From assembly GCA_963841445.1 (NCBI GenBank), contig CAWJCP010000010.1:5420-69419 (forward strand): 64,000 nt of DNA. Reading direction: 5' to 3'. Below, one piece after another: positions 1 through 64,000 of the stretch. Below the pieces are notes generated by a model, which had not been told where the DNA came from, searched no databases, and saw only the letters and a program-made list of their open reading frames with translations. The DNA is from an uncultured Solirubrobacterales bacterium. Lineage in GTDB: Bacteria > Actinomycetota > Thermoleophilia > Solirubrobacterales > 70-9. The position numbers were made by a program, and so were the translations under genes. Numbering within the stretch: the first letter of the stretch is position 1; each line of letters starts with the position of its first letter.

Positions 1-1170
1 CTCCAGGGCCTCGACGTTGGCGGCGAGCTCGGCCTCGATCGCATCGGCACCTTCGGTCATGCCCTTGGCCAGCGTCGCGACCTCGCCGACCTTCTGGGTC
101 GCGAAGGCCATCCAGGAGCGCAGCTCGGCGTCGAGGTCGGGCTCGGCGTCGAGGTCGACCGGCGTGTGCAGCAGTGAGCAGGAGGTCGAGACGACGAGCT
201 CGTCGGCGATGTCACCGAACTCGTGCAGCTCCTCGAGGCTTGCCTGCAGGTCGTTGATCCAGACGTTTCGCCCATCGACGATGCCGGCGAAGAGCGTCTT
301 GCCGTCGAGGGGGCCGACGTCGCGGGCGATGCCGGCGTTCTCGCGCCCGAGCACGAAGTCGAGGCCGATGCCGTCGACTGGGGTCTCGCGCAGCACCGCG
401 TAGGCGTCGCCGGCGTGGTCGAAGTAGGTCTTGACCAGCAGCCGGGTGCGCTCGTGGACCTTGGCGAGCTCCTGGTAGGCAAGGCGCAGCGCGTCGAGCT
501 CGCGCTCGGAGCGACTCATCACGAAGCAGGGCTCGTCGAGCTGCACCCATTCGGCGCCGTGCTCGGCGAGGCGCTCGATCACCTCTCCATAGACGCCGAG
601 CAGCGGCTCGATGAGGCTGAGGCGGTCAAAGCTCTCATCGGCCCCGTCGGCCGGCTTGGCGAGCAGCAGCAGCGAGACCGGGCCGATCAGGACCGGCACC
701 GTGGAGATGCCCAGCGCCTCCTCGGCCTCGACGTACTCGTCGAACGGCTTGCTGGCGGAGAGCGAGAAGCTCGTCTCCGGGCCGAGCTCGGGGACTATGT
801 AGTGGTAGTTGGTGTCGAACCACTTCACCATCTGCATCGCTGTCACGTCGACGCCATCCGCCTGGCGGCCACGGGCCATCGCGAAGTAGGTCTCGAGGTC
901 GACGTCGCCGCCGTCGTGGCCGTAACGGTCGGGGACCGCGCCGACCAGCGCGCAGGCGTCGAGGACCTGGTCGTAGAGGGAGAAGTCGTTGGACGGGATC
1001 AGGTCGATCCCGGCGTCCTGCATGAGCCTCCAGTTCGCGCGCCGGATCTCGCTGCCGGTCGCGGCCAGCTCCTCAGCTGAGGTCTCGCCGCGCCAGTGGC
1101 TCTCGGCGGCGAACTTGAGCTCGCGGTTGGGTCCGATGCGCGGGAAGCCCGCGATGTTGGAGAGGGCCAT
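1..1170 (-). CDS. metE: Cobalamin-independent methionine synthase, N-terminal ~390 aa. The 3' end lies beyond the left window edge.
   Basis: Absent from the ORF track because it has no stop in the window. The reverse complement from ATG at 1170-1168 reads MALSNIAGFPRIGPNRELKFAAESHWRGETSAEELAATGSEIRRANWRLMQDAGIDLIPSNDFSLYDQVLD...VKWFDTNYHYIVPEL, the canonical MetE N-terminal domain. The frame stays open to nt 1 (...KGMTEGADAIEAELAANVEALE). Confidence 0.85.
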   Translation of the reverse strand, partial: MALSNIAGFPRIGPNRELKFAAESHWRGETSAEELAATGSEIRRANWRLMQDAGIDLIPSNDFSLYDQVLDACALVGAVPDRYGHDGGDVDLETYFAMARGRQADGVDVTAMQMVKWFDTNYHYIVPELGPETSFSLSASKPFDEYVEAEEALGISTVPVLIGPVSLLLLAKPADGADESFDRLSLIEPLLGVYGEVIERLAEHGAEWVQLDEPCFVMSRSERELDALRLAYQELAKVHERTRLLVKTYFDHAGDAYAVLRETPVDGIGLDFVLGRENAGIARDVGPLDGKTLFAGIVDGRNVWINDLQASLEELHEFGDIADELVVSTSCSLLHTPVDLDAEPDLDAELRSWMAFATQKVGEVATLAKGMTEGADAIEAELAANVEALE

Positions 1171-1200
1171 AGGAGATTGAGGCTACAGAAGCGGTTGCGG

Positions 1201-3522
1201 TCAGACCGAGGCGGCGTTGCCGCCCGAATCGCGGGCCGGAGGATAGGGGCTGAGGCGAACCGGTGCGGCGGAGAGCGCGCGCAGGCGCATGTCGCTCCAG
1301 GTCATCCCCTCGCGGACCAGGGCGGGAAGCCCGAGCGCGACCGCGGTCGCGATCTCGATCCCCTGCAGGATCACGCCGTAGGCAAGCGCGTTCGCGGAGC
1401 CAATCCCGAACCCGGTGGTGAGCACGCTGATCACAGCGAGCTGGAAGATGCCGATGTTCGAGGGCGTTGCGGGGACGACCGCAGTGACATTGACTGCGAA
1501 AAGAACCGCCGCCGCGGCGCCGATCCCGGCGCGATGGTCGAGCCCGAGGGCGACGAGCAGCGCCCAGCAGGCGGCGAGCTGGATCGCCCAGGCGCCGAGC
1601 TGGGCGGCGGCGGCAATCGCGCCGCGGCGCGGATCGCGGAATACCCGCAGCCCGCGCCGTACCTGAACCACGGCGCCGCGGGCGCTGCGCGCGAGCCGGC
1701 CCAGGCGTCCGCTGCCGCTGCCCCGCATCAGCGCCGGGGCCAGCAGCACGATGACCAGGATCGCCATGGGGACGAAGCTGAAGGCGAACAGCTTCTGAGA
1801 GCTGGAATGGAACAGGTCGGTGCTGGCGACGATGATGACGCCGAGCAGGACCAGCGCGACAAGGTTGAGCACCGTCTGCGAGACCAGGGTTCCGAGCAGG
1901 ACGGGGAAGGTCTCGCGCATGCGGCCGGTGCGCCGGGCGAGGACCATTGCCCTGGCCGGCTCGCCGAGGCGCGCCGGCAAGGTCGCCGACATCAGCACCC
2001 CGATCATCGTCGCCGAGGTCACGTCGCGGCGCCGCAGCGGCCGGTTGGGCAGCGCCGCGCGGGCGATCGTGAACCAAGAGGCGGCGCGCATGAACATCGA
2101 AAGCGACATCAGCGCGAACGCGATCGTGACCCAACCGAAGTCGGAGCGCACGATGCTCTCGACGACGTTGGATACGCCGATCTTGTTCGCCGCCAGCGCG
2201 GTCAGCCCGAGGCCGAGCACCGCGGCGACGCCGAGCCCGATGCGGCGGGCGGCGCGCCGGCCACCGCCCCCCTCGGAGGAGGGCTGGGGATCAAGTGACG
2301 GAAGCCTGCGCGCGGGACGCGGCGGGCCGCCGTCGGCGCGCATCAGCCCGACGTCGCGGGCGACCTTCTGGACCCTGGTCTGCGGTGCGGGAGCCGCGAT
2401 CGCGCGGTCATAGACGTGAGTGACCTGGTCGGCGACGTGGGGCCAGGCGTAGCGCCGGGCGCTGCGGCGTGCAGCCTCGCCCATCTCGCGAAGCTGTCGA
2501 CGGTCGTGGTGGGCGCGCTGCAGCTCCTCGGCGAGCCGCTGCGGGTCGGCGGGCGGCACCAGCACCCCGTCGACGCCGTCGCGGACGACGTCGTTGTAGC
2601 CGGCGATGTTCGAGGCGATCACCGGGGTTCCGGCCGCGAAAGCCTCGGTCAGGACCATCCCGAAGCTCTCACCCGAAAGCGAGGGGGCGCAGAGCACGTC
2701 GGCCTCGTGAAGCGCCCACCAGAGCTCGTCGCCGGAGACCCGGCCGCGGGCCTCGATGTGCTCGGCCAGCTCCGGGTCGGTGAGGTAGCGCGAGATGTCT
2801 CCCTTCTCGGCCCCGACCACGACGAGGCGGCAGGGAACGTGCTCGACCAGTCCGCCGAGCGCGGTGAGCAGAACGGGCAGGCCCTTGCGCTCCTCCGGGC
2901 GGCCGACGAACAGCAACCGCAGCTCCTCGCCGGAGGACTTCGGCCCCGCCGGAGCGGCATCGATATCGACGCCGTTGGGGACGATCGCGTACTCGCCCCC
3001 GAACCAGCGGCGTCCGGTCCAGGCAGCTGCCTCGGAGACGGCGATTCGGGCGGAGAGCTTGTTGAAGGCCCGGCGGGCGCCGAGCAGGGTCGCAACGTGG
3101 TTGGGGAAAGCCTTGGTCGAGTAGGCGTGGAAGGTCCCGACCAGCGGCGCCCTGGTGCTGAGCATCGCGTCCCATCCGATCGTCGGAGCTACCGGCTCGT
3201 GGACGTGGACGACGTCAAAGCCGCCCTCGCGCAGCTCGCGGCGCATGCTCGTCACCGCATCCGGGGAGGCCGACAGATTGGAGACGGCGCCGTTGGCGGC
3301 GAAACCGATCGTGCGGCCGAGCGGGATCAGGTAATCGGGGCGCTTGCGCGGCTCGGCGTCGGCACGGTGAAGCCAGCGGCTGAGCCGATCAGGTGGATCC
3401 CACGGGGCGAGCACCCGCACGTCGTGGCCGCGTCCGAGGAACTCTTCGGCCAGGGCCTCCACGTGCCGGTTCACTCCGCCCTGATAGGTCCAGGAATAGG
3501 GCGAGACCAGAGCAATGCGCAC
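1201..3522 (-). CDS. Fusion protein: N-terminal GT4 glycosyltransferase (PimA-like) plus a C-terminal multi-TM flippase-like / lysyl-phosphatidylglycerol-synthase-TM-like domain
   Basis: 773-aa ORF with a GTG start. The N-terminus reads MRIALVSPYSWTYQGGVNRHVEALAEEFLGRGHDVRVLAPWD and contains ...GESFGMVLTEAFAAGTPVIAS (GT4 E-x7-E region). The C-terminal ~330 aa are hydrophobic helices typical of the UPF0104/LPG_synthase_TM family. Confidence 0.8.
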   Translation of the reverse strand: MRIALVSPYSWTYQGGVNRHVEALAEEFLGRGHDVRVLAPWDPPDRLSRWLHRADAEPRKRPDYLIPLGRTIGFAANGAVSNLSASPDAVTSMRRELREGGFDVVHVHEPVAPTIGWDAMLSTRAPLVGTFHAYSTKAFPNHVATLLGARRAFNKLSARIAVSEAAAWTGRRWFGGEYAIVPNGVDIDAAPAGPKSSGEELRLLFVGRPEERKGLPVLLTALGGLVEHVPCRLVVVGAEKGDISRYLTDPELAEHIEARGRVSGDELWWALHEADVLCAPSLSGESFGMVLTEAFAAGTPVIASNIAGYNDVVRDGVDGVLVPPADPQRLAEELQRAHHDRRQLREMGEAARRSARRYAWPHVADQVTHVYDRAIAAPAPQTRVQKVARDVGLMRADGGPPRPARRLPSLDPQPSSEGGGGRRAARRIGLGVAAVLGLGLTALAANKIGVSNVVESIVRSDFGWVTIAFALMSLSMFMRAASWFTIARAALPNRPLRRRDVTSATMIGVLMSATLPARLGEPARAMVLARRTGRMRETFPVLLGTLVSQTVLNLVALVLLGVIIVASTDLFHSSSQKLFAFSFVPMAILVIVLLAPALMRGSGSGRLGRLARSARGAVVQVRRGLRVFRDPRRGAIAAAAQLGAWAIQLAACWALLVALGLDHRAGIGAAAAVLFAVNVTAVVPATPSNIGIFQLAVISVLTTGFGIGSANALAYGVILQGIEIATAVALGLPALVREGMTWSDMRLRALSAAPVRLSPYPPARDSGGNAASV

Positions 3523-3585
3523 CCCGGGAATCGTAGAGGACGCCCGGGCCGGCTTCAGGCACCGAGATTTGGGTCCAAGCCAGCT

Positions 3586-5634
3586 TCAGGCACCCGGAGT
3601 CACGCCGCCGGCCGGCTCATCCTGCCTACGCAGGGGGCCCGCGCTCGCCGCCTGTGTCCAGGCAAAAGCCGCGAAGAGCAGCAGATAGATGCTGCCCACC
3701 TCGAGCAGCAGAGCGCCGGAGTCGTTGGCGACCGTGGCGACGATGGTCGCCAGGGCAGCGCCGAGGAAGCCGGCCCGAAAGGCCGGCGCCGGCGCCAGCC
3801 AAGCGAGAATCCGCTCGTGGAAGCGCAGCGCGACCGCGATTCCGATCACGGCGACCCAGAGCAGCGGCGCGTCGACGGCACGAGCGAAGCTGTGAGCGGA
3901 GAGGCGCAGGCGGCGCTCGGCGACGTCGCTGAGCTGATGCAGGCCGCCGGCGTCAAGAACCGAGCGGGTGAGGTGCGAGTTCCCGCCCAGGGCGAGGTCG
4001 AGGACGGCGAGGGCGCCGAGCGCGGCGATCGGGGCGGCGATGACCAGAAGCACGGTGCGGCGCGCGGCGCCGAGCGCCGCGACGGCAGCCGCGGCGCCGA
4101 CCGGGAGGACGATCGCGGCGCCGACGTCAGCGCCGAAACGGCCGAACGAGAAGACGAAGGCGAAGCTCAGCGCGACGACCAGAAATGCGGTGGCGGCTGC
4201 GCGCGCCGGCAGATCGGGGCGCCAAGCGGTGATCGCCGCCCCGGTTCCGACCAGGATCAGGGGCACCAGCGTCGCCTCGAGCTCGTTGCCGATCCCATAG
4301 AAGCGCACACCCAGCCCTGGGTCGGGACCGATCAGCGAGAGCGGGGTCAGCGGCGAGCCCGCGATCACATCGATCGCGAAGGCGAGCGTGGTCAGCCCGC
4401 AGGCCACGGCCAGCGACCGGTAGCCGGGCAGGAGCCGAAGCGTCGCCGCCGCGAGCAGCGGAGCCCCGACTCCGACGATCAGCCGCTCGACCGCCTCGCT
4501 GGGCTCCAGCGCCGCGGCGACCAGCAAGGCCAGCGGCAGGTAGACGGCGGAGAGGGCGAGCATCCCCACGATCCGCCTGCCGAGCGCGCCGCGGCTGGCG
4601 ATCGCAGCGAGGGCGGCGAGCGCGAGCCAGATCAGGGCGCTGGCGCCGATCACCGAGCCGCGCCGGTGAATGATCGAGGCGAGCCGATCCCCGAGTGAGG
4701 TCACGGCGCCGAAGTCGCGGCTGCCCTCGCTGCGAATCGGCTGCCCGGACATCTGCGACGGGACCGGCAGCCCGAGTCGGTCAAGAATCGTCGGCGCCAG
4801 GTCGGTGGAGAGGACGTAGCCGCGCAGCCGGGTGCTGTCGGAGGTCAGGTTGCCGTCAAAGCCGCGCCCCGCGAGCCCGATCGTCAGCTGGTGGTCGGGG
4901 GCCGGCGGCGGGCGCTCGATCGCGACCAGCAGGTCGTTGCCGCGCAACGAGCGAACAAGTGGTCCGAGCTGGGCGACCGCGGCGTCGCGGACGCACACGG
5001 TGGCGTCGCAGTCGCTGAGACCGATCCTGGTGCGAGCGGGCAACGGGCGCCGCGGTCCCCCGAAGCGCCGCGCGATCCCGTTGCGATCGGCGGCGATCAG
5101 CGCCGGCAGGGTCAGCCCCGAGTCCGCGACGATCGTCCTTCGGCTCGGCTTCAGCGCCGCTGCAAGCAAGCCCGGAACGATGTCGGCCGGGGCCGAGTCG
5201 GCCCGCTCGACGATCCGCCGCCATCGCGGCACCAGCGGGCCCAGCGGCCTGGTCCAAGGCAGCGAGCCCACGTAGAGGCTCTCCGAGACGCGGTTGCCTT
5301 GACCGATGTCGAGGTAGGTCTGCTCGGCGGGGACCGAGCCGATGCCGGCGCTGAGCAGCCCCGGCGCGATCCCACCGACCCGCTCGAGGTCCCCGACCGA
5401 GGTCCGACTTGGCAGCAGCGCCAGGATCACCTGGGGCCCGTGTGCGACGCCCTTTGCGGAGGCGATCGGGGGCGCCGCCACGATCCCTGCCACAGCGGCC
5501 AGCGCCGCCCAGAGCGCCAGGCGGCGAAACCTATACTCAGGAGCGGTGGCCGATCGAACCTTCGCCAAGTTCACCTTCTTCAAGATCGATCCGGCCTGGC
5601 GCCGGCGGGATGACGAGCTGCGTGCCGACGACAA
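3586..5634 (-). CDS. Integral membrane protein of unknown function (extracytoplasmic N-terminal half, polytopic C-terminal half)
   Basis: 682-aa ORF with a signal-anchor-like RRLALWAALAAVAGIVAAPPIASA and many hydrophobic segments in the C-terminal half. The start is uncertain. The longest start (5634) would overlap hemQ by ~90 nt. An in-frame GTG at 5574 preceded by GAAGAAGG is an alternative. Confidence 0.6.
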   Translation of the reverse strand: MSSARSSSSRRRQAGSILKKVNLAKVRSATAPEYRFRRLALWAALAAVAGIVAAPPIASAKGVAHGPQVILALLPSRTSVGDLERVGGIAPGLLSAGIGSVPAEQTYLDIGQGNRVSESLYVGSLPWTRPLGPLVPRWRRIVERADSAPADIVPGLLAAALKPSRRTIVADSGLTLPALIAADRNGIARRFGGPRRPLPARTRIGLSDCDATVCVRDAAVAQLGPLVRSLRGNDLLVAIERPPPAPDHQLTIGLAGRGFDGNLTSDSTRLRGYVLSTDLAPTILDRLGLPVPSQMSGQPIRSEGSRDFGAVTSLGDRLASIIHRRGSVIGASALIWLALAALAAIASRGALGRRIVGMLALSAVYLPLALLVAAALEPSEAVERLIVGVGAPLLAAATLRLLPGYRSLAVACGLTTLAFAIDVIAGSPLTPLSLIGPDPGLGVRFYGIGNELEATLVPLILVGTGAAITAWRPDLPARAAATAFLVVALSFAFVFSFGRFGADVGAAIVLPVGAAAAVAALGAARRTVLLVIAAPIAALGALAVLDLALGGNSHLTRSVLDAGGLHQLSDVAERRLRLSAHSFARAVDAPLLWVAVIGIAVALRFHERILAWLAPAPAFRAGFLGAALATIVATVANDSGALLLEVGSIYLLLFAAFAWTQAASAGPLRRQDEPAGGVTPGA

Positions 5635-6256
5635 GCGCGAGTTCCTCGCCGCCTGCGAGGACTTCGCGATCGACCGCTCGCTGCGCGCCTACTCAACCAT
5701 AGGAACCAGGGGCGACGCCGACCTGCTGCTGCTCTCGCAGAGCCCTGTGCTCGATGACATCCACACCTTCCACGTGGTGCTCGGGCAGAGCGGGCTGGCG
5801 CGCTGGTCGACAACCCCGTACTCCTTCCTCTCGATGACCAAGAGCTCCGCGTACTCGGAGGAGAAGGCGCGGCCGGAGATCTGCGTCTCGGCGCGCAAGT
5901 ACCTGTTCCTTTATCCGATGGTCAAGAAGCGCGAGTGGTATTCGCTGCCCGCCGAGGAACGGGGGCGGATCATGCGCAGCCACATCGAGGTCGGCCGCCG
6001 GTATCCCGAGATCTCCCTCAACACGACCTACTCCTACGGCCTCGACGACCAGGAGTTCGTCGTCGCCTTCGAGGGCGACGATCCCGGGCAGTTCCTCGAC
6101 CTCGTGCAGGAGCTGCGCCCGACCGAGTCGAGCGCCTACACCGAGCGCGAGACCCCGATCTTCACCTGCGTCGCGATGTCGGTCGCAAAGGCGCTCGACG
6201 CGATCGACGGCCAGGCGGCCACGGCGGTCCCGTCAGAGCGCCTGGTGCGGACATGA
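5546..6256 (+). CDS. hemQ: Chlorite-dismutase-family coproheme decarboxylase (HemQ/ChdC)
   Basis: The motif run ...YLFLYPMVKKREWYSLPAEERGRIMRSHIEVGRRYPEISLNTTYSYGLDDQEFVVAFEGDDPGQFLDLVQELRPTESSAYTERETPIFTCV is diagnostic. I place the start at GTG 5546, preceded by AGGAG (5539-5543), rather than the track start at 5342, which overlaps the upstream membrane gene. Confidence 0.8.
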   Translation: MADRTFAKFTFFKIDPAWRRRDDELRADDKREFLAACEDFAIDRSLRAYSTIGTRGDADLLLLSQSPVLDDIHTFHVVLGQSGLARWSTTPYSFLSMTKSSAYSEEKARPEICVSARKYLFLYPMVKKREWYSLPAEERGRIMRSHIEVGRRYPEISLNTTYSYGLDDQEFVVAFEGDDPGQFLDLVQELRPTESSAYTERETPIFTCVAMSVAKALDAIDGQAATAVPSERLVRT

Positions 6257-6669
6257 CCAGCGCCGATGACCTCTTCGGCCAGGAGCACATCGACACCTAT
6301 CGGGCAACCGACGGCGAGACCGGCCACGACTGGAAGGGCGCCCACGTCCTGCTGCTGACCACGACGGGGCGCAAGTCGGGCGAGCCGCGGACGACTCCGC
6401 TGATCTACGGCCGTGAGGGGGGCAGCTACTTGATCGTCGCCTCGAAGGGGGGCTCCGACGAGCCGCCCGCCTGGTACCGAAACCTCGAGCGGAACCCGAC
6501 CGTCGAGATCCAGGTCAAGGGCGACCGCATCAGCGCCCACGCCCGCGACGCAAGCGCGGAGGAGAAGCCGGCGCTCTGGAAGCTGATGACCGAGCAATGG
6601 CCCGACTACGACACCTACCAGCGCAACACCGAGCGCGAGATCCCGGTCGTCGTGCTGGAGCCCGCCTGA
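6253..6669 (+). CDS. Deazaflavin (F420)-dependent oxidoreductase, nitroreductase/DDN family (FDOR)
   Basis: MTSADDLFGQEHIDTYRATDGETGHDWKGAHVLLLTTTGRKSGEPRTTPLIYGREGGSYLIVASKGGSDEPPAWYRNLERNPTVEIQV matches the PF04075-type pattern. ATG 6253 overlaps the hemQ stop (ATGA). Confidence 0.75.
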   Translation: MTSADDLFGQEHIDTYRATDGETGHDWKGAHVLLLTTTGRKSGEPRTTPLIYGREGGSYLIVASKGGSDEPPAWYRNLERNPTVEIQVKGDRISAHARDASAEEKPALWKLMTEQWPDYDTYQRNTEREIPVVVLEPA

Positions 6670-6722
6670 GCAGGCAGCCGGCGCGGCGCGAGCCCCACTC
6701 GCCTCTATCCTTCCCGATTCGC

Positions 6723-8141
6723 ATGAGCGCCCCAGGCAACCCGGACAACCCGATTCGCGTTGCGGTGATCGGCGCCGGCCCGGCCGGCTTTTATGTCTCC
6801 GAGCACCTGCTCAAGCAGGAGCCGCTGGAGATCGAGGTCGATCTCTTCGATCGCCTGCCGACCCCCTTCGGGCTCGTCCGCGGCGGCGTCGCGCCGGATC
6901 ATCCGAAGATCAAGTCGGTGACCCGTGTCTACGAGAAGACCGCCGCCCGCGACGGCTTTCGCTTCTTCGGCAACGTGAAGCTCGGAGAGGATGTCTCGGT
7001 GGAGGATCTCGAGCGCCACTACCACGCGATCGTCTACACCTTCGGCGCCGAGACCGACCGCCATCTCGGCATTCCCGGCGAGGACCTGGAAGGGAGCCAC
7101 GCGGCCACCGCCTTCGTCGGCTGGTACAACGGCCACCCCGACTACGCCGGGGAGAGCTTCGACCTCTCCTGCAAGCGGGCCGTGGTGATCGGCAACGGCA
7201 ACGTCGCCACCGACGTGGCGCGAATGCTGGCGCTGACCGAGTCGGAGCTGCGCGAGACCGACACCGCCGACCACGCGATAGAGGCCCTGGCCGGAAACGG
7301 GATCGAGGAGATCGTCGTGCTCGGCCGCCGCGGGCCGGCCCAGGCTGCGTTCACGAACCCCGAGCTACGCGAGCTCGGCGAGATGAAGCAGGCCGACGTC
7401 GTCGTCGACCCGGCCGAGATCGAGCTCGACGAGCGCAGCCGTGCCTACCTGGAGTCAGACGAGGCCGACATCACGGTTCGCAAGAACGTCGGGATCCTGA
7501 CCGAGTTCTCGCAGCGACCGCTGGAGGGAAAGCCGAAGCGGATCATCCTGCGCTTCCTGCGCTCGCCGATCGAGCTGCAGGGTGACGGCAAGCTGGAGAA
7601 GGTGGTGATCGGCCGCAACGAGCTGGTCGAGCGCGATGACGGCTCGCTGCGCGCCAACGACACCGGCGAGCGCGAGGAGCTCGAATGCGGGCTGCTGCTG
7701 CGCTCGGTCGGCTACACCGGGATCGGTGTCGAAGGAGTCGCTTTCGACGAGCGGCGCGGCACGATCCTCAACGCGACCGGCCGGGTGCTGGAGGCGGAGG
7801 GCGCCGGCCACCGCGCCGGCCATTACACCTCGGGCTGGATCAAGCGCGGGCCGAGCGGCGTGATCGGCACGAACAAGAAGTGCGCCCAGGAGACCGTCGA
7901 CGCGCTGCTCGAGGACATCGATGCCGGCATCCTCGGCGAGCCGGAGGCGCCGCAGCCGGAGGCGGTCGACGACCTGCTGCGCGAGCGCGGGGTCGACTTC
8001 GTGAGCTTTGCCGGCTGGCGGGCGATCGACGCCGCCGAGGTCGCGCGCGGCGAGCCGCATGGGCGACCGCGGGTCAAGTTCGTGCGCGTCGAGGAGATGC
8101 TGGAAGCGGCGCGCGACTCGGTTGCCGCAGGTAATTCCTGA
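6723..8141 (+). CDS. fprA: Ferredoxin--NADP(+) reductase, adrenodoxin-reductase-like (FprA type)
   Basis: MSAPGNPDNPIRVAVIGAGPAGFYVSEHLL...FDRLPTPFGLVRGGVAPDHPKIK...HAATAFVGWYNGHPDY. The start is taken at ATG 6723. The track start at 6597 overlaps the FDOR gene. Confidence 0.8.
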   Translation: MSAPGNPDNPIRVAVIGAGPAGFYVSEHLLKQEPLEIEVDLFDRLPTPFGLVRGGVAPDHPKIKSVTRVYEKTAARDGFRFFGNVKLGEDVSVEDLERHYHAIVYTFGAETDRHLGIPGEDLEGSHAATAFVGWYNGHPDYAGESFDLSCKRAVVIGNGNVATDVARMLALTESELRETDTADHAIEALAGNGIEEIVVLGRRGPAQAAFTNPELRELGEMKQADVVVDPAEIELDERSRAYLESDEADITVRKNVGILTEFSQRPLEGKPKRIILRFLRSPIELQGDGKLEKVVIGRNELVERDDGSLRANDTGEREELECGLLLRSVGYTGIGVEGVAFDERRGTILNATGRVLEAEGAGHRAGHYTSGWIKRGPSGVIGTNKKCAQETVDALLEDIDAGILGEPEAPQPEAVDDLLRERGVDFVSFAGWRAIDAAEVARGEPHGRPRVKFVRVEEMLEAARDSVAAGNS

Positions 8142-8144
8142 TCC

Positions 8145-8417
8145 ATGGCTGACCTGGCAGAGCTGAAATCGATGATCGAGGCCGCCCTGCCGGGCGCCGA
8201 GGTCGAGGTGGTCGACGAGACGGGCGGCGGAGACCATCTCCGTGCCACCGTCGTCGCCGCCCAATTTGAGGGGATCAGCCGCATCGACCAGCACCGCCTC
8301 GTCAAGGCCGCTGTCCAGGAGCGCTTCGACGACGGATCGATCCACGCCCTCTCGCTGAGGACATCGGTGCCGCCCGCCTCCTCCGCTTCGCGTCCGGGCG
8401 CGGGCGGGTCCGAGTAA
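8145..8417 (+). CDS. BolA family protein
   Basis: 90 aa. ...VEVVDETGGGDHLRATVVAAQFEGISRIDQHRLVKAAVQERFDDGSIHALSLRT is a typical BolA core. It starts 3 nt after the fprA stop. Confidence 0.75.
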   Translation: MADLAELKSMIEAALPGAEVEVVDETGGGDHLRATVVAAQFEGISRIDQHRLVKAAVQERFDDGSIHALSLRTSVPPASSASRPGAGGSE

Positions 8418-8439
8418 GGACCTGAGTAACCTTCCCCCT

Positions 8440-8829
8440 ATGAGCCAACCTGAGCTGAAGGAAAAGGTCGAGCAGCTGATCGGCGACAACCAGGTGCTGC
8501 TGTTCATGAAGGGCACCCCGGAGATGCCGCGCTGCGGCTTCTCGATGCGGGTCGTAGGCGTGCTCGACTCGCTCGGGGTCGACTACGGCGCGATCGACGT
8601 GCTGCAGGCGCTGGAGCCGCTGCGCGAGGTGACCGGCGAGATCTCCGACTGGCGCACATTCCCGCAGCTCTACGTCAACGGCGCACTGCTGGGAGGCTGC
8701 GACATCGTCGAGGAGCTGTACGAGTCCGGCGAGCTCGCCGAGCAGCTCGGAGTCGAGCAGCCGGCCGAGGCGACAGCGCCTCAGGCGCAACCGGGCCAGG
8801 CGCCGCCGCTCCAGATCGACCAGAACTAG
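8440..8829 (+). CDS. Monothiol (CGFS-type, Grx4 family) glutaredoxin
   Basis: VLLFMKGTPEMPRCGFSMRVVGVLDSLGVDYGAIDVL...WRTFPQLYVNGALLGGCDIV contains the CGFS active site and the conserved WPT(F)PQLY motif. Confidence 0.85.
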   Translation: MSQPELKEKVEQLIGDNQVLLFMKGTPEMPRCGFSMRVVGVLDSLGVDYGAIDVLQALEPLREVTGEISDWRTFPQLYVNGALLGGCDIVEELYESGELAEQLGVEQPAEATAPQAQPGQAPPLQIDQN

Positions 8830-8845
8830 CGCGAAGCAGCGCTAG
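8826..8845. terminator. Stem-loop CTAGCGC-gaagca-GCGCTAG between convergent grx4 and the HesB-type gene (possible bidirectional terminator)
   Basis: 7-bp perfect inverted repeat read directly from the sequence. It overlaps the grx4 stop codon. There is no U-tract, so the function is uncertain. Confidence 0.3.
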
Positions 8846-8890
8846 CAGCCCGCCAACGAGGCGGCGCAGCCCGCTCGTCGGCGTGCGGCG

Positions 8891-9268
8891 TCAGACGTTC
8901 GCGGTCTGCTGGTCCGCGTCCTCGCGGACCTGGAACGAGGAGCCGCAGCCGCAGGCGGCGACGACGTTGGGGTTGTTGACGCAGAACCCGGCGCCCTGCA
9001 GCCCCTCGACGTAGTCGACCTCGGAGCCGAAGACGAACTGCATGCTCGTCTTGTCGACGATCACCGAGACGCCGCGATCGTCAAAGACGTGGTCGTCGTC
9101 CTTGCGGCGGTCAAACGCGAGCGCGTACTGAAAGCCTGAGCAGCCGCCGCCGCGAACCGCAACCCGCAGGGCCTGGCTCTCGGCGTCGTCCTGGCCGGCG
9201 AGCAGCTCGCGGACCTTGTCCGCGGCCTTGTCGGTCAGGGTGATCGCTGCTTCTGGCGTTTCGGTCAT
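8891..9268 (-). CDS. HesB/IscA/ErpA-type iron-sulfur cluster insertion (A-type carrier) protein
   Basis: ITLTDKAADKVRELL...LRVAVRGGGCSGFQYALAFD...CGCGSSF carries the three conserved Cys of A-type carriers. Confidence 0.85.
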   Translation of the reverse strand: MTETPEAAITLTDKAADKVRELLAGQDDAESQALRVAVRGGGCSGFQYALAFDRRKDDDHVFDDRGVSVIVDKTSMQFVFGSEVDYVEGLQGAGFCVNNPNVVAACGCGSSFQVREDADQQTANV

Positions 9269-9306
9269 CGCTTCACAAATGATAGCTGGGTTGCCGGTTC
9301 TCCATT

Positions 9307-9504
9307 ACTTGCGGCGGGCTTCGCCCGCCTGACCAGCCTCTGCCGCTCCACTACGTTTCGCGGCTTTCCAGTTCAGTCACTTGCGGCGGGCTTCGCCCGC
9401 CTGACATCTTTTGCGGCCGCTTCGCGGCCTGACGCACCTGCGGCGACACTTTGTGTCGCCGCCCAACATCAATCTGCCGCTCCACTACGTTTCGCGGCTT
9501 TCCA
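9307..9504 (-). repeat. Cluster of duplicated motifs and four GC-rich hairpins in the leader/intercistronic region upstream of the HesB-type gene
   Basis: A 27-nt motif ACTTGCGGCGGGCTTCGCCCGCCTGAC occurs at 9307-9333 and 9379-9405 (identical). A 31-nt motif CTGCCGCTCCACTACGTTTCGCGGCTTTCCA occurs at 9340-9370 and 9474-9504 (identical). Hairpins: GGCGGGC-TTC-GCCCGCC (9313-9329 and 9385-9401), GGCCGC-TTC-GCGGCC (9415-9429) and GCGGCGACAC-TTT-GTGTCGCCGC (9440-9462). Confidence 0.7.
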
Positions 9505-9789
9505 ATCTATGTATTGACGTATTCGCTTCGAGTCGTGGATGACCTCGTCGCCGTCGACCAGCACCGGGACCCGGCTCTGCCTGGTCAGCTCGACGATCTC
9601 GGGGCGATCCTTGCGCGAGTAGGGAACCCGCTCGGTTCGGTACTCGAGCCCGTGCTTGGCCAGCTTGCGCGCCACGGCGCCGCAGGGACAGAGGTAGTTG
9701 GTCGGGGTGCGGCAGCGATAGAGGACGATCGCGGGCCGGCCGGCCGCGGCGCCGGGGGCATCAGGATCGCCCTGCTTGCCATCGCTCAC
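9469..9789 (-). CDS. Glutaredoxin-like / GST-N-terminal-like small thioredoxin-fold protein
   Basis: ...PAIVLYRCRTPTNYLCPCGAVARKLAKHGLEYRTERVPYSRKDRPEIVELTRQSRVPVLVDGDEVIHDSKRI. The start is placed at GTG 9789, which overlaps the upstream stop (GTGA). The last 11 codons are encoded by repeat motif B. Confidence 0.6.
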   Translation of the reverse strand: MSDGKQGDPDAPGAAAGRPAIVLYRCRTPTNYLCPCGAVARKLAKHGLEYRTERVPYSRKDRPEIVELTRQSRVPVLVDGDEVIHDSKRIRQYIDWKAAKRSGAAD

Positions 9790-10844
9790 CCGAGGCCCAC
9801 CCTCTCGCCGAGCTGCAGCACGCGACCGAAGGCGCGCAGGGCGATGTCGGTGCGCGGCGCCCGCCCGACCCTGTCGCCGAGCCGCTCCGCCTGCCATTCG
9901 ACGGCCGCCTCGAGGGTCTCCTCGTGGGGGCGGGGCTTGAAGCCGAGCTCCTTCTTGGCCTTGGCGCTGCGGTAGGTCCACCAGTACTGCGCGGTTCGCA
10001 CCTCGTCCGCGGAGACATGTACGGGAAAGCCGGCCCGGTTGGCGAGCGCGACCGCTGCCGTGGTCAGGTGCGGAGAGACCTTGATCGGCGGCGGCGGCAC
10101 GCCGGAGATCCGCCCGATGTCGGCGAACAGCCGCCCGAGGGTGAAGTTGCGCCCACCGAGGATGTAGCGCTCCCCCACCTTCCCCTTCTGCGCCGCGAGC
10201 AGATGCCCGGCGGCGACGTCGCGGACGTCGACGATGTTCAGCCCGCCATCGACGTAGAAGGGGATCTGGCGCAGCATCACCCGCTTGACCAGGGCATTCG
10301 AGGTTCCGCCGCTGGGATCGTCGGGACCGAGCACGAAGGTCGGATTGACGACGATCACCGCGAGCCCGCGCGCCGCTGCCCGCAGCGCCTCCACCTCGGC
10401 CTCGTGCTTGGAGTTGATGTAGGCGATCCCGAGGTGCCCGGCGCTGAACGGCTGCGACTCGTCGGCGGTGCCGCCGGGACGCGCCGGGCCCACCGCCCCG
10501 GCGGAGGATGTGTGGATGACTCGCTCGACCCCCGCCCGCATCGCCTCTTCGACAACGTTGCGGGTCCCGCTCACGTTGACGTCGAAGACGCGCTCCCTGG
10601 CACCTCCTTGCATCGAAGTCGATCCGGCGATGTGAAAGACCTGCTCGACGCCCTTGATCGCGCGCCGGACCGCGCGTCGATCGGTGATGTCACCGGTAGT
10701 GCGCTCGAACTCGATCTCGGCCAGGTGCTCGAGATCGGAGCTTCGGCGGGCGAGCAGGCGCAGATCGTCGCCGCGCTTGGCGAGCTCCCGCACGACATGG
10801 CTGCCGATGAAGCCTGAGCCGCCCGTTACCAGGGTCTTCGCCAT
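9786..10844 (-). CDS. NAD-dependent epimerase/dehydratase family (extended SDR) protein
   Basis: MAKTLVTGGSGFIGSHVVRELAKRGDDLRLLARR... shows the Rossmann TGGSGFIG motif, with the YxxxK region further on (YINSKHEAE). Confidence 0.8.
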   Translation of the reverse strand: MAKTLVTGGSGFIGSHVVRELAKRGDDLRLLARRSSDLEHLAEIEFERTTGDITDRRAVRRAIKGVEQVFHIAGSTSMQGGARERVFDVNVSGTRNVVEEAMRAGVERVIHTSSAGAVGPARPGGTADESQPFSAGHLGIAYINSKHEAEVEALRAAARGLAVIVVNPTFVLGPDDPSGGTSNALVKRVMLRQIPFYVDGGLNIVDVRDVAAGHLLAAQKGKVGERYILGGRNFTLGRLFADIGRISGVPPPPIKVSPHLTTAAVALANRAGFPVHVSADEVRTAQYWWTYRSAKAKKELGFKPRPHEETLEAAVEWQAERLGDRVGRAPRTDIALRAFGRVLQLGERVGLG

Positions 10845-10940
10845 CGGCGAATCCTTTCAACCGCCCCGGCCTGCCGCGCAGCCTTACGTGCATCTGCCGG
10901 CGCCACGGCACCGGCGCTGAACCACTGATAGAACCGCCGC

Positions 10941-11813
10941 ATGGCCGACCGCCGCACCGAGGTCGTCTGCGACACGACCTGCTATCTGCCCGACGCGATG
11001 GCCGCCGAGCGCGGCATCCACCGGATCAGCCTCTACGTCGGGCTCGAGGGCGAGCTGGAGCCGGAGATGGAGGTCCGCGACTACGGCGCTTTCTACGAGC
11101 GCCTGCGCAGCTCGAGCTCCAAGGTGACGACCTCGCAGCCGTCGGTAGGCGATTTCGTCGCGGTCTGGGAGCCGTTGCTGGCGGACGGCAAGGACGTCGT
11201 CTCGCTGCATATCTCAGGTGGGATCTCCGGCACCTGCGAGGCTGCTGAGCAGGCCCGTGCGAGGCTCACCGAGGAGGGCAAGGGGGGCGAGCGGGTCCAG
11301 GTCTTCGACTCGCGCACCTCGGCCGGGGGGCTCGGGCTCTGCGTGCTGGCCGCGAGCGCGGCGGCGGACACCGGCGCCGGCGGCGAGGAGGTCCTGCGAC
11401 GGGCCACGGACGCGCGCGAGGCGCTGATGATCTACTTCGGAATCGACACGCTCGAGTTCCTGCGCCGCGGCGACCGGATCGGCAAGGCGCGGGGATGGCT
11501 CGGCTCGACCCTGCGGATCAAGCCGATCCTCACCCTCGAGGAGGAGATCACCCCGATCGAGCGTGTGCGGACCCGATCGAAGATGCTGGAGCGGCTGCGC
11601 GCCCATGCCGAAAAGCGCCACGAGCTGGGCGCCGACGCCTGGGTGGTCCAGTACGTCCAGGACCGCGGGGCCGCCGAGGCACTGATCGCAGAGTGCCACG
11701 AGATCTTCGGCCGCGGCCCCGTCTTCGTCTCCGAGGTCGGGCCGGTGATCGGCGCCCACATCGGGCCGGGGATGCTCGGAGTGGGAAGCGTGCCGGAGTC
11801 GATGCTGTCCTGA
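10941..11813 (+). CDS. DegV family fatty-acid-binding protein
   Basis: VVCDTTCYLP...SKVTTSQPSVGDFVAVWEPLLADGKDVVSLHISGGISGTCEAAEQA... matches the DegV signature. Confidence 0.85.
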   Translation: MADRRTEVVCDTTCYLPDAMAAERGIHRISLYVGLEGELEPEMEVRDYGAFYERLRSSSSKVTTSQPSVGDFVAVWEPLLADGKDVVSLHISGGISGTCEAAEQARARLTEEGKGGERVQVFDSRTSAGGLGLCVLAASAAADTGAGGEEVLRRATDAREALMIYFGIDTLEFLRRGDRIGKARGWLGSTLRIKPILTLEEEITPIERVRTRSKMLERLRAHAEKRHELGADAWVVQYVQDRGAAEALIAECHEIFGRGPVFVSEVGPVIGAHIGPGMLGVGSVPESMLS

Positions 11814-11814
11814 C

Positions 11815-12888
11815 CTATCCCTCCCCTTCGGGGATCGGGGGCGTCTGTGGGGACGCCCCGTGGCGGAAGCGCCACCAGTCGCGGACCACGCTCTGCACCG
11901 CCGCGGCCGCCGGGATCGCGATCAGCACCCCAAGCACGCCGAGCAGCGCCGCCCCGATCAGCACCGCGACGATCACGACCAGCGGGTGGATCTGCACAGT
12001 GCGTCCGTAGACCACCGGCTGGAGCAGGTTGTTCTCGATCTGCTGATAGACGACTTGCACGGCCACCCAGACGATCACTCCGGCCGGGAAGTCGACGAAG
12101 GCGACCACGATGCCGACCAGGATCGCCCCCAGGGTGGCGCCGATCAGCGGGATCAGGTCGAAGAAGCCGAACAGGACCGCGAGCGGAACCGCGAACGGGA
12201 CGTCGAGGATCGTCAGGGTCACGTAGGTGACCGTGCCGGCGGCGATGCTGATCAGGAAGTTGCCGAACACGTAGCCGCTGATCGCCTCCGAGATGTCCTT
12301 GGCCACCGCGCGCAGGCGCGCCTCGCGTTGGTCGGGTAACTGTCGGTAGAGGAACTCGAGGAACTTCGGCCCGTCCATGAGCAGCAGGAAGGCGATCACG
12401 AGGATCGAGAAAAGCTGCACGAAGCGGTCGAAGACGCCGACGGTGACGTCGCGCAGGGTCCCGGCCGCATCGCCGAGCTTGCTTGGCAGCTCAGCCGCCT
12501 GCTGCTTGAGCTTGGGGACGATGTGGTACTTCTCGTTGTACTTGCGGAAGGTGGGGTTCTTGTTCAAGTCGTCGATGTACCCGGGAAGGTCACGGGAAAG
12601 TCCGTCGACGCCCTTGACGATCGGGGTCACGAGCAGCAGGCCGACTCCGACGATCCCCCCGGCGATGCCGAGGTAGACGAGCAGGATCGCGATCCAGCGT
12701 GGGACCTTGCGGTCGTTGAGCCAGTTCACCGCCGGGGCGATCGCGAGCGCGAAGAAGACCGCGATCAGCACCAGCCCGACGACCGTGCGGATCAGGTAGA
12801 CGAAATAAAGCGCCGCCAGCACCGCGCAGGCGACCAGCACGATCTTCGCGACCAGGCGAGAGGAGACGGCCGAAGCATCGCCCGACAT
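11815..12888 (-). CDS. AI-2E family transporter (PerM/UPF0118)
   Basis: 357 aa, polytopic. ...FFDLIPLIGATLGAILVGIVVAF...LLQPVVYGRTVQIHPLVVIVAVLIGAALLGVLGVLIAIP. Confidence 0.8.
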   Translation of the reverse strand: MSGDASAVSSRLVAKIVLVACAVLAALYFVYLIRTVVGLVLIAVFFALAIAPAVNWLNDRKVPRWIAILLVYLGIAGGIVGVGLLLVTPIVKGVDGLSRDLPGYIDDLNKNPTFRKYNEKYHIVPKLKQQAAELPSKLGDAAGTLRDVTVGVFDRFVQLFSILVIAFLLLMDGPKFLEFLYRQLPDQREARLRAVAKDISEAISGYVFGNFLISIAAGTVTYVTLTILDVPFAVPLAVLFGFFDLIPLIGATLGAILVGIVVAFVDFPAGVIVWVAVQVVYQQIENNLLQPVVYGRTVQIHPLVVIVAVLIGAALLGVLGVLIAIPAAAAVQSVVRDWWRFRHGASPQTPPIPEGEG

Positions 12889-12939
12889 CGCGCCGAGGGT
12901 ATTTCCCGTTTCGGACGCGGCTGGAGGAAGCGGCCCCGG

Positions 12940-13425
12940 CTAAAGGTGCTTCGCGTGCCAGCGGACGATCGAGCTGGTGCAGGTGCTGACCGGCGCTCCG
13001 CTGGCGTCGAAGAGCACCGCGGTCGCCCGGAATGTCCCCTTCGCCCGGCGCTTGCCGGTGAACCTGCCCCTCACCTTGCTGGTCACCTGGGCCGAGTACT
13101 GGGTGCCGGCGAGGTTGCCGGAGGTGCTCTTGTAGGTGCCCTTGCCGTGGAACTTGCCGCGGCTCGAGACCGGCCCCTCGGCGCGGGTCGCCTGGACCAG
13201 GGTCGTGAAGCCGCTGTCGCAAGGCGCGTTCCAGCCGATCGTGAAGCGCTTCACGTTCTCGCCTCCATGGGTGACCTTGATCTCGACCGGGACCGCGCTG
13301 CCGTCGGGATTGGCCTGCGAAGTGGTGCCGGTCCACTTCCCCTTCTCCGGGACCGCCGCCGACGCCGACGCGGCGACCAGCAGGGCGAGCAGAGCGATGC
13401 AGGCGCCGGCGAGGCGCCGGCTCAT
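12940..13425 (-). CDS. Secreted hypothetical protein (signal peptide)
   Basis: MSRRLAGACIALLALLVAASASAAVPEKG... has a clear Sec signal followed by a beta-rich Gly/Thr/Lys sequence. It overlaps the upstream gene by 4 nt. Confidence 0.6.
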   Translation of the reverse strand: MSRRLAGACIALLALLVAASASAAVPEKGKWTGTTSQANPDGSAVPVEIKVTHGGENVKRFTIGWNAPCDSGFTTLVQATRAEGPVSSRGKFHGKGTYKSTSGNLAGTQYSAQVTSKVRGRFTGKRRAKGTFRATAVLFDASGAPVSTCTSSIVRWHAKHL

Positions 13426-13676
13426 GAACGCCGCCGCCGCAGGGCGACGATGCCGCCAATCACGAAGCCGGCGATCGCGGCGCCGGCGATCAGCTCGCGG
13501 CGGTGCTCGCTGACCTGGCGGCGCCAGTCGGTGAGCTCGCCGAAGCGCGTCCGCAGCATCTCAACCGAGTGGCCGAGCTGCTCGCGCTGGGCCTCGATGT
13601 CGCGGCGGATCTCCTGCGAGGAGCGATTTGGCATCCCCACGGTCGCGGGCTGCTGGGACTCGGGGTATGGGCTCAC
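13422..13676 (-). CDS. DUF3618-like small membrane-anchored protein
   Basis: ...SSQEIRRDIEAQREQLGHSVEMLRTRFGELTDW... followed by the C-terminal TM segment LIAGAAIAGFVIGGIVALRRRR. Confidence 0.6.
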   Translation of the reverse strand: MSPYPESQQPATVGMPNRSSQEIRRDIEAQREQLGHSVEMLRTRFGELTDWRRQVSEHRRELIAGAAIAGFVIGGIVALRRRRS

Positions 13677-14095
13677 ATGGACCTCTCGAGGCGCTCGCGG
13701 GTTAGCTTCGCCTCCTCGATCGCCTGATCGGGGGTCGGGGGAGCGCCCTTCTTCAGCGCCCGCACGGCGATCAGCACGGCGATCGCCCCGATGACCAGGA
13801 AAAGCGCCGCCTCGACGAAAAAGCCGAGCCAGAAATTGTCGAAGACGAGGTCGTTGAGCAGCCAGGCGACCCCCTCCATGATCAAGATCAGCGCGAAGAA
13901 CAGGAAGACCCCGGCGACGATCCCGACCACCGAGCCGCGGATCAGCTGGCTGATCTTCTCCGAGACTTCCGCCTTGGCGAGCTCGATCTCCTCGCGGATC
14001 AGGGTCGAGGTGCGCGCCGATACGTCGGAGACCAGCTCGCCGACCGATCGATCGGGGCCGGGCGGAGGCGGGGGTGTCTGTCCAGGGTGTTGCAT
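13673..14095 (-). CDS. Actinobacterial holin-X / phage-holin-3_6 family membrane protein
   Basis: SVGELVSDVSARTSTLIREEIELAKAEVSEKISQLIRGSVVGIVAGVFLFFALILIM... The start is taken at ATG 14095 (MQHPGQTPPPPPG). The longer track ORF extends to 14209. Confidence 0.6.
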   Translation of the reverse strand: MQHPGQTPPPPPGPDRSVGELVSDVSARTSTLIREEIELAKAEVSEKISQLIRGSVVGIVAGVFLFFALILIMEGVAWLLNDLVFDNFWLGFFVEAALFLVIGAIAVLIAVRALKKGAPPTPDQAIEEAKLTRERLERSM

Positions 14096-14099
14096 GGGC

Positions 14100-14234
14100 T
14101 CAGTCGGGGGGATCCTCGTCGAAGATGCGCCTGTAGGCGATCGCCGCGACCCGCGCCGCGAGGATGCTGGCCAGCGCTCCGGTCGCCGCCAAAAGGCCGC
14201 TCCAGACAAGTCGCCTGACGATCTCGTTATCCAC
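14100..14234 (-). CDS. Candidate 44-aa small membrane protein (DUF4235-like), not in the ORF track
   Basis: The GTG at 14234 through TGA at 14100 reads VDNEIVRRLVWSGLLAATGALASILAARVAAIAYRRIFDEDPPD. This is one TM helix plus an acidic tail. GC3 is high, and it fills the gap between the hydrolase and the holin-X gene. Confidence 0.4.
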   Translation of the reverse strand: MDNEIVRRLVWSGLLAATGALASILAARVAAIAYRRIFDEDPPD

Positions 14235-15498
14235 TTACTCCCAGCTTCCCCCCATTGGCCGGGGAGTAAACCACCTCGTCCAGGTCACGGTCGGCATACG
14301 CGGCCCAACGCTCGAAGAAGCGGCGGTAGACGGCGTAGGTCCAATCGCGGTCGATCGCGTCGAGTGCCCCATGACCGCCCCCCGGCAGGGTCCAGACGCG
14401 GACCAGGTCGTTGCTCGATGCGGCCTCGGCCAGCATCTCCGCGTGGTCGACCGGAATTATGTGATCGTCGACGGGGTGAAGGACGAGCACCGGGACGCGC
14501 GCGCCGGCGATGTGGTTGACGGCCGAGGAGCGGCGCTGAACCTCGGCCACGTCGAGGCCGTAATAGGCGGCGCTGACCTGGTCCAGGGCCTCGCTGAGCA
14601 GGCTGACGTCGGGCCAGCGCGAGCCGCGCACTCGAGACAGGAGCATCGCTCGAAAGCCATAGTTGAGCGCGTAAGCAGGATGGTTCAGCGGCACCCGCCG
14701 CGAGAGGCGCTCGGTCGCGTGGGCGATGTCGGCCGGCGGTGAGACGGCGATCACGCCGCCGTCGAGGGCCTGCTCGGCGCCTTGCGGATGGCTCGCGCCG
14801 AGCACCGAGGAAGCGCCCAGCGAGATGCCCAGCGCGCCGACGGTTGTGCTGCCCATCTCCTTCAGGGCCCGGGCCACCGCGAGCAGGTCCTCACCCTCCT
14901 TCCAGCCGCCGCTCGAGGGCGCCTCGTTGATCAGCCCGGTGAGGCCGAAGCTGCGCAGGTCGACGGTGGCGACATTGAAGCCCCAGTCGAAGAAGGCGCG
15001 TACGGCCGGCTCGCGCACGTAGTCGAAGCGGCGGGTGGTGAACAAGCCGTGCACGACGATCAGGCCCGGGCGCGGGACGTCCTGGAGCGCGACCGAGGCG
15101 GCGATCCGGACTCCGTCGGCGCCCTCGATGGTGAGATCGTGGAACTGGCGCGGGTAGCCGTAGCCGTAGTTGGCGAAGTCGTGACTCTGGGTCAGCACGA
15201 AGGTCGAGATGTCGGCGAGGCCCTTGCGGGGCTCGGCCCATGCACTTGAGTGAAGCCGGCTGGGAATCGCCTCAAGCTCGGAGAACAGCGCCGCCATCGA
15301 GCGCTCGCCCGGCACGGGGACCGGAAGCGCACGCGGCCGCGCCCCGCGCCGCTCGAGCAGCCTTCGCAGCGGGCCGCCGAGCCGCTGGGCGAGCAGCCAG
15401 ACCGGCAGCGCGACGATCCCGATCGCGACGTTGAGCAGCTTCGCCGAGCCGTGCATGACCCGGTCCTGGCGCCGCGTCGTTGCAAGCGACTCCCACAT
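14227..15498 (-). CDS. Alpha/beta-fold hydrolase with N-terminal membrane anchor
   Basis: ...GLIVVHGLFTTRRFDYVREPAVRAFFDWGFNVATVDLRSFG...GALGISLGASSVLG (GxSxG nucleophile elbow)...LVLHPVDDHIIP. The exact start is uncertain. Confidence 0.75.
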   Translation of the reverse strand: MWESLATTRRQDRVMHGSAKLLNVAIGIVALPVWLLAQRLGGPLRRLLERRGARPRALPVPVPGERSMAALFSELEAIPSRLHSSAWAEPRKGLADISTFVLTQSHDFANYGYGYPRQFHDLTIEGADGVRIAASVALQDVPRPGLIVVHGLFTTRRFDYVREPAVRAFFDWGFNVATVDLRSFGLTGLINEAPSSGGWKEGEDLLAVARALKEMGSTTVGALGISLGASSVLGASHPQGAEQALDGGVIAVSPPADIAHATERLSRRVPLNHPAYALNYGFRAMLLSRVRGSRWPDVSLLSEALDQVSAAYYGLDVAEVQRRSSAVNHIAGARVPVLVLHPVDDHIIPVDHAEMLAEAASSNDLVRVWTLPGGGHGALDAIDRDWTYAVYRRFFERWAAYADRDLDEVVYSPANGGKLGVSG

Positions 15499-15515
15499 AG
15501 GCGAACCCTATGCCC

Positions 15516-16127
15516 TCAGCGGCGCGGCTCGAGGCCGTCGCAGATCGTCTCCACCACGAGCTCCGCGGCGCGATCGTAATCCTGGCTGCTGGAAGGGATC
15601 AGGTCGAAGATCCAACCGGAGAGCAGCTGCTCGATCGCCCCGTAGAAGGACATCGAGGCGAAGATCGGGTCGATGTCGGTTCGGAAGGTCCCCTCGGCCT
15701 GACCTTCGGCGACGATCTGCGCGATCAGCTCGTAGGCGTTGCGGATCTCCGCCAGGTGGGTGCGCCCGAACGAGTTCGCGGCCCGGGTCACCTCGACGAT
15801 GATCACCTTCATCAGCTCCGGGTCGTGGCGATAGGAGTCGACGATGAAGCCGGCCACAGCAGCCAGGCGCTCGCGTGGCGCGGTGTCTCCCGTCTCCTCG
15901 ATCGCGGCGAGCAGCAGCGACCATCGCTCGCTGAACAGCTCATTGAGCACTTCCTCCTTGGAGCGGAAGTAGTGATAGACGAGGCCATAGGCCACCCCCG
16001 CCTCGTCGGCGATGTCGGAGACCCGGGTCGAGTGAAAGCCCTGGCGGGCGAAGACGCGCACCGCCGCTTCGAGTATCTGGCGCCGCTTGTCGACCGCGAC
16101 TTCTGTTCGCGCTCGGCTGGCCATCAA
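15516..16127 (-). CDS. TetR/AcrR family transcriptional regulator
   Basis: RRQILEAAVRVFARQGFHSTRVSDIADEAGVAYGLVYHYFRSKEEVL is a typical TetR HTH. Confidence 0.85.
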   Translation of the reverse strand: MMASRARTEVAVDKRRQILEAAVRVFARQGFHSTRVSDIADEAGVAYGLVYHYFRSKEEVLNELFSERWSLLLAAIEETGDTAPRERLAAVAGFIVDSYRHDPELMKVIIVEVTRAANSFGRTHLAEIRNAYELIAQIVAEGQAEGTFRTDIDPIFASMSFYGAIEQLLSGWIFDLIPSSSQDYDRAAELVVETICDGLEPRR

Positions 16128-16164
16128 CCCTCCTTCGCTGAAGCCTCGCGCTCACGAGCGCCCA

Positions 16165-16995
16165 TCAGCCGACCTCTACTTCGTCAGGCCAGCGATAGGC
16201 ACCGGGCCTGCGATTTGCCAGCGAGGGCAGCTGCTCGCGGATGCGGCGCTGCTCGGCGAGGTCGAGATCGGCGGCGACGAAGCACTCCCCCTGCGGCGCC
16301 AGCGCCAGCACCCTGCCCCAGGGGTCGACGATCGATGAGTGGCCGAAGGACTCGTAGTGGGGTGGCGCCTTGCCGACCTGGCCAGCCGCGATCACGAAGA
16401 CCTGGTTCTCGATCGCGCGGGCCCGCAGCAGCACCTCCCAGTGGTCGCGTCCGGTGGGCGCCGTGAAGGCCGATGGCACCGTGATCGCCTCGGCGCCGCG
16501 CAGGGCGAGGATCCGGTAGAGCTCCGGGAAGCGAAGGTCGTAGCAGACGGTCAGGCCCAGCTCGAGCTCTCCCAACGATGCGCTGACCGGCTCCTCACCG
16601 GCCTGCTCGGTGTCGGACTCGCGGTAGGTGACCCCCTCGACCTCGACGTCGAACATGTGGATCTTGCGGTAGACGGCGAGATCCTCGCCGGAGCGATCGA
16701 TCAGCACCGAGGTGTTGTAGAGCTGCTCCTGTCCCTCGACCCGCTCGGCGACGCTCCCGGCCAGCAGGTTAAGGCCGAGATCTCGCGCCCAACCGCGGGC
16801 GGCGGCGAGGCTCGGGCCGGCGAGCGGCTCGGCGCCGGCGCGCAGGGCGTCCGCGCCGCCGAGCAGCGTCCACTTCTCCGGCAGGCAGACGAGCTCGGCT
16901 CCGTCCGCGGCTGCTTCGCGGACCAGGCGCTCGGCGACCTCGAGATTGCGATCTTTGTCTTCCTGCGAATTGAGCTGGATCGCGGCGGCGCGCAT
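16165..16995 (-). CDS. Carbon-nitrogen hydrolase family (nitrilase/omega-amidase-like)
   Basis: MRAAAIQLNSQEDKDRNLEVAERLVREAAADGAELVCLPEKW...LGLTVCYDLRFPELY carries the Glu/Lys/Cys triad context. Confidence 0.85.
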   Translation of the reverse strand: MRAAAIQLNSQEDKDRNLEVAERLVREAAADGAELVCLPEKWTLLGGADALRAGAEPLAGPSLAAARGWARDLGLNLLAGSVAERVEGQEQLYNTSVLIDRSGEDLAVYRKIHMFDVEVEGVTYRESDTEQAGEEPVSASLGELELGLTVCYDLRFPELYRILALRGAEAITVPSAFTAPTGRDHWEVLLRARAIENQVFVIAAGQVGKAPPHYESFGHSSIVDPWGRVLALAPQGECFVAADLDLAEQRRIREQLPSLANRRPGAYRWPDEVEVG

Positions 16996-17017
16996 CTGAA
17001 TCCCCTCTCCGCCTGGC

Positions 17018-17031
17018 TGACTGACCAGTCA
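17018..17031. promoter_or_regulatory. Perfect palindrome TGACTG-AC-CAGTCA, 23 nt upstream of the nitrilase-TetR operon start; candidate TetR operator
   Basis: Read directly from the sequence. It lies in the 153-nt divergent intergenic region between 16995 (minus strand) and 17149 (plus strand). Confidence 0.35.
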
Positions 17032-17148
17032 ATCGGGCGGCCTTCAGTATCCCACAGGCCTCTCCGCCCCCGGCTCTCAGGCCGACTACGGCAACGTGCA
17101 GGCCATGGCCCGGCAAAGGCCGTACTCGACGGGAGCTAGGATCGGCTC

Positions 17149-18120
17149 ATGCCCAGCGCTTTCGTCACCGGCGGCTCCGGCTTCATCGGTGGCAGGCTGG
17201 TCACCCGGCTGGTCGACGACGGTTGGACCGTGCGGGCGCTCGCCCGGTCGCCGGCCTCCGAGCGTGCCGTCGGCGAGCTCGGCGCCGCAGCGGTGCGGGG
17301 CGACCTCGGCGACGTCGATGCGATGGCCGTGGGCGCACAGGGATGCGAATTCGCCTTCCACCTCGCCGCCCACCTGGGCGACTACGGCTCCTGGGAGGAG
17401 TTCGAGCGCGGCAACGTCGAGGGCACCCGCAACGCGCTCGAGGCCTGTGCGCGCGCCGGCGTGCGCCGCTTCGTCCACTGCGGCACCGAGGCGGCGCTGA
17501 TGGCCGGCGCCGCGCTCGTAAACGTCGACGAGACGGCCCCGCTGCGACCCGACTCCCCGGCCCCCTATCCGGCAACCAAGGCGAAGGCCGAGGCTCTGGT
17601 CCGGGCGGCGAGCCGCGATGGCTTTGAGACCGTGGTCCTGCGGCCGCGCTTCGTCTGGGGCGCCGGCGACAAGACGCTGCTGCCGGAGATGGTGAAGATG
17701 GTCGAGGCGGGGCGCTTCGTCTGGGTCGGCGGGGGCGGCCAGCTGACCGCGACCACCCAGGTCGACAACGTGGTCGAGGGCCTGGTGCTCGCCGCGCGGA
17801 AGGGCAGGCCCGGCGAGGCCTATTTCGTCACCGACGGCGATCCGGTCGTGTTTCGCGAGTTCGTCTCCGAACTGCTGCGCACCCAGGACGTCGAGCCGCC
17901 GACCCGCACGATCCCCGGCTGGCTTGGGGGCGCGCTGGCCGCGGTCGGTGAGCCGGCCTGGCGCCACCTGCCGCTTCCCGGGCATCCTCCGCTGGCCCGC
18001 TTCACGCAGTGGATCCTCACCCAGGAGTGCACGATCGACGACTCGAAGGCGCGCCGCGAGCTCGGATATGCGCCGATCGTCTCCCGCGAGCAGGGGCTGG
18101 CCGGCCTGCGCGGCGAGTGA
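17149..18120 (+). CDS. NAD-dependent epimerase/dehydratase (3-beta-HSD-like SDR)
   Basis: MPSAFVTGGSGFIGGRLVTRLVDDGWTVRALARS...YPATKAKAEALV (YxxxK). Confidence 0.8.
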   Translation: MPSAFVTGGSGFIGGRLVTRLVDDGWTVRALARSPASERAVGELGAAAVRGDLGDVDAMAVGAQGCEFAFHLAAHLGDYGSWEEFERGNVEGTRNALEACARAGVRRFVHCGTEAALMAGAALVNVDETAPLRPDSPAPYPATKAKAEALVRAASRDGFETVVLRPRFVWGAGDKTLLPEMVKMVEAGRFVWVGGGGQLTATTQVDNVVEGLVLAARKGRPGEAYFVTDGDPVVFREFVSELLRTQDVEPPTRTIPGWLGGALAAVGEPAWRHLPLPGHPPLARFTQWILTQECTIDDSKARRELGYAPIVSREQGLAGLRGE

Positions 18121-18186
18121 GTTAGGTCACATGCAGGGAAATTTTCTCGAATCGCCCCGCTTGATTTGCTAACCGTGTAGGGGCCA

Positions 18187-19152
18187 ATGCCTTCCTGGCG
18201 ACGCGACAACTCACGTCGCGTGTTCGAGCACCGCACCCAGCTCTGGCGCGAAGTCGGGTTGGGGGCGGAGATCGACGCGCGCACGGCTGCCCGTGAGAAG
18301 GGCAAGCTGGTGCTGCTCGCCGCCCTGATCGCGGGGGTGCTGGTGCTGTTCGAGCACCGCCACGAGCTGTTCCCGGGCTTCGGCATCTACGTTCGCTACG
18401 CGACCGCGCTGGCGCTCGTGATCCTCGGCTGGGCCCTGGCCCGCTCGCTCGCGGTCGGGGTCGCCCCGTCGCTGTTCAGGCGCCTGGACCCCGGCACCGC
18501 CGGGACGGTCGGCTTTCTGATCCGCCTCCTCTCGATCCTGATCGTCGTCGTGGTGGCGCTGCGCCTGGTCGGCCTCAGCGCCGGCTCGCTGGCGGTCGGC
18601 GGTGCCTTCACCGCGGTGGTGCTCGGCCTTGCCGCCCAGCAGACGATCGGCAACGTCTTCGCCGGCGTCGTCCTGCAGAGCGCCCGCCCATTCCGGGTCG
18701 GCGAGCGGGTCCGGCTGCGCGGCGGACCGATGGCCGGCGAGGTCGAGGGCATCGTGAGCTCGCTGGGACTCTTCTACGTCACCCTGGTCGACGGCGCCAA
18801 CCGGCTGCTGATCCCGAACAGCCAGCTGCTGCAGCTCGCGATCATCCCCCTTCGCGAGCCGGATCGGGTCGAGCTGCGAGCGCGCTTCCCGGCGGCGACG
18901 ACGCCGAGTGAGGTCCAGGAGATGCTCAGCGAGCGGGTCGAGGTCGAGACCCGCTACCCGCCCCACATCGAGCTCGAGGAGCTGGAGCGTGACGAGCTGG
19001 TCGTGAAGATCGTCGCGGTGCCGGAGCGGTCCTCCGACGGCGCCCGGCTGGCGTCGGAGATCCTCGCCGTCGCCCGCGCCGAGTCACCCGGGGCGCCGAA
19101 GGGACCCGTCGCAGCGGACGACCGGCTTGCGCCGGACCCGCAGCCTCTTTAG
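18187..19152 (+). CDS. Mechanosensitive ion channel family protein (MscS-like)
   Basis: TM helices followed by ...AAQQTIGNVFAGVVLQSARPFRVGERVRL...GIVSSLGLFYVTLVDGANRLLIPNSQLL. Confidence 0.8.
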   Translation: MPSWRRDNSRRVFEHRTQLWREVGLGAEIDARTAAREKGKLVLLAALIAGVLVLFEHRHELFPGFGIYVRYATALALVILGWALARSLAVGVAPSLFRRLDPGTAGTVGFLIRLLSILIVVVVALRLVGLSAGSLAVGGAFTAVVLGLAAQQTIGNVFAGVVLQSARPFRVGERVRLRGGPMAGEVEGIVSSLGLFYVTLVDGANRLLIPNSQLLQLAIIPLREPDRVELRARFPAATTPSEVQEMLSERVEVETRYPPHIELEELERDELVVKIVAVPERSSDGARLASEILAVARAESPGAPKGPVAADDRLAPDPQPL

Positions 19153-20456
19153 TAGCCGCCGGGCAGCTCGACCGCCTTCGCTGCACCCAGAAGCGGCTCC
19201 AAATCGACCGGGGCCCCGTGCAGCTGCGCGGCGCAGAGCATGCGCAGAAGCGCCTCCGGCTCGGGACCGCGACGGCTCAGCGCCCCGCCGATCAGCGGGC
19301 TCGTATCTCCTCGCTCGTCTTCGAGGCATTCCGCCGCCATCGCCGCCAGCACCGGGGCCGGCCCCAGCTCCAGGAACTGGGTCGCGCCCGACTCGCTCAG
19401 GAACTCGACGCCGTCCATGAAGCGGACCGGCTCGCGGGCCTGGCGCGCCCAGTAGTCGGGTGAGCCCAGCTCCCTCTCGGTGAAAGGCTCGCCGGTCAGG
19501 TTGGAGACGACCGGGATCTGCGGGTCGGCGAAGTCGAGCGACGCGGCGACCTCGGTGAGCTGATCGAGGATCGGCTCCACGCGAGGGGAATGAAAGGCAT
19601 GGCTGACCGGCAAACGGGTCGTCTTCGCCTGTCCGCCCCAAGCATCACTCCAAGCCTCGATCGCGTCCTCGTCGCCCGAGATGACGGTCGAGCGGGGGCC
19701 ATTCAGGGCTGCGACTCCGATCCGTCCCGCGAAGTCGGAGAGGCTCGCTTCGACCTGCTCCCCGGGGGCGTTGACGGCGAGCATCGCGCCGCCCGCCGGA
19801 AGCCGGGCCATCAGCCCGCCCCGGGCGGCGACCAGGCGGCAGGCATCAGCAAGCGAGATCGCCCCGGCGACATGCGCCGCGGCGAGCTCGCCGATCGAGT
19901 GCCCGATCAGGTAATCGGGGCGCAGCCCGAAGCGCTCGAGCAGCCTGTAGAGGGCGACCTCGAGTGCGAAAAGCGCCGCCTGGGTGAAGTCGGTGCGATC
20001 CAGAAGCTCCGCCTCGGGGCTCCCGGGCGCCGCGAAGAGGGCTTCCCGCAGCGGGCGCTCGAGCTGAGGGTCGAGCTCGGCGCAGAGCTCGTCGAGCGCC
20101 GCCGCGAAGGGCGGGAAGGCCGCGTACAGCTCCTCGCCCATGCCGGGGCGCTGGGCGCCCTGGCCGCTGAACAGGAAGGCGATCTTCGGCTCTCGCGCCC
20201 TGGCCGTGATCAGCCCCCGCGCCGCCTCGCCTTGCCCGAGGGCGGTGAGGCCGTCGATCAGCGCCGCCCGCTCGCGGCCCAGCACTGCGGCGCCGTGCCG
20301 CAGACGTGGCCGCTCGCTCTGCAGGGTGGCGGCGAGGTCTAGAAGGCTCAGCTCCGGGTGCGCTCGCAGATGCTCGGCGAGGCGTATTGCGCTGTCGCGG
20401 AGCCCCGCCTCGGATTCGGCCGAGACGATCAGCGGGACGGGAAGCTTCTCAGCCAC
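19149..20456 (-). CDS. Stand-alone type-I-PKS-style acyltransferase (KS-AT linker + malonyl-type AT + post-AT linker)
   Basis: LIVSAESEAGLRDSAIRLAEHLRAHPELSLLDLAATLQ (PKS KS-AT linker style), FLFSGQGAQRPGMG, GHSIGELAAAHVAG (active-site Ser), VSHAFHSP (HAFH malonyl-type motif). It ends ...VDLEPLLGAAKAVELPGGY, resembling the post-AT linker. GTG start, 8-nt overlap with the MerR gene. Confidence 0.8.
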   Translation of the reverse strand: MAEKLPVPLIVSAESEAGLRDSAIRLAEHLRAHPELSLLDLAATLQSERPRLRHGAAVLGRERAALIDGLTALGQGEAARGLITARAREPKIAFLFSGQGAQRPGMGEELYAAFPPFAAALDELCAELDPQLERPLREALFAAPGSPEAELLDRTDFTQAALFALEVALYRLLERFGLRPDYLIGHSIGELAAAHVAGAISLADACRLVAARGGLMARLPAGGAMLAVNAPGEQVEASLSDFAGRIGVAALNGPRSTVISGDEDAIEAWSDAWGGQAKTTRLPVSHAFHSPRVEPILDQLTEVAASLDFADPQIPVVSNLTGEPFTERELGSPDYWARQAREPVRFMDGVEFLSESGATQFLELGPAPVLAAMAAECLEDERGDTSPLIGGALSRRGPEPEALLRMLCAAQLHGAPVDLEPLLGAAKAVELPGGY

Positions 20457-21210
20457 GCTTTGAGCGCTGGCGCTCCAGCTCGGCGATCAGCACCTTGGTG
20501 TGCATCGCCGCGATCAGGTCCTTGAGCGGCTCCGCGCCGGCCTCGATCAGCTCCATGGCGCGATCGGGCTCCATGCTCCCAGCCACCCGCTCCATCAGCA
20601 CCTGCACCTCTTCGGCGACCAGCTCCTCCATCGCCCGCTTGTAGCGCAGGGTGTCGTAGACGGTGAAGCCGATCGCCTCCTCGTAGCCGCCGGCGCGAAA
20701 GCGGCTGATCGCCTCGATGATGCGCACGTCCGACGGCGTGTAGCCGCGGCTGTTGGGGCTCAGCACCTCGATCTTCTCGAGACGGTCGAGGACCTCGGCG
20801 GGGACGTCGTAGCGCTCGCGAACCGCAGCGGCGCTGGTCCGGGTCCGCTCGTTGGCCAGCGCCCGCTCGAGGATCCGGTCCTCGAGCTCGACCAGTGCCT
20901 CGGCCCGATCGGGGTCCTCGTCGAGCACCTCGCGGATCACCCGCAGCGGCATGAAGCGCTCCTCCTGGAGCCGCTTGATCAGCCGGATCCGGTCGACGAA
21001 GTCGGGCGGGTAGTAGGCCATGTTGCGGCTCGTCTTGTGCGGCTCGGGGAGCAGCCCCTCGCGCAGGTAGTGCTTGATCGTCGCCGCCGAGACGCCCGAG
21101 GCCTCCGCCAGCTCGCCCATGCGCAGGAGCTGCGGAGCGGTGTTCGGATCGCCCTTACCGTTGCCCGCCGCGGGCGCCTTCGCGCCGGCCGCGTTCGTGG
21201 CCTTCGCCAT
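20449..21210 (-). CDS. MerR family transcriptional regulator (LiuR-like position, long C-terminal domain)
   Basis: LLRMGELAEASGVSAATIKHYLREGLLPEPHKTSRNMAYYPPDFVDRIRLIKRLQEERFMPLRVIREVL. The start is at ATG 21210 (MAKATNAAG). The upstream part of the track ORF (to 21639) overlaps the BKACE gene and is Arg/Pro-rich junk. Confidence 0.8.
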   Translation of the reverse strand: MAKATNAAGAKAPAAGNGKGDPNTAPQLLRMGELAEASGVSAATIKHYLREGLLPEPHKTSRNMAYYPPDFVDRIRLIKRLQEERFMPLRVIREVLDEDPDRAEALVELEDRILERALANERTRTSAAAVRERYDVPAEVLDRLEKIEVLSPNSRGYTPSDVRIIEAISRFRAGGYEEAIGFTVYDTLRYKRAMEELVAEEVQVLMERVAGSMEPDRAMELIEAGAEPLKDLIAAMHTKVLIAELERQRSKRG

Positions 21211-21212
21211 CG

Positions 21213-22112
21213 CTAGCCCCCGGCGCCCGCCGGCTCGCGCCTCGGCAGGCCAAGCAGCTCGCGCGCCTCGGCGACGCTCGCAACGCGACGGCCCATGTCC
21301 TCGGCCATCTGCCGCGCCTTCGCGATCAGCTCGCCGTTTGACTTCGCCATCTCGCCGTCGGGCAGATAGAAGTTGTCCTCGAGGCCGACTCGCGCGTTGC
21401 CGCCGAAGGAAAGCGCAGCCGCGACCAGCTTCCACTGCTCGCGCGAGATCCCGATCACCTGCCACTGGTTCTGCCCTTCGGGGCCGCCGGGGATCTGGTC
21501 GGACATGAAGCCGACGTTGCGGGCGTTGGGCCGGATGCCGCCGTTGACCCCCATGACCAGCGATATCTGCAGCGGCTCGGAGAGCAGGCCCATGTCGAGC
21601 AGCGGGTCGAGGTTGGCGATGTGGCCGGCGTCGAAGCACTCGTGCTCGGGCTTGATCCCGATCTCGCGCATCGCCTCGAGGAACTCGATGATCGTGTCGA
21701 AGCTGTTCTCGAAGACCGCCTTGAAGACGAACTCCTTGCGCCGCTTCGAGTACTTCGCGTAGTTCATCGAGCTCATGTTCAGCGCCGCGACGTCGGGGCG
21801 AAGCTCGCGCAGGTAGGTGATCCGCTTCTCGATCGGGACGCCGATCGCGCCGGTCGAGTAGTTGATGATCACGTCATCGACCGAGTCGCGAATCGCCTCG
21901 GTGATCGCGCGGAAGTTCTCGATTTCGTAAGAGGGAATGCCGTCGGGAGTGCGGGCGTGGATGTGGATCTGCGAGCCGCCCTCGTCGACGATCCGCTTCG
22001 CCTCCGCCCCATACTCCTCGGGCGTGTAGGGAATCGCCGGGCACTGGTCGCGATTGGCGACCGCGCCCGAAATCGAGCAGCTGAGGATCGCGGGGTCGGA
22101 GAAGCGGCTCAT
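21213..22112 (-). CDS. Beta-keto acid cleavage enzyme family (BKACE / 3-keto-5-aminohexanoate cleavage enzyme-like, DUF849)
   Basis: ILSCSISGAVANRDQCPAIPYTPEEYGAEAKRIVDEGGSQIHIHARTPDGIPSYEIENFRAITEAIRD is a typical BKACE N-terminal TIM-barrel signature. Confidence 0.8.
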   Translation of the reverse strand: MSRFSDPAILSCSISGAVANRDQCPAIPYTPEEYGAEAKRIVDEGGSQIHIHARTPDGIPSYEIENFRAITEAIRDSVDDVIINYSTGAIGVPIEKRITYLRELRPDVAALNMSSMNYAKYSKRRKEFVFKAVFENSFDTIIEFLEAMREIGIKPEHECFDAGHIANLDPLLDMGLLSEPLQISLVMGVNGGIRPNARNVGFMSDQIPGGPEGQNQWQVIGISREQWKLVAAALSFGGNARVGLEDNFYLPDGEMAKSNGELIAKARQMAEDMGRRVASVAEARELLGLPRREPAGAGG

Positions 22113-22525
22113 TCGCGAACCGCCGTGTCGCTCAGCCGCCTGACTGCTTCCAGGGCCTCGTCACGGTCCAGGTAGGAGCGGCCGACGTCCAACTTGCCCT
22201 CCCGGATCTTCCAGAGCCCATCCAGAGTCTGCTCCATCACCACTCCGGTCCTCCCGGTCGCACTTACCCGCGAGAGGACAAGGACGTGATCCCCGAGGTC
22301 CCTGAACTCCTCCGGCTTCATCTCGAAGTCCATCCAGACCTCGTTCATGTCGGCGAAGAACTTCCGAACCCCTTCGTGGCCGTGAAATGGCTCGACCTCC
22401 ACACCGCCGACGATCGCCGGATACCACTCGGCATCCTCGACCGTGTGGGCGAGGACCCAATCGACGTCGCGCCGGTTGAGCGCATCGACGCATTCGCGCA
22501 CGAACTCGACGTTCTCGGCGCTCAT
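22109..22525 (-). CDS. NTF2-like / SnoaL-like small protein
   Basis: MSAENVEFVRECVDALNRRDVDWVLAHTVEDAEWYP...GLWKIREGKLDVGRSYLDRDEAL. It has ATGA overlaps at both ends (22525/22522 and 22112/22109). Confidence 0.7.
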   Translation of the reverse strand: MSAENVEFVRECVDALNRRDVDWVLAHTVEDAEWYPAIVGGVEVEPFHGHEGVRKFFADMNEVWMDFEMKPEEFRDLGDHVLVLSRVSATGRTGVVMEQTLDGLWKIREGKLDVGRSYLDRDEALEAVRRLSDTAVRE

Positions 22526-24066
22526 ACCGGCATCACCCCATGCTTCTTCCACGGTCGCTCGACCCGCTTGTCGGCCGCCATTCGCAGCCCGTTGACGATC
22601 GTCGGGCGGGTCTCGCGCGGGTCGATGATGTCGTCGACCAGGTCGTTGCGGGCCGCCAGGTAGGGATCGATCTGCGACTTGACCGCCTCGAGCATCTGCT
22701 CGCGGGTCGCCTCGGGATCGTCGGAGGCCTCGATCGCGGAGCGGCCGATGATGTTGACCGCGCCCTCCGGCCCCATGACCGAGATCTCGGCGCTGGGCCA
22801 GCCAACGATCAGGTCCGGCTCATACGCCTTCCCACACATCACGTAATAGCCGGCCCCGTAGGCCTTGCGGACGATGACGGTGATCTTCGGCACCGTGGCG
22901 CGGCTGACCGCGTAGAGCATCTTCGCGCCGTGGCGGATGATCCCCGCCTGCTCGACCTTCGAGCCGACCATGAAGCCGGGCACGTCCTGCAGGAAGAGCA
23001 GCGGGATGTTGAAGGCGTCGCAGAGGTTGATGAAGCGCGCCGCCTTGTCGGCGGAGTCGTTCTCGAGGATCCCCGCCAGCTGCTTGGGCTGGTTGGCGAC
23101 GATCCCGCAGGGCATTCCCCCGAAACGGGCGAAGCAGGTGATCAGCGTCTTCGCGAACTTCGGCTTGATGTCGAAGTACTCGCCGTCGTCGACGATCTCG
23201 GCGATCACCTCGTACATGTCGTAGGGCTGGCGCGAGGACTCGGGGACGATGTCGAGCAGCTTCTCCGACATCCGGTCGACCGGGTCTGAGGTCTCCCGAA
23301 CAGGTGGCTTCTGCTCGCAGTTGGATGGGAAGAAGGAGAGGTAGGTCTTGATCGCCTCGATGCACTCGGGGTCGTCGGCGACCTCGAGGTCCCCCACGCC
23401 CGACTTGCGGCAGTGCACCTTGGCGCCACCGAGCTCCTCCATCGAGATGTCCTCTCCCGTAACCGCCTTGGTGAGGTGCGGCCCGGCGAGCGCCATCGCG
23501 CCCTGGCCGACGACCATCGGGACGAAGTCGGAGAGCCCCGGGATGTAGGCGGTGCCTGCGGCGCAGGGGCCGAGCATCCCGGCGACCAGCGGCACGACGC
23601 CGGACATCACGACCTCCTCGCGGAACAGGTGTCCGGAGCCGGCGAACATCGAGCCGGCGGCCTCCTGGATCCGCGCCCCGGCCGAGTCGAGCAGCCAGAT
23701 CAGCGGCATCCGCTTGCCGAGCGCCATCTCGCGCAGCCGCCCGACCTTGAACTCGCCGGTCATCCCCATCGAGCCGGCCATGACGGTGAAGTCGTAGGCG
23801 GCGATCGCGCAGGTACGGCCGTCGACGTCACCCCAGCCGGTGATCACGCCGTCGGCCGGCGCGTCCTTTCCTTCCATCGCGCGCTGCGTCGAGTGCGGGC
23901 CGGCCTGGATCCCGATCTCGACGAAGGTGCCTGGGTCGACGAGCAGGTCGATTCGCTCGCGCGCGGTGAGCTTGCCGCGCTCGTGCTGGACCGCGATCTT
24001 TTCCTCGCCGCCGCCCAGCTTCGCCTTCTCGCGACGCTCGTGGAGGTCCTCGACGAGGTGCTTCAT
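22522..24066 (-). CDS. Acyl-CoA carboxylase carboxyltransferase (beta) subunit (methylcrotonyl-/propionyl-CoA carboxylase beta-like)
   Basis: MKHLVEDLHERREKAKLGGGEEKIAVQHERGKLTARERIDLLVDPGTFVEIG..., with both carboxyltransferase halves present. The start is taken at ATG 24066 (514 aa). The track ORF extends to 24270 through a low-complexity stretch with visibly lower GC3. Confidence 0.85.
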   Translation of the reverse strand: MKHLVEDLHERREKAKLGGGEEKIAVQHERGKLTARERIDLLVDPGTFVEIGIQAGPHSTQRAMEGKDAPADGVITGWGDVDGRTCAIAAYDFTVMAGSMGMTGEFKVGRLREMALGKRMPLIWLLDSAGARIQEAAGSMFAGSGHLFREEVVMSGVVPLVAGMLGPCAAGTAYIPGLSDFVPMVVGQGAMALAGPHLTKAVTGEDISMEELGGAKVHCRKSGVGDLEVADDPECIEAIKTYLSFFPSNCEQKPPVRETSDPVDRMSEKLLDIVPESSRQPYDMYEVIAEIVDDGEYFDIKPKFAKTLITCFARFGGMPCGIVANQPKQLAGILENDSADKAARFINLCDAFNIPLLFLQDVPGFMVGSKVEQAGIIRHGAKMLYAVSRATVPKITVIVRKAYGAGYYVMCGKAYEPDLIVGWPSAEISVMGPEGAVNIIGRSAIEASDDPEATREQMLEAVKSQIDPYLAARNDLVDDIIDPRETRPTIVNGLRMAADKRVERPWKKHGVMPV

Positions 24067-24254
24067 GCCGGTCTGCTCGCCTGCCTTGACCTCGGCGGGG
24101 GCTTCGGGGGCTTCTGCCTGGTGCTGCTCGGAATTACTTTCCGCCCGCGTGCTCTGCTCGCTCGGCGCTCGACTCAGATCATCCAAATCACTCGCGCCTC
24201 GCTCCGCGTCCGCCGCGGGCGGGCGGTGCCCACCTTGCTCAGCATTCGCCACGC

Positions 24255-25040
24255 CTACCTCCCCTTCCATTCCGGATCGCGCTTCTCGAAGAAGGCCTGC
24301 ACGCCCTCCTGGATGTCCTCGGTCGTGAAGGTCAGCGAAAGCTGGCTGCGCAGGAACTCGAGCGCGTCGTCGAGCGCCATGTCCTGCTGGCGGTACATCG
24401 CGTCATGCCCGATCTTCATCAAGACCGGGCTCTTCGAGGCCAGCTTGGTAGCCCACTCCCGAACCGCGTCGTCGAACTCGGCTTCGGGGACCACCTTGTT
24501 GGCGAGCCCGAAGCGCACCGCATCCTCGCCGCTCATCCGCTCGCCGAGCAGCATCATCTCGTTGACCTTCTTGCGCGGGACGTTGCGGTAGATGATCGCC
24601 ATGATCATGTAGGGGAAGGCGCCGACGTTGATCTCGGGGGTGGAAAAAGTGATCCCCTGCTTCGCGATCAGCAGGTCGCAGGACAGCGCCAGGCCCATGC
24701 CCCCGGCGAGGACGTGGCCATTGAGCGCGCACAGCGACGGCTTGCCGAGCCGCGGCATCAGCCGGAAGAACTCGAGGAACAGGTCGGAGGCGAAGTGCTT
24801 CTGGATCAGCGGCGCATCGGCGCCGAAGCCCCCGAGGTCGGCGCCGGCGCAGAAGACCTTCTCACCGGCCCCGGTGAGGACCACCGCGCGTACATCCTCG
24901 GAGTCGCGCGCGGCCTTCAGCGCCTCGACCAGCTCGGCCAGCATCGGCCCGGAGAGCATGTTGCGCTTCTCGGGGTCGTTGAGGGTGACGGTCGCGACCC
25001 CGCCGGCCACCTCGTAGTTGACCTTTTCGTAGTCGGGCAT
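24255..25040 (-). CDS. Enoyl-CoA hydratase/isomerase (crotonase) family; methylglutaconyl-CoA-hydratase-like position
   Basis: VATVTLNDPEKRNMLSGPMLAELVEALKAARDSEDVRAVVLTGAGEKVFCAGADL...NGHVLAGGMGLALSCDL. Confidence 0.85.
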   Translation of the reverse strand: MPDYEKVNYEVAGGVATVTLNDPEKRNMLSGPMLAELVEALKAARDSEDVRAVVLTGAGEKVFCAGADLGGFGADAPLIQKHFASDLFLEFFRLMPRLGKPSLCALNGHVLAGGMGLALSCDLLIAKQGITFSTPEINVGAFPYMIMAIIYRNVPRKKVNEMMLLGERMSGEDAVRFGLANKVVPEAEFDDAVREWATKLASKSPVLMKIGHDAMYRQQDMALDDALEFLRSQLSLTFTTEDIQEGVQAFFEKRDPEWKGR

Positions 25041-25098
25041 CGGCCAATGCTCGCGCTCTGCCTGCTGGGCTCGCGCTTCGGCTCCTCGCGCGCCACGA

Positions 25099-25132
25099 TA
25101 GCACCTACTAGGAAGTAAGAAGTGCTACTGTC
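25099..25132. promoter_or_regulatory. AT-rich core with inverted repeat TAGCAC-N17-GTGCTA and the 10-mer TGCTACTGTC in the divergent crotonase/ACAD intergenic region; candidate operator
   Basis: Read directly from the sequence (25099-25104 and 25122-25127). The 10-mer at 25123-25132 recurs exactly at 29856-29865 in the TetR/MFS divergent region. Confidence 0.3.
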
Positions 25133-25239
25133 CGCTCTGCCCGCCTCGCTGCGGCTTGGGTTGGCTTTAGCCCCATATGCGGGAGAAAGCTGACCCAACA
25201 GCGGCAGGCTTCAGCGGATCGACCAAGAGGAGACGAGCA

Positions 25240-26463
25240 GTGGCCACAGCGACCAGGACGAACGGCGCCTCGAACGTGATCAAGCCCGACCACGCGGCGG
25301 GCCGCAAGCACTTCATCTTCAGCGACGAGCACGAGGCGTTGCGGGAATCGCTTCAGTCCTGGGTCCAGAAGGAGCTCTACCCGCACCGCAACGAGTGGGA
25401 GGAGACCTACTGGCCGACCGAGGCGATGAAGCGGGCCGGCGAGCTCGGCTTCCTCGGCCTCTGCTTCCCGGAGCGGTACGGCGGCCAGGGCGGCGATTAC
25501 TACTACTCGCTGGTCCGCGCCGAGTGCATGAGCTACTCGGGCTCCGGCGGCACCAACATGGGCTTCGCGGTGCAGACCGACATGGTCCTGCCGCCGATCC
25601 ACCTGCTCGGCTCCGAGGAGCAGAAGCAGCGCTATCTGGTTCCCGGGATCAAGGGCGAGAAGGTCGGCTGCCTCGGGATAACGGAACCGGGCGCGGGGTC
25701 GGACGTGGCGGGAATCCGCACCACCGCGATCCGCGACGGCGACGAGTTCGTCATCAACGGCTCCAAGACCTTCATCACCAACGGCCCCCGGGCCGACTTC
25801 ATCGTCCTGGTCGCGAAGACCGACCCCGAGGCCCGCCACGAGGGAATCACCCTGTTCGTCGTCGACCTTCGCGACGAAAACGGCGAGCACGTCCCCGGCT
25901 TCACGGTCTCGGCCGAGCTGGAGAAGATGGGGATGCATGCCTCCGACACCGGCGAGCTCGCCTTCGACGACGTGCGGGTGCCGGCGGAGGCGATGCTCGG
26001 CGAGGAGGGCAAGGGCTTCTACCACATCAGCTGGGAGCTTCAGGGCGAGCGGCTGGTCGCCTCCGCCGGCTGTCATGCGGCGGGCGAGCGGATGATCGAG
26101 CGCACGCTGGAGTACGCAAAGGAGCGCGAGGCCTTCGGCCGTCCGATCGGCAAGTTCCAGGCGATCCGCCACAAGTTCGCCGAGATGGCCACCCAGGTCG
26201 AGGCGGCGAAACAGTTCAACTATGCAACCGCCTGGCGCTTCGCAAACGGCGAGTACCCGGTGCGCGAGATCACGATGGCGAAGCTGTTCGCCTCACGGGT
26301 CGCCTGCGAGGTCGCCGACGAGTGCGTGCAGATCCTCGGTGGCTACGGCTACATGAAGGAGTACGAGATCGAGCGCGCCTACCGCGACGTTCGCCTCAAC
26401 CGCATCGGCGCCGGAACCGACGAGATCATGCTCGACGTGATCGGGCGCTCGTACGGGCTGTAG
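25240..26463 (+). CDS. Acyl-CoA dehydrogenase (isovaleryl-CoA-dehydrogenase-like position)
   Basis: ...FSDEHEALRESLQSWVQKELYPHRNEWEE...CLGITEPGAGSDVAGIRTTA...FITNG...QILGGYGYMKEYEIERAYRDVRLNRIGAGTDEIM. The GTG start at 25240 is preceded by GGAGA. Confidence 0.85.
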   Translation: MATATRTNGASNVIKPDHAAGRKHFIFSDEHEALRESLQSWVQKELYPHRNEWEETYWPTEAMKRAGELGFLGLCFPERYGGQGGDYYYSLVRAECMSYSGSGGTNMGFAVQTDMVLPPIHLLGSEEQKQRYLVPGIKGEKVGCLGITEPGAGSDVAGIRTTAIRDGDEFVINGSKTFITNGPRADFIVLVAKTDPEARHEGITLFVVDLRDENGEHVPGFTVSAELEKMGMHASDTGELAFDDVRVPAEAMLGEEGKGFYHISWELQGERLVASAGCHAAGERMIERTLEYAKEREAFGRPIGKFQAIRHKFAEMATQVEAAKQFNYATAWRFANGEYPVREITMAKLFASRVACEVADECVQILGGYGYMKEYEIERAYRDVRLNRIGAGTDEIMLDVIGRSYGL

Positions 26464-26539
26464 GGCCCGAGATGCGGGCGAGGGCAATGCCCGTGAGCTC
26501 GGCGGAGTCGCGCCGCTGCGACGCTAGGCTGCGGAGACG

Positions 26540-26932
26540 ATGAGCGTCGGCTCGATCCTCACCCAGGGCGCGGCCGTACGGCTCGCCTTCGGCGCCTGCG
26601 CGCTGATCGAGCCAGAGGCGACGAGCCGCCTGCTCGGCGTGCCGGCGCGTCGGATCAACGACTCGAGCGCATACGTCCTGCGGCTGTTCGCCGCGCGCGA
26701 CGTGGTCCTCGGCCTCGTGACGGCCACCGCATCGAGCGCGACACCGCCGGCACAGCGGCGGGCGGTGATCGCCAACCTCACGGCGGAGATGGCCGACTCA
26801 GCTGCTCTCGCCCTCGAGGTTCGCCGGCGCGGCGGCCTGCGCGGCGACGTCCTCGCGGGGGCCCTGTTCAACCTGGCCGGCTACGCGACCTGGATCGCAG
26901 CGGCGCGGGCCCTGCGCGAACCGTCCGCGTAG
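26540..26932 (+). CDS. Hypothetical protein (possibly DUF4267-like), 130 aa
   Basis: High GC3 in this frame. It has two or three hydrophobic segments (AVRLAFGACALI, VVLGLVTATA, GALFNLAGYATWIAAA). I cannot assign a family with confidence. Confidence 0.5.
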   Translation: MSVGSILTQGAAVRLAFGACALIEPEATSRLLGVPARRINDSSAYVLRLFAARDVVLGLVTATASSATPPAQRRAVIANLTAEMADSAALALEVRRRGGLRGDVLAGALFNLAGYATWIAAARALREPSA

Positions 26933-26933
26933 A

Positions 26934-26991
26934 CGCCGGAACCGACGAGATCACACTCGCCGTGATCGGGCGCTCCTACGGGCTGTGGGCC
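26934..26991 (+). pseudogene. 58-nt relic copy of the 3' end of the acyl-CoA dehydrogenase gene (compare 26409-26467)
   Basis: CGCCGGAACCGACGAGATCA..CTCG.CGTGATCGGGCGCTC.TACGGGCTGT.GGGCC matches with about 5 differences. It encodes ...AGTDEITLAVIGRSYGLW versus the genuine ...AGTDEIMLDVIGRSYGL*. Confidence 0.6.
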
Positions 26992-26992
26992 G

Positions 26993-27376
26993 CTACCAGC
27001 GAACGGCGCTCTGGATCGCCTCGATCAGCTCCGCGCGGCTGAAGCCCTTCTCCAGGAAGGCGACGGCGCCAGTGGTGCCCATCTGAAGCGAGGCCGAGAC
27101 CGGATCGCCGGCGCTGATCCCGACGATGCGGATCTCGTCGCGCTTCGACTTCATAGTCTCGGCGGCCTTGGGGCCGCCGCCGTTGGGCATCATCCAGTCG
27201 GGCACCGCGACGTCGGGCTCGGTCTGCTCGGCAAGCGCGATGGCGCTGTTCGCGTCCTCGGCCGCGCCGACCGGCTCGACCGACTCGTCGCGGTTGATCA
27301 TGTCCGCAAGCAGCTCGCGAATGTCCTCGTCGTCGTCGGCGACCAGAACCCGGATAGGCTTCGATTCGTCGTTCAT
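26993..27376 (-). CDS. Orphan single-domain response regulator (CheY-like receiver)
   Basis: IRVLVADDDEDIRELLADMI...PDVAVPDWMMPNGGG...VGISAG...AFLEKGFSRAELIEAI. The start is taken at ATG 27376. Confidence 0.75.
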   Translation of the reverse strand: MNDESKPIRVLVADDDEDIRELLADMINRDESVEPVGAAEDANSAIALAEQTEPDVAVPDWMMPNGGGPKAAETMKSKRDEIRIVGISAGDPVSASLQMGTTGAVAFLEKGFSRAELIEAIQSAVRW

Positions 27377-27411
27377 CGGCGCCACGATAGCCAACCGCAA
27401 CGACGCTGAAC

Positions 27412-27879
27412 TTGCTGATCGCCGGGCTGGACGAAGTGTCGAATCTCGATCACATCCGCTCCTACTACGCGGCGCTGAACAGCGGCGACGTCGAGCGGAT
27501 CGCCTCGCACTTCACCGACGACGCCGTCCACTACTACACGCGGCTCGGTCCCCACGAGGGCGCTCGCGCGATCGCCGAGAACGCCAAGTGGGGCGTCGAG
27601 CAGGCCGATGGGCAATGGCATCTCGAGCACGGGATCGAGCAGGGCGACGAGGCCTGCATCGAGTGGTCGATGACCTGGCGTGACCCGAAGTCGGGCGAGA
27701 AGCGGATCAACCGCGGGGCCGAGCTCTTCCAGTTTCGCGACGGCAAGATCGCCGAGATCCGCGCCTATCACCACGGCGACCGCAAGAATCCGAGCGGCGA
27801 CCTGCTCGGCTTCGACCACAAGGGGCGCGGACACACGACGCTGGCGGACTGGCGACCCCCCGGCCCCGGGACCGACTGA
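27412..27879 (+). CDS. NTF2-like / SnoaL-like (ketosteroid-isomerase-fold) protein
   Basis: IRSYYAALNSGDVERIASHFTDDAVHYYTRLGPHEGARAI...CIEWSMTWRDPKSGEKRINRGAELFQFRDGKIAEIRAYHH. Confidence 0.7.
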   Translation: MLIAGLDEVSNLDHIRSYYAALNSGDVERIASHFTDDAVHYYTRLGPHEGARAIAENAKWGVEQADGQWHLEHGIEQGDEACIEWSMTWRDPKSGEKRINRGAELFQFRDGKIAEIRAYHHGDRKNPSGDLLGFDHKGRGHTTLADWRPPGPGTD

Positions 27880-27942
27880 GCATCTAGGTGCGCATGGCGA
27901 CATCAACTGCACAGTCGGCGGGGCTCGCGGTCGATCTGGCCG

Positions 27943-27960
27943 GATGACATGACAGTCATC
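27943..27960. promoter_or_regulatory. Inverted repeat GATGAC-ATGACA-GTCATC overlapping the ACAD start codon; candidate operator
   Basis: 6-bp perfect arms read directly from the sequence. The nested ATGAC-A-GTCAT includes ATG 27949. Confidence 0.3.
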
Positions 27961-29127
27961 AAGGACAGCGGGCGGCGCGCGCCCCTCCCGCCCTTCAGCG
28001 AGGAGCACGAGGAGCTGCGCGAGACGGTTCGCCGCTTCGTCAGCGCCGAGATCGCCCCGCACGTCGACGCGTGGGAGGAGGCGCGGCAGTTCCCGCGCGA
28101 GCTCTACAACCGCTGTGGCGAGCTCGGCTTCCTCGGCCTCAAGTTCCCCGAGGCCTACGGCGGCCAGGGAGGCAGCTACCTGCACGACGCGGTCTGGACC
28201 GAGGAGCTCTCGCGCTCGGGCGGCTCCGGCGGCGTCGCCGCGGGGCTCAATGCACACGCCTCGATCGCGATGCCGCCGATCTTCAACTTCGGCACCGAGG
28301 AACAGCGTCAAAGATGGGTCGTGCCGGGGATCAAGGGCTTAAAGATCGGCGCGCTGGGGATCACCGAGCCGGGCGCCGGGTCAGACGTGGCGAGCATCCG
28401 CACCACCGCCCGCCGCGAGGACGGCTACTACGTCGTCAACGGCGCCAAGACGTTCATCACCAACGGCGTCCGCGCCGACTTCCTGGTCTGCGCCTGCCGG
28501 ACGACCAGCGAGGGCGGCCACGGCGGGATCTCGTTCCTGGTCCTGGAGCGCGAGATGCGCGGGTATGAAGTGGCGCGCAAGCTGGAGAAGATGGGTTGGC
28601 ACGCCTCCGACACTGGCGAGCTCTCCTTCACTGACGTCGAGGTCCCGGCCGAGAACCTGCTCGGGGAGGAGAACGGCGGCTTTCATCTGATCATGGCCAA
28701 CTTCGCCTGGGAGCGGCTCGACATGGCGATCGGCGCGGTCGGCGGGATGCAGAAGGCGTTCGAGCGCACTCTCTCCTACGCGCTGGAGCGCCAGGCCTTC
28801 GGCCGCCCGATCGGGAAGTTCCAGGCGATCCGCCACAAGTTCGCCGAGATGGCGACCCGGATCGAGGCCTCGCGGGCGCTCACCTACAACGCCCTGCGCC
28901 TCTTTCACGAAGGCCAGGACTGCATCCGCGAGGTGACGATGGCAAAGCTTGAGACCCAGCGGGCGCTGGTCGAGATCGCCGACGAGTGCCTGCAGATCCA
29001 CGGCGGCTACGGCTACATGCGCGAGTACGGAATCGAGCGCGCGCTACGCGACGCCCGCCTCGGCCCGATCGGCGGCGGCACCGACGAGATCATGAAGGAG
29101 ATACTCGGCAAGCAGATGGGGTTGTAG
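27949..29127 (+). CDS. Acyl-CoA dehydrogenase
   Basis: FSEEHEELRETVRRFVSAEIAPHVDAWEE...GITEPGAGSDVASIRTTA...FITNG...QIHGGYGYMREYGIERALRDARLGPIGGGTDEIM. Confidence 0.85.
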   Translation: MTVIKDSGRRAPLPPFSEEHEELRETVRRFVSAEIAPHVDAWEEARQFPRELYNRCGELGFLGLKFPEAYGGQGGSYLHDAVWTEELSRSGGSGGVAAGLNAHASIAMPPIFNFGTEEQRQRWVVPGIKGLKIGALGITEPGAGSDVASIRTTARREDGYYVVNGAKTFITNGVRADFLVCACRTTSEGGHGGISFLVLEREMRGYEVARKLEKMGWHASDTGELSFTDVEVPAENLLGEENGGFHLIMANFAWERLDMAIGAVGGMQKAFERTLSYALERQAFGRPIGKFQAIRHKFAEMATRIEASRALTYNALRLFHEGQDCIREVTMAKLETQRALVEIADECLQIHGGYGYMREYGIERALRDARLGPIGGGTDEIMKEILGKQMGL

Positions 29128-29194
29128 GGGTCTAGAAGATTTCCGAGTCTCGCCGAATTCGTCGGCTGGACCTGAGGCAACAGAGACCGCAGGC

Positions 29195-29845
29195 CTAGCC
29201 ACGCCTCACGGCGTAGCCGCCGAGCCCGCGCTCCAGGGCGGCGAAGGCGATGTTCGCCTGGCTGCGCACCTCGCGCGCGATCTGATGGGCCGGCGCGCCG
29301 TCAAGAGTACGGCGGCGGACGAAGCCGATCAGCCCCCGATGCAGCCCGAGCATCGCGTCGGCCACCACCCGCGGCTCGACATCGTCGGGATCGGCTCCGG
29401 TCTCAGCGGCCAGCAATTCGGCCAGCGCCCCGGAGTAACCCGCGAAGACCTGGCGTTCGCGAGCGAGCAAAGCGGGGCTTTCGGTGATCACCCGCGTGAT
29501 CGTGCGCAGCTGCCGGGTCGCCTTCGCGTCGTCTTTGATCGCCAGCACACCGCGGCGGCCGAGCAGGAAGCGCCGGAAGGCCGCGAGGGCCGACTCCCCG
29601 CTCTTGCGGGTGCGGATCGCCTCCAGCAGCTCCTCCCCGAACTCCTCCAGGCGACTGTAGAAGAGGTCCTCCTTGGTCGGGAAGTAGTTGAAAACCGTCT
29701 TCTCGGCCACCTCGGCCTCGCGCGCCACCTCGGCGACCGTCACCGCATCGAAGCCGCGCTCCGCGAACAGGCGCCTGGCGGTTTCGGCGATCTGCAGCCG
29801 AGTCTGACTCTTCTTTCGCTCGCGAAGTCCCGGCTCTGCATTCAT
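29195..29845 (-). CDS. TetR/AcrR family transcriptional regulator
   Basis: RLQIAETARRLFAERGFDAVTVAEVAREAEVAEKTVFNYFPTKEDLF. Confidence 0.85.
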   Translation of the reverse strand: MNAEPGLRERKKSQTRLQIAETARRLFAERGFDAVTVAEVAREAEVAEKTVFNYFPTKEDLFYSRLEEFGEELLEAIRTRKSGESALAAFRRFLLGRRGVLAIKDDAKATRQLRTITRVITESPALLARERQVFAGYSGALAELLAAETGADPDDVEPRVVADAMLGLHRGLIGFVRRRTLDGAPAHQIAREVRSQANIAFAALERGLGGYAVRRG

Positions 29846-29876
29846 CAGGGATCTATGCTACTGTCGCTAGAAAGTT

Positions 29877-31412
29877 ATGGCAACTGTAAGATTGCAGCAG
29901 CACACCCGACGGAGAGCTCACAGACAACCGATGCACGCCCTTGCATCCCAGAGCCCGAACAGTCTTCCCGATCGTCCCGACGGCGCCAGGGTTGGGGTGC
30001 CGTTCGCGGCGATCGTGCTGGCGATGCTCCCCGCGGTGCTGGACCAGACGATCCTCGCCACCGCCCTGCCCACGATCGCCAGCGACCTCGGCAGCCTCAG
30101 CGACGTCTCCTGGGTCGTCACCGCTTACGTCGTCGCCGCCGCGGCTACAACTCCCCTGTGGGGCAAGCTCGGCGACCGCCACGGCCGCAAGCTGCTGTTG
30201 GAGGTCGCGCTGATTCTCTTCGTGACGGCCTCGGCTCTCTGCGTGACGGTGCAGGACATAACGCAGCTGATCGGATTGCGGATGATCCAGGGGGCGGCGG
30301 CCGGCGGCCTGATGACGCTGGCGATGGCCAGCGTCGGAGACCTTGTTGCGCCGCGCGAGCGCGGCCGCTACCAGGGCTACATCGCCGCGACCTTCGCGGT
30401 CGCGACCGTGATCGGCCCCCTGCTCGGCGGCCTGCTCGTGCAGCACGCGAGCTGGCGCTGGGTGTTCGTCGTCAACCTGCCGCTCGGCGCCGCCGCACTT
30501 ACCGGACTCGGCCTGCGGCTACCGGCGCCTACTGCAAAGCCATCCAAGGCCCCTCTCGACGCTGCCGGCGCCGCCCTGCTTGCCGGGGCGACCAGCGCGC
30601 TGATGCTGACATGCATCTGGGGCGGCCAGCGCTACGCCTGGGACTCGCCTGCGATCCTCGCCCTGACCGCTGCGACGATCATTTTGTCCGGCGCTCTAGT
30701 TGCCCTCGAGCGCCGCGCAGTCGACCCGATCGTCCCCTTCCACCTGCTGCGCACCAGAGCGGTGACGGTCGCGAGCGCGGCCCTGTTTCTGGGCACCGCG
30801 GCTCTTTTCTCGGTCACCGTCTTCGTTCCGCTTTTCCTGCAGACGACCACTGGCGCCACGCCTACCGAGGCGGGGCTGCTTCTGGTCCCGGCGATGCTCG
30901 GGATCACCATCTCAACGATGTTCTCGGGTCGCAGCATCGCTCGCAGCGGCCGCTTCAAGCGCTTCCCGGTCGCCGGCCTGGCGCTGATGGCGGCGGCGCT
31001 GGCGCTGCTTGCCGCGCTCGCCGGCCACCCGAGTCGGCTCGGGACCGCGATCGGCCTCGCCCTCTTCGGCCTGGGCTTCGGGATGGTCACCCAGATCCTC
31101 GTCGCCGCCGTCCAGAACAGCGTCGAGCGCCGTGACCTGGGGGTGGCCACCGCCGTCACCGGCTTCTTCCGGGCGCTCGGGGGCGCGGTCGGCGCCGCGG
31201 TGCTCGGCGCCGTGTTCGCGGCGCGGGCCGGGATCCATGCGTCGGAGGGCAACCCCGCCGCGCTCGGCGCAGCCGTCCGCAGCGAGGTGATCGACGGCGT
31301 GCAGGGCGTCTTCGCCGTCGCGGCGCCGCTTGTCGGCCTCGCCCTTTTGATTGTGCTCCTGCTCGAGGAAATGCCCCTGAAAGGCGCCGACGCGTCGGGT
31401 GCGGGCAGGTAG
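29877..31412 (+). CDS. MFS transporter, DHA2 (EmrB/QacA, 14-TMS) type
   Basis: ...LDQTILATALPTIASDLGSLSDVSWVVTAYVVAAAATTPLWGKLGDRHGRK...IQGAAAGGLM... It is divergent from the TetR gene with a 31-nt gap. Confidence 0.85.
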   Translation: MATVRLQQHTRRRAHRQPMHALASQSPNSLPDRPDGARVGVPFAAIVLAMLPAVLDQTILATALPTIASDLGSLSDVSWVVTAYVVAAAATTPLWGKLGDRHGRKLLLEVALILFVTASALCVTVQDITQLIGLRMIQGAAAGGLMTLAMASVGDLVAPRERGRYQGYIAATFAVATVIGPLLGGLLVQHASWRWVFVVNLPLGAAALTGLGLRLPAPTAKPSKAPLDAAGAALLAGATSALMLTCIWGGQRYAWDSPAILALTAATIILSGALVALERRAVDPIVPFHLLRTRAVTVASAALFLGTAALFSVTVFVPLFLQTTTGATPTEAGLLLVPAMLGITISTMFSGRSIARSGRFKRFPVAGLALMAAALALLAALAGHPSRLGTAIGLALFGLGFGMVTQILVAAVQNSVERRDLGVATAVTGFFRALGGAVGAAVLGAVFAARAGIHASEGNPAALGAAVRSEVIDGVQGVFAVAAPLVGLALLIVLLLEEMPLKGADASGAGR

Positions 31413-31417
31413 GGCTG

Positions 31418-31882
31418 ATGTCCGCCGCCCTCTATGACTGGCTGCTCTTCGGGCACATCGTCGCCGCGATGATCTGGCTGGGCGGCGCGGTCCTGCTCGG
31501 CGCCGTGGCCAGCACCGTGCTTCGCTCACCCGATCCCGATCTCCTCGGGCGCTTCTTGGCAGGGCTGCGGTATCTCGGCCCTCGCCTCCTCGCCCCGGCC
31601 ACCGTCGCCGTCTTGGGGCTCGGCATCTGGCTGGTGCTCAACGCCGCCGCTTGGGGATTCGATCAGCTGTGGGTCCAGCTTGCGGTGGGGCTGCTCCTGG
31701 CTGCCTTCTTGATCGGTGCTGCGCACCAGAGCAGGACCGCACTCGCCGCCGAGCGGGCCCATGACCGCGGAGACCATGACGAGGCACTGCGGCAGCTGCG
31801 GCGCTGGTCGTGGGGCTATTGGCTGATAGTCGGGCTTCTGATCGCTGCGACTTGGGACATGGTCAACAAGCCCGGCCTGTGA
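31418..31882 (+). CDS. Small integral membrane protein (about 4 TM; DUF2269-like?)
   Basis: MSAALYDWLLFGHIVAAMIWLGGAVLLGAV... has four hydrophobic helices. It starts 6 nt after the MFS stop. Confidence 0.55.
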   Translation: MSAALYDWLLFGHIVAAMIWLGGAVLLGAVASTVLRSPDPDLLGRFLAGLRYLGPRLLAPATVAVLGLGIWLVLNAAAWGFDQLWVQLAVGLLLAAFLIGAAHQSRTALAAERAHDRGDHDEALRQLRRWSWGYWLIVGLLIAATWDMVNKPGL

Positions 31883-31896
31883 AAGGAGCAACCGCA

Positions 31897-32146
31897 ATGT
31901 CCGCCAGATCCACCTCGCCCCGCGTCATTCTGCGAAGCGAGCAACACTTTCGCCAACCTAAGCGACGCACCCGCCCGACAGCTGATCGTCTGCACCCCGG
32001 CCGGGTTCGAGCGCTACTTCGCCCGCATCGCAGCCGAGCGCCAGGGCACACAGCCTCCCGAGTGGGCCATGCAGCCGATCCCCGACGTAACGCGCGTCGG
32101 CCCGGCTATCGACCCGACCAGCGAACGCCAGCGGGGATCGGCCTGA
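31897..32146 (+). pseudogene. Truncated/frameshifted cupin-domain gene remnant (C-terminal part only)
   Basis: One frame reads ...TFANLSDAPARQLIVCTPAGFERYFARIAAERQGTQPPEW...*, a typical cupin C-terminal pattern. The RBS-preceded ATG at 31897 (AAAGGAG-N8-ATG) is in a different frame. The N-terminal metal-binding strands are missing. Confidence 0.4.
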
Positions 32147-32312
32147 TGTCGCTTGGCCGAGAGCTGGATACCCGTGCGAACAAGGGCATTGACGGCGCGG
32201 CGGTCACCCTCGAGCTCGACCTCGCCCTCCTGCACCGCGTCCAGCAACGAGCGCCCGCCAAAGAACACGGAAGCGAGGCTGTCGGGGTCGGTTTGGATCC
32301 TCGCGAGGAGCC

Positions 32313-33164
32313 ATGAGCGAGCGCGACGGCTACGAGCACGGCGTCCCCTGCTTCGTTTCGGGCGTCTTCGCGGACCCCGACGCCGCAGCCTCCTTCTACT
32401 CGGAGCTGTTCGGCTGGGAGACCGCGGACCTGATGTCGGCCGATCACCCCGGCAGCTACCACGTCTGCCGGTTGCGTGGGCGGGACGTTGCCGCAATCGT
32501 CTCCCAGCACGGAGCTCCCGCCCCGCCCCAAGCGGTCTGGACGACGCTGATCTGGGTCGATTCGGCGGACGAGGCCGCCGCCAAGGCGAGGGGCGCCGGC
32601 GGCGGGGCGATCGGCGAGCCGTTCGACTCGCCGGGAGGCGGTCGGCAGGCGGTACTGACGGATCCTGCCGGAGCGGTGTTCTCCGTCTGGGAGCCGCGCG
32701 CGCGCCGCGGCGCCCAGCTCGTCAACGAGCCCGGCGCCTGGGCGATGAGCGCGCTGAGCTCCCCCGATCCCGATGGCGCGAAGCGCTTCTACGGCGAGCT
32801 CTTCGGCTGGAGCACCGAGTCGTTCGACATGGGCGGGGCCGAGATGCTGATGTGGACCGTCCCCGGCTACGTCGGCGGCGAGCCGCAGCAGCCCGTCCCC
32901 CGCGACGTGGTCGCGACCATGGCTCCGCCCGCCCCGGACAGGGACGGCCCCCCGCCGCACTGGAGCGTTGACTTCTGGGTCGCGAACATCGACGAGGCCT
33001 CCAGGAATGTTGCGGAGCGCGGCGGCGAGGTCCTCACCGGCCCCTACGACATCCCGAACACGGGGCTTCGCCAGGCCGTCGTGGTCGACCCGCAGGGCGC
33101 GAGCTTCTCGCTCACCCAGCCGCCCGGGCGGGCTGACCCCGTGCCGGGGATCGCTGGAACGTGA
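32313..33164 (+). CDS. VOC (glyoxalase/bleomycin-resistance/dioxygenase) family protein, two-domain
   Basis: ...AASFYSELFGWETADL...IGEPFDSPGGGRQAVLTDPAGAVFSVWE... is repeated as ...AKRFYGELFGWSTESF...TGPYDIPNTGLRQAVVVDPQGASFSLTQ. Confidence 0.8.
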   Translation: MSERDGYEHGVPCFVSGVFADPDAAASFYSELFGWETADLMSADHPGSYHVCRLRGRDVAAIVSQHGAPAPPQAVWTTLIWVDSADEAAAKARGAGGGAIGEPFDSPGGGRQAVLTDPAGAVFSVWEPRARRGAQLVNEPGAWAMSALSSPDPDGAKRFYGELFGWSTESFDMGGAEMLMWTVPGYVGGEPQQPVPRDVVATMAPPAPDRDGPPPHWSVDFWVANIDEASRNVAERGGEVLTGPYDIPNTGLRQAVVVDPQGASFSLTQPPGRADPVPGIAGT

Positions 33165-33177
33165 AAGGGATCACCAG

Positions 33178-33771
33178 ATGACCAAGGTCTTCAGCGCCCA
33201 CGCAGTGTCGGTCGACGGCTACATCGCCGGTCGCGATCCCAGCGCGGGAAGCGGCCTCGGCGATGCCCGGATGCTCTTCGACTGGTACTTCGACGGCGAG
33301 ACGCCCAGTCAGGTGTTCGGCGGGTTCCGGCTGAGCGAGCCCAGCGCTCGCGTCTTCGACGCCCTCGCCGCACGAGTGGGTGCAGTCGTGGCGGGGCGCA
33401 ACACCTACGAGCACTCCAGCCACTTTGGAGGCGGCAGCCCGCACCCGACGGCGCGGCTGGTCGTTCTCAGTCATCGGCCGGCGCCGGACATCAGTGCGAG
33501 TCAGACGCTCGTCACTACCGGCATCGAGGACGCGATCGCCGCGGCACACGAGGGCGCCGGCGACAAGGACGTCTCCCTGATGGGCGGCGGCGTCGTCACG
33601 GCGGCGTTGGCGGCAGGGCTAGTCGACGAGCTCGTTCTGCATCAGGTGCCGATCCTGCTCGGCGACGGACGGCCGTTCTTTCAAGCTCTGCCCGAGCACG
33701 TGCGCCTCAACCTCCTCGAAGCCGTACAGGCACCGGCCGTGACCCACCTCCACTACGAGGTGGTCCGATGA
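33178..33771 (+). CDS. Dihydrofolate-reductase-like (RibD C-terminal domain) family protein
   Basis: MTKVFSAHAVSVDGYIAGRD...VVAGRNTYE...DVSLMGGGVVTAALAAGLVDELVLHQVPILLGDGRPFF. ATG 33178 follows GAAAGGGA. Confidence 0.8.
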   Translation: MTKVFSAHAVSVDGYIAGRDPSAGSGLGDARMLFDWYFDGETPSQVFGGFRLSEPSARVFDALAARVGAVVAGRNTYEHSSHFGGGSPHPTARLVVLSHRPAPDISASQTLVTTGIEDAIAAAHEGAGDKDVSLMGGGVVTAALAAGLVDELVLHQVPILLGDGRPFFQALPEHVRLNLLEAVQAPAVTHLHYEVVR

Positions 33772-34688
33772 TCCTCGTCACCGGCGGGCTGGGCATGATC
33801 GGCGCCCACACCGCCCGCGCGCTACTCGATCTCGACCACGAGGTCCTCGTCACCGCCCACCGCCGGACCGAGGTCCCGTCGTTCCTCGCCGGCCGGGTCA
33901 CCGTGAAGGCCCTCGACGTCACCGACCGGGATGCCTTCCTCTCCCTCGCCGATCGCCACGACATCAGCGACATCGTCCACCTCGCCGGCAGTATCCCCGA
34001 CGAGGACCCGGTCGGCTTCTTCCGCACCGAGACGACCGGCCTGCTCAACGCACTGGACGCCGCCCGCAGCTGGGGCGTGCGCAGGTTCGCCGTCGCCAGC
34101 AGCCTCGGCGTGTACGCCGGTCGGACCGAGACCCGCTGGCACGAGGAGCTGGCGCTGCCCGCCACGACGCTGCCGCACCTGATCGTCGCCTTCAAGAAGG
34201 CCGTCGAGCCACTCACCACGCACAGCCTCCAGGGCAGCGGCGTCCAGCCGGTCGTGCTCCGGATAGGGACCATCTGGGGACCGCTCGTCGACCCGGAATC
34301 ACCGTTCTTCCCCATTCCCCCCTACATCAACGCCGTGCTCCGCGGTGAGGAGCCGCGGCCGCTGCACGCCGACGACGGCGGTGACTGCTGCTACGCACCC
34401 GACGCCGGGCGCGCAATCGCCCTCCTGATGACCGCGGAGACCCTGCCGCACGACACCTACAACGTCTCCAGCGGCCGGCCGGCCCGCAACCGCGAGTTTG
34501 CGGACGCCCTGCAGGTGACCATCCCCGGCCTGCGGCTCGACCTCCTGCCCGGCCGCCAGGACGGCCCCGGTGACGACCCGTACCTCGACACCACCCGGCT
34601 CACCCACGACACCGGCTTCGCGCCGACCTTTGACGTCGCCCGCGCGGTCGCTGACTACGTCGCGTGGCGCACCGACAACCCTCGTTAG
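33768..34688 (+). CDS. NAD-dependent epimerase/dehydratase family protein
   Basis: MILVTGGLGMIGAHTARALLDLDHEVLVTAHRR... It overlaps the upstream gene by 4 nt. Confidence 0.75.
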   Translation: MILVTGGLGMIGAHTARALLDLDHEVLVTAHRRTEVPSFLAGRVTVKALDVTDRDAFLSLADRHDISDIVHLAGSIPDEDPVGFFRTETTGLLNALDAARSWGVRRFAVASSLGVYAGRTETRWHEELALPATTLPHLIVAFKKAVEPLTTHSLQGSGVQPVVLRIGTIWGPLVDPESPFFPIPPYINAVLRGEEPRPLHADDGGDCCYAPDAGRAIALLMTAETLPHDTYNVSSGRPARNREFADALQVTIPGLRLDLLPGRQDGPGDDPYLDTTRLTHDTGFAPTFDVARAVADYVAWRTDNPR

Positions 34689-34842
34689 AAGCGCTTGCTC
34701 GCCGCCGGCAAGCTCGACTTTCGACGCCGCCCGCGAGCATCTCGTCGCCCTGGCCGGAGAGGACGATGGCCGGTCGCGCGGCTCGACGAGACGCTGCGGA
34801 TGGTGGAGGCGCAATCCGAGGCGGAAGATCGGTAGGACATCG

Positions 34843-35973
34843 CTACCCCGCCGGTCTGGCGAGCAGCGTGATCGCCGCCAGCACTAGGGCCAGCACACCG
34901 AAGCCGAGCTTTGCCAGGTAGCCCTGCGAGGTCCGCAGCGCGATCACGCATTGCAGCGAGTAATAAGCGGCGAACGCGCGCGAGGCGACTGCGATGATCG
35001 TGAAGGTCGGAATCGTCCAGACCAGCAGGATCGCCGCCCCACCGCTGACCACGTAGGAGCGCGGGTGCCGCATCAGGCGACCGAAGAGGCGGTGCAGGTT
35101 GCCGTCGGCGGCGACCGTGTCGGCGGTGGCGGCGCTGAACTGGCTGAGCACCGCCGTGATCACGATCGGTACCGAGAGCAGCGGCACCACGCGGGAGCTG
35201 ATGTCAAGCAGCGTCATGTCGGCCCCGTGCCCGGTGCCGAGACCCATCACCGGGGTCGCGACCACGACGAAGCCGAGGTAGATCGAGCTGGAGACGAGCT
35301 GCGAGAGCCGGCAGGCCCAGATCCGCGTCGTGCGGTCGTACTCCGCGGCCAAATAGCGCACGGTCTCGAAGCCCTGCACGGTGATCACGATCCCCCCCAG
35401 CACCAGCAGCACGTCGCCGAGGCCCTTGCTGGGCACGGGCGGCAGGTCGAGGCCGCCGCGAAGCAGGTTCGCGCCATCGTGGACGAACAGCGCGCCGCCA
35501 AAGATCGTGGTCAGCACGAGCACCGCACCGAGGGCCAGGCGTTCCATCAGATCGAGGCCGGAGAAGCCCCTGACCACGCCCACGAGGACGATCACCAGCA
35601 CCGCGCCGGAGGCGAGCGCCCGCTCGGCGCTGTCTGACCCCGAGCTTGCGAACTCGACCACGTACTCGGACATGATCCGCAGGTAGAGGGCCACCGAGAT
35701 CACGTAGGCGACGACGATGACCAGATCCGCCGCCTGCTCGAGCCTCCAGGTCCCGTGGTCGAGCCGCCCGTCGTCCTGCAGCGGCTCGACAGTGGCGACG
35801 TTGTGGCGGATCGCCGTGCCGACGAGCCAGGCGAACCCACAGACCCCGACGACCCCGAAGATCGCCAGCGCCCCGAGCGTTCGCTCGAGGACCGGGACGA
35901 TGATCAGAAAGCCGCTCCCGAAGATCGAGGCCAGCGGCGTGACCGCCGCCAACATCACCTGGCGCGAGAACAT
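34843..35973 (-). CDS. Polytopic membrane protein (APC-fold-like permease candidate)
   Basis: 376 aa with about 11 hydrophobic helices (MFSRQVMLAAVTPLASIFGSGFLIIVPVLE...). I do not recognise a family signature. Confidence 0.55.
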   Translation of the reverse strand: MFSRQVMLAAVTPLASIFGSGFLIIVPVLERTLGALAIFGVVGVCGFAWLVGTAIRHNVATVEPLQDDGRLDHGTWRLEQAADLVIVVAYVISVALYLRIMSEYVVEFASSGSDSAERALASGAVLVIVLVGVVRGFSGLDLMERLALGAVLVLTTIFGGALFVHDGANLLRGGLDLPPVPSKGLGDVLLVLGGIVITVQGFETVRYLAAEYDRTTRIWACRLSQLVSSSIYLGFVVVATPVMGLGTGHGADMTLLDISSRVVPLLSVPIVITAVLSQFSAATADTVAADGNLHRLFGRLMRHPRSYVVSGGAAILLVWTIPTFTIIAVASRAFAAYYSLQCVIALRTSQGYLAKLGFGVLALVLAAITLLARPAG

Positions 35974-36094
35974 CGGGCTGAGCTGCTTGATCGCGGCACC
36001 CTATTGGTGGCAGGGCGCTAGATCGCGCCTGCGCCGGACGCCAGCGGTTCGGAACGCTCCGGCGGCTACCTCGTCGCGATCGCGAAGGAGACCG

Positions 36095-37129
36095 TCAGCC
36101 CGGGCGCCCGGCACTGACGCCGCCCGCATCGAACGGCGCGACAAGCCAGCCGGCGACCCGCCTCGCGGCAACCCAGCTGGCCCATGCGATCGCTCCGACG
36201 ATCCGTGCGTCGCCTGCGCCCTGAGCTCGAAATGCAGAAATCAACTGGTCGTCGATCTGGTAGGGCGCAAGCGCGGCCAGCAGCGCTATTCGCGCGCCCG
36301 GCCGGGCCTCATGGTCAAGCTCACTCAGCAGCTCCTCAACCCAGGACATGGTCGGCGGCGGGAACTCGCCGTTCCAGGCGAGCACACGTTCCTCGACCAG
36401 TGCCCGGGTCGGGTGATCGAGCGCTTCGGCCCCGGCCCGATTGACACTCGATGCAAACTCGGCAAATGCGGCGGCGATCGCCGGCGCAGGCGCCGCCCAG
36501 GCCAGGTCCGCGGGCAGCTGAGCAGGCACATTCGGCGTCGACGTAGAGGGCGCCCGCCGGTTGACCGCGCGGGCGAACCAACGGCCCGCAATTCGGCTGG
36601 TGACGGCTCCCAGCCGGCCCCCGAACGGCAACGGGCTCGGGCCGAGCAATGCGCTCACGGCTCGGTTGACATAGTGAAAGCTGACCGCCGTTCCGATGAA
36701 CTCCGGCGTCCAAGCGGCGTCGAACGGCTGGGAGACGAGCTCCTCGGGTTGCGGGGGCCGGCTGGCCTTGGCCCAGGCGACGACCGCCGCCGCGGCGGAA
36801 TCCTTCGGCTCGCGGCCGCGCCGCATCGCAACCGCAACGTCGTGTCGCGTCGCGGCATGCAGCATGATCGTGTGGGCGTCGACGCACCAGGGGCAGCGGT
36901 TGCTTTCGGAGACCGCGGTGGCAACGGCCTCCTTGAGGTACCGCGGTGCCTCCCCGGCGACCAACGACTCGCGGAAGATGTGCCAGACGCCGGCGAGGAG
37001 CTCGGGAGCAGACGAATGGAGGGTGAACGGCTCGACGACCGCGCCGAAATCGCGCCGAACCTCCGCGTAGACCTCGGCGACGGCGCCTTTCGCTCTGCGC
37101 GGCGGAACCACGGCAACCCGGACGCTCAC
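36095..37129 (-). CDS. Carboxymuconolactone decarboxylase / AhpD-like family protein
   Basis: ...LKEAVATAVSESNRCPWCVDAHTIMLHAA... shows the CxxC-containing AhpD-like motif. Confidence 0.75.
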   Translation of the reverse strand: MSVRVAVVPPRRAKGAVAEVYAEVRRDFGAVVEPFTLHSSAPELLAGVWHIFRESLVAGEAPRYLKEAVATAVSESNRCPWCVDAHTIMLHAATRHDVAVAMRRGREPKDSAAAAVVAWAKASRPPQPEELVSQPFDAAWTPEFIGTAVSFHYVNRAVSALLGPSPLPFGGRLGAVTSRIAGRWFARAVNRRAPSTSTPNVPAQLPADLAWAAPAPAIAAAFAEFASSVNRAGAEALDHPTRALVEERVLAWNGEFPPPTMSWVEELLSELDHEARPGARIALLAALAPYQIDDQLISAFRAQGAGDARIVGAIAWASWVAARRVAGWLVAPFDAGGVSAGRPG

Positions 37130-37266
37130 GACACCTCCGCGGGCACGACGAGAGCGGCCGGTCGTGCCTGCACCATCGGGTCCAGCCTAGCTGCCGCGAA
37201 TGGGCCGGCGCTTCGCAGCACCCATCCCCGAGGGGCAGCCGAAGCGCCGCCGCGATAGCCCAGCGC

Positions 37267-37944
37267 TCAGGGAGCGAGCCGGAAGGGCGGGTACTTGTCG
37301 GTGACGAGCAGGAACGCGTAGGCGATGACGCGCCAGTACCAGCGGTAGACGCCCTCGACGAACTCGAAGGCGCCACGCGGGTAGCGCCCGGTGAAGAGGA
37401 TCGCGAACCAGGCGAAGGCGACGACGAAGAACGATCCGATGGCGAGGAAGAACAGCACGAAGTAGTGGGGGATCGCGAGCAGCCACTTGACCAGCGGCAT
37501 GCCGCGGTCGATGTCGACCTTCGCGTCCGGGTAGGGAAATTCGAGGTGGACCGACTGCTGTTCGTCGGTCGACGGGTATTGGTCGTCCATCAGCGAGAGG
37601 TAGACGCCGATTCGCGCCGAGAACCGGGCCAGCTGGAGGTTCCAGTCGAACCACCAGCGCGGGTACTTCTGCCGGAAGAGGATCATCAGCAGGGGCGGGA
37701 TGAAGAGCAATCCGCCCAGAAATCCGCTTGCCGTCCCGGCGCCGAACGAATTGTCTCCCCAGTAGGCGTACTCGCCGCTGACAGTCGCCGCGAGGATGAA
37801 GATCGGGATCGCGGCGAAGATCCGAAACGCGGTGCTGACGCGGTTCAGCTTCCGGTCCGGATACTTGACCCCGAAGGTGACCGGGAAGTCGGAGACCGAC
37901 CCACCGGACAGGGGAGCGGCAAGCGGCGGCTCGGTGCCCTCCAT
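37267..37944 (-). CDS. DUF4389 domain membrane protein
   Basis: ...YPDRKLNRVSTAFRIFAAIPIFILAA... and ...LVKWLLAIPHYFVLFFLAIGSFFVVAFAWFAILFTGRYPRGAFEFVEGVYRWYWRVIAYAFLLVTDKYPPFRL. Confidence 0.7.
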   Translation of the reverse strand: MEGTEPPLAAPLSGGSVSDFPVTFGVKYPDRKLNRVSTAFRIFAAIPIFILAATVSGEYAYWGDNSFGAGTASGFLGGLLFIPPLLMILFRQKYPRWWFDWNLQLARFSARIGVYLSLMDDQYPSTDEQQSVHLEFPYPDAKVDIDRGMPLVKWLLAIPHYFVLFFLAIGSFFVVAFAWFAILFTGRYPRGAFEFVEGVYRWYWRVIAYAFLLVTDKYPPFRLAP

Positions 37945-38095
37945 GGGGCCGCTTTCGGCCTTCGCCGCGGTTCTCCTGCCTCACTCCGGGCGTCCTCGCC
38001 GGTCCGCGCGCCCGCCTCTCGGTAGCGCCGCCGAATCCCGCCTCCCGATAGCGTTGCGGCCCGACTTCGACCGCTGCAAAGGAGAACGCACACAG

Positions 38096-38926
38096 ATGGG
38101 ACTACTGGACGGCAAGAGCGCGATCGTCACCGGCTCGGCTCGCGGCATCGGCCGCGCGACGGCGGAGCTTTTCGTGAGCGAGGGAGCGAAAGTGCTGATC
38201 AACGACCTCGACGCCGACGTCGCCGAGCAGGCGTCGGGCGAGATCGAGGGCGAGACCGCGGTCCACGCCGGCGACCTGACCGAGGAGGGCGCCGCCGACA
38301 AACTGGTCGAAGCCGGCGTCGACGCCTTCGGCTCGATCGACATCGTCGTCAACAACGCCGGCTACACCTGGGACGGCGTCGTGCACCGGATGGAGGACAA
38401 GCAGTTTCAAGCGATGCTCGACATCCACACCGTGGTGCCGTTCCGGGTCGCGCGGGCGCTCGCCCCGCACTGGCGCGAGGCCGCCAAGGCGGAGGCGGCC
38501 GAGGGCAACGAGGTGTTCCGAAAGCTGGTCAACATCTCCTCGATCTCGGGAACGATGGGCAACGCCGGGCAGGTCAACTACTCGGCGGCCAAGGCGGGCG
38601 TCGTCGGACTGACCAAGACGCTCGCGAAGGAATGGGGCCAGTTCAAGATCAACGTCAACGCGATCGCCTTCGGCTTCGTCGAGACGCGCCTCACCGCGTC
38701 AAAGGAGGAAGGTCAGAAGATGACCGCCCCCGGCGGCGAGGAGGTCGAGCTCGGGATCCCGGAGCAGATGCGCGCAATGGCCTCGGCGATCATCCCGCTC
38801 GGCCGCCCGGCGCAGCCCGAGGAAGCGGCGCGCCCGGTGCTCTTTTTGGCCTCCGGCCTCTCCAACTACGTTCAGGGCCAGGTGATCAACGTCACCGGCG
38901 GCCAGTTCGGGGGCATGTACATCTAG
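38096..38926 (+). CDS. SDR family oxidoreductase (3-oxoacyl-ACP-reductase-like)
   Basis: MGLLDGKSAIVTGSARGIGRATAELF...NNAGYTWDG...NYSAAKAGVVGLTKTLAKEW. ATG 38096 follows AAAGGAGA. Confidence 0.85.
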   Translation: MGLLDGKSAIVTGSARGIGRATAELFVSEGAKVLINDLDADVAEQASGEIEGETAVHAGDLTEEGAADKLVEAGVDAFGSIDIVVNNAGYTWDGVVHRMEDKQFQAMLDIHTVVPFRVARALAPHWREAAKAEAAEGNEVFRKLVNISSISGTMGNAGQVNYSAAKAGVVGLTKTLAKEWGQFKINVNAIAFGFVETRLTASKEEGQKMTAPGGEEVELGIPEQMRAMASAIIPLGRPAQPEEAARPVLFLASGLSNYVQGQVINVTGGQFGGMYI

Positions 38927-39009
38927 CCGCGTAGGTCGAGGATCGAGGCGACTTTGTTGCCCATAGCGCAGCAAAGTCGCCTCGCAGAGCGGCTGGGCGT
39001 CGCACTTGC

Positions 39010-39709
39010 ATGCTGCGTGATCGCGGCAACGGCAGCGGCCGGGTGCGGCGGCTCGTGCGGCACAGGAGCGACCCGGGCGCAGACGAAGAAGCCGAGCTGC
39101 TGGTCGCGGCGCTCGGCGACTCGATCACCGCCGGCAACCCCAATTACGATCCCGATCCACGAGCCCGGCGCGGGCTCGGCTTCGGCGACGACCCGCGCAG
39201 CCAGTACGAGTACTGGGCGCACCGCGACGACCCGCGGCTGCGGGTCCGCAACTGCGGCGTCTTCGGCGAGACGACCGCGCAGATAGCTGCGCGGCTGCGC
39301 AGCTGCGCGCGCGGCGCCGACGCTCTGATCGTCCAGGGCGGCATCAACGACATCGCCCAGTCGCTGCGCTCGCCGGCGCCGGTCCGCCGCCTGACGTGTC
39401 AACGACGCAGCGGCCAATCTGACCCAGATGGTGGAGCAGGGCAAGCAGCTCGGCCTGCGGGTCGCGATCGCCGAGGTGCTGCCCTGGAATCGCGGCTATC
39501 CGGTCGCGGCGCCGCTGATCGACCGCCTCAACAGCCTGATCCGCGTCAACGCGAAGCTGGAGCGGGTCCCGGTGCTGCGCTTCGGCAGGGCGCTGGCCCA
39601 GCCGAGCAACCCCAACCTGATGCAACCGCACCTGACCGCCGACGGCGACCACCCCTCGATCGCGGGCTACCGGCGGCTCGGGGCGCTGGTGGCGGCGCGG
39701 TTCGGCTGA
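39010..39709 (+). pseudogene. SGNH/GDSL hydrolase interrupted by a frameshift near 39391-39400
   Basis: Block I (LLVAALGDSITAGNP) and block III (IVQGGINDIAQ) are in the frame of the 39010 ORF. The C-terminal part, including block V (LTADGDHPS) and VNDAAANLTQMVEQGKQLGLRVAIAEVLPWN, is in the frame of the 39428 ORF. That frame has a TGA at 39392-39394. Confidence 0.6.
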
Positions 39710-39749
39710 GGCCCGATCCCGCTGGAGCCCGGGCCCTGGCTGCGGCCGA

Positions 39750-40175
39750 CTACCGAGCCCCGCCCGGGCCGGCTGCGGCCGCGGAGGATGAGCCCGGGTC
39801 CCCGGCGTCGCGCTCGAGGCCGCGGCGATGAAAGAAGGCCCCGAACGACCCGGCCAGGATCGCGACGGCTGAGATCGCCCAGGCCTGCAGGAAGACGTCG
39901 AGCACCCGGGCAGGGGTCGAGATCGGATTTGGCAGCTGCGAGGAGACGGTGAGCAGCTGGGTCGTGGTCCAGAAGACCGCGTCGCCGAAGTTGGTGATCT
40001 CGGTGCCCGGAGCGTGGCGCTCGAAGAAATAAATCAGGACGCTCGCGAGCAGATCGAGGACGAGCGTCGCAGCGAACAGGAAACCGATCCGCGAGCGCAG
40101 CAGGTGGTGAGTCGGCGTTACCCCGCGAACGATCTTGAGCGCCTCGCGGCCGCCGTCTCGAATCGGTTTTCGCAC
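39750..40175 (-). CDS. Small two-TM ion-channel-like protein (K+ channel fold, non-canonical filter)
   Basis: TM1 (FLFAATLVLDLLASVLIYFF), a pore-helix-like FGDAVFWTTTQLLTVSSQLPNP and TM2 (VFLQAWAISAVAILAGSFGAFF). TVSSQ stands where K+ channels have TVGYG. Confidence 0.5.
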   Translation of the reverse strand: MRKPIRDGGREALKIVRGVTPTHHLLRSRIGFLFAATLVLDLLASVLIYFFERHAPGTEITNFGDAVFWTTTQLLTVSSQLPNPISTPARVLDVFLQAWAISAVAILAGSFGAFFHRRGLERDAGDPGSSSAAAAGPGGAR

Positions 40176-40246
40176 TCGGCGAGTATCCCGGCGAGCGCCG
40201 ACGGCATGCGCTCGCGCCCTCGCGAGACCGACCGCGCGGGCGGGCC

Positions 40247-41104
40247 TCAGCCCTTCGGCTTGCGCTCCTCGGCCAGCGGCTCGCCGGCCTCGTCGCTTGC
40301 CCCGCCCGGCGGCCAGGCCCCGAACCAGTTGTCGCGGGCGCCGTCAACGGTGATCACGCATCCGGAGAGAAAGTCACCGCCCGGCGAGGCGATGAAGGCG
40401 ATCAACCAGGCCATCTCCTCGGGGCTGCCGAGCCGCCCCAGGGGCACCGTGCGGTGCACGTTCTCGGCCACCTGCGGCGGGTACTTGGTGCGCAGCACCT
40501 CGGTGTCGAACTGGCCTGCGGCGACCGCGCAGAGCTTGACGTTGAAGCGCGCCCACTCGATCGACAGCGTCCGCATCATGTTCTCCACCGCGGCGCGAGC
40601 GGCGCCGGAGTGGACCATGCCAGGCATGCCGTGGTGAGGTGAGAGGGTGACGCTGACGACCTTGCCCTGGCGCTGCGGGATGAAGGCCTTGGTGGCGGCG
40701 GCATGAGTCATCAGCCAGGTGCCCTGCACGTTGAGCTCGATCACGGTGCGAAAGCCCTTCGGCGTGATCGCCTCGGCGGGGCTGAGGAACTGGCCGCCGG
40801 CGTTGTTGACCAGCAGGTCGAGGCGACCATGGCGCTCGAGGATGGCGTCGATTATCCCCTCGACAGCCTCTTCGTCGCGGATGTCGGCGGCCTGCGCCTC
40901 GAAGGACCCGTCCAGGCCGCCGCCCGCCGCGGCGGTCTCCTCGAGCGGCTCGATCCGGCGCCCGCAGCCGACCACTGTCGCCCCCAGCCGCGCCAGCTCC
41001 AGCGCCGTCGCCCGCCCGAGGCCGCTTCCCGCGCCGGAGACGAGGCAAACCCGGCCGGCGAGCAAACCGGGTGCGAAGACGCGCGAAGGATCGCTCTCAG
41101 GCAT
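40247..41104 (-). CDS. SDR family oxidoreductase (enoyl/dienoyl-CoA-reductase-like)
   Basis: LAGRVCLVSGAGSGLGRATALELARLGATVVGCGRR...LVNNAGGQF... Confidence 0.8.
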   Translation of the reverse strand: MPESDPSRVFAPGLLAGRVCLVSGAGSGLGRATALELARLGATVVGCGRRIEPLEETAAAGGGLDGSFEAQAADIRDEEAVEGIIDAILERHGRLDLLVNNAGGQFLSPAEAITPKGFRTVIELNVQGTWLMTHAAATKAFIPQRQGKVVSVTLSPHHGMPGMVHSGAARAAVENMMRTLSIEWARFNVKLCAVAAGQFDTEVLRTKYPPQVAENVHRTVPLGRLGSPEEMAWLIAFIASPGGDFLSGCVITVDGARDNWFGAWPPGGASDEAGEPLAEERKPKG

Positions 41105-41156
41105 CGGCGGGCCAGCTTATCCGGCGCCGCGCCGGCGCTAGGCTGGGCGCGCCGAG

Positions 41157-42068
41157 ATGAAGATCCACGCGGAGCCGAAGCCCCTTCACGAGCCGCTCGC
41201 CGGCGGCACGCAGGACGCCACCGTGGTGGTCGAGCCGTTGATCGCCGGTACGGTGAGCTGGCCCATGGAGATGATGGAGTCGCCGGGCGGGCGCCTGCTC
41301 ACCCTGCGCCTGGCCCGCGGCCTGTTCTCGAGCGCGAACCGCTGGACCGTGCCCTGCCCGGCTTTCCTGATCCGCCACCCGAGCGCCGGCGCGATCCTCG
41401 TCGACACCGGCCTGCACCCCTCGATCGCCAGCGACCCGAAGGCGAACTTCGGCCGCCTGGCGGCGCGGGTCTCCGCGCCTGAGCTGTCCAAGGGCGAGGA
41501 CGTGCCGGCGCAGCTGCGGGAGCGAGGGATCGACCCTGCCGCCGTCGCGGTCGTCGTGATGACCCACCTGCACTACGACCACGCCTCGGCGATCTCCGAG
41601 TTCCCCGACTCGACGATCGTCGTCAGCGAAGCCGAATGGAACGACGCGACGAGTGGGGGCCGGCCGGCGATGCGCGGCTACCGCCCGGCCCACTACGACT
41701 TCGTCTTTGACTACCGGACGATCGACTTCGGGCGCGGCACGATCTCTTCCTTCGGGACCTTCGGGCGCACCTTCGACCTCTTCGGCGACGGCTCGATCCA
41801 CCTCGCATACACGCCCGGCCACAGCGCCGGGCACATGGCCGTCGTAGGGCGGCTGAAGGAGCGCGAGTTCGTGATCGGCGGCGACGCCGTCTACACCTCC
41901 GGGCAGCTCGAGGGCAATGCCCCGCCCCCGCCGCGGCCCTTCGACCAGCACAACTGGCGTCGTTCGCTTCAGGAGCTGAAGCTCTTCCGCAGCCAGTTCC
42001 CGCACGCGATCATCACCCCGGGCCACGACCCGTCCTTCTACGAGCAACTCGACGAGCGCTACGAGTAG
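41157..42068 (+). CDS. MBL-fold metallo-hydrolase, N-acyl-homoserine-lactonase-like
   Basis: VVMTHLHYDHASAISEF (HxHxDH)...TPGHSAGHMAV... Confidence 0.8.
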   Translation: MKIHAEPKPLHEPLAGGTQDATVVVEPLIAGTVSWPMEMMESPGGRLLTLRLARGLFSSANRWTVPCPAFLIRHPSAGAILVDTGLHPSIASDPKANFGRLAARVSAPELSKGEDVPAQLRERGIDPAAVAVVVMTHLHYDHASAISEFPDSTIVVSEAEWNDATSGGRPAMRGYRPAHYDFVFDYRTIDFGRGTISSFGTFGRTFDLFGDGSIHLAYTPGHSAGHMAVVGRLKEREFVIGGDAVYTSGQLEGNAPPPPRPFDQHNWRRSLQELKLFRSQFPHAIITPGHDPSFYEQLDERYE

Positions 42069-42093
42069 ACGGGCTGGGGCGCCTTCGCCGCGC

Positions 42094-42870
42094 TCATGAG
42101 GAACGGGGCGAGACGTCGGCGGCGGACTCCGTGAGACCCTCGCGCAGAGCCCGGATCACGCCGCGGCGGCCCTGCTCCTCGAGCGCCACGTACATCTTGC
42201 GAACCCGGTCGAAGACCTCGTCGGCGACCTCCTGCTGGCGCTCGCGGGTCGGGCTCTGCTCGGTGGGGAAGACCAGGGGCTCGCCGTATTGCACCGTGAC
42301 CTTCGGGAAGCGCAGCCGCTTCCAGCCGCGCACCCTGGCGGAGCCATGGATCGCCATCGGCACGACCGGGACCCCAGAACGCAGAGCGATGCGGCCGATC
42401 CCGGGGCGCGGCTGCCCCAGCCCGCCGCTTCGCGAGCGCCCGCCCTCGGCGTAGATCAGCATGCAATCCCCCTGCGCGAGGATCGCGTCGGCGGTCCGAA
42501 ACGCCTCCTCGTCGCGGTGCCCGCGGCGGACCGGGAAGGCGCCGCCGTGGGAGAGGATGAAGGTGAGGAAGGGCGGCGAGAAGAGCTGCGACTTGGCCAT
42601 GAAACGGACCTTGCGGCGCAGGAAGACGGCGGCGAAGAAGTGGTCCCACTGGCTGAAGTGGTTGGGGGCCAGCAGCACCGGTCCGCTCGCGGGCACGTAC
42701 TCGGAGCCGATCGCCCGCACGCGGTACAGCAGCAGGCAGAGCGGGGTGAGGATCAGGCGAGCGAAGTCATAGATCCAGTCCGGACCCCGTCGGCGCGCTC
42801 GCTCGTGAAAGCGCGTGAAGTACTCCGCCGGGCGCGGGTCCTTGTAGATCTGTGGCTTCATCTCGGCCAT
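42094..42870 (-). CDS. plsC: 1-acyl-sn-glycerol-3-phosphate acyltransferase (lysophospholipid acyltransferase)
   Basis: LLAPNHFSQWDHFF (NHxxxxD), FPVRRG and IYAEGGRSRSG motifs. Confidence 0.85.
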   Translation of the reverse strand: MAEMKPQIYKDPRPAEYFTRFHERARRRGPDWIYDFARLILTPLCLLLYRVRAIGSEYVPASGPVLLAPNHFSQWDHFFAAVFLRRKVRFMAKSQLFSPPFLTFILSHGGAFPVRRGHRDEEAFRTADAILAQGDCMLIYAEGGRSRSGGLGQPRPGIGRIALRSGVPVVPMAIHGSARVRGWKRLRFPKVTVQYGEPLVFPTEQSPTRERQQEVADEVFDRVRKMYVALEEQGRRGVIRALREGLTESAADVSPRSS

Positions 42871-42952
42871 GCGGGCAGGCGCAGCCGTACCGATGCTCTC
42901 GCCTGAGCTTTCCTACCCTCCGCGGCGAGCGCGGTTACGGGGGGCCAGCTCA

Positions 42953-44407
42953 TCACTCCCCCGCGGCCCAGCCGCCGGCCCGCTTCAGCGCCCGGCCCCA
43001 GTCGGCGAGCAGCGCCTCGCGCTCCTCGGAGCCGATTCGCGGCTCATAGCTGGCCGCCTCGCGCCACATCCCCCCGACCTGCTCCTGGGTCCAATGCCCG
43101 GTGGCGATCCCGGCCAAGTAGGCGGCGCCGAGCGCCGTCGTCTCGGCGATCTCGGGGACGATCACCGGCGCCTCGAGAACGTCGGCCTGAAACTGCATCA
43201 GCCAGCTGTTCGACACCGCACCCCCGTCAGCCTTCAGCAACTCCAGCCGCCTACCGGCCGCCGCCTCCTGGGCGCGCACCGCGTCGACGGTCTGGTAGGC
43301 GATCGCCTCGAGCGCCGCGCGCGCCAGGTGGGCGCGGCCGCTGCCCCGGGTCAGCCCGACGATCGTCCCGCGCGCATAGGGGTCCCAGTGCGGCGAGCCG
43401 AGCCCGGTGAGGGCGGGAACGAAGTAGACGCCGTCGTTGGAGTCCAGCGAGCCGGCCAGGGCCTCGGTCTCGGCTGCCGCGTCGATGATCCCGAGCCCGT
43501 CGCGGAGCCATTGCACCGCAGCGCCGCTGACGAACACCGCCGCTTCGAGCGCGTAGGTGATCTTCTCGCCCAGCCCCCAGGCAACCGTGGTCAGCAGGCC
43601 ATCGCCGGGCTCAGGCGCCTCCGTCCCCGTGTTGAGCAGCACGAAGCTGCCGGTCCCGTAGGTGCTCTTGGCCGTCCCAGGCGAATGGCAAGCCTGGCCG
43701 TACAGGGCAGCCTGCTGGTCGCCGGCGATCCCCGCCACCGGCACCTTGCCGCCGAGCTCCGAGGTCGTCCCATAGACCTGCGCGGAGGGGACCGGCTCGG
43801 GCAGCTGCCCGACGTCGATCCCGAGCAGCGCGCAGATCTCCTCGTCCCAGGCAAGGCGGCGGATGTCGAAGAGCATCGTCCGCGAGCAGTTGGAGAAGTC
43901 GCTGGCGTGGCGGCCGGTGAGCTTGAAAAGCAGCCAGGAGTCGATCGTCCCGAAGGCGGCCCGCCGGGCGCCCTCGACGTTGCGGAGCATCCACTCGATC
44001 TTGGTGGCGGAGAAGTAGGGGTCGATGACGAGCCCGGTCCGCTCCCGGATCAGGCCCTCGTGCCCCGCCTCCTTGAGCTCGTCGCAGCGTTGCGCGGTGC
44101 GCCGGTCCTGCCAGACCAGCGCCGGGTGGATCGGCTCGCCGCTGCGCGAGTCCCAGGCGACGACCGTCTCGCGCTGATTGGTGATCCCGATCGCGTCGAG
44201 GTCGGCGCCGTCGATGCCGGCGTCGGAGATCGCCTCCCCGGCGACCCCCCGGGTCATCTCCCAGATCTCCATCGCGTCGTGCTCTACCCAGCCCGGGCGC
44301 GGGAAATGCTGCTCGAGCTCGCTATAGGCGCGCCCGGCGATGCGCCCTTCCTGGTCGAAGACGAGGCAGGTCGTCCCGGTCGTTCCCTGGTCGATCGCCA
44401 AAATCAA
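42953..44407 (-). CDS. glpK: Glycerol kinase
   Basis: ILAIDQGTTGTTCLVFDQEGRIAGRAYSELEQHFPRPGWVEHDAMEIWE...GDQQAALYGQ... It has a TTG start that overlaps the upstream stop. Confidence 0.9.
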   Translation of the reverse strand: MILAIDQGTTGTTCLVFDQEGRIAGRAYSELEQHFPRPGWVEHDAMEIWEMTRGVAGEAISDAGIDGADLDAIGITNQRETVVAWDSRSGEPIHPALVWQDRRTAQRCDELKEAGHEGLIRERTGLVIDPYFSATKIEWMLRNVEGARRAAFGTIDSWLLFKLTGRHASDFSNCSRTMLFDIRRLAWDEEICALLGIDVGQLPEPVPSAQVYGTTSELGGKVPVAGIAGDQQAALYGQACHSPGTAKSTYGTGSFVLLNTGTEAPEPGDGLLTTVAWGLGEKITYALEAAVFVSGAAVQWLRDGLGIIDAAAETEALAGSLDSNDGVYFVPALTGLGSPHWDPYARGTIVGLTRGSGRAHLARAALEAIAYQTVDAVRAQEAAAGRRLELLKADGGAVSNSWLMQFQADVLEAPVIVPEIAETTALGAAYLAGIATGHWTQEQVGGMWREAASYEPRIGSEEREALLADWGRALKRAGGWAAGE

Positions 44408-45189
44408 TTTCCGCGGTCCTCCTCGCTCTCGCTCGCCCGGACTGAATCAGAGAACGCTTCCGGGCTCGCTCCCGCGTCCGGGGACCGCGGGTGTCGGCGG
44501 GACCAGTAAGCGCGGACGAAGTCGCGCAGCTGGGCGGCGCGATGCGCGAAGCCTCCCAGGGTCCGGCCGGTCGCCCGGTGGCGCAGCTCGAGCTCGTACT
44601 CGAGCATCCGCTGGCCCGAGCGCACGGCGTCGACGGTGATACCGATCTCCATCCCGAAGCCGTCCGCGAGCGGCAGCAGCTCGCGCAGCAGCGGGCCGGA
44701 CATCGCGCGCTGGCCAGAGATCGGCGCCGCCGGCTCGGCCCCGCAGAGGCGGCGGATCGCCCAGCGGGCGAAGCCCAGGGCGACCCCGAAGCCCCCGCCG
44801 ACCCGCTCTGCGAAGCAGGCGACCGCGAGGTCGCACTCCCCCGCCTCGACCGCCTCGACGAGTCGCGACAGCCCCGCCGCCGAGTCGCCGAGGTCGGCGT
44901 CGCAAAGCAGGGCGACTGCCGGGAGTGGGCCGGCGCCGAGCACCGCCTCGGCGGCGGCGGTCACGTTGGCTCCCTTGCCGTGCGGGCGGCGGCGGCTGAT
45001 CACCGTCGCACCGGCGGCCATCGCCCGCTCGCTGGTCCCGTCGCCCGAAGCGTCGTCGGCAAGCCAGAGCTCGATCCCCGGCATTGCCCTCGCGAGGGCC
45101 GCGAGGGTCGCGGCGACGGACTCGGCCTCGTTGCGGGCGGCGACGATCGCCACCCGCGGCCGCTGTCGGCTTTCGGTCTCCGCTCCCAC
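44404..45189 (-). CDS. GT2 family glycosyltransferase (glucosyl-3-phosphoglycerate-synthase-like)
   Basis: RVAIVAARNEAESVAATLAAL...LADDASGDGT...HGKGANV...CDADL...SGQRAM. It is translationally coupled to glpK. Confidence 0.7.
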   Translation of the reverse strand: MGAETESRQRPRVAIVAARNEAESVAATLAALARAMPGIELWLADDASGDGTSERAMAAGATVISRRRPHGKGANVTAAAEAVLGAGPLPAVALLCDADLGDSAAGLSRLVEAVEAGECDLAVACFAERVGGGFGVALGFARWAIRRLCGAEPAAPISGQRAMSGPLLRELLPLADGFGMEIGITVDAVRSGQRMLEYELELRHRATGRTLGGFAHRAAQLRDFVRAYWSRRHPRSPDAGASPEAFSDSVRASESEEDRGN

Positions 45190-45212
45190 GCGGCGGGTAT
45201 TGTGCCGCGCCG

Positions 45213-45425
45213 ATGGCTGAAATTCCTGCCCACATCACCGGCAACGTCTGGAAGATCGAGGTCGCGGTCGGCGATCAGGTCTCCGACGGCGACACAGTGG
45301 TGATCCTCGAGTCGATGAAGATGGAGATCCCCGTCGAGGCCGAGGACGACGGCACCGTCAAGGAGATCCGCTGCGAGGAGGGTCAGTCGGTCAGCGAGGG
45401 AGAGGTCCTCGTCGTCCTCGAGTAG
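45213..45425 (+). CDS. Stand-alone 70-aa biotinyl/lipoyl-attachment domain protein (BCCP-like)
   Basis: MAEIPAHITGNVWKIEVAVGDQVSDGDTVVILESMKMEIPVEAEDDGTVKEIRCEEGQSVSEGEVLVVLE, with (A/S)MKM as the biotinylation motif. Confidence 0.8.
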   Translation: MAEIPAHITGNVWKIEVAVGDQVSDGDTVVILESMKMEIPVEAEDDGTVKEIRCEEGQSVSEGEVLVVLE

Positions 45426-45436
45426 ATGGCGGAAGA

Positions 45437-46243
45437 GTGAGCGAAGAGCTCGCCGCAGGAAAGCTGCTCGTCGACGAGCCGGCCGAGGCGGTGGCGCGGA
45501 TCCGGATCCGCAATCCGAAGAAGCGAAACGCGCTCGACCACGACATCCTCGACGCGCTTGCTGATCTGCTGCCGCGACTCGATCGAGGAATCGAGGTCCG
45601 CTGCGTCGTGATCAGCGGCGCCGAAGGGCACTTCTCGGCCGGCTACGACATCGGCTCGATCTCCGAGGAAAGCCTGGAGCGCGACGCCAGGGCCCTGGTC
45701 GCACATCCCTTCCATGCCGCGATCGAGGCGCTTGCCGACCATCCCTGGCCGACGGTGGCCGCGATCGACGGCGACTGCCTCGGCGGCGGCTTGGAGCTGG
45801 CGATCACCTGTGACCTGCGCATCTGCAGCGGCGAGGCTCGGCTCGGGATGCCACCGGTGAAGCTGGGGCTGATCTACGGCCACACCGGCCTGCGTCGCTT
45901 TCTCGACGCGATCGGGCTGGCGCGGACCAAGGAGCTGTTCCTGACCGGCAGGAACATCACCGCCCGGAGGGCGCGCGAGATCGGGCTGGTCCAGGACGTG
46001 GTCGGCGAGGACGACCTGGAGCGGGCCTCGGTCGAGTTGGCGGAGAAGATCGCCTCCAACGCGCCGCTCTCTCTGAAGGGCAACAAGCGGGCGATCGAGA
46101 CCCTCAACGCGCATCCCACCCTGCGGCCGCAGGAGGAGATCGATCTCGTCGAGCTGCGCGAGGCGTCGCTGGCGTCGGAGGACTTCCGCGAGGCCATCAC
46201 CGCCTTCGCGGAGAAGCGAAAGCCCCAGTGGCGCGGACGCTGA
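45437..46243 (+). CDS. Enoyl-CoA hydratase/isomerase family protein
   Basis: VARIRIRNPKKRNALDHDILDALADLL...VVISGAEGHFSAGYDI...DGDCLGGGLELAITCDL. Confidence 0.85.
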   Translation: MSEELAAGKLLVDEPAEAVARIRIRNPKKRNALDHDILDALADLLPRLDRGIEVRCVVISGAEGHFSAGYDIGSISEESLERDARALVAHPFHAAIEALADHPWPTVAAIDGDCLGGGLELAITCDLRICSGEARLGMPPVKLGLIYGHTGLRRFLDAIGLARTKELFLTGRNITARRAREIGLVQDVVGEDDLERASVELAEKIASNAPLSLKGNKRAIETLNAHPTLRPQEEIDLVELREASLASEDFREAITAFAEKRKPQWRGR

Positions 46244-46872
46244 AGGCCGCCCGCGCCGAGCTCGCCGCATCCGACCCGGCGATGGCAAGACTGATCGAGC
46301 GGCTCGGCGAGCGCAGCGCCGCCCAGCGGCGCCGCGGAATGCCGAAGCCGGACGCCTACGGAGCGCTGCTGCGCACGATCGTCGGCCAGCAGCTCTCCTC
46401 GAAGGCGGCGCGGACGATCTACGAGCGAGTCCTCGACCTGTACGGCGGCGTGACCCCGAGCCCGGAGCAGATCCTCGCCACCTCCGAGCAGGACCTGCGC
46501 GGAGCGGGCCTCTCGGGGCGCAAGGTCACCTACATCCGTGACCTCGCCGCCCACGTCAAGAGCGGTGAGCTGGAGCTCGACCGGCTCGAGGAGCTCTCCG
46601 ACGAGCAGGTGATCGAGGAGATCGTCGCGGTCCGCGGGCTCGGGAAATGGAGCGCGGAGATGTTCCTGATCTTCCACCTCGAGCGGCCCGACGTGATCTC
46701 CGGCGGAGACCTCGGAATCCGCAAGGCGATCCAGCTCGAGCTGGGCCTCGAGGAGATGCCGACCCCGCAGCAGGTCGAGGAGATCGGCGAGCGCTGGAGC
46801 CCGCACCGCAGCCTCGCCTCGATCTACCTCTGGGAGTCGCTGGCCGGCGACGTCACCGTCGGCGGGACCTAG
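46228..46872 (+). CDS. DNA-3-methyladenine glycosylase II (HhH-GPD, AlkA-like)
   Basis: ...IVGQQLSSKAARTIYERV...GLSGRKVTYIRDLA...VAVRGLGKWSAEMFLIFHLERPDVISGGDLGIRKA. Confidence 0.8.
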   Translation: MARTLKAARAELAASDPAMARLIERLGERSAAQRRRGMPKPDAYGALLRTIVGQQLSSKAARTIYERVLDLYGGVTPSPEQILATSEQDLRGAGLSGRKVTYIRDLAAHVKSGELELDRLEELSDEQVIEEIVAVRGLGKWSAEMFLIFHLERPDVISGGDLGIRKAIQLELGLEEMPTPQQVEEIGERWSPHRSLASIYLWESLAGDVTVGGT

Positions 46873-48124
46873 CCGGGCCCCCGAGATCGGCGCGCAGGTC
46901 GAGCACCCGCTGCGCGGAGCGCTCGAAGTCGACCCGAGGGAGTCGGCGCGCCCGCAGCGCCTTGCGCAGCGCCGCGCCAGCCTGCCCTGCGGCCCGATAG
47001 GAGCGAAACAGCAGCAGGTCGGTCCCGGCCCCCGCGGCCGCCCGCCCGACCTTCGCCGGCCCGCCGAAGGCCTGCGCGGCGGCCGACTGGAGCGCATCGG
47101 TGATCGACACCCCCGCAAAGCCGATCCGCCCGCGCAGCTCGCCGGTCGCGACCGCGCGCGAAAACGCGGCCGGTCGCTCCGAGAAGGCCGGATAGATCGC
47201 CGTGCTCAGCATCACCAGCCGCCCTCCCGTTTCCGCGAAGGCCGCGAACGGCGCCTCGTCAACGCCGCGCAGAGTCGGCTTCGACAGCTCGATCCGCTCG
47301 ACTCCGAAGTCGGTGTTGACCGCGGCGGCGCCGAGCCCCGGGAAGTGCTTGCCGGTCGCCGCGACACCGGCGGCGGCGAGCCCGTTGGCGAACGCAACCG
47401 CTGTCTCGGACACCCACGCGGCGCTGGCCCCGAAGCTGCGCCCCTCTTCGCTGATCGCGCCTCCACGGCGCCCGACATCGAGGACCGGCGCGAGATCGAC
47501 GTTGAAGCCGACCGCGGCGAGGCTGCGGCCTGTGAGCACACCCTGCTCGCGGCTGAAGGAGGGGCCACGGGCGCCCATTCGCGCCGCCGAGGCGGTTGGC
47601 GGACCGGAGAGGCGCTTCACTTCCCCGCCCTCCTGGTCGACCATCATCAGCAGCGGGTCGCGGAGGCCGGGCGGGCGGCGAATCGCCTCGAGCCCACGGA
47701 TCAGATGGCGGGCCGCGAACCAACCGTCGAAATTGTCGGCGAACAGCACCACGCCGGCCAGCTCGCCGCGGCGCACCATTCGCCGCAGCGCACGCGGTGG
47801 CTCCGTGCCGGAAAAGCCGGCGACCAGGCGCTGGCCCGCCAGCTGTCGAATAGTGAGGTCGCCGGCATTGGGACCGCTGGGCCTGCGATCCATGCCGTCG
47901 CCAAACGCGATGGTGATCCCGATGGCCCCCGCCACAGCGCCCGCCGCTATCGCAGCCCCAGCCCACCACCTGCGAATCGTCTTCGCCCTCACCGGCTGGC
48001 GAGTGTATTTGCGGGCCGCTACAGGCCTCGGACTCCCGGCGCTCCTGCTCTTCCGGAGTTGTGGGGCAGCGGCACCGAGGTGCAGGAAACGACCGTGGGG
48101 CCGGAGCAAGTGGAAAACGTGCAA
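46853..48124 (-). CDS. Glycoside hydrolase family 3 N-terminal-domain protein (beta-N-acetylhexosaminidase/NagZ-like), membrane-anchored or secreted
   Basis: ...LLMMVDQEGGEVKRLSG...GFNVDLAPVLDV...TGKHFPGLG... with an N-terminal anchor WWAGAAIAAGAVAGAIGITIAF. The exact start is uncertain. The longest ORF begins 17 nt downstream of the giant gene stop. Confidence 0.75.
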   Translation of the reverse strand: MHVFHLLRPHGRFLHLGAAAPQLRKSRSAGSPRPVAARKYTRQPVRAKTIRRWWAGAAIAAGAVAGAIGITIAFGDGMDRRPSGPNAGDLTIRQLAGQRLVAGFSGTEPPRALRRMVRRGELAGVVLFADNFDGWFAARHLIRGLEAIRRPPGLRDPLLMMVDQEGGEVKRLSGPPTASAARMGARGPSFSREQGVLTGRSLAAVGFNVDLAPVLDVGRRGGAISEEGRSFGASAAWVSETAVAFANGLAAAGVAATGKHFPGLGAAAVNTDFGVERIELSKPTLRGVDEAPFAAFAETGGRLVMLSTAIYPAFSERPAAFSRAVATGELRGRIGFAGVSITDALQSAAAQAFGGPAKVGRAAAGAGTDLLLFRSYRAAGQAGAALRKALRARRLPRVDFERSAQRVLDLRADLGGPARSRRR

Positions 48125-48141
48125 ATCCGGGTGGCGCCGGT

Positions 48142-51100
48142 TCAGGGACCGTACGTCCAGACCCCGCCGGCGGCGCCGCGGTAGGCGCCCGGCGTCTGCT
48201 CTTGGGCCTGATAGACGACGGCGTTGGAGCTGTCGCGCAGGGTGAACTGCACCGTGTCGGGGCTACCGTCGAAGTAGGTCCATTCCAGCGTTCCCTGCTG
48301 ACCGTTACGGCCCCCCGGCGCTGCCTGACCGAAGCTGCCGGTCGCGGTGCCCGTCTGGGAGTCGAAGCCCAACGGTGAGCTCGGCGGCTGGTCGCTGCAG
48401 CTGGACTCGGTCACCGTGGACTTGCTCCAGATCACAGCGCCGCCCGTCGTAGCAACGACAATAGGTCGCGTCGACCCTGCAGCATCGCAGTCGTTTGTGG
48501 CCGAGAAGACGATCGCGGTGCCCTGCGCCGTGCTGACCGTCCCCCGCGCCGAGATCCTGCCCTGCGATTCCTCGAGATAGCTGAGGCGCGCAGAGCAGAT
48601 CGAGGTGTTGCCCGCCGCGTCGGCAGCGCTGGCGCGCAGGTAGGTGGTGCTGTTGTCGGCGACCTCGATCGTCAGGCCAGGCGAGGCAAAGTCGCTCTGG
48701 GTGCCGGTGGTGAGCAGATTGTCGGGAGTGCAGTCATCAACCGTGGTGGCCTTGTAGATGCGGATCGTGGTGTCGGCCGCAGCCTCGCCCTTGACCTTGG
48801 GGTGGTTGTTGTTGGCGGGGCTGTCGGGGTCGGTGCCGGTAATCTGCGGGGCAGGGGGCGGAGTCGAGTCCTCGGTGTAGCTGAAAGGCGCAGAACAGGG
48901 AGACACGGTGCCGTTCGCCTTGCTCACCTTTGCGGCCAGCGTCGTCGTGGCATCGTCCGGTACAGGGACCGCTATCCCACCGGTGAACTGCGCCATGGTG
49001 CCGGACGCTGCCGGGGGGCCCGAGCAGGTCGAGTTGGTGTAGATCTTGGCTTCAGCCGCGTCGCCGGCCGGGACCCAACCCTTGACCTTGGGGTGGTTGT
49101 CGTTGGCGGGGCTGTCAGGGTCGGTGCCGGTGATGTGAGGACGGAACGCGAACGTCCAGACCCCGCCGGCGGCGCCGCGGTAGGCGCCCGGCGTCTGCTC
49201 TTGGGCCTGATAGACGACGGCGTTGGAGCTGTCGCGCAGCGTGAACTGCACCGTGTCGGGGCTACCGTCGAAGTAGGTCCATTCCAGCGTTCCCTGCTGA
49301 CCGTTGCGGCCCCCCGGCGCTGCCTGACCGAAGCTGCCGGTCGCGGTGCCCGTCTGGGAGTCGAAGCCCAACGGCGAGCGGGGGGCGCTGCAGCTGGACT
49401 GGGTCACCGTGGATTTACTCCAGATCACAGCGCCGCCCGTCGTAGCGATGGCGTTGGGTCCCGTCGACTGTGCGGCATCGCAGTCGTTTCCGGCCGAGAA
49501 GGCGATCGCGGTGCCCTGCGCCGTGCTGACCGTCCCCCGCGCCGAGATCCTGCCCTGCAAATCGACGCAGTCAACGCTGACCGCGACCGTGGCCTGCGAG
49601 CCGCCGTTTAGCTTGTAGGTGAAGTCGTCGCTGGGCTCGCCGTCGTTGCAGTAGTCGGGGTCAGGCTTGTAGGTCAGCGACTGGTTGTCGTTGGCGATCT
49701 CGACCGTGCCGTGGTCGGGCTGGGTGGCGGAGGCGATCGCAAGCGGGCCGCCGTCGGCGTTTTGGTCGTTGGCGAGCACGTCGATCGGGCTCGCGTCGGA
49801 GTCCTCGGCGAGGCTTGCCTGGTCGTTGACGGCGCTGGGCGGGTCATCGACGCAGGCAACGCTGACCGCGACCGTGGCCTGCGAGCCGCCGTTTAGCTTG
49901 TAGGTGAAGTCGTCGCTGGGCTCGCCGTCGTTGCAGTAGTCGGGGTCAGGCTTGTAGGTCAGCGACTGGTTGTCGTTGGCGATCTCGACCGTGCCGTGGT
50001 CGGGCTGGGTGGCGGAGGCGATCGCAAGCGGGCCGCCGTCGGCGTTTTGGTCGTTGGCGAGCACGTCGATCGGGCTCGCGTCGGAGTCCTCGGCGAGGCT
50101 TGCCTGGTCGTTGACGGCGCTGGGCGGGTCATCGACGCAGGCAACGCTGACCGCGACCGTGGCCTGCGAGCCGCCGTTTAGCTTGTAGGTGAAGTCGTCG
50201 CTGGGCTCGCCGTCGTTGCAGTAGTCGGGGTCAGGCTTGTAGGTCAGCGACTGGTTGTCGTTGGCGATCTCGACCGTGCCGTGGTCGGGCTGGGTGGCGG
50301 AGGCGATCGCAAGCGGGCCGCCGTCGGCGTTTTGGTCGTTGGCGAGCACGTCGATCGGGCTCGCGTCGGAGTCCTCGGCGAGGCTTGCCTGGTCGTTGAC
50401 GGCGCTGGGCGGGTCATCGACGCAGGCAACGCTGACCGCGACCGTGGCCTGCGAGCCGCCGTTTAGCTTGTAGGTGAAGTCGTCGCTGGGCTCGCCGTCG
50501 TTGCAGTAGTCGGGGTCAGGCTTGTAGGTCAGCGACTGGTTGTCGTTGGCGATCTCGACCGTGCCGTGGTCGGGCTGGGTGGCGGAGGCGATCGCAAGCG
50601 GGCCGCCGTCGGCGTTTTGGTCGTTGGCGAGCACGTCGATCGGGCTCGCGTCGGAGTCCTCGGCGAGGCTTGCCTGGTCGTTGACGGCGCTGGGCGGGTC
50701 ATCGACGCAGGCAACGCTGACCGCGACCGTGGCCTGCGAGCCGCCGTTTAGCTTGTAGGTGAAGTCGTCGCTGGGCTCGCCGTCGTTGCAGTAGTCGGGG
50801 TCAGGCTTGTAGGTCAGCGACTGGTTGTCGTTGGCGATCTCGACCGTGCCGTGGTCGGGCTGGGTGGCGGAGGCGATCGCAAGCGGGCCGCCGTCGGCGT
50901 TTTGGTCGTTGGCGAGCACGTCGATCGGGCTCGCGTCGGAGTCCTCGGCGAGGCTTGCCTGGTCGTTGACGGCGCTGGGCGGGTCATCGACGCAGGCAAC
51001 GCTGACCGCGACCGTGGCCTGCGAGCCGCCGTTTAGCTTGTAGGTGAAGTCGTCGCTGGGCTCGCCGTCGTTGCAGTAGTCGGGGTCAGGCTTGTAGGTC

Positions 51101-58875: not shown

Positions 58876-60090
58876 GTGAGACCTATGAAGGCAGCACAAA
58901 AGTCCAGTCCAGGCAGCAGCGAGGCTGCCGAGAAGTCCGGCCTCTCGCCCGGCGAGATGATGCGCCTGCTGCAGTTCGGCATCATCGTCACGGACTCGAG
59001 CGGGACGGTGATCGAGGTCAGCGAGACCGCGAGACAACTCGTCGCCGAGAATGGTGCGGAATTGCCCGAGGGCACGACTTGCTGCTCGCTTTTCGGGTGC
59101 CTGCAGCGCGAGCCGATCGCCCGGCATTGCATCACCGAGCTTGCTGCTCGCTCCAAGGGCCCGCTGCCTGAGGTTCGCGTCGACCTCGCGCCGGAACGGC
59201 ATTCGGGCGCCGTCTGGATCACGGCGGCACCAGTGAGAAGGGATGGTTCGCAGGTCGTCATGCATCTGCGTCCAGCCGCAGTCGGCGACCGGCGTCGTCG
59301 CACTCGCCCGCACTGGATGGTCGCGCCACGTCTTCGAATCCACGCCCTCGGCCGGACCCGGGTCGAGGCCGAGGAGATCGCGATCGAGGGTGAGTGGCTC
59401 CTGAAGCGGCCGGGCCAGCTGCTCAAGTACCTGGTCTGCCAGCGAGGTCGGCCCGCGCACGTCGATGAGATCGTCGAGGCCCTCTGGCCGGAGGCGGGCC
59501 TCAACGGCCGAAACACAGTCCGCCACTACATCCATTCGCTGCGCGAGAGGGTGGAGCCGAACCGCTCGCCCCACACCCCCTCCTCGTTCATCACATCGGT
59601 CGGAAGCACCTACATGCTGGACCCTCGAGTGAGCATCGACGTCGATGAGTTCGAGGATCTTGTTGCTCTTGGCCTCGGAGAGTCCGCCCGGAGCGAGAAC
59701 GGCGGGCTGTCCGCAGTCGAGTGCCTGGAGCGGGCCCTGGACCTTTACAGAGGGGACCTGATCTCGGAAGAGCCGTTCGCCGAGTGGGCCTTTGCGGAGC
59801 GAGAGATGATGCGCAGCCTCGCCGGCAAGGCACTCAACCGCCTGGTCGACCACAATCTTGAGCGCGACGATCTGGCTGCTGCCACAACCCATCTCGAGCG
59901 CTCGACCGAGCTGCGTCCGCTCGATGCCGACGTCCAGATGCAGCTGATCGTCGTCTATCTTCGGCGGGGACGTCATACCGATGCCCAGCGCCGCTTCGCC
60001 GCTTTCCGACAGCGGCTGCTCGACGAATTCGGACAGGAGCCGGGCTTCACCCTCGCCGACCTCGCGTCCGGCCGCGAGGCGGGCGTCTAG
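58876..60090 (+). CDS. SARP/AfsR-DnrI-type regulator: N-terminal Cys-rich PAS-like domain + OmpR-type winged helix + BTAD
   Basis: PAS-like LLQFGIIVTDSSGTVIEVSETARQLV...; wHTH LRIHALGRTRVEAEEIAIEGEWLLKRPGQLLKYLVCQRGRPAHVDEIVEALWPE...VRHYIHSLRERVEP; BTAD VDEFEDLV...ALDLYRGDLISEEPFAEWAFAEREMMRSL...LRPLDADVQMQLIVVYLRRGRHTDAQRRFAAFRQRLLDEFGQEPG. The start is GTG 58876 or ATG 58885. Confidence 0.8.
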   Translation: MRPMKAAQKSSPGSSEAAEKSGLSPGEMMRLLQFGIIVTDSSGTVIEVSETARQLVAENGAELPEGTTCCSLFGCLQREPIARHCITELAARSKGPLPEVRVDLAPERHSGAVWITAAPVRRDGSQVVMHLRPAAVGDRRRRTRPHWMVAPRLRIHALGRTRVEAEEIAIEGEWLLKRPGQLLKYLVCQRGRPAHVDEIVEALWPEAGLNGRNTVRHYIHSLRERVEPNRSPHTPSSFITSVGSTYMLDPRVSIDVDEFEDLVALGLGESARSENGGLSAVECLERALDLYRGDLISEEPFAEWAFAEREMMRSLAGKALNRLVDHNLERDDLAAATTHLERSTELRPLDADVQMQLIVVYLRRGRHTDAQRRFAAFRQRLLDEFGQEPGFTLADLASGREAGV

Positions 60091-60191
60091 GTCCCGAAGT
60101 GACGCCGACGAACCGGGGGGCCTCGCGACCGGATGTCCTCCCGGCTCCAACGCCAAACCGCACTCCCCGATTCCGCTCACCGTGCAGTCCT

Positions 60192-60208
60192 GGTCGCCAT
60201 CGGCGACC
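60192..60208. promoter_or_regulatory. Inverted repeat GGTCGCC-ATC-GGCGACC upstream of bioB, next to a CACAAT -10-like hexamer; candidate bio operator
   Basis: 7-bp perfect arms read directly from the sequence, with CACAAT at 60214-60219, about 100 nt upstream of the bioB start. Confidence 0.3.
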
Positions 60209-60317
60209 CGGTGCACAATCGCGAAACCCAAACTAGTGGCCCGGGGGGATGGCGATGCGTCGGTCAGGCGCCGTCCGGGCGCGCTCGTAGCCTTGGCGCG
60301 ATCCTCCCCTCCGCCCG

Positions 60318-61517
60318 ATGCCGCCGCTGATCACCTTCGAAGAGGCCCTCGAGCTGGGCGCCCTCAGCGACCCTGACGAGATCGCGACCCTGGTCGAGCG
60401 CGCCTGGGAGGTGCGGCGCGAGAACTTCGGCGACTCGACCGACATGTGCTCGCTGGTCAACGCGAAGTCGGGCGGCTGCGCCGAGGACTGCGGCTTCTGC
60501 GCCCAATCGCGCTACGCCGAGGCCGACACGCCGATGCACGCGATGATGGAGCCGGAGCAGATGCTCGAGCACGCGCGGGCCGCGGAGGCGGCCGGCGCGC
60601 ACCGCTTCTGCATGGTCACCCAGGGCCAGGGGCTCTCGAAGCGTGACTTCGAGAAGGTGCTCTCCGGCGCTCGCCTGGTCGCCGAGAAGACGAACCTGAA
60701 GCGCTGCGCCTCGATCGGCCACATGTCGGCCGAGCGGGCGACGAAGCTGCGCGAGGCGGGGATCCAGCGCGTCCACCACAACGTCGAGTCCGCGCGCTCC
60801 CACTACCCGGAGGTCTCGAGCACGGTCCGCTACGAGGGGCGGCTGCGCACGATCCAGGCGGTCAAGGAGGCCGGCCTGGAGACCTGCGTCGGCGGCATCC
60901 TCAACCTCGGCGAGTCGCCGCGGCAGCGGGTCGAGATGGCCTTCGAGCTCTCCGGGATCAACCCGACCTCGGTGCCGATCAACCTGCTCAACCCGCGCTC
61001 CGGGACCAAGTTCGGCGACCGCGAGCTGATGGACCCCTGGGAGGTCGTGAAGTGGGTCGCGATCTTCCGCCTGATCATTCCCGGCGCCCTGTTCAGGCTC
61101 TGCGGCGGGCGGGTCGAGAACCTCGGCGAGCTGCAGCCACTGGCGGTCAAGGCGGGGCTGAACGGGGTGATGATGGGCAACTTCCTCACCACCCTCGGCG
61201 CCGAGCCGGAGGATGACCGCGGCATGTTCGAGGAGCTGGGGCTGAACGTGCGGCGCCAACCCGACAACGGCGCCAACCCGCGCCCCGACAACCGCTCCGG
61301 CTGGCTCGACGGCGAGGCGCCGAGCACCCCGATGGAGGAGCTGATCGACAGCCAGGCCGAGGCCGACTTCTGGGACCCCTCGACGCAGCTGCGGGTGATC
61401 AAGAAAAAGCAGAAGCCTCCGCCATACCCGAGACGAGATGATCCCGCCTCGAACCCCGCCGCTCCCGGACGCGAGGCGGAGGAAGCGGCGGGATTTGTTC
61501 CAGGCTGGGGCGACTGA
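60318..61517 (+). CDS. bioB: Biotin synthase with ~85-aa C-terminal extension
   Basis: ...SLVNAKSGGCAEDCGFCAQS (radical-SAM CxxxCxxC)...HRFCMVTQG...HHNVES...GGILNLGE... The conserved core ends near ...FEELGLNV. Confidence 0.9.
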   Translation: MPPLITFEEALELGALSDPDEIATLVERAWEVRRENFGDSTDMCSLVNAKSGGCAEDCGFCAQSRYAEADTPMHAMMEPEQMLEHARAAEAAGAHRFCMVTQGQGLSKRDFEKVLSGARLVAEKTNLKRCASIGHMSAERATKLREAGIQRVHHNVESARSHYPEVSSTVRYEGRLRTIQAVKEAGLETCVGGILNLGESPRQRVEMAFELSGINPTSVPINLLNPRSGTKFGDRELMDPWEVVKWVAIFRLIIPGALFRLCGGRVENLGELQPLAVKAGLNGVMMGNFLTTLGAEPEDDRGMFEELGLNVRRQPDNGANPRPDNRSGWLDGEAPSTPMEELIDSQAEADFWDPSTQLRVIKKKQKPPPYPRRDDPASNPAAPGREAEEAAGFVPGWGD

Positions 61518-62799
61518 GTTGTCAGACCTGGCCGACCGGCTGGAGGAACTGCGCAAGCGAGGCCTGCACCGACGGTTGAGGCTGATCAGCGGGCCACAGG
61601 GCCCCAATGTCCTGCTCGACGGCAACCCCGTCCTGCTGCTCTGCTCCAACAACTACCTCGGCCTCGCCGACCATCCGAAGGTTCGCGAGGCGGCCGCCGA
61701 CGCGGCGATGCGCTGGGGCGTCGGCGCCGGCGCCTCGCGGCTGATCTCGGGAAACATGAAGCCGCATCGCCATCTCGAGGAGCGTCTGGCCGCCTTCAAG
61801 GGCCAGGAGGCGGCGCTTCTCTTCGGGTCTGGGTACCTCGCCAACAGCGGCGCGATCGCCGCCCTCGCCCGCAACGGCGAGGTCGTCTTCTCCGATCAGC
61901 TCAACCACGCGAGCATCATCGACGGCTGCCGACTCGCCCGCGCCGAGACCTTCGCCTACCGCCACTGCGATCTCGACCACCTCGAGTGGGGCCTGCGCAA
62001 GGCGCAGGGGCGGGGCTCGCTGATCGTCACCGACGGGGTCTTCTCGATGGACGGGGACGTCGCACCGATCGCCGGCCTGGTCGAGCTCGCGCTCCGCTAC
62101 GACTGCCGGCTGATGGTCGACGAGGCGCACGCGACGGGCGCGATCGGCCCGGGCGGTCGCGGATCGGTTGCCGCGGCCGACCTCGCCGCTGAGGTCGACG
62201 TGATGGTCGGGACGCTCGGCAAGGCATTGGGCAGCTACGGCGCCTACGTCTGCGGCAGTCGCGTGCTGGTCGACTACCTGGTCAACGTCGCCCGCCCGTT
62301 CATCTTCTCCACCGCTCCGGCACCGCCGGTGGTAGCGGCGGCAAGCGCTGCCCTACAGCTGCTCGAGTCGAACCCGCAGCGGGTCGAGCGCCTGCAGGCG
62401 AACGCTCGCGCGATGCGCGAGGCGCTGCGCGCCGAGGGCCTGCGGGTCGGCGAGTCCGAGACCCAGATCCTGCCGGTGATCGTCGGCGATCCCGAGCCGA
62501 CCGTGGAGCTCTGCGAGCGGGCGCTGGAGCGGGGCGTGTTCGCGCAGGGGATCCGGCCCCCGACCGTGCCGGAGGGGACCTCGCGCCTGCGCCTGACGAC
62601 GATGGCGACCCATCGCGGCGCCGAGCTTCTGCGCGCCGCGAAGGTGATCGGCAACGCCGCCCACGAGCTGGGCCTGCTGGGCGAGCCGACGCAGCTCCCC
62701 GGGCCGGGAAGCAGACGCAGAGACGGAGCCGCAGCACCCGGAAGTCACGCCGTGGCTCGAAGAGGCGGCCTGAGAGACCTCTGCGCGGCGTCTTCGTAA
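61438..62799 (+). CDS. bioF: 8-amino-7-oxononanoate synthase
   Basis: ...LEELRKRGLHRRLRLISGPQGPNVLLDGNPVLLLCSNNYLGLADHPKV...SGYLANSGAIAAL...DEAHATG...GTLGKALGSYG (PLP Lys). The start is uncertain: ATG 61438 overlaps bioB by 80 nt, and TTG 61519 lies just after the bioB stop. Confidence 0.85.
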   Translation: MIPPRTPPLPDARRRKRRDLFQAGATELSDLADRLEELRKRGLHRRLRLISGPQGPNVLLDGNPVLLLCSNNYLGLADHPKVREAAADAAMRWGVGAGASRLISGNMKPHRHLEERLAAFKGQEAALLFGSGYLANSGAIAALARNGEVVFSDQLNHASIIDGCRLARAETFAYRHCDLDHLEWGLRKAQGRGSLIVTDGVFSMDGDVAPIAGLVELALRYDCRLMVDEAHATGAIGPGGRGSVAAADLAAEVDVMVGTLGKALGSYGAYVCGSRVLVDYLVNVARPFIFSTAPAPPVVAAASAALQLLESNPQRVERLQANARAMREALRAEGLRVGESETQILPVIVGDPEPTVELCERALERGVFAQGIRPPTVPEGTSRLRLTTMATHRGAELLRAAKVIGNAAHELGLLGEPTQLPGPGSRRRDGAAAPGSHAVARRGGLRDLCAASS

Positions 62800-63440
62800 C
62801 CGGGACCGGCACCGAGGTGGGAAAGACTGTGGTCGCCGCCGCCCTTGCCCGCTCGCGCGTCGCCGAGGGTCGCAGCGTCGCCGTATTCAAGCCCGCGGTA
62901 ACCGGGCTCGAGGAGCCGGGCGAGCCAGACCACGAGCTGCTTCGGCGCGCCGCCGCAAGCGCCCAGACCGACGATTCGATCGCCCCCTACCGCTATCAGC
63001 CACCCGTCTCACCGCATCTCGCCGCCGAGCTGGCCGGGGAGCGGATCGAACCCGAGCGGCTTCTCGACGCCGCCAAGCGCGCCGGCGCCGGCGCCGACTA
63101 CCTGGTCTGCGAGGGCGTCGGAGGCTTGCTGGTCCCGCTTGCGCCGGGCTACCTGGTCCGCGATCTCGTCTGCGATCTCGGGTTGCCGGTGGTCGTCGCC
63201 GCCTCAGCCGGGCTAGGGACGATCAACCACACTCTGCTGACGCTGGAAGCGGCGCACTCGGCCGGACTCGAGGTGGCAATGGTCGTGCTGACCCCATGGC
63301 CCGACGACCCCGACCCGGTGCAGGCGTCGAACCGCGAGACGCTCGAAGAGCTGGGCGGCGCGACGCTGACGACGCTGCCGCCGCTTGACCTGACTCGCCC
63401 CGAGGCGTGGCCGCGGCTCGAGCCGCCGGCCTGGGCCTGA
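62781..63440 (+). CDS. bioD: Dethiobiotin synthetase
   Basis: The conserved N-terminal P-loop (R)GVFVTGTGTEVGKT lies upstream of the track start (62817). The only start-like codon I see in that frame is CTG 62781, so the start is uncertain. The rest reads ...FKPAVTGLEE...VCEGVGGLLVPL... Confidence 0.75.
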   Translation: MRGVFVTGTGTEVGKTVVAAALARSRVAEGRSVAVFKPAVTGLEEPGEPDHELLRRAAASAQTDDSIAPYRYQPPVSPHLAAELAGERIEPERLLDAAKRAGAGADYLVCEGVGGLLVPLAPGYLVRDLVCDLGLPVVVAASAGLGTINHTLLTLEAAHSAGLEVAMVVLTPWPDDPDPVQASNRETLEELGGATLTTLPPLDLTRPEAWPRLEPPAWA

Positions 63441-63547
63441 AACCCTCGGCTTCTCCCAGGGAGCGCAAGCGACCGGTGCTCCGACCTGTGCTCGGTTTCG
63501 TCCGGGGCCGAAGTTGCACGTTTCCGCGCACCAATACGGTCCGGTAT

Positions 63548-64000
63548 TCAGGCATCGACCTGAGCGGCGGCGACGCTGCGCCGCGCCTCCTCCGCGACTG
63601 CGACTTCCGGCAGGGCCTTGGCACTCTCTGACGCCGCGCCCGGCGCGTCGACGCGCTTCGCCCGCGCGCCGCGCACCAGGGTCAGGGCGACAACGAGCCC
63701 CAGGACCACCACGAGAGCCGAGAGCAGCATCGCGCTCGCCAGCGCATCGACGAACGTGGCCCGGGCCTGCTCGGGCGCCGTCGCGAGCTGCGCCGGGTCA
63801 AAGCCGGAGCCGAGCTGGGACTGGAAGATCGCGCCGGTGGCGGCGATGCCGACCGAAGCGCCGATCATGCGAGACATCTGCAGGATCCCGGAGGCGACAC
63901 CCGACTTCTGCACGCTCACCGCGTTCATCGCAGCGGTCGACATCGGCGACATCACGAGGGCGATGCCGACTCCCATCAGGGTGAAGGGCACGATCAGACT
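63548..64000 (-). CDS. MFS (DHA2-type) transporter, C-terminal part; the 5' end lies beyond the right window edge
   Basis: ...PFTLMGVGIALVMSPMSTAAMNAVSVQKSGVASGILQMSRMIGASVGIAATGAIF... The track 'M' at 63991 is an internal GTG. The frame stays open to nt 64000. Confidence 0.7.
   Translation of the reverse strand, partial: SLIVPFTLMGVGIALVMSPMSTAAMNAVSVQKSGVASGILQMSRMIGASVGIAATGAIFQSQLGSGFDPAQLATAPEQARATFVDALASAMLLSALVVVLGLVVALTLVRGARAKRVDAPGAASESAKALPEVAVAEEARRSVAAAQVDA

Follow-up and report, generated by a model that had tools for sequence, protein, structure and literature searches.

A stretch of 64,000 nucleotides from a Solirubrobacterales soil MAG (the window) carries six minus-strand genes and a divergent acyl-CoA dehydrogenase (ACAD) that together recall the liu operon of leucine and isovalerate degradation, which raises the question of what such an operon does when it encodes neither a biotin carboxylase (BC) nor an HMG-CoA lyase. 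Domain profiles (Table 1) and the junctions in the sequence confirm an earlier note on the six genes, on how they overlap and on the divergent ACAD, and a search confirmed that BC and lyase are missing from the operon. [quoted passage not shown]

Table 1. Genes and sites of the operon region and of the linked carrier locus, in window coordinates
Feature	Position	Strand	Basis
Acyltransferase (AT)	19149-20456	-	Acyl_transf_1 203 bits + KS-AT linker (Pfam, NCBIfam)
MerR regulator, 253 aa	20449-21210	-	MerR_1 88 bits
BKACE	21213-22112	-	PF05853, 301.5 bits
SnoaL/NTF2-like protein	22109-22525	-	SnoaL_2 46 bits
Carboxyltransferase (CT), beta-type subunit	22522-24066	-	Carboxyl_trans 576 bits
Crotonase ECH1, first operon gene	24255-25040	-	ECH_1 214 bits
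Conserved intergenic block TAGGAAGTAAGAAGTGCTACTGTCCGC	25109-25135	+	Divergent promoter region
ACAD1	25240-26463 (alternative start 25177)	+	ACAD domains
SnoaL-like gene (SnoaL2)	27412-27879	+	Family calls
ACAD2, second acyl-CoA dehydrogenase	27949-29127	+	Family calls
BCCP70, 70-aa biotin carrier	45213-45425	+	PRK08225, PRK05889
ECH2, second crotonase	45437-46243	+	Pairs with BCCP70

Organisation of the locus

The CT/SnoaL and SnoaL/BKACE junctions are ATGA overlaps, and BKACE and MerR are separated by a 2-nt gap. An 8-nt overlap (GTGGCTGA) between the AT start and the MerR stop makes co-transcription of the AT probable; no terminator-like sites were found on the minus strand. ATG 24066 is the most likely start of the CT, rather than a site in an upstream extension, as the 68 codons 5' of this ATG have a GC3 of 0.71 vs about 0.9 in genes. 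For ACAD1, comparison with relatives points to GTG 25240. The block between the divergent genes has the consensus GaAAGTnGGAAGTGCTACTGTCCAC across 47 distinct intergenic sequences and is the sole high-scoring site genome-wide, with the 10-mer TGCTACTGTC occurring only twice in 2.8 Mb; it is a likely operator or promoter of the divergon.

Gene order in related genomes

The survey of BKACE and CT neighbourhoods that had been proposed earlier was run on about 100 Solirubrobacterales loci and 15 loci from other families of the phylum, with the related genomes behind these counts being non-independent samples. The consensus order in the 100 related loci is ACAD2-(SnoaL)-ACAD1 <> crotonase-CT-BKACE-CoA-transferase III-MerR, and in the 15 loci of other families it is crotonase-CT-BKACE-BCCP70-crotonase. 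ECH1 adjoins CT in both lineage groups, and with about 100 Solirubrobacterales loci sharing it, the gene order is more than chance. The position of ACAD1 is conserved, and most of the 100 loci show ACAD2-SnoaL2-ACAD1 synteny with ACAD2 and SnoaL2 directly beside ACAD1; genome G063 has the order BKACE-ACAD1-ACAD2. MerR, here with a long C-terminal domain, is the conserved last operon gene in nearly all Solirubrobacterales loci (51-89% identity), and none was seen in the 15 loci of other families. In a sample of 251 genomes, 35 had BKACE together with a CT orthologue, one had BKACE alone, eight had CT alone and 207 had neither; the eight genomes with CT alone indicate that the two are not obligately coupled.

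Compared with the 100 loci, three traits are specific to this genome: loss of the CoA-transferase and insertion of a SnoaL gene and of the PKS-type AT. Of the unusual members named in the earlier note, MerR is conserved, and SnoaL (at this position) and AT were found in about 6 and in 0 of the 100 loci, respectively. The family III CoA-transferase, missed by the earlier note, normally lies between BKACE and MerR in relatives and is closest to succinate-hydroxymethylglutarate CoA-transferase (233 bits); it is absent from this genome altogether, with the rest of the module kept. The SnoaL gene between CT and BKACE is an occasional insert, and the genome holds at least 25 SnoaL-type paralogues.

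The AT is a stand-alone protein of 435 aa that includes a KS-AT linker and a post-AT linker; its closest relatives are AT domains within PKS ORFs of 3.5-10 kaa (48-55% identity). None of the 100 related loci has it, nor do genomes of the same genus, and alignment with genome G002 shows 1.39 kb inserted where the MerR and MscS genes converge, between their stops. The AT is thus a recent strain-specific insertion after MerR, outside the conserved module. It contains the sole Acyl_transf_1 domain of the assembly, and the FAS-like ACP-KS-hotdog cluster of this genome lacks an AT-like gene, which is present in genomes G002, G004 and G007; the AT is probably the genome's replacement and sole malonyl-CoA:ACP transacylase.

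Carboxyltransferase and biotin carrier

Among PDB entries, the CT matched PCC beta subunits (510-464 bits), the transcarboxylase 12S subunit (476 bits), 5INF (393 bits), MCC beta subunits (342-284 bits) and GcdA (147 bits), and the best NCBIfam model was mmdA. The phylogenetic check called for by the earlier note was run as a tree and placed the CT outside both the crown PCC/ACC clade and the MCC/GCC clade, with support of 100/100 for its exclusion from the latter. The CT is PCC-like overall and MCC-like in its active-site loops: GAGxYxMCG(K/R)AY, AY(I/V)P and GFMVG correspond to those of a bona fide MCC beta whose gene lies in an ivd-MCC context. The position of PccB Asp422 is taken by Tyr, and the motif RKAYGAGYYVMCGKAYEP is conserved in 113 orthologues. 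Judged by its sequence, the CT, one of 4-5 in this genome, is a beta-type subunit of a distinct clade, neither MCC-beta nor crown PCC-beta.

The 70-aa biotinyl-domain gene, of the Rv3221c/TB7.3 type, passes two NCBIfam cut-offs (PRK08225, 96 bits, cut-off 95; PRK05889, 87 bits, cut-off 75) and is thus real, but it is probably not an orphan, as the gene is linked to CT in relatives. BCCP70 is present in 41 of 43 CT-bearing genomes, has one copy each in 58 of 61 relatives and shares a contig with BKACE in every position pair compared. It lies directly 3' of BKACE in 13 of the 15 loci of other families, 19 nt after CT in G063, and 0.8-5.5 kb from CT in six of the eight genomes with CT but without BKACE. 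Sample genomes whose BCCP70-like short ORFs reach only 43-45% identity showed no orthologue of this CT. BCCP70 is therefore probably the cognate carrier of the cluster CT. All 12 relatives sampled have an ECH2 orthologue (52-84% identity) close to BCCP70, directly downstream in 11 of them, and a crotonase also follows BCCP70 in other families; ECH2 itself scored below the cut-offs of PRK06127 (227 bits) and methylmalonyl-CoA decarboxylase (178 bits).

None of the approximately 115 loci contains a BC gene. As the search of the rest of the genome suggested by the earlier note revealed, an alpha subunit and a lyase both exist outside the operon. The genome has one BC-BCCP alpha gene, on another contig, and exactly one BC was found in 27 of 41 genomes of the order; a BC outside the operon is normal for the order. 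The alpha gene reads in three frames in this assembly, probably owing to long-read indels. The HMG-CoA lyase (363 bits, cut-off 246) is encoded on contig C2 next to an MCC-beta-like CT, which the tree places as sister to the MCC/GCC clade (support 97/96), and the same contig encodes an acetoacetate-CoA ligase (1013 bits, cut-off 639).

BKACE, crotonase and acyl-CoA dehydrogenases

BKACE, a zinc enzyme with orthologues in 59 of 61 relatives (64-95% identity), keeps the HxH motif and residues S82, E143, R226, E230 and D231 of Kce and is catalytically intact. Where Kce has the Glu that binds the amine (E14), it has a neutral Val. BKACE scored below the cut-offs of the NCBIfam models for Kce, 3,5-dioxohexanoate and 3-oxoadipate, the last of which was the weakest of the three (184 bits, cut-off 350). 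The closest solved relative of ECH1 is the 3-hydroxypropionyl-CoA dehydratase 5ZAI (163 bits). ACAD1 matched 2PG0 best (332 bits), followed by LCAD (287 bits) and IVD (about 240 bits), and is 37% identical to R. etli IVD; no IVD orthologue was found among the genome's ACADs, all of which are at most 38% identical to R. etli IVD. For both ACADs the best NCBIfam model, below its cut-off, was acryloyl-CoA reductase.

Possible functions of the module

The best explanation that we can offer, and one that we hold tentatively, is that the locus represents the form taken in Solirubrobacterales by a conserved module of older origin (ECH1-CT-BKACE-BCCP70-ECH2), through which a short acyl-CoA may be catabolised with the help of biotin, in a liu-like way but distinct from the leucine pathway. 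This widespread gene set, built around an unusual biotin enzyme, would serve the breakdown of small fatty-acid-like molecules. Two divergent ACADs accompany the module, to which the order adds the family III CoA-transferase and MerR. Gene content and its conservation, the CT clade, the BKACE residues, the BCCP70-CT linkage, the locations of BC and lyase and the AT insertion are shown by the analysis; how the steps follow one another, whether a BC domain is shared and every substrate are what we infer. The ACADs would produce an enoyl-CoA or short acyl-CoA, to be carboxylated by a carboxylase assembled in trans from the cluster CT, BCCP70 and the BC domain of the genome's single alpha subunit. 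The crotonases would hydrate the carboxylated product, BKACE could then convert a neutral free beta-keto acid and acetyl-CoA into acetoacetate and an acyl-CoA, and the ligase encoded on C2 may activate the acetoacetate. Against this scheme, the cluster has no conserved 3-hydroxyacyl dehydrogenase, an enzyme that the conversion of a hydrated CoA ester into a free beta-keto acid would require.

The alpha subunit has its own BCCP and, if it served the cluster CT, a separate carrier would be unneeded, which argues for a BC-independent mechanism. The CT, 12S- and MmdA-like by its bit score and best model, would then move CO2 between a carboxy-acyl-CoA and the biotin of BCCP70, and ECH2 or a 5S-like BKACE would accept or release it, so that a beta-keto acid and an acyl-CoA would be coupled with no need for ATP. 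The earlier suggestion that the CT acts as a decarboxylase or transcarboxylase gains some support here, as the mini-carrier is dedicated and linked to both CT and BKACE, the surveyed loci lack BC throughout, and BKACE is a metal TIM barrel chelating beta-keto acids; the transcarboxylase 5S subunit binds oxaloacetate. We nevertheless consider this mechanism unlikely, since the Na+-pump beta subunit (OAD_beta) is absent from the genome and a 5S-type domain from the cluster, BKACE retains all residues of the CoA-dependent Claisen mechanism, BCCP70 and CT occur without BKACE and use of biotin is not known for any BKACE. A true leucine/isovalerate pathway, with the cluster CT as methylcrotonyl-CoA carboxylase beta and BKACE in place of the lyase, would fit the way in which ACAD, CT, crotonase and MerR mirror liuA/B/C/R, the three MCC-like loops, and the nearest match of the relatives' CoA-transferase. 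However, HMG is a tertiary beta-hydroxy acid and not a beta-keto acid, so that BKACE chemistry cannot replace the lyase, and the substitution proposed in the earlier note is chemically unworkable as stated. With a genuine lyase encoded elsewhere, beside a CT that is sister to MCC/GCC whereas the cluster CT is excluded from that clade, and all ACADs below 40% identity to IVD, a leucine pathway appears quite improbable. The liu-like label thus survives for the logic of ACAD, biotin CT, crotonase and MerR, but not for the pathway.

Degradation of a dicarboxylate or C3 compound ending in BKACE cleavage was considered in two versions. A SUGCT-like transferase could activate glutarate or adipate, leading to 3-oxoglutarate or 3-oxoadipate as the BKACE substrate; or propionate could pass through acryloyl-CoA and 3-hydroxypropionate to malonate semialdehyde, from which BKACE would form formyl-CoA and acetoacetate. 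The relatives' transferase resembles succinyl-CoA:glutarate, mesaconate and HMG transferases and also formyl-CoA transferase (222 bits), the best solved relative of ECH1 and the best NCBIfam model of both ACADs are C3 enzymes, and of 124 BKACEs more than 20 are active on malonate semialdehyde in vitro (PMC11961710). All these sequence matches are generic and below family cut-offs, though, the transferase is absent here from an otherwise intact module, the cluster has no conserved dehydrogenase, and of the three subfamily models the 3-oxoadipate one fits BKACE worst, which leaves this type of route quite improbable. The idea that the product of the operon is a carboxylated unit, an extender or starter, which the co-transcribed AT loads on a PKS/FAS carrier, draws on the AT/MerR overlap and the uniqueness of the AT in the assembly, and discrete CT subunits do supply alkylmalonyl-CoA extenders (compare 5INF). 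It fails to account for a module that is conserved without the AT in the order and in other families; moreover, the AT is a clean insertion in this genome only, and the genome has no modular PKS and a single KS. We regard it as very improbable.

Comparison with known systems

Like the liu (liuRABCDE, Pseudomonas) and atu acyclic terpene clusters, the locus combines ACAD, biotin CT and crotonase under a MerR-type regulator, its CT loops resemble those of MCC beta, and acetoacetate is the expected end product. It differs from them, with the R. etli plasmid ivd-MCCbeta-MCCalpha-MaoC-CitE cluster as the liu-side reference, in its CT clade and the missing IVD orthologue, and in having BKACE, a free 70-aa carrier and a second crotonase instead of alpha subunit and lyase, the latter being paired with an MCC-like CT elsewhere. 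With the actinobacterial shared-alpha acyl-CoA carboxylases (S. coelicolor PccB/AccB + AccA; M. tuberculosis AccD1-6 + AccA1-3) it has in common several beta paralogues, a BC-BCCP alpha encoded elsewhere and an overall closeness of the CT to PccB-type proteins. In contrast to these, the CT lies outside their crown PCC/ACC clade, has Tyr instead of Asp or Ile at the specificity position and GAG instead of GGA in the oxyanion loop, and is linked to a free carrier, with no epsilon subunit gene after it.

BKACE shares the full-length PF05853 domain, zinc ligands and catalytic residues with Kce of lysine fermentation and BKACE15 (PMC11961710), and departs from the family in falling below each curated subfamily cut-off and in the Val at the amine-binding Glu. 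The family was described by Bastard et al. 2014, as summarised in the NetSyn text (bioRxiv 10.1101/2023.02.15.528638); CT plus biotin carrier is not among the BKACE contexts read there. Propionibacterium transcarboxylase (12S/5S/1.3S), MmdABCD and GcdABCD likewise pair a CT with a small separate biotin carrier and have no dedicated BC; the present system differs in its carrier of only 70 aa and in lacking a 5S-type subunit and, genome-wide, an OAD_beta pump. Rv3221c/TB7.3 of Mycobacterium tuberculosis (PMC3048393) resembles BCCP70, with its PRK05889 match, in that a biotinyl domain of about 70 aa makes up a free-standing protein; BCCP70 differs in its genomic tie to one particular CT clade, to BKACE and to a crotonase.

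Gene order and conservation of the cluster

The window lies at positions 5420–69419 of contig C10 in the source assembly (2.83 Mb, 70% GC, 11 contigs, 91% completeness). All domain calls in the earlier note were confirmed by Pfam and NCBIfam, and its junctions stand as well: ATGA overlaps connect the carboxyltransferase gene (CT) with the SnoaL gene and the latter with the BKACE gene, a 2-nt gap separates BKACE from MerR, and MerR overlaps the acyltransferase gene (AT) by 8 nt. No terminator-like site was found on the minus strand of the operon. A longer CT start at 24270 was rejected on codon-position GC, as the GC3 of the extension is only 0.71, compared with approximately 0.9 in genes.

Features of the cluster and related genes (window positions, or contig and positions where a contig of the source genome is named)
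Feature	Position	Strand	Basis or remark
C-N hydrolase	16165-16995		
Epimerase and MscS genes	17149-19152		
AT with PKS KS-AT linker	19149-20456	-	Pfam/NCBIfam
MerR	20449-21210	-	Pfam/NCBIfam
BKACE	21213-22112	-	Pfam/NCBIfam
SnoaL	22109-22525	-	Pfam/NCBIfam
Carboxyltransferase (CT)	22522-24066	-	Pfam/NCBIfam
Crotonase (ECH1)	24255-25040	-	Pfam/NCBIfam
Conserved block GaAAGTnGGAAGTGCTACTGTCCAC	25109-25135		between ECH1 and ACAD1
Acyl-CoA dehydrogenase (ACAD1)	25240-26463	+	Pfam/NCBIfam
Second copy of TGCTACTGTC	29856-29865		TetR/MFS intergenic region
Biotin carrier, 70 aa (BCCP70)	45213-45425	+	above two NCBIfam cut-offs
Second crotonase (ECH2)	45437-46243	+	
Carboxyltransferase remnant, 171 aa	C1:398606-399121		
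Carboxyltransferase paralogue to lyase (L010)	C2:863908-867393		
HMG-CoA lyase	C2:866419-867393		363 bits, cut-off 246
ACP-KS-(303 aa)-hotdog cluster	C2:1532665-1535578		
Biotin carboxylase, BCCP-fused	C2:~1619570-1621470		
Alpha gene with three reading frames	C2:1619450-1621600		

Orthologues of BKACE with 64–95% identity are present in 59/61 genomes of the order. In a synteny survey of 100 loci with flanks of up to 10 kb, the gene neighbourhood recurred with the consensus order ACAD2-(SnoaL)-ACAD1, divergent from ECH1-CT-BKACE-CaiB-MerR and usually followed by a C-N hydrolase gene; ACAD2 is a second acyl-CoA dehydrogenase and SnoaL is optional. The relatives' gene between BKACE and MerR encodes a family III CoA-transferase (CoA_transf_3, 374 bits), with succinate-hydroxymethylglutarate CoA-transferase (233 bits) and formyl-CoA transferase (222 bits) as the nearest solved proteins. 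It is gone from the window locus and from the only locus of the same genus that was studied closely (genome G002), and no homologue was found anywhere in the source genome. Only a handful of the 100 loci carry a SnoaL gene inside the operon, and the SnoaL genes were rejected as pathway members because they are sporadic among loci and highly paralogous. The C-N hydrolase may belong to the operon, since in most relatives its gene comes immediately after MerR in the same orientation. In this genus, epimerase and MscS genes lie between MerR and the hydrolase, and in the source genome the AT gene does too.

A genome-collection scan yielded at least 568 relatives among species genomes, and at least 8000 close relatives of BKACE exist in metagenomes. 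The close protein search with BKACE returned only near-identical soil proteins, unnamed or automatically named, and a search of the literature on BKACE or DUF849 combined with a carboxyltransferase found no description of this context.

The conserved block between the divergent ECH1 and ACAD1 genes was recovered from 47 distinct intergenic sequences of the order. Scanning the source genome with it gave the site itself as the sole match above 14 bits and no co-regulated genes. The 10-mer TGCTACTGTC occurs twice in the 2.8-Mb genome, once inside the block and once 4.7 kb away with GAAAGT also nearby, which suggests a shared regulator or promoter element. The 253-aa MerR protein has an HTH and a C-terminal domain that received no assignment in Pfam or NCBIfam.

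Placement of the carboxyltransferase

Among solved proteins, CT scored 510–464 bits against PCC-type beta subunits, 351–284 bits against AccD1 and MCC beta and 147 bits against GcdA. Its motif RKAYGAGYYVMCGKAYEP has Tyr in place of the Asp at the specificity position of PccB (Sco D422, Mex D407). All 113 of 113 CT orthologues share this Tyr or, rarely, have Phe instead. Two paralogues in the source genome differ: the one adjacent to a mutase gene has the canonical GGAYD motif with the Asp present, and the one adjacent to the HMG-CoA lyase gene has a GAGLY motif. For the latter, PDB scores alone were ambiguous and a tree with context-verified references was needed. These references, few in number, were verified on annotated plasmids (R. 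etli ivd-MCCbeta-MCCalpha, a Rhodococcus atu-type CT, S. meliloti pccB-pccA-mutase and Streptomyces accB-accE), and the maximum-likelihood tree was built without CT4, a very long branch on which an earlier, unreliable tree had been rooted.

In this tree, the MCC/GCC clade (support 100/100) leaves the cluster CT outside and has the lyase-adjacent paralogue as its sister at 97/96. Likewise, the PCC/ACC clade (100/100) includes the mutase-adjacent PccB and leaves out the cluster CT. On the PCC side, the CTs of the cluster form a lineage apart, with short branches, and their monophyly was not rejected (AU p = 0.52). The genuine MCC beta carries the loops GAGNYGMCGRAY, AYVP and GFMVG, and the cluster CT has the same loop states. 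CT is accordingly not an MCC beta, a crown PCC beta or a GcdA-like subunit but an unrecognised branch.

A linked biotin carrier and crotonase

The free-standing carrier BCCP70 had been regarded as an orphan; this label did not survive comparison, as the carrier is linked to CT, BKACE and ECH2 across the order and in other families. ECH2 begins 11 nt past BCCP70, and the pair is conserved in 12/12 sampled relatives of the order. BCCP70 is single copy in 58/61 relatives and, in the approximately 38 genomes with positions compared, lies on the BKACE contig at a distance of 11–73 kb. In other families of the phylum, where BKACE is 53–61% and CT 60–66% identical to the window proteins, the order ECH1-CT-(0–2.5 kb)-BKACE-BCCP70-ECH2 was found in 13/15 loci, with L176 and L179 compact. 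In genome G063, BCCP70 starts 19 nt after CT, and in genomes having CT without BKACE it lies 0.8–5.5 kb from CT (6/8 sampled). Within one 251-genome sample of the phylum, 35 genomes have BKACE and CT together, one has BKACE alone, eight have CT alone and 207 have neither, and 41 of the 43 CT-bearing genomes also carry BCCP70 at ≥48% identity, although these counts overstate independence because the sampled genomes are related. The BKACE/CT/BCCP70 pattern extends beyond the order to at least eight other families.

Given the linkage of the carrier both within the order and in other families, the ancestral unit appears to have been ECH1-CT-BKACE-BCCP70-ECH2. In the Solirubrobacterales, the carrier pair appears to have been displaced, and a CoA-transferase and MerR added.

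Three loci of other families of the phylum (L168, L172 and L175) have a gene of approximately 475 aa, PdtaS-like by eye, beside BKACE-BCCP70-ECH2, and two of them (L168 and L175) an ECF-type sigma-factor gene within 5–6 kb. Rv3221c in M. tuberculosis may have similar neighbours; if so, the carrier would sit within an ancient block of actinobacterial synteny. A comparable set occurs elsewhere in bacteria, on plasmid p352-2 of Cupriavidus sp. EM10 (L189), where a CoA-transferase is accompanied by a 73-aa biotin/lipoyl carrier and by a CT, with a second CT and a biotin carboxylase (BC) downstream.

Biotin carboxylase and HMG-CoA lyase elsewhere in the genome

As previously noted, the window cluster contains neither a LiuD alpha subunit nor a LiuE lyase, and no BC-BCCP alpha subunit or HMG-CoA lyase was found in approximately 115 related loci. 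The genome search located both on contig C2. The single BC gene of the source genome is fused to a BCCP domain. Exactly one BC is present in 27/41 genomes of the order, and the source genome has four full carboxyltransferases and one fragment; with a single BC as the norm and several CTs in this genome, it is thus not unusual for the lineage to encode the alpha subunit at another site. The alpha gene is spread over three reading frames, with one shift at a poly-G run encoding GGGGGKG and another before the BCCP domain. Acetyl-CoA carboxylation should be essential, so these shifts are probably long-read assembly indels rather than signs of a pseudogene.

Approximately 7 kb from the HMG-CoA lyase gene, an acetoacetate-CoA ligase is encoded (1013 bits, cut-off 639), and another CT paralogue, the sister of MCC beta, sits beside the lyase. 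A DivIVA-like ORF and a SnoaL-like gene lie between the two. This CT/SnoaL-like/lyase arrangement echoes the CT-SnoaL-BKACE order of the window, which may mean nothing because the source genome has at least 25 SnoaL paralogues.

The carboxyltransferase fragment on C1 is a C-terminal remnant of an AccD6/PccB-like CT with the motif RKAYGGAVITM, directly upstream of a FabI/InhA-like gene; its N-terminal half is absent in every reading frame. Some relatives (G016, G005 and G021) have a second BC within an ORF of approximately 1860–2060 aa, which looks like a single-chain, long-chain acyl-CoA-carboxylase-like protein and is encoded several kb away from modular PKS genes of these genomes.

BKACE and the accompanying enzymes

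BKACE matches PF05853 over its full length (301.5 bits, cut-off 24.8). Aligned to Kce (2Y7D), it keeps H46/H48, S82, E143, R226, E230 and D231, including the zinc ligands (HxH, Glu), and has Val in place of Glu14, which in Kce binds the substrate amine; the neutral-substrate enzyme BKACE15 has Ile at this position (PMC11961710). All curated NCBIfam equivalog models scored BKACE below cut-off: Kce (245 bits, cut-off 382), the 3,5-dioxohexanoate enzyme (215 bits, cut-off 430) and the 3-oxoadipate enzyme (184 bits, cut-off 350).

Among solved proteins, ACAD1 is closest to generic acyl-CoA dehydrogenases and LCAD (332 and 287 bits), with IVD at approximately 240 bits. No IVD (LiuA) orthologue was found in the source genome, R. 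etli IVD being at most 38% identical to any acyl-CoA dehydrogenase, with its best match on contig C3. ECH1 is a generic crotonase, and its best solved relative, 3-hydroxypropionyl-CoA dehydratase (163 bits), is not diagnostic.

Origin of the acyltransferase

AT occurs in none of the 100 related loci. Relative to G002, a genome of the same genus in which the stops of the convergent MerR and MscS genes abut, AT is a clean insertion of 1.39 kb between these two genes. Its best relatives, at 48–55% identity over the whole protein, are AT domains inside modular PKS ORFs of 3.5–10 kaa in other genera. The source assembly contains no further Acyl_transf_1 domain; a search there for a PKS partner found a single KS, no modular PKS and no second AT. 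Because AT is a strain-specific insertion, the proposal that the operon feeds an extender or starter unit to it fails.

The single KS and ACP of the source genome belong to an ACP-KS-(303 aa)-hotdog cluster, the 303-aa protein of which is AfsA-like by eye. Three genomes of the same genus (G002, G004 and G007; loci L163–L165) have ACP-KS-hotdog-AT-like, the last gene encoding approximately 400 aa and being gone in the source genome. No KAS III homologue was found there. This suggests that the cluster is a minimal fatty-acid synthase core with its transacylase replaced. The simplest reading of these gene contents would be that the PKS-derived AT replaced the lost transacylase, although a fabD may have been missed as the assembly is 91% complete.

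Possible mechanism and alternatives

We consider it quite possible, though somewhat short of probable, that the module breaks down a short acyl-CoA along a biotin-dependent route that follows liu-like logic with distinct enzymes and whose steps and substrates we infer. The carboxylase would form in trans, combining CT with BCCP70 and with the BC domain that the shared alpha subunit provides. BKACE would convert a neutral beta-keto acid and acetyl-CoA to acetoacetate and an acyl-CoA, and this product could in turn be the substrate of an acyl-CoA dehydrogenase. Such a product-to-substrate link fits the gene order in G063, where two acyl-CoA dehydrogenase genes directly follow BKACE. The earlier suggestion that BKACE replaces HMG-CoA lyase in a variant Liu pathway does not hold chemically, HMG not being a beta-keto acid, and also fails on the tests of Liu membership, which gave no support for leucine in particular.

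The main rival to this carboxylase route is a BC-independent transcarboxylase or a decarboxylase, the latter already raised in the earlier note. It gains from the resemblance of CT to 12S/MmdA and from the carrier itself: since the alpha subunit has its own BCCP domain, the trans-assembled carboxylase leaves a dedicated free carrier without explanation. Yet BKACE retains the CoA-dependent catalytic set, the loci contain no 5S-type gene and the OAD_beta pump is absent from the source genome (91% complete), for which reason a Na+-pumping decarboxylase was rejected. It is improbable, in our estimate, that CT, BCCP70 and the Zn TIM-barrel BKACE (or ECH2) constitute an ATP-independent transcarboxylase of a previously unknown kind, with CO2 shuttled between a carboxy-acyl-CoA on one side and a beta-keto acid/ketone pair on the other. 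If true, it would provide the first function for TB7.3-type mini carriers.

Implications and comparison with known systems

Among Actinomycetota from soil, the module is very common. Working out its role would close a gap in what is known of carbon metabolism in a dominant, poorly cultured soil group and establish a new specificity class among acyl-CoA carboxyltransferases, and could explain the purpose of the free 70-aa actinobacterial biotin carriers. The window illustrates natural variation in the module: the CoA-transferase was lost, the carrier pair displaced and a PKS-derived AT captured, which looks like a replacement for a lost malonyl transacylase. New here are the linkage of the carrier, the loss of the CoA-transferase and the origin of AT.

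Compared with the Liu operon, CT falls outside the LiuB (MCC/GCC) clade, yet has MCC-like active-site loops; a LiuA orthologue is missing from the source genome, and LiuD and LiuE from the cluster. CT differs from PccB in the Tyr instead of Asp at the specificity position and in its place outside the crown PCC/ACC clade. Of the parts of transcarboxylase and Na+-decarboxylase systems, a CT and a small, separate biotin carrier are present here and linked, with no 5S-type gene in the loci and no OAD_beta in the source genome. In the transcarboxylase version, the module would parallel the 12S/1.3S/5S enzyme, a BKACE-fold protein taking the role of 5S.
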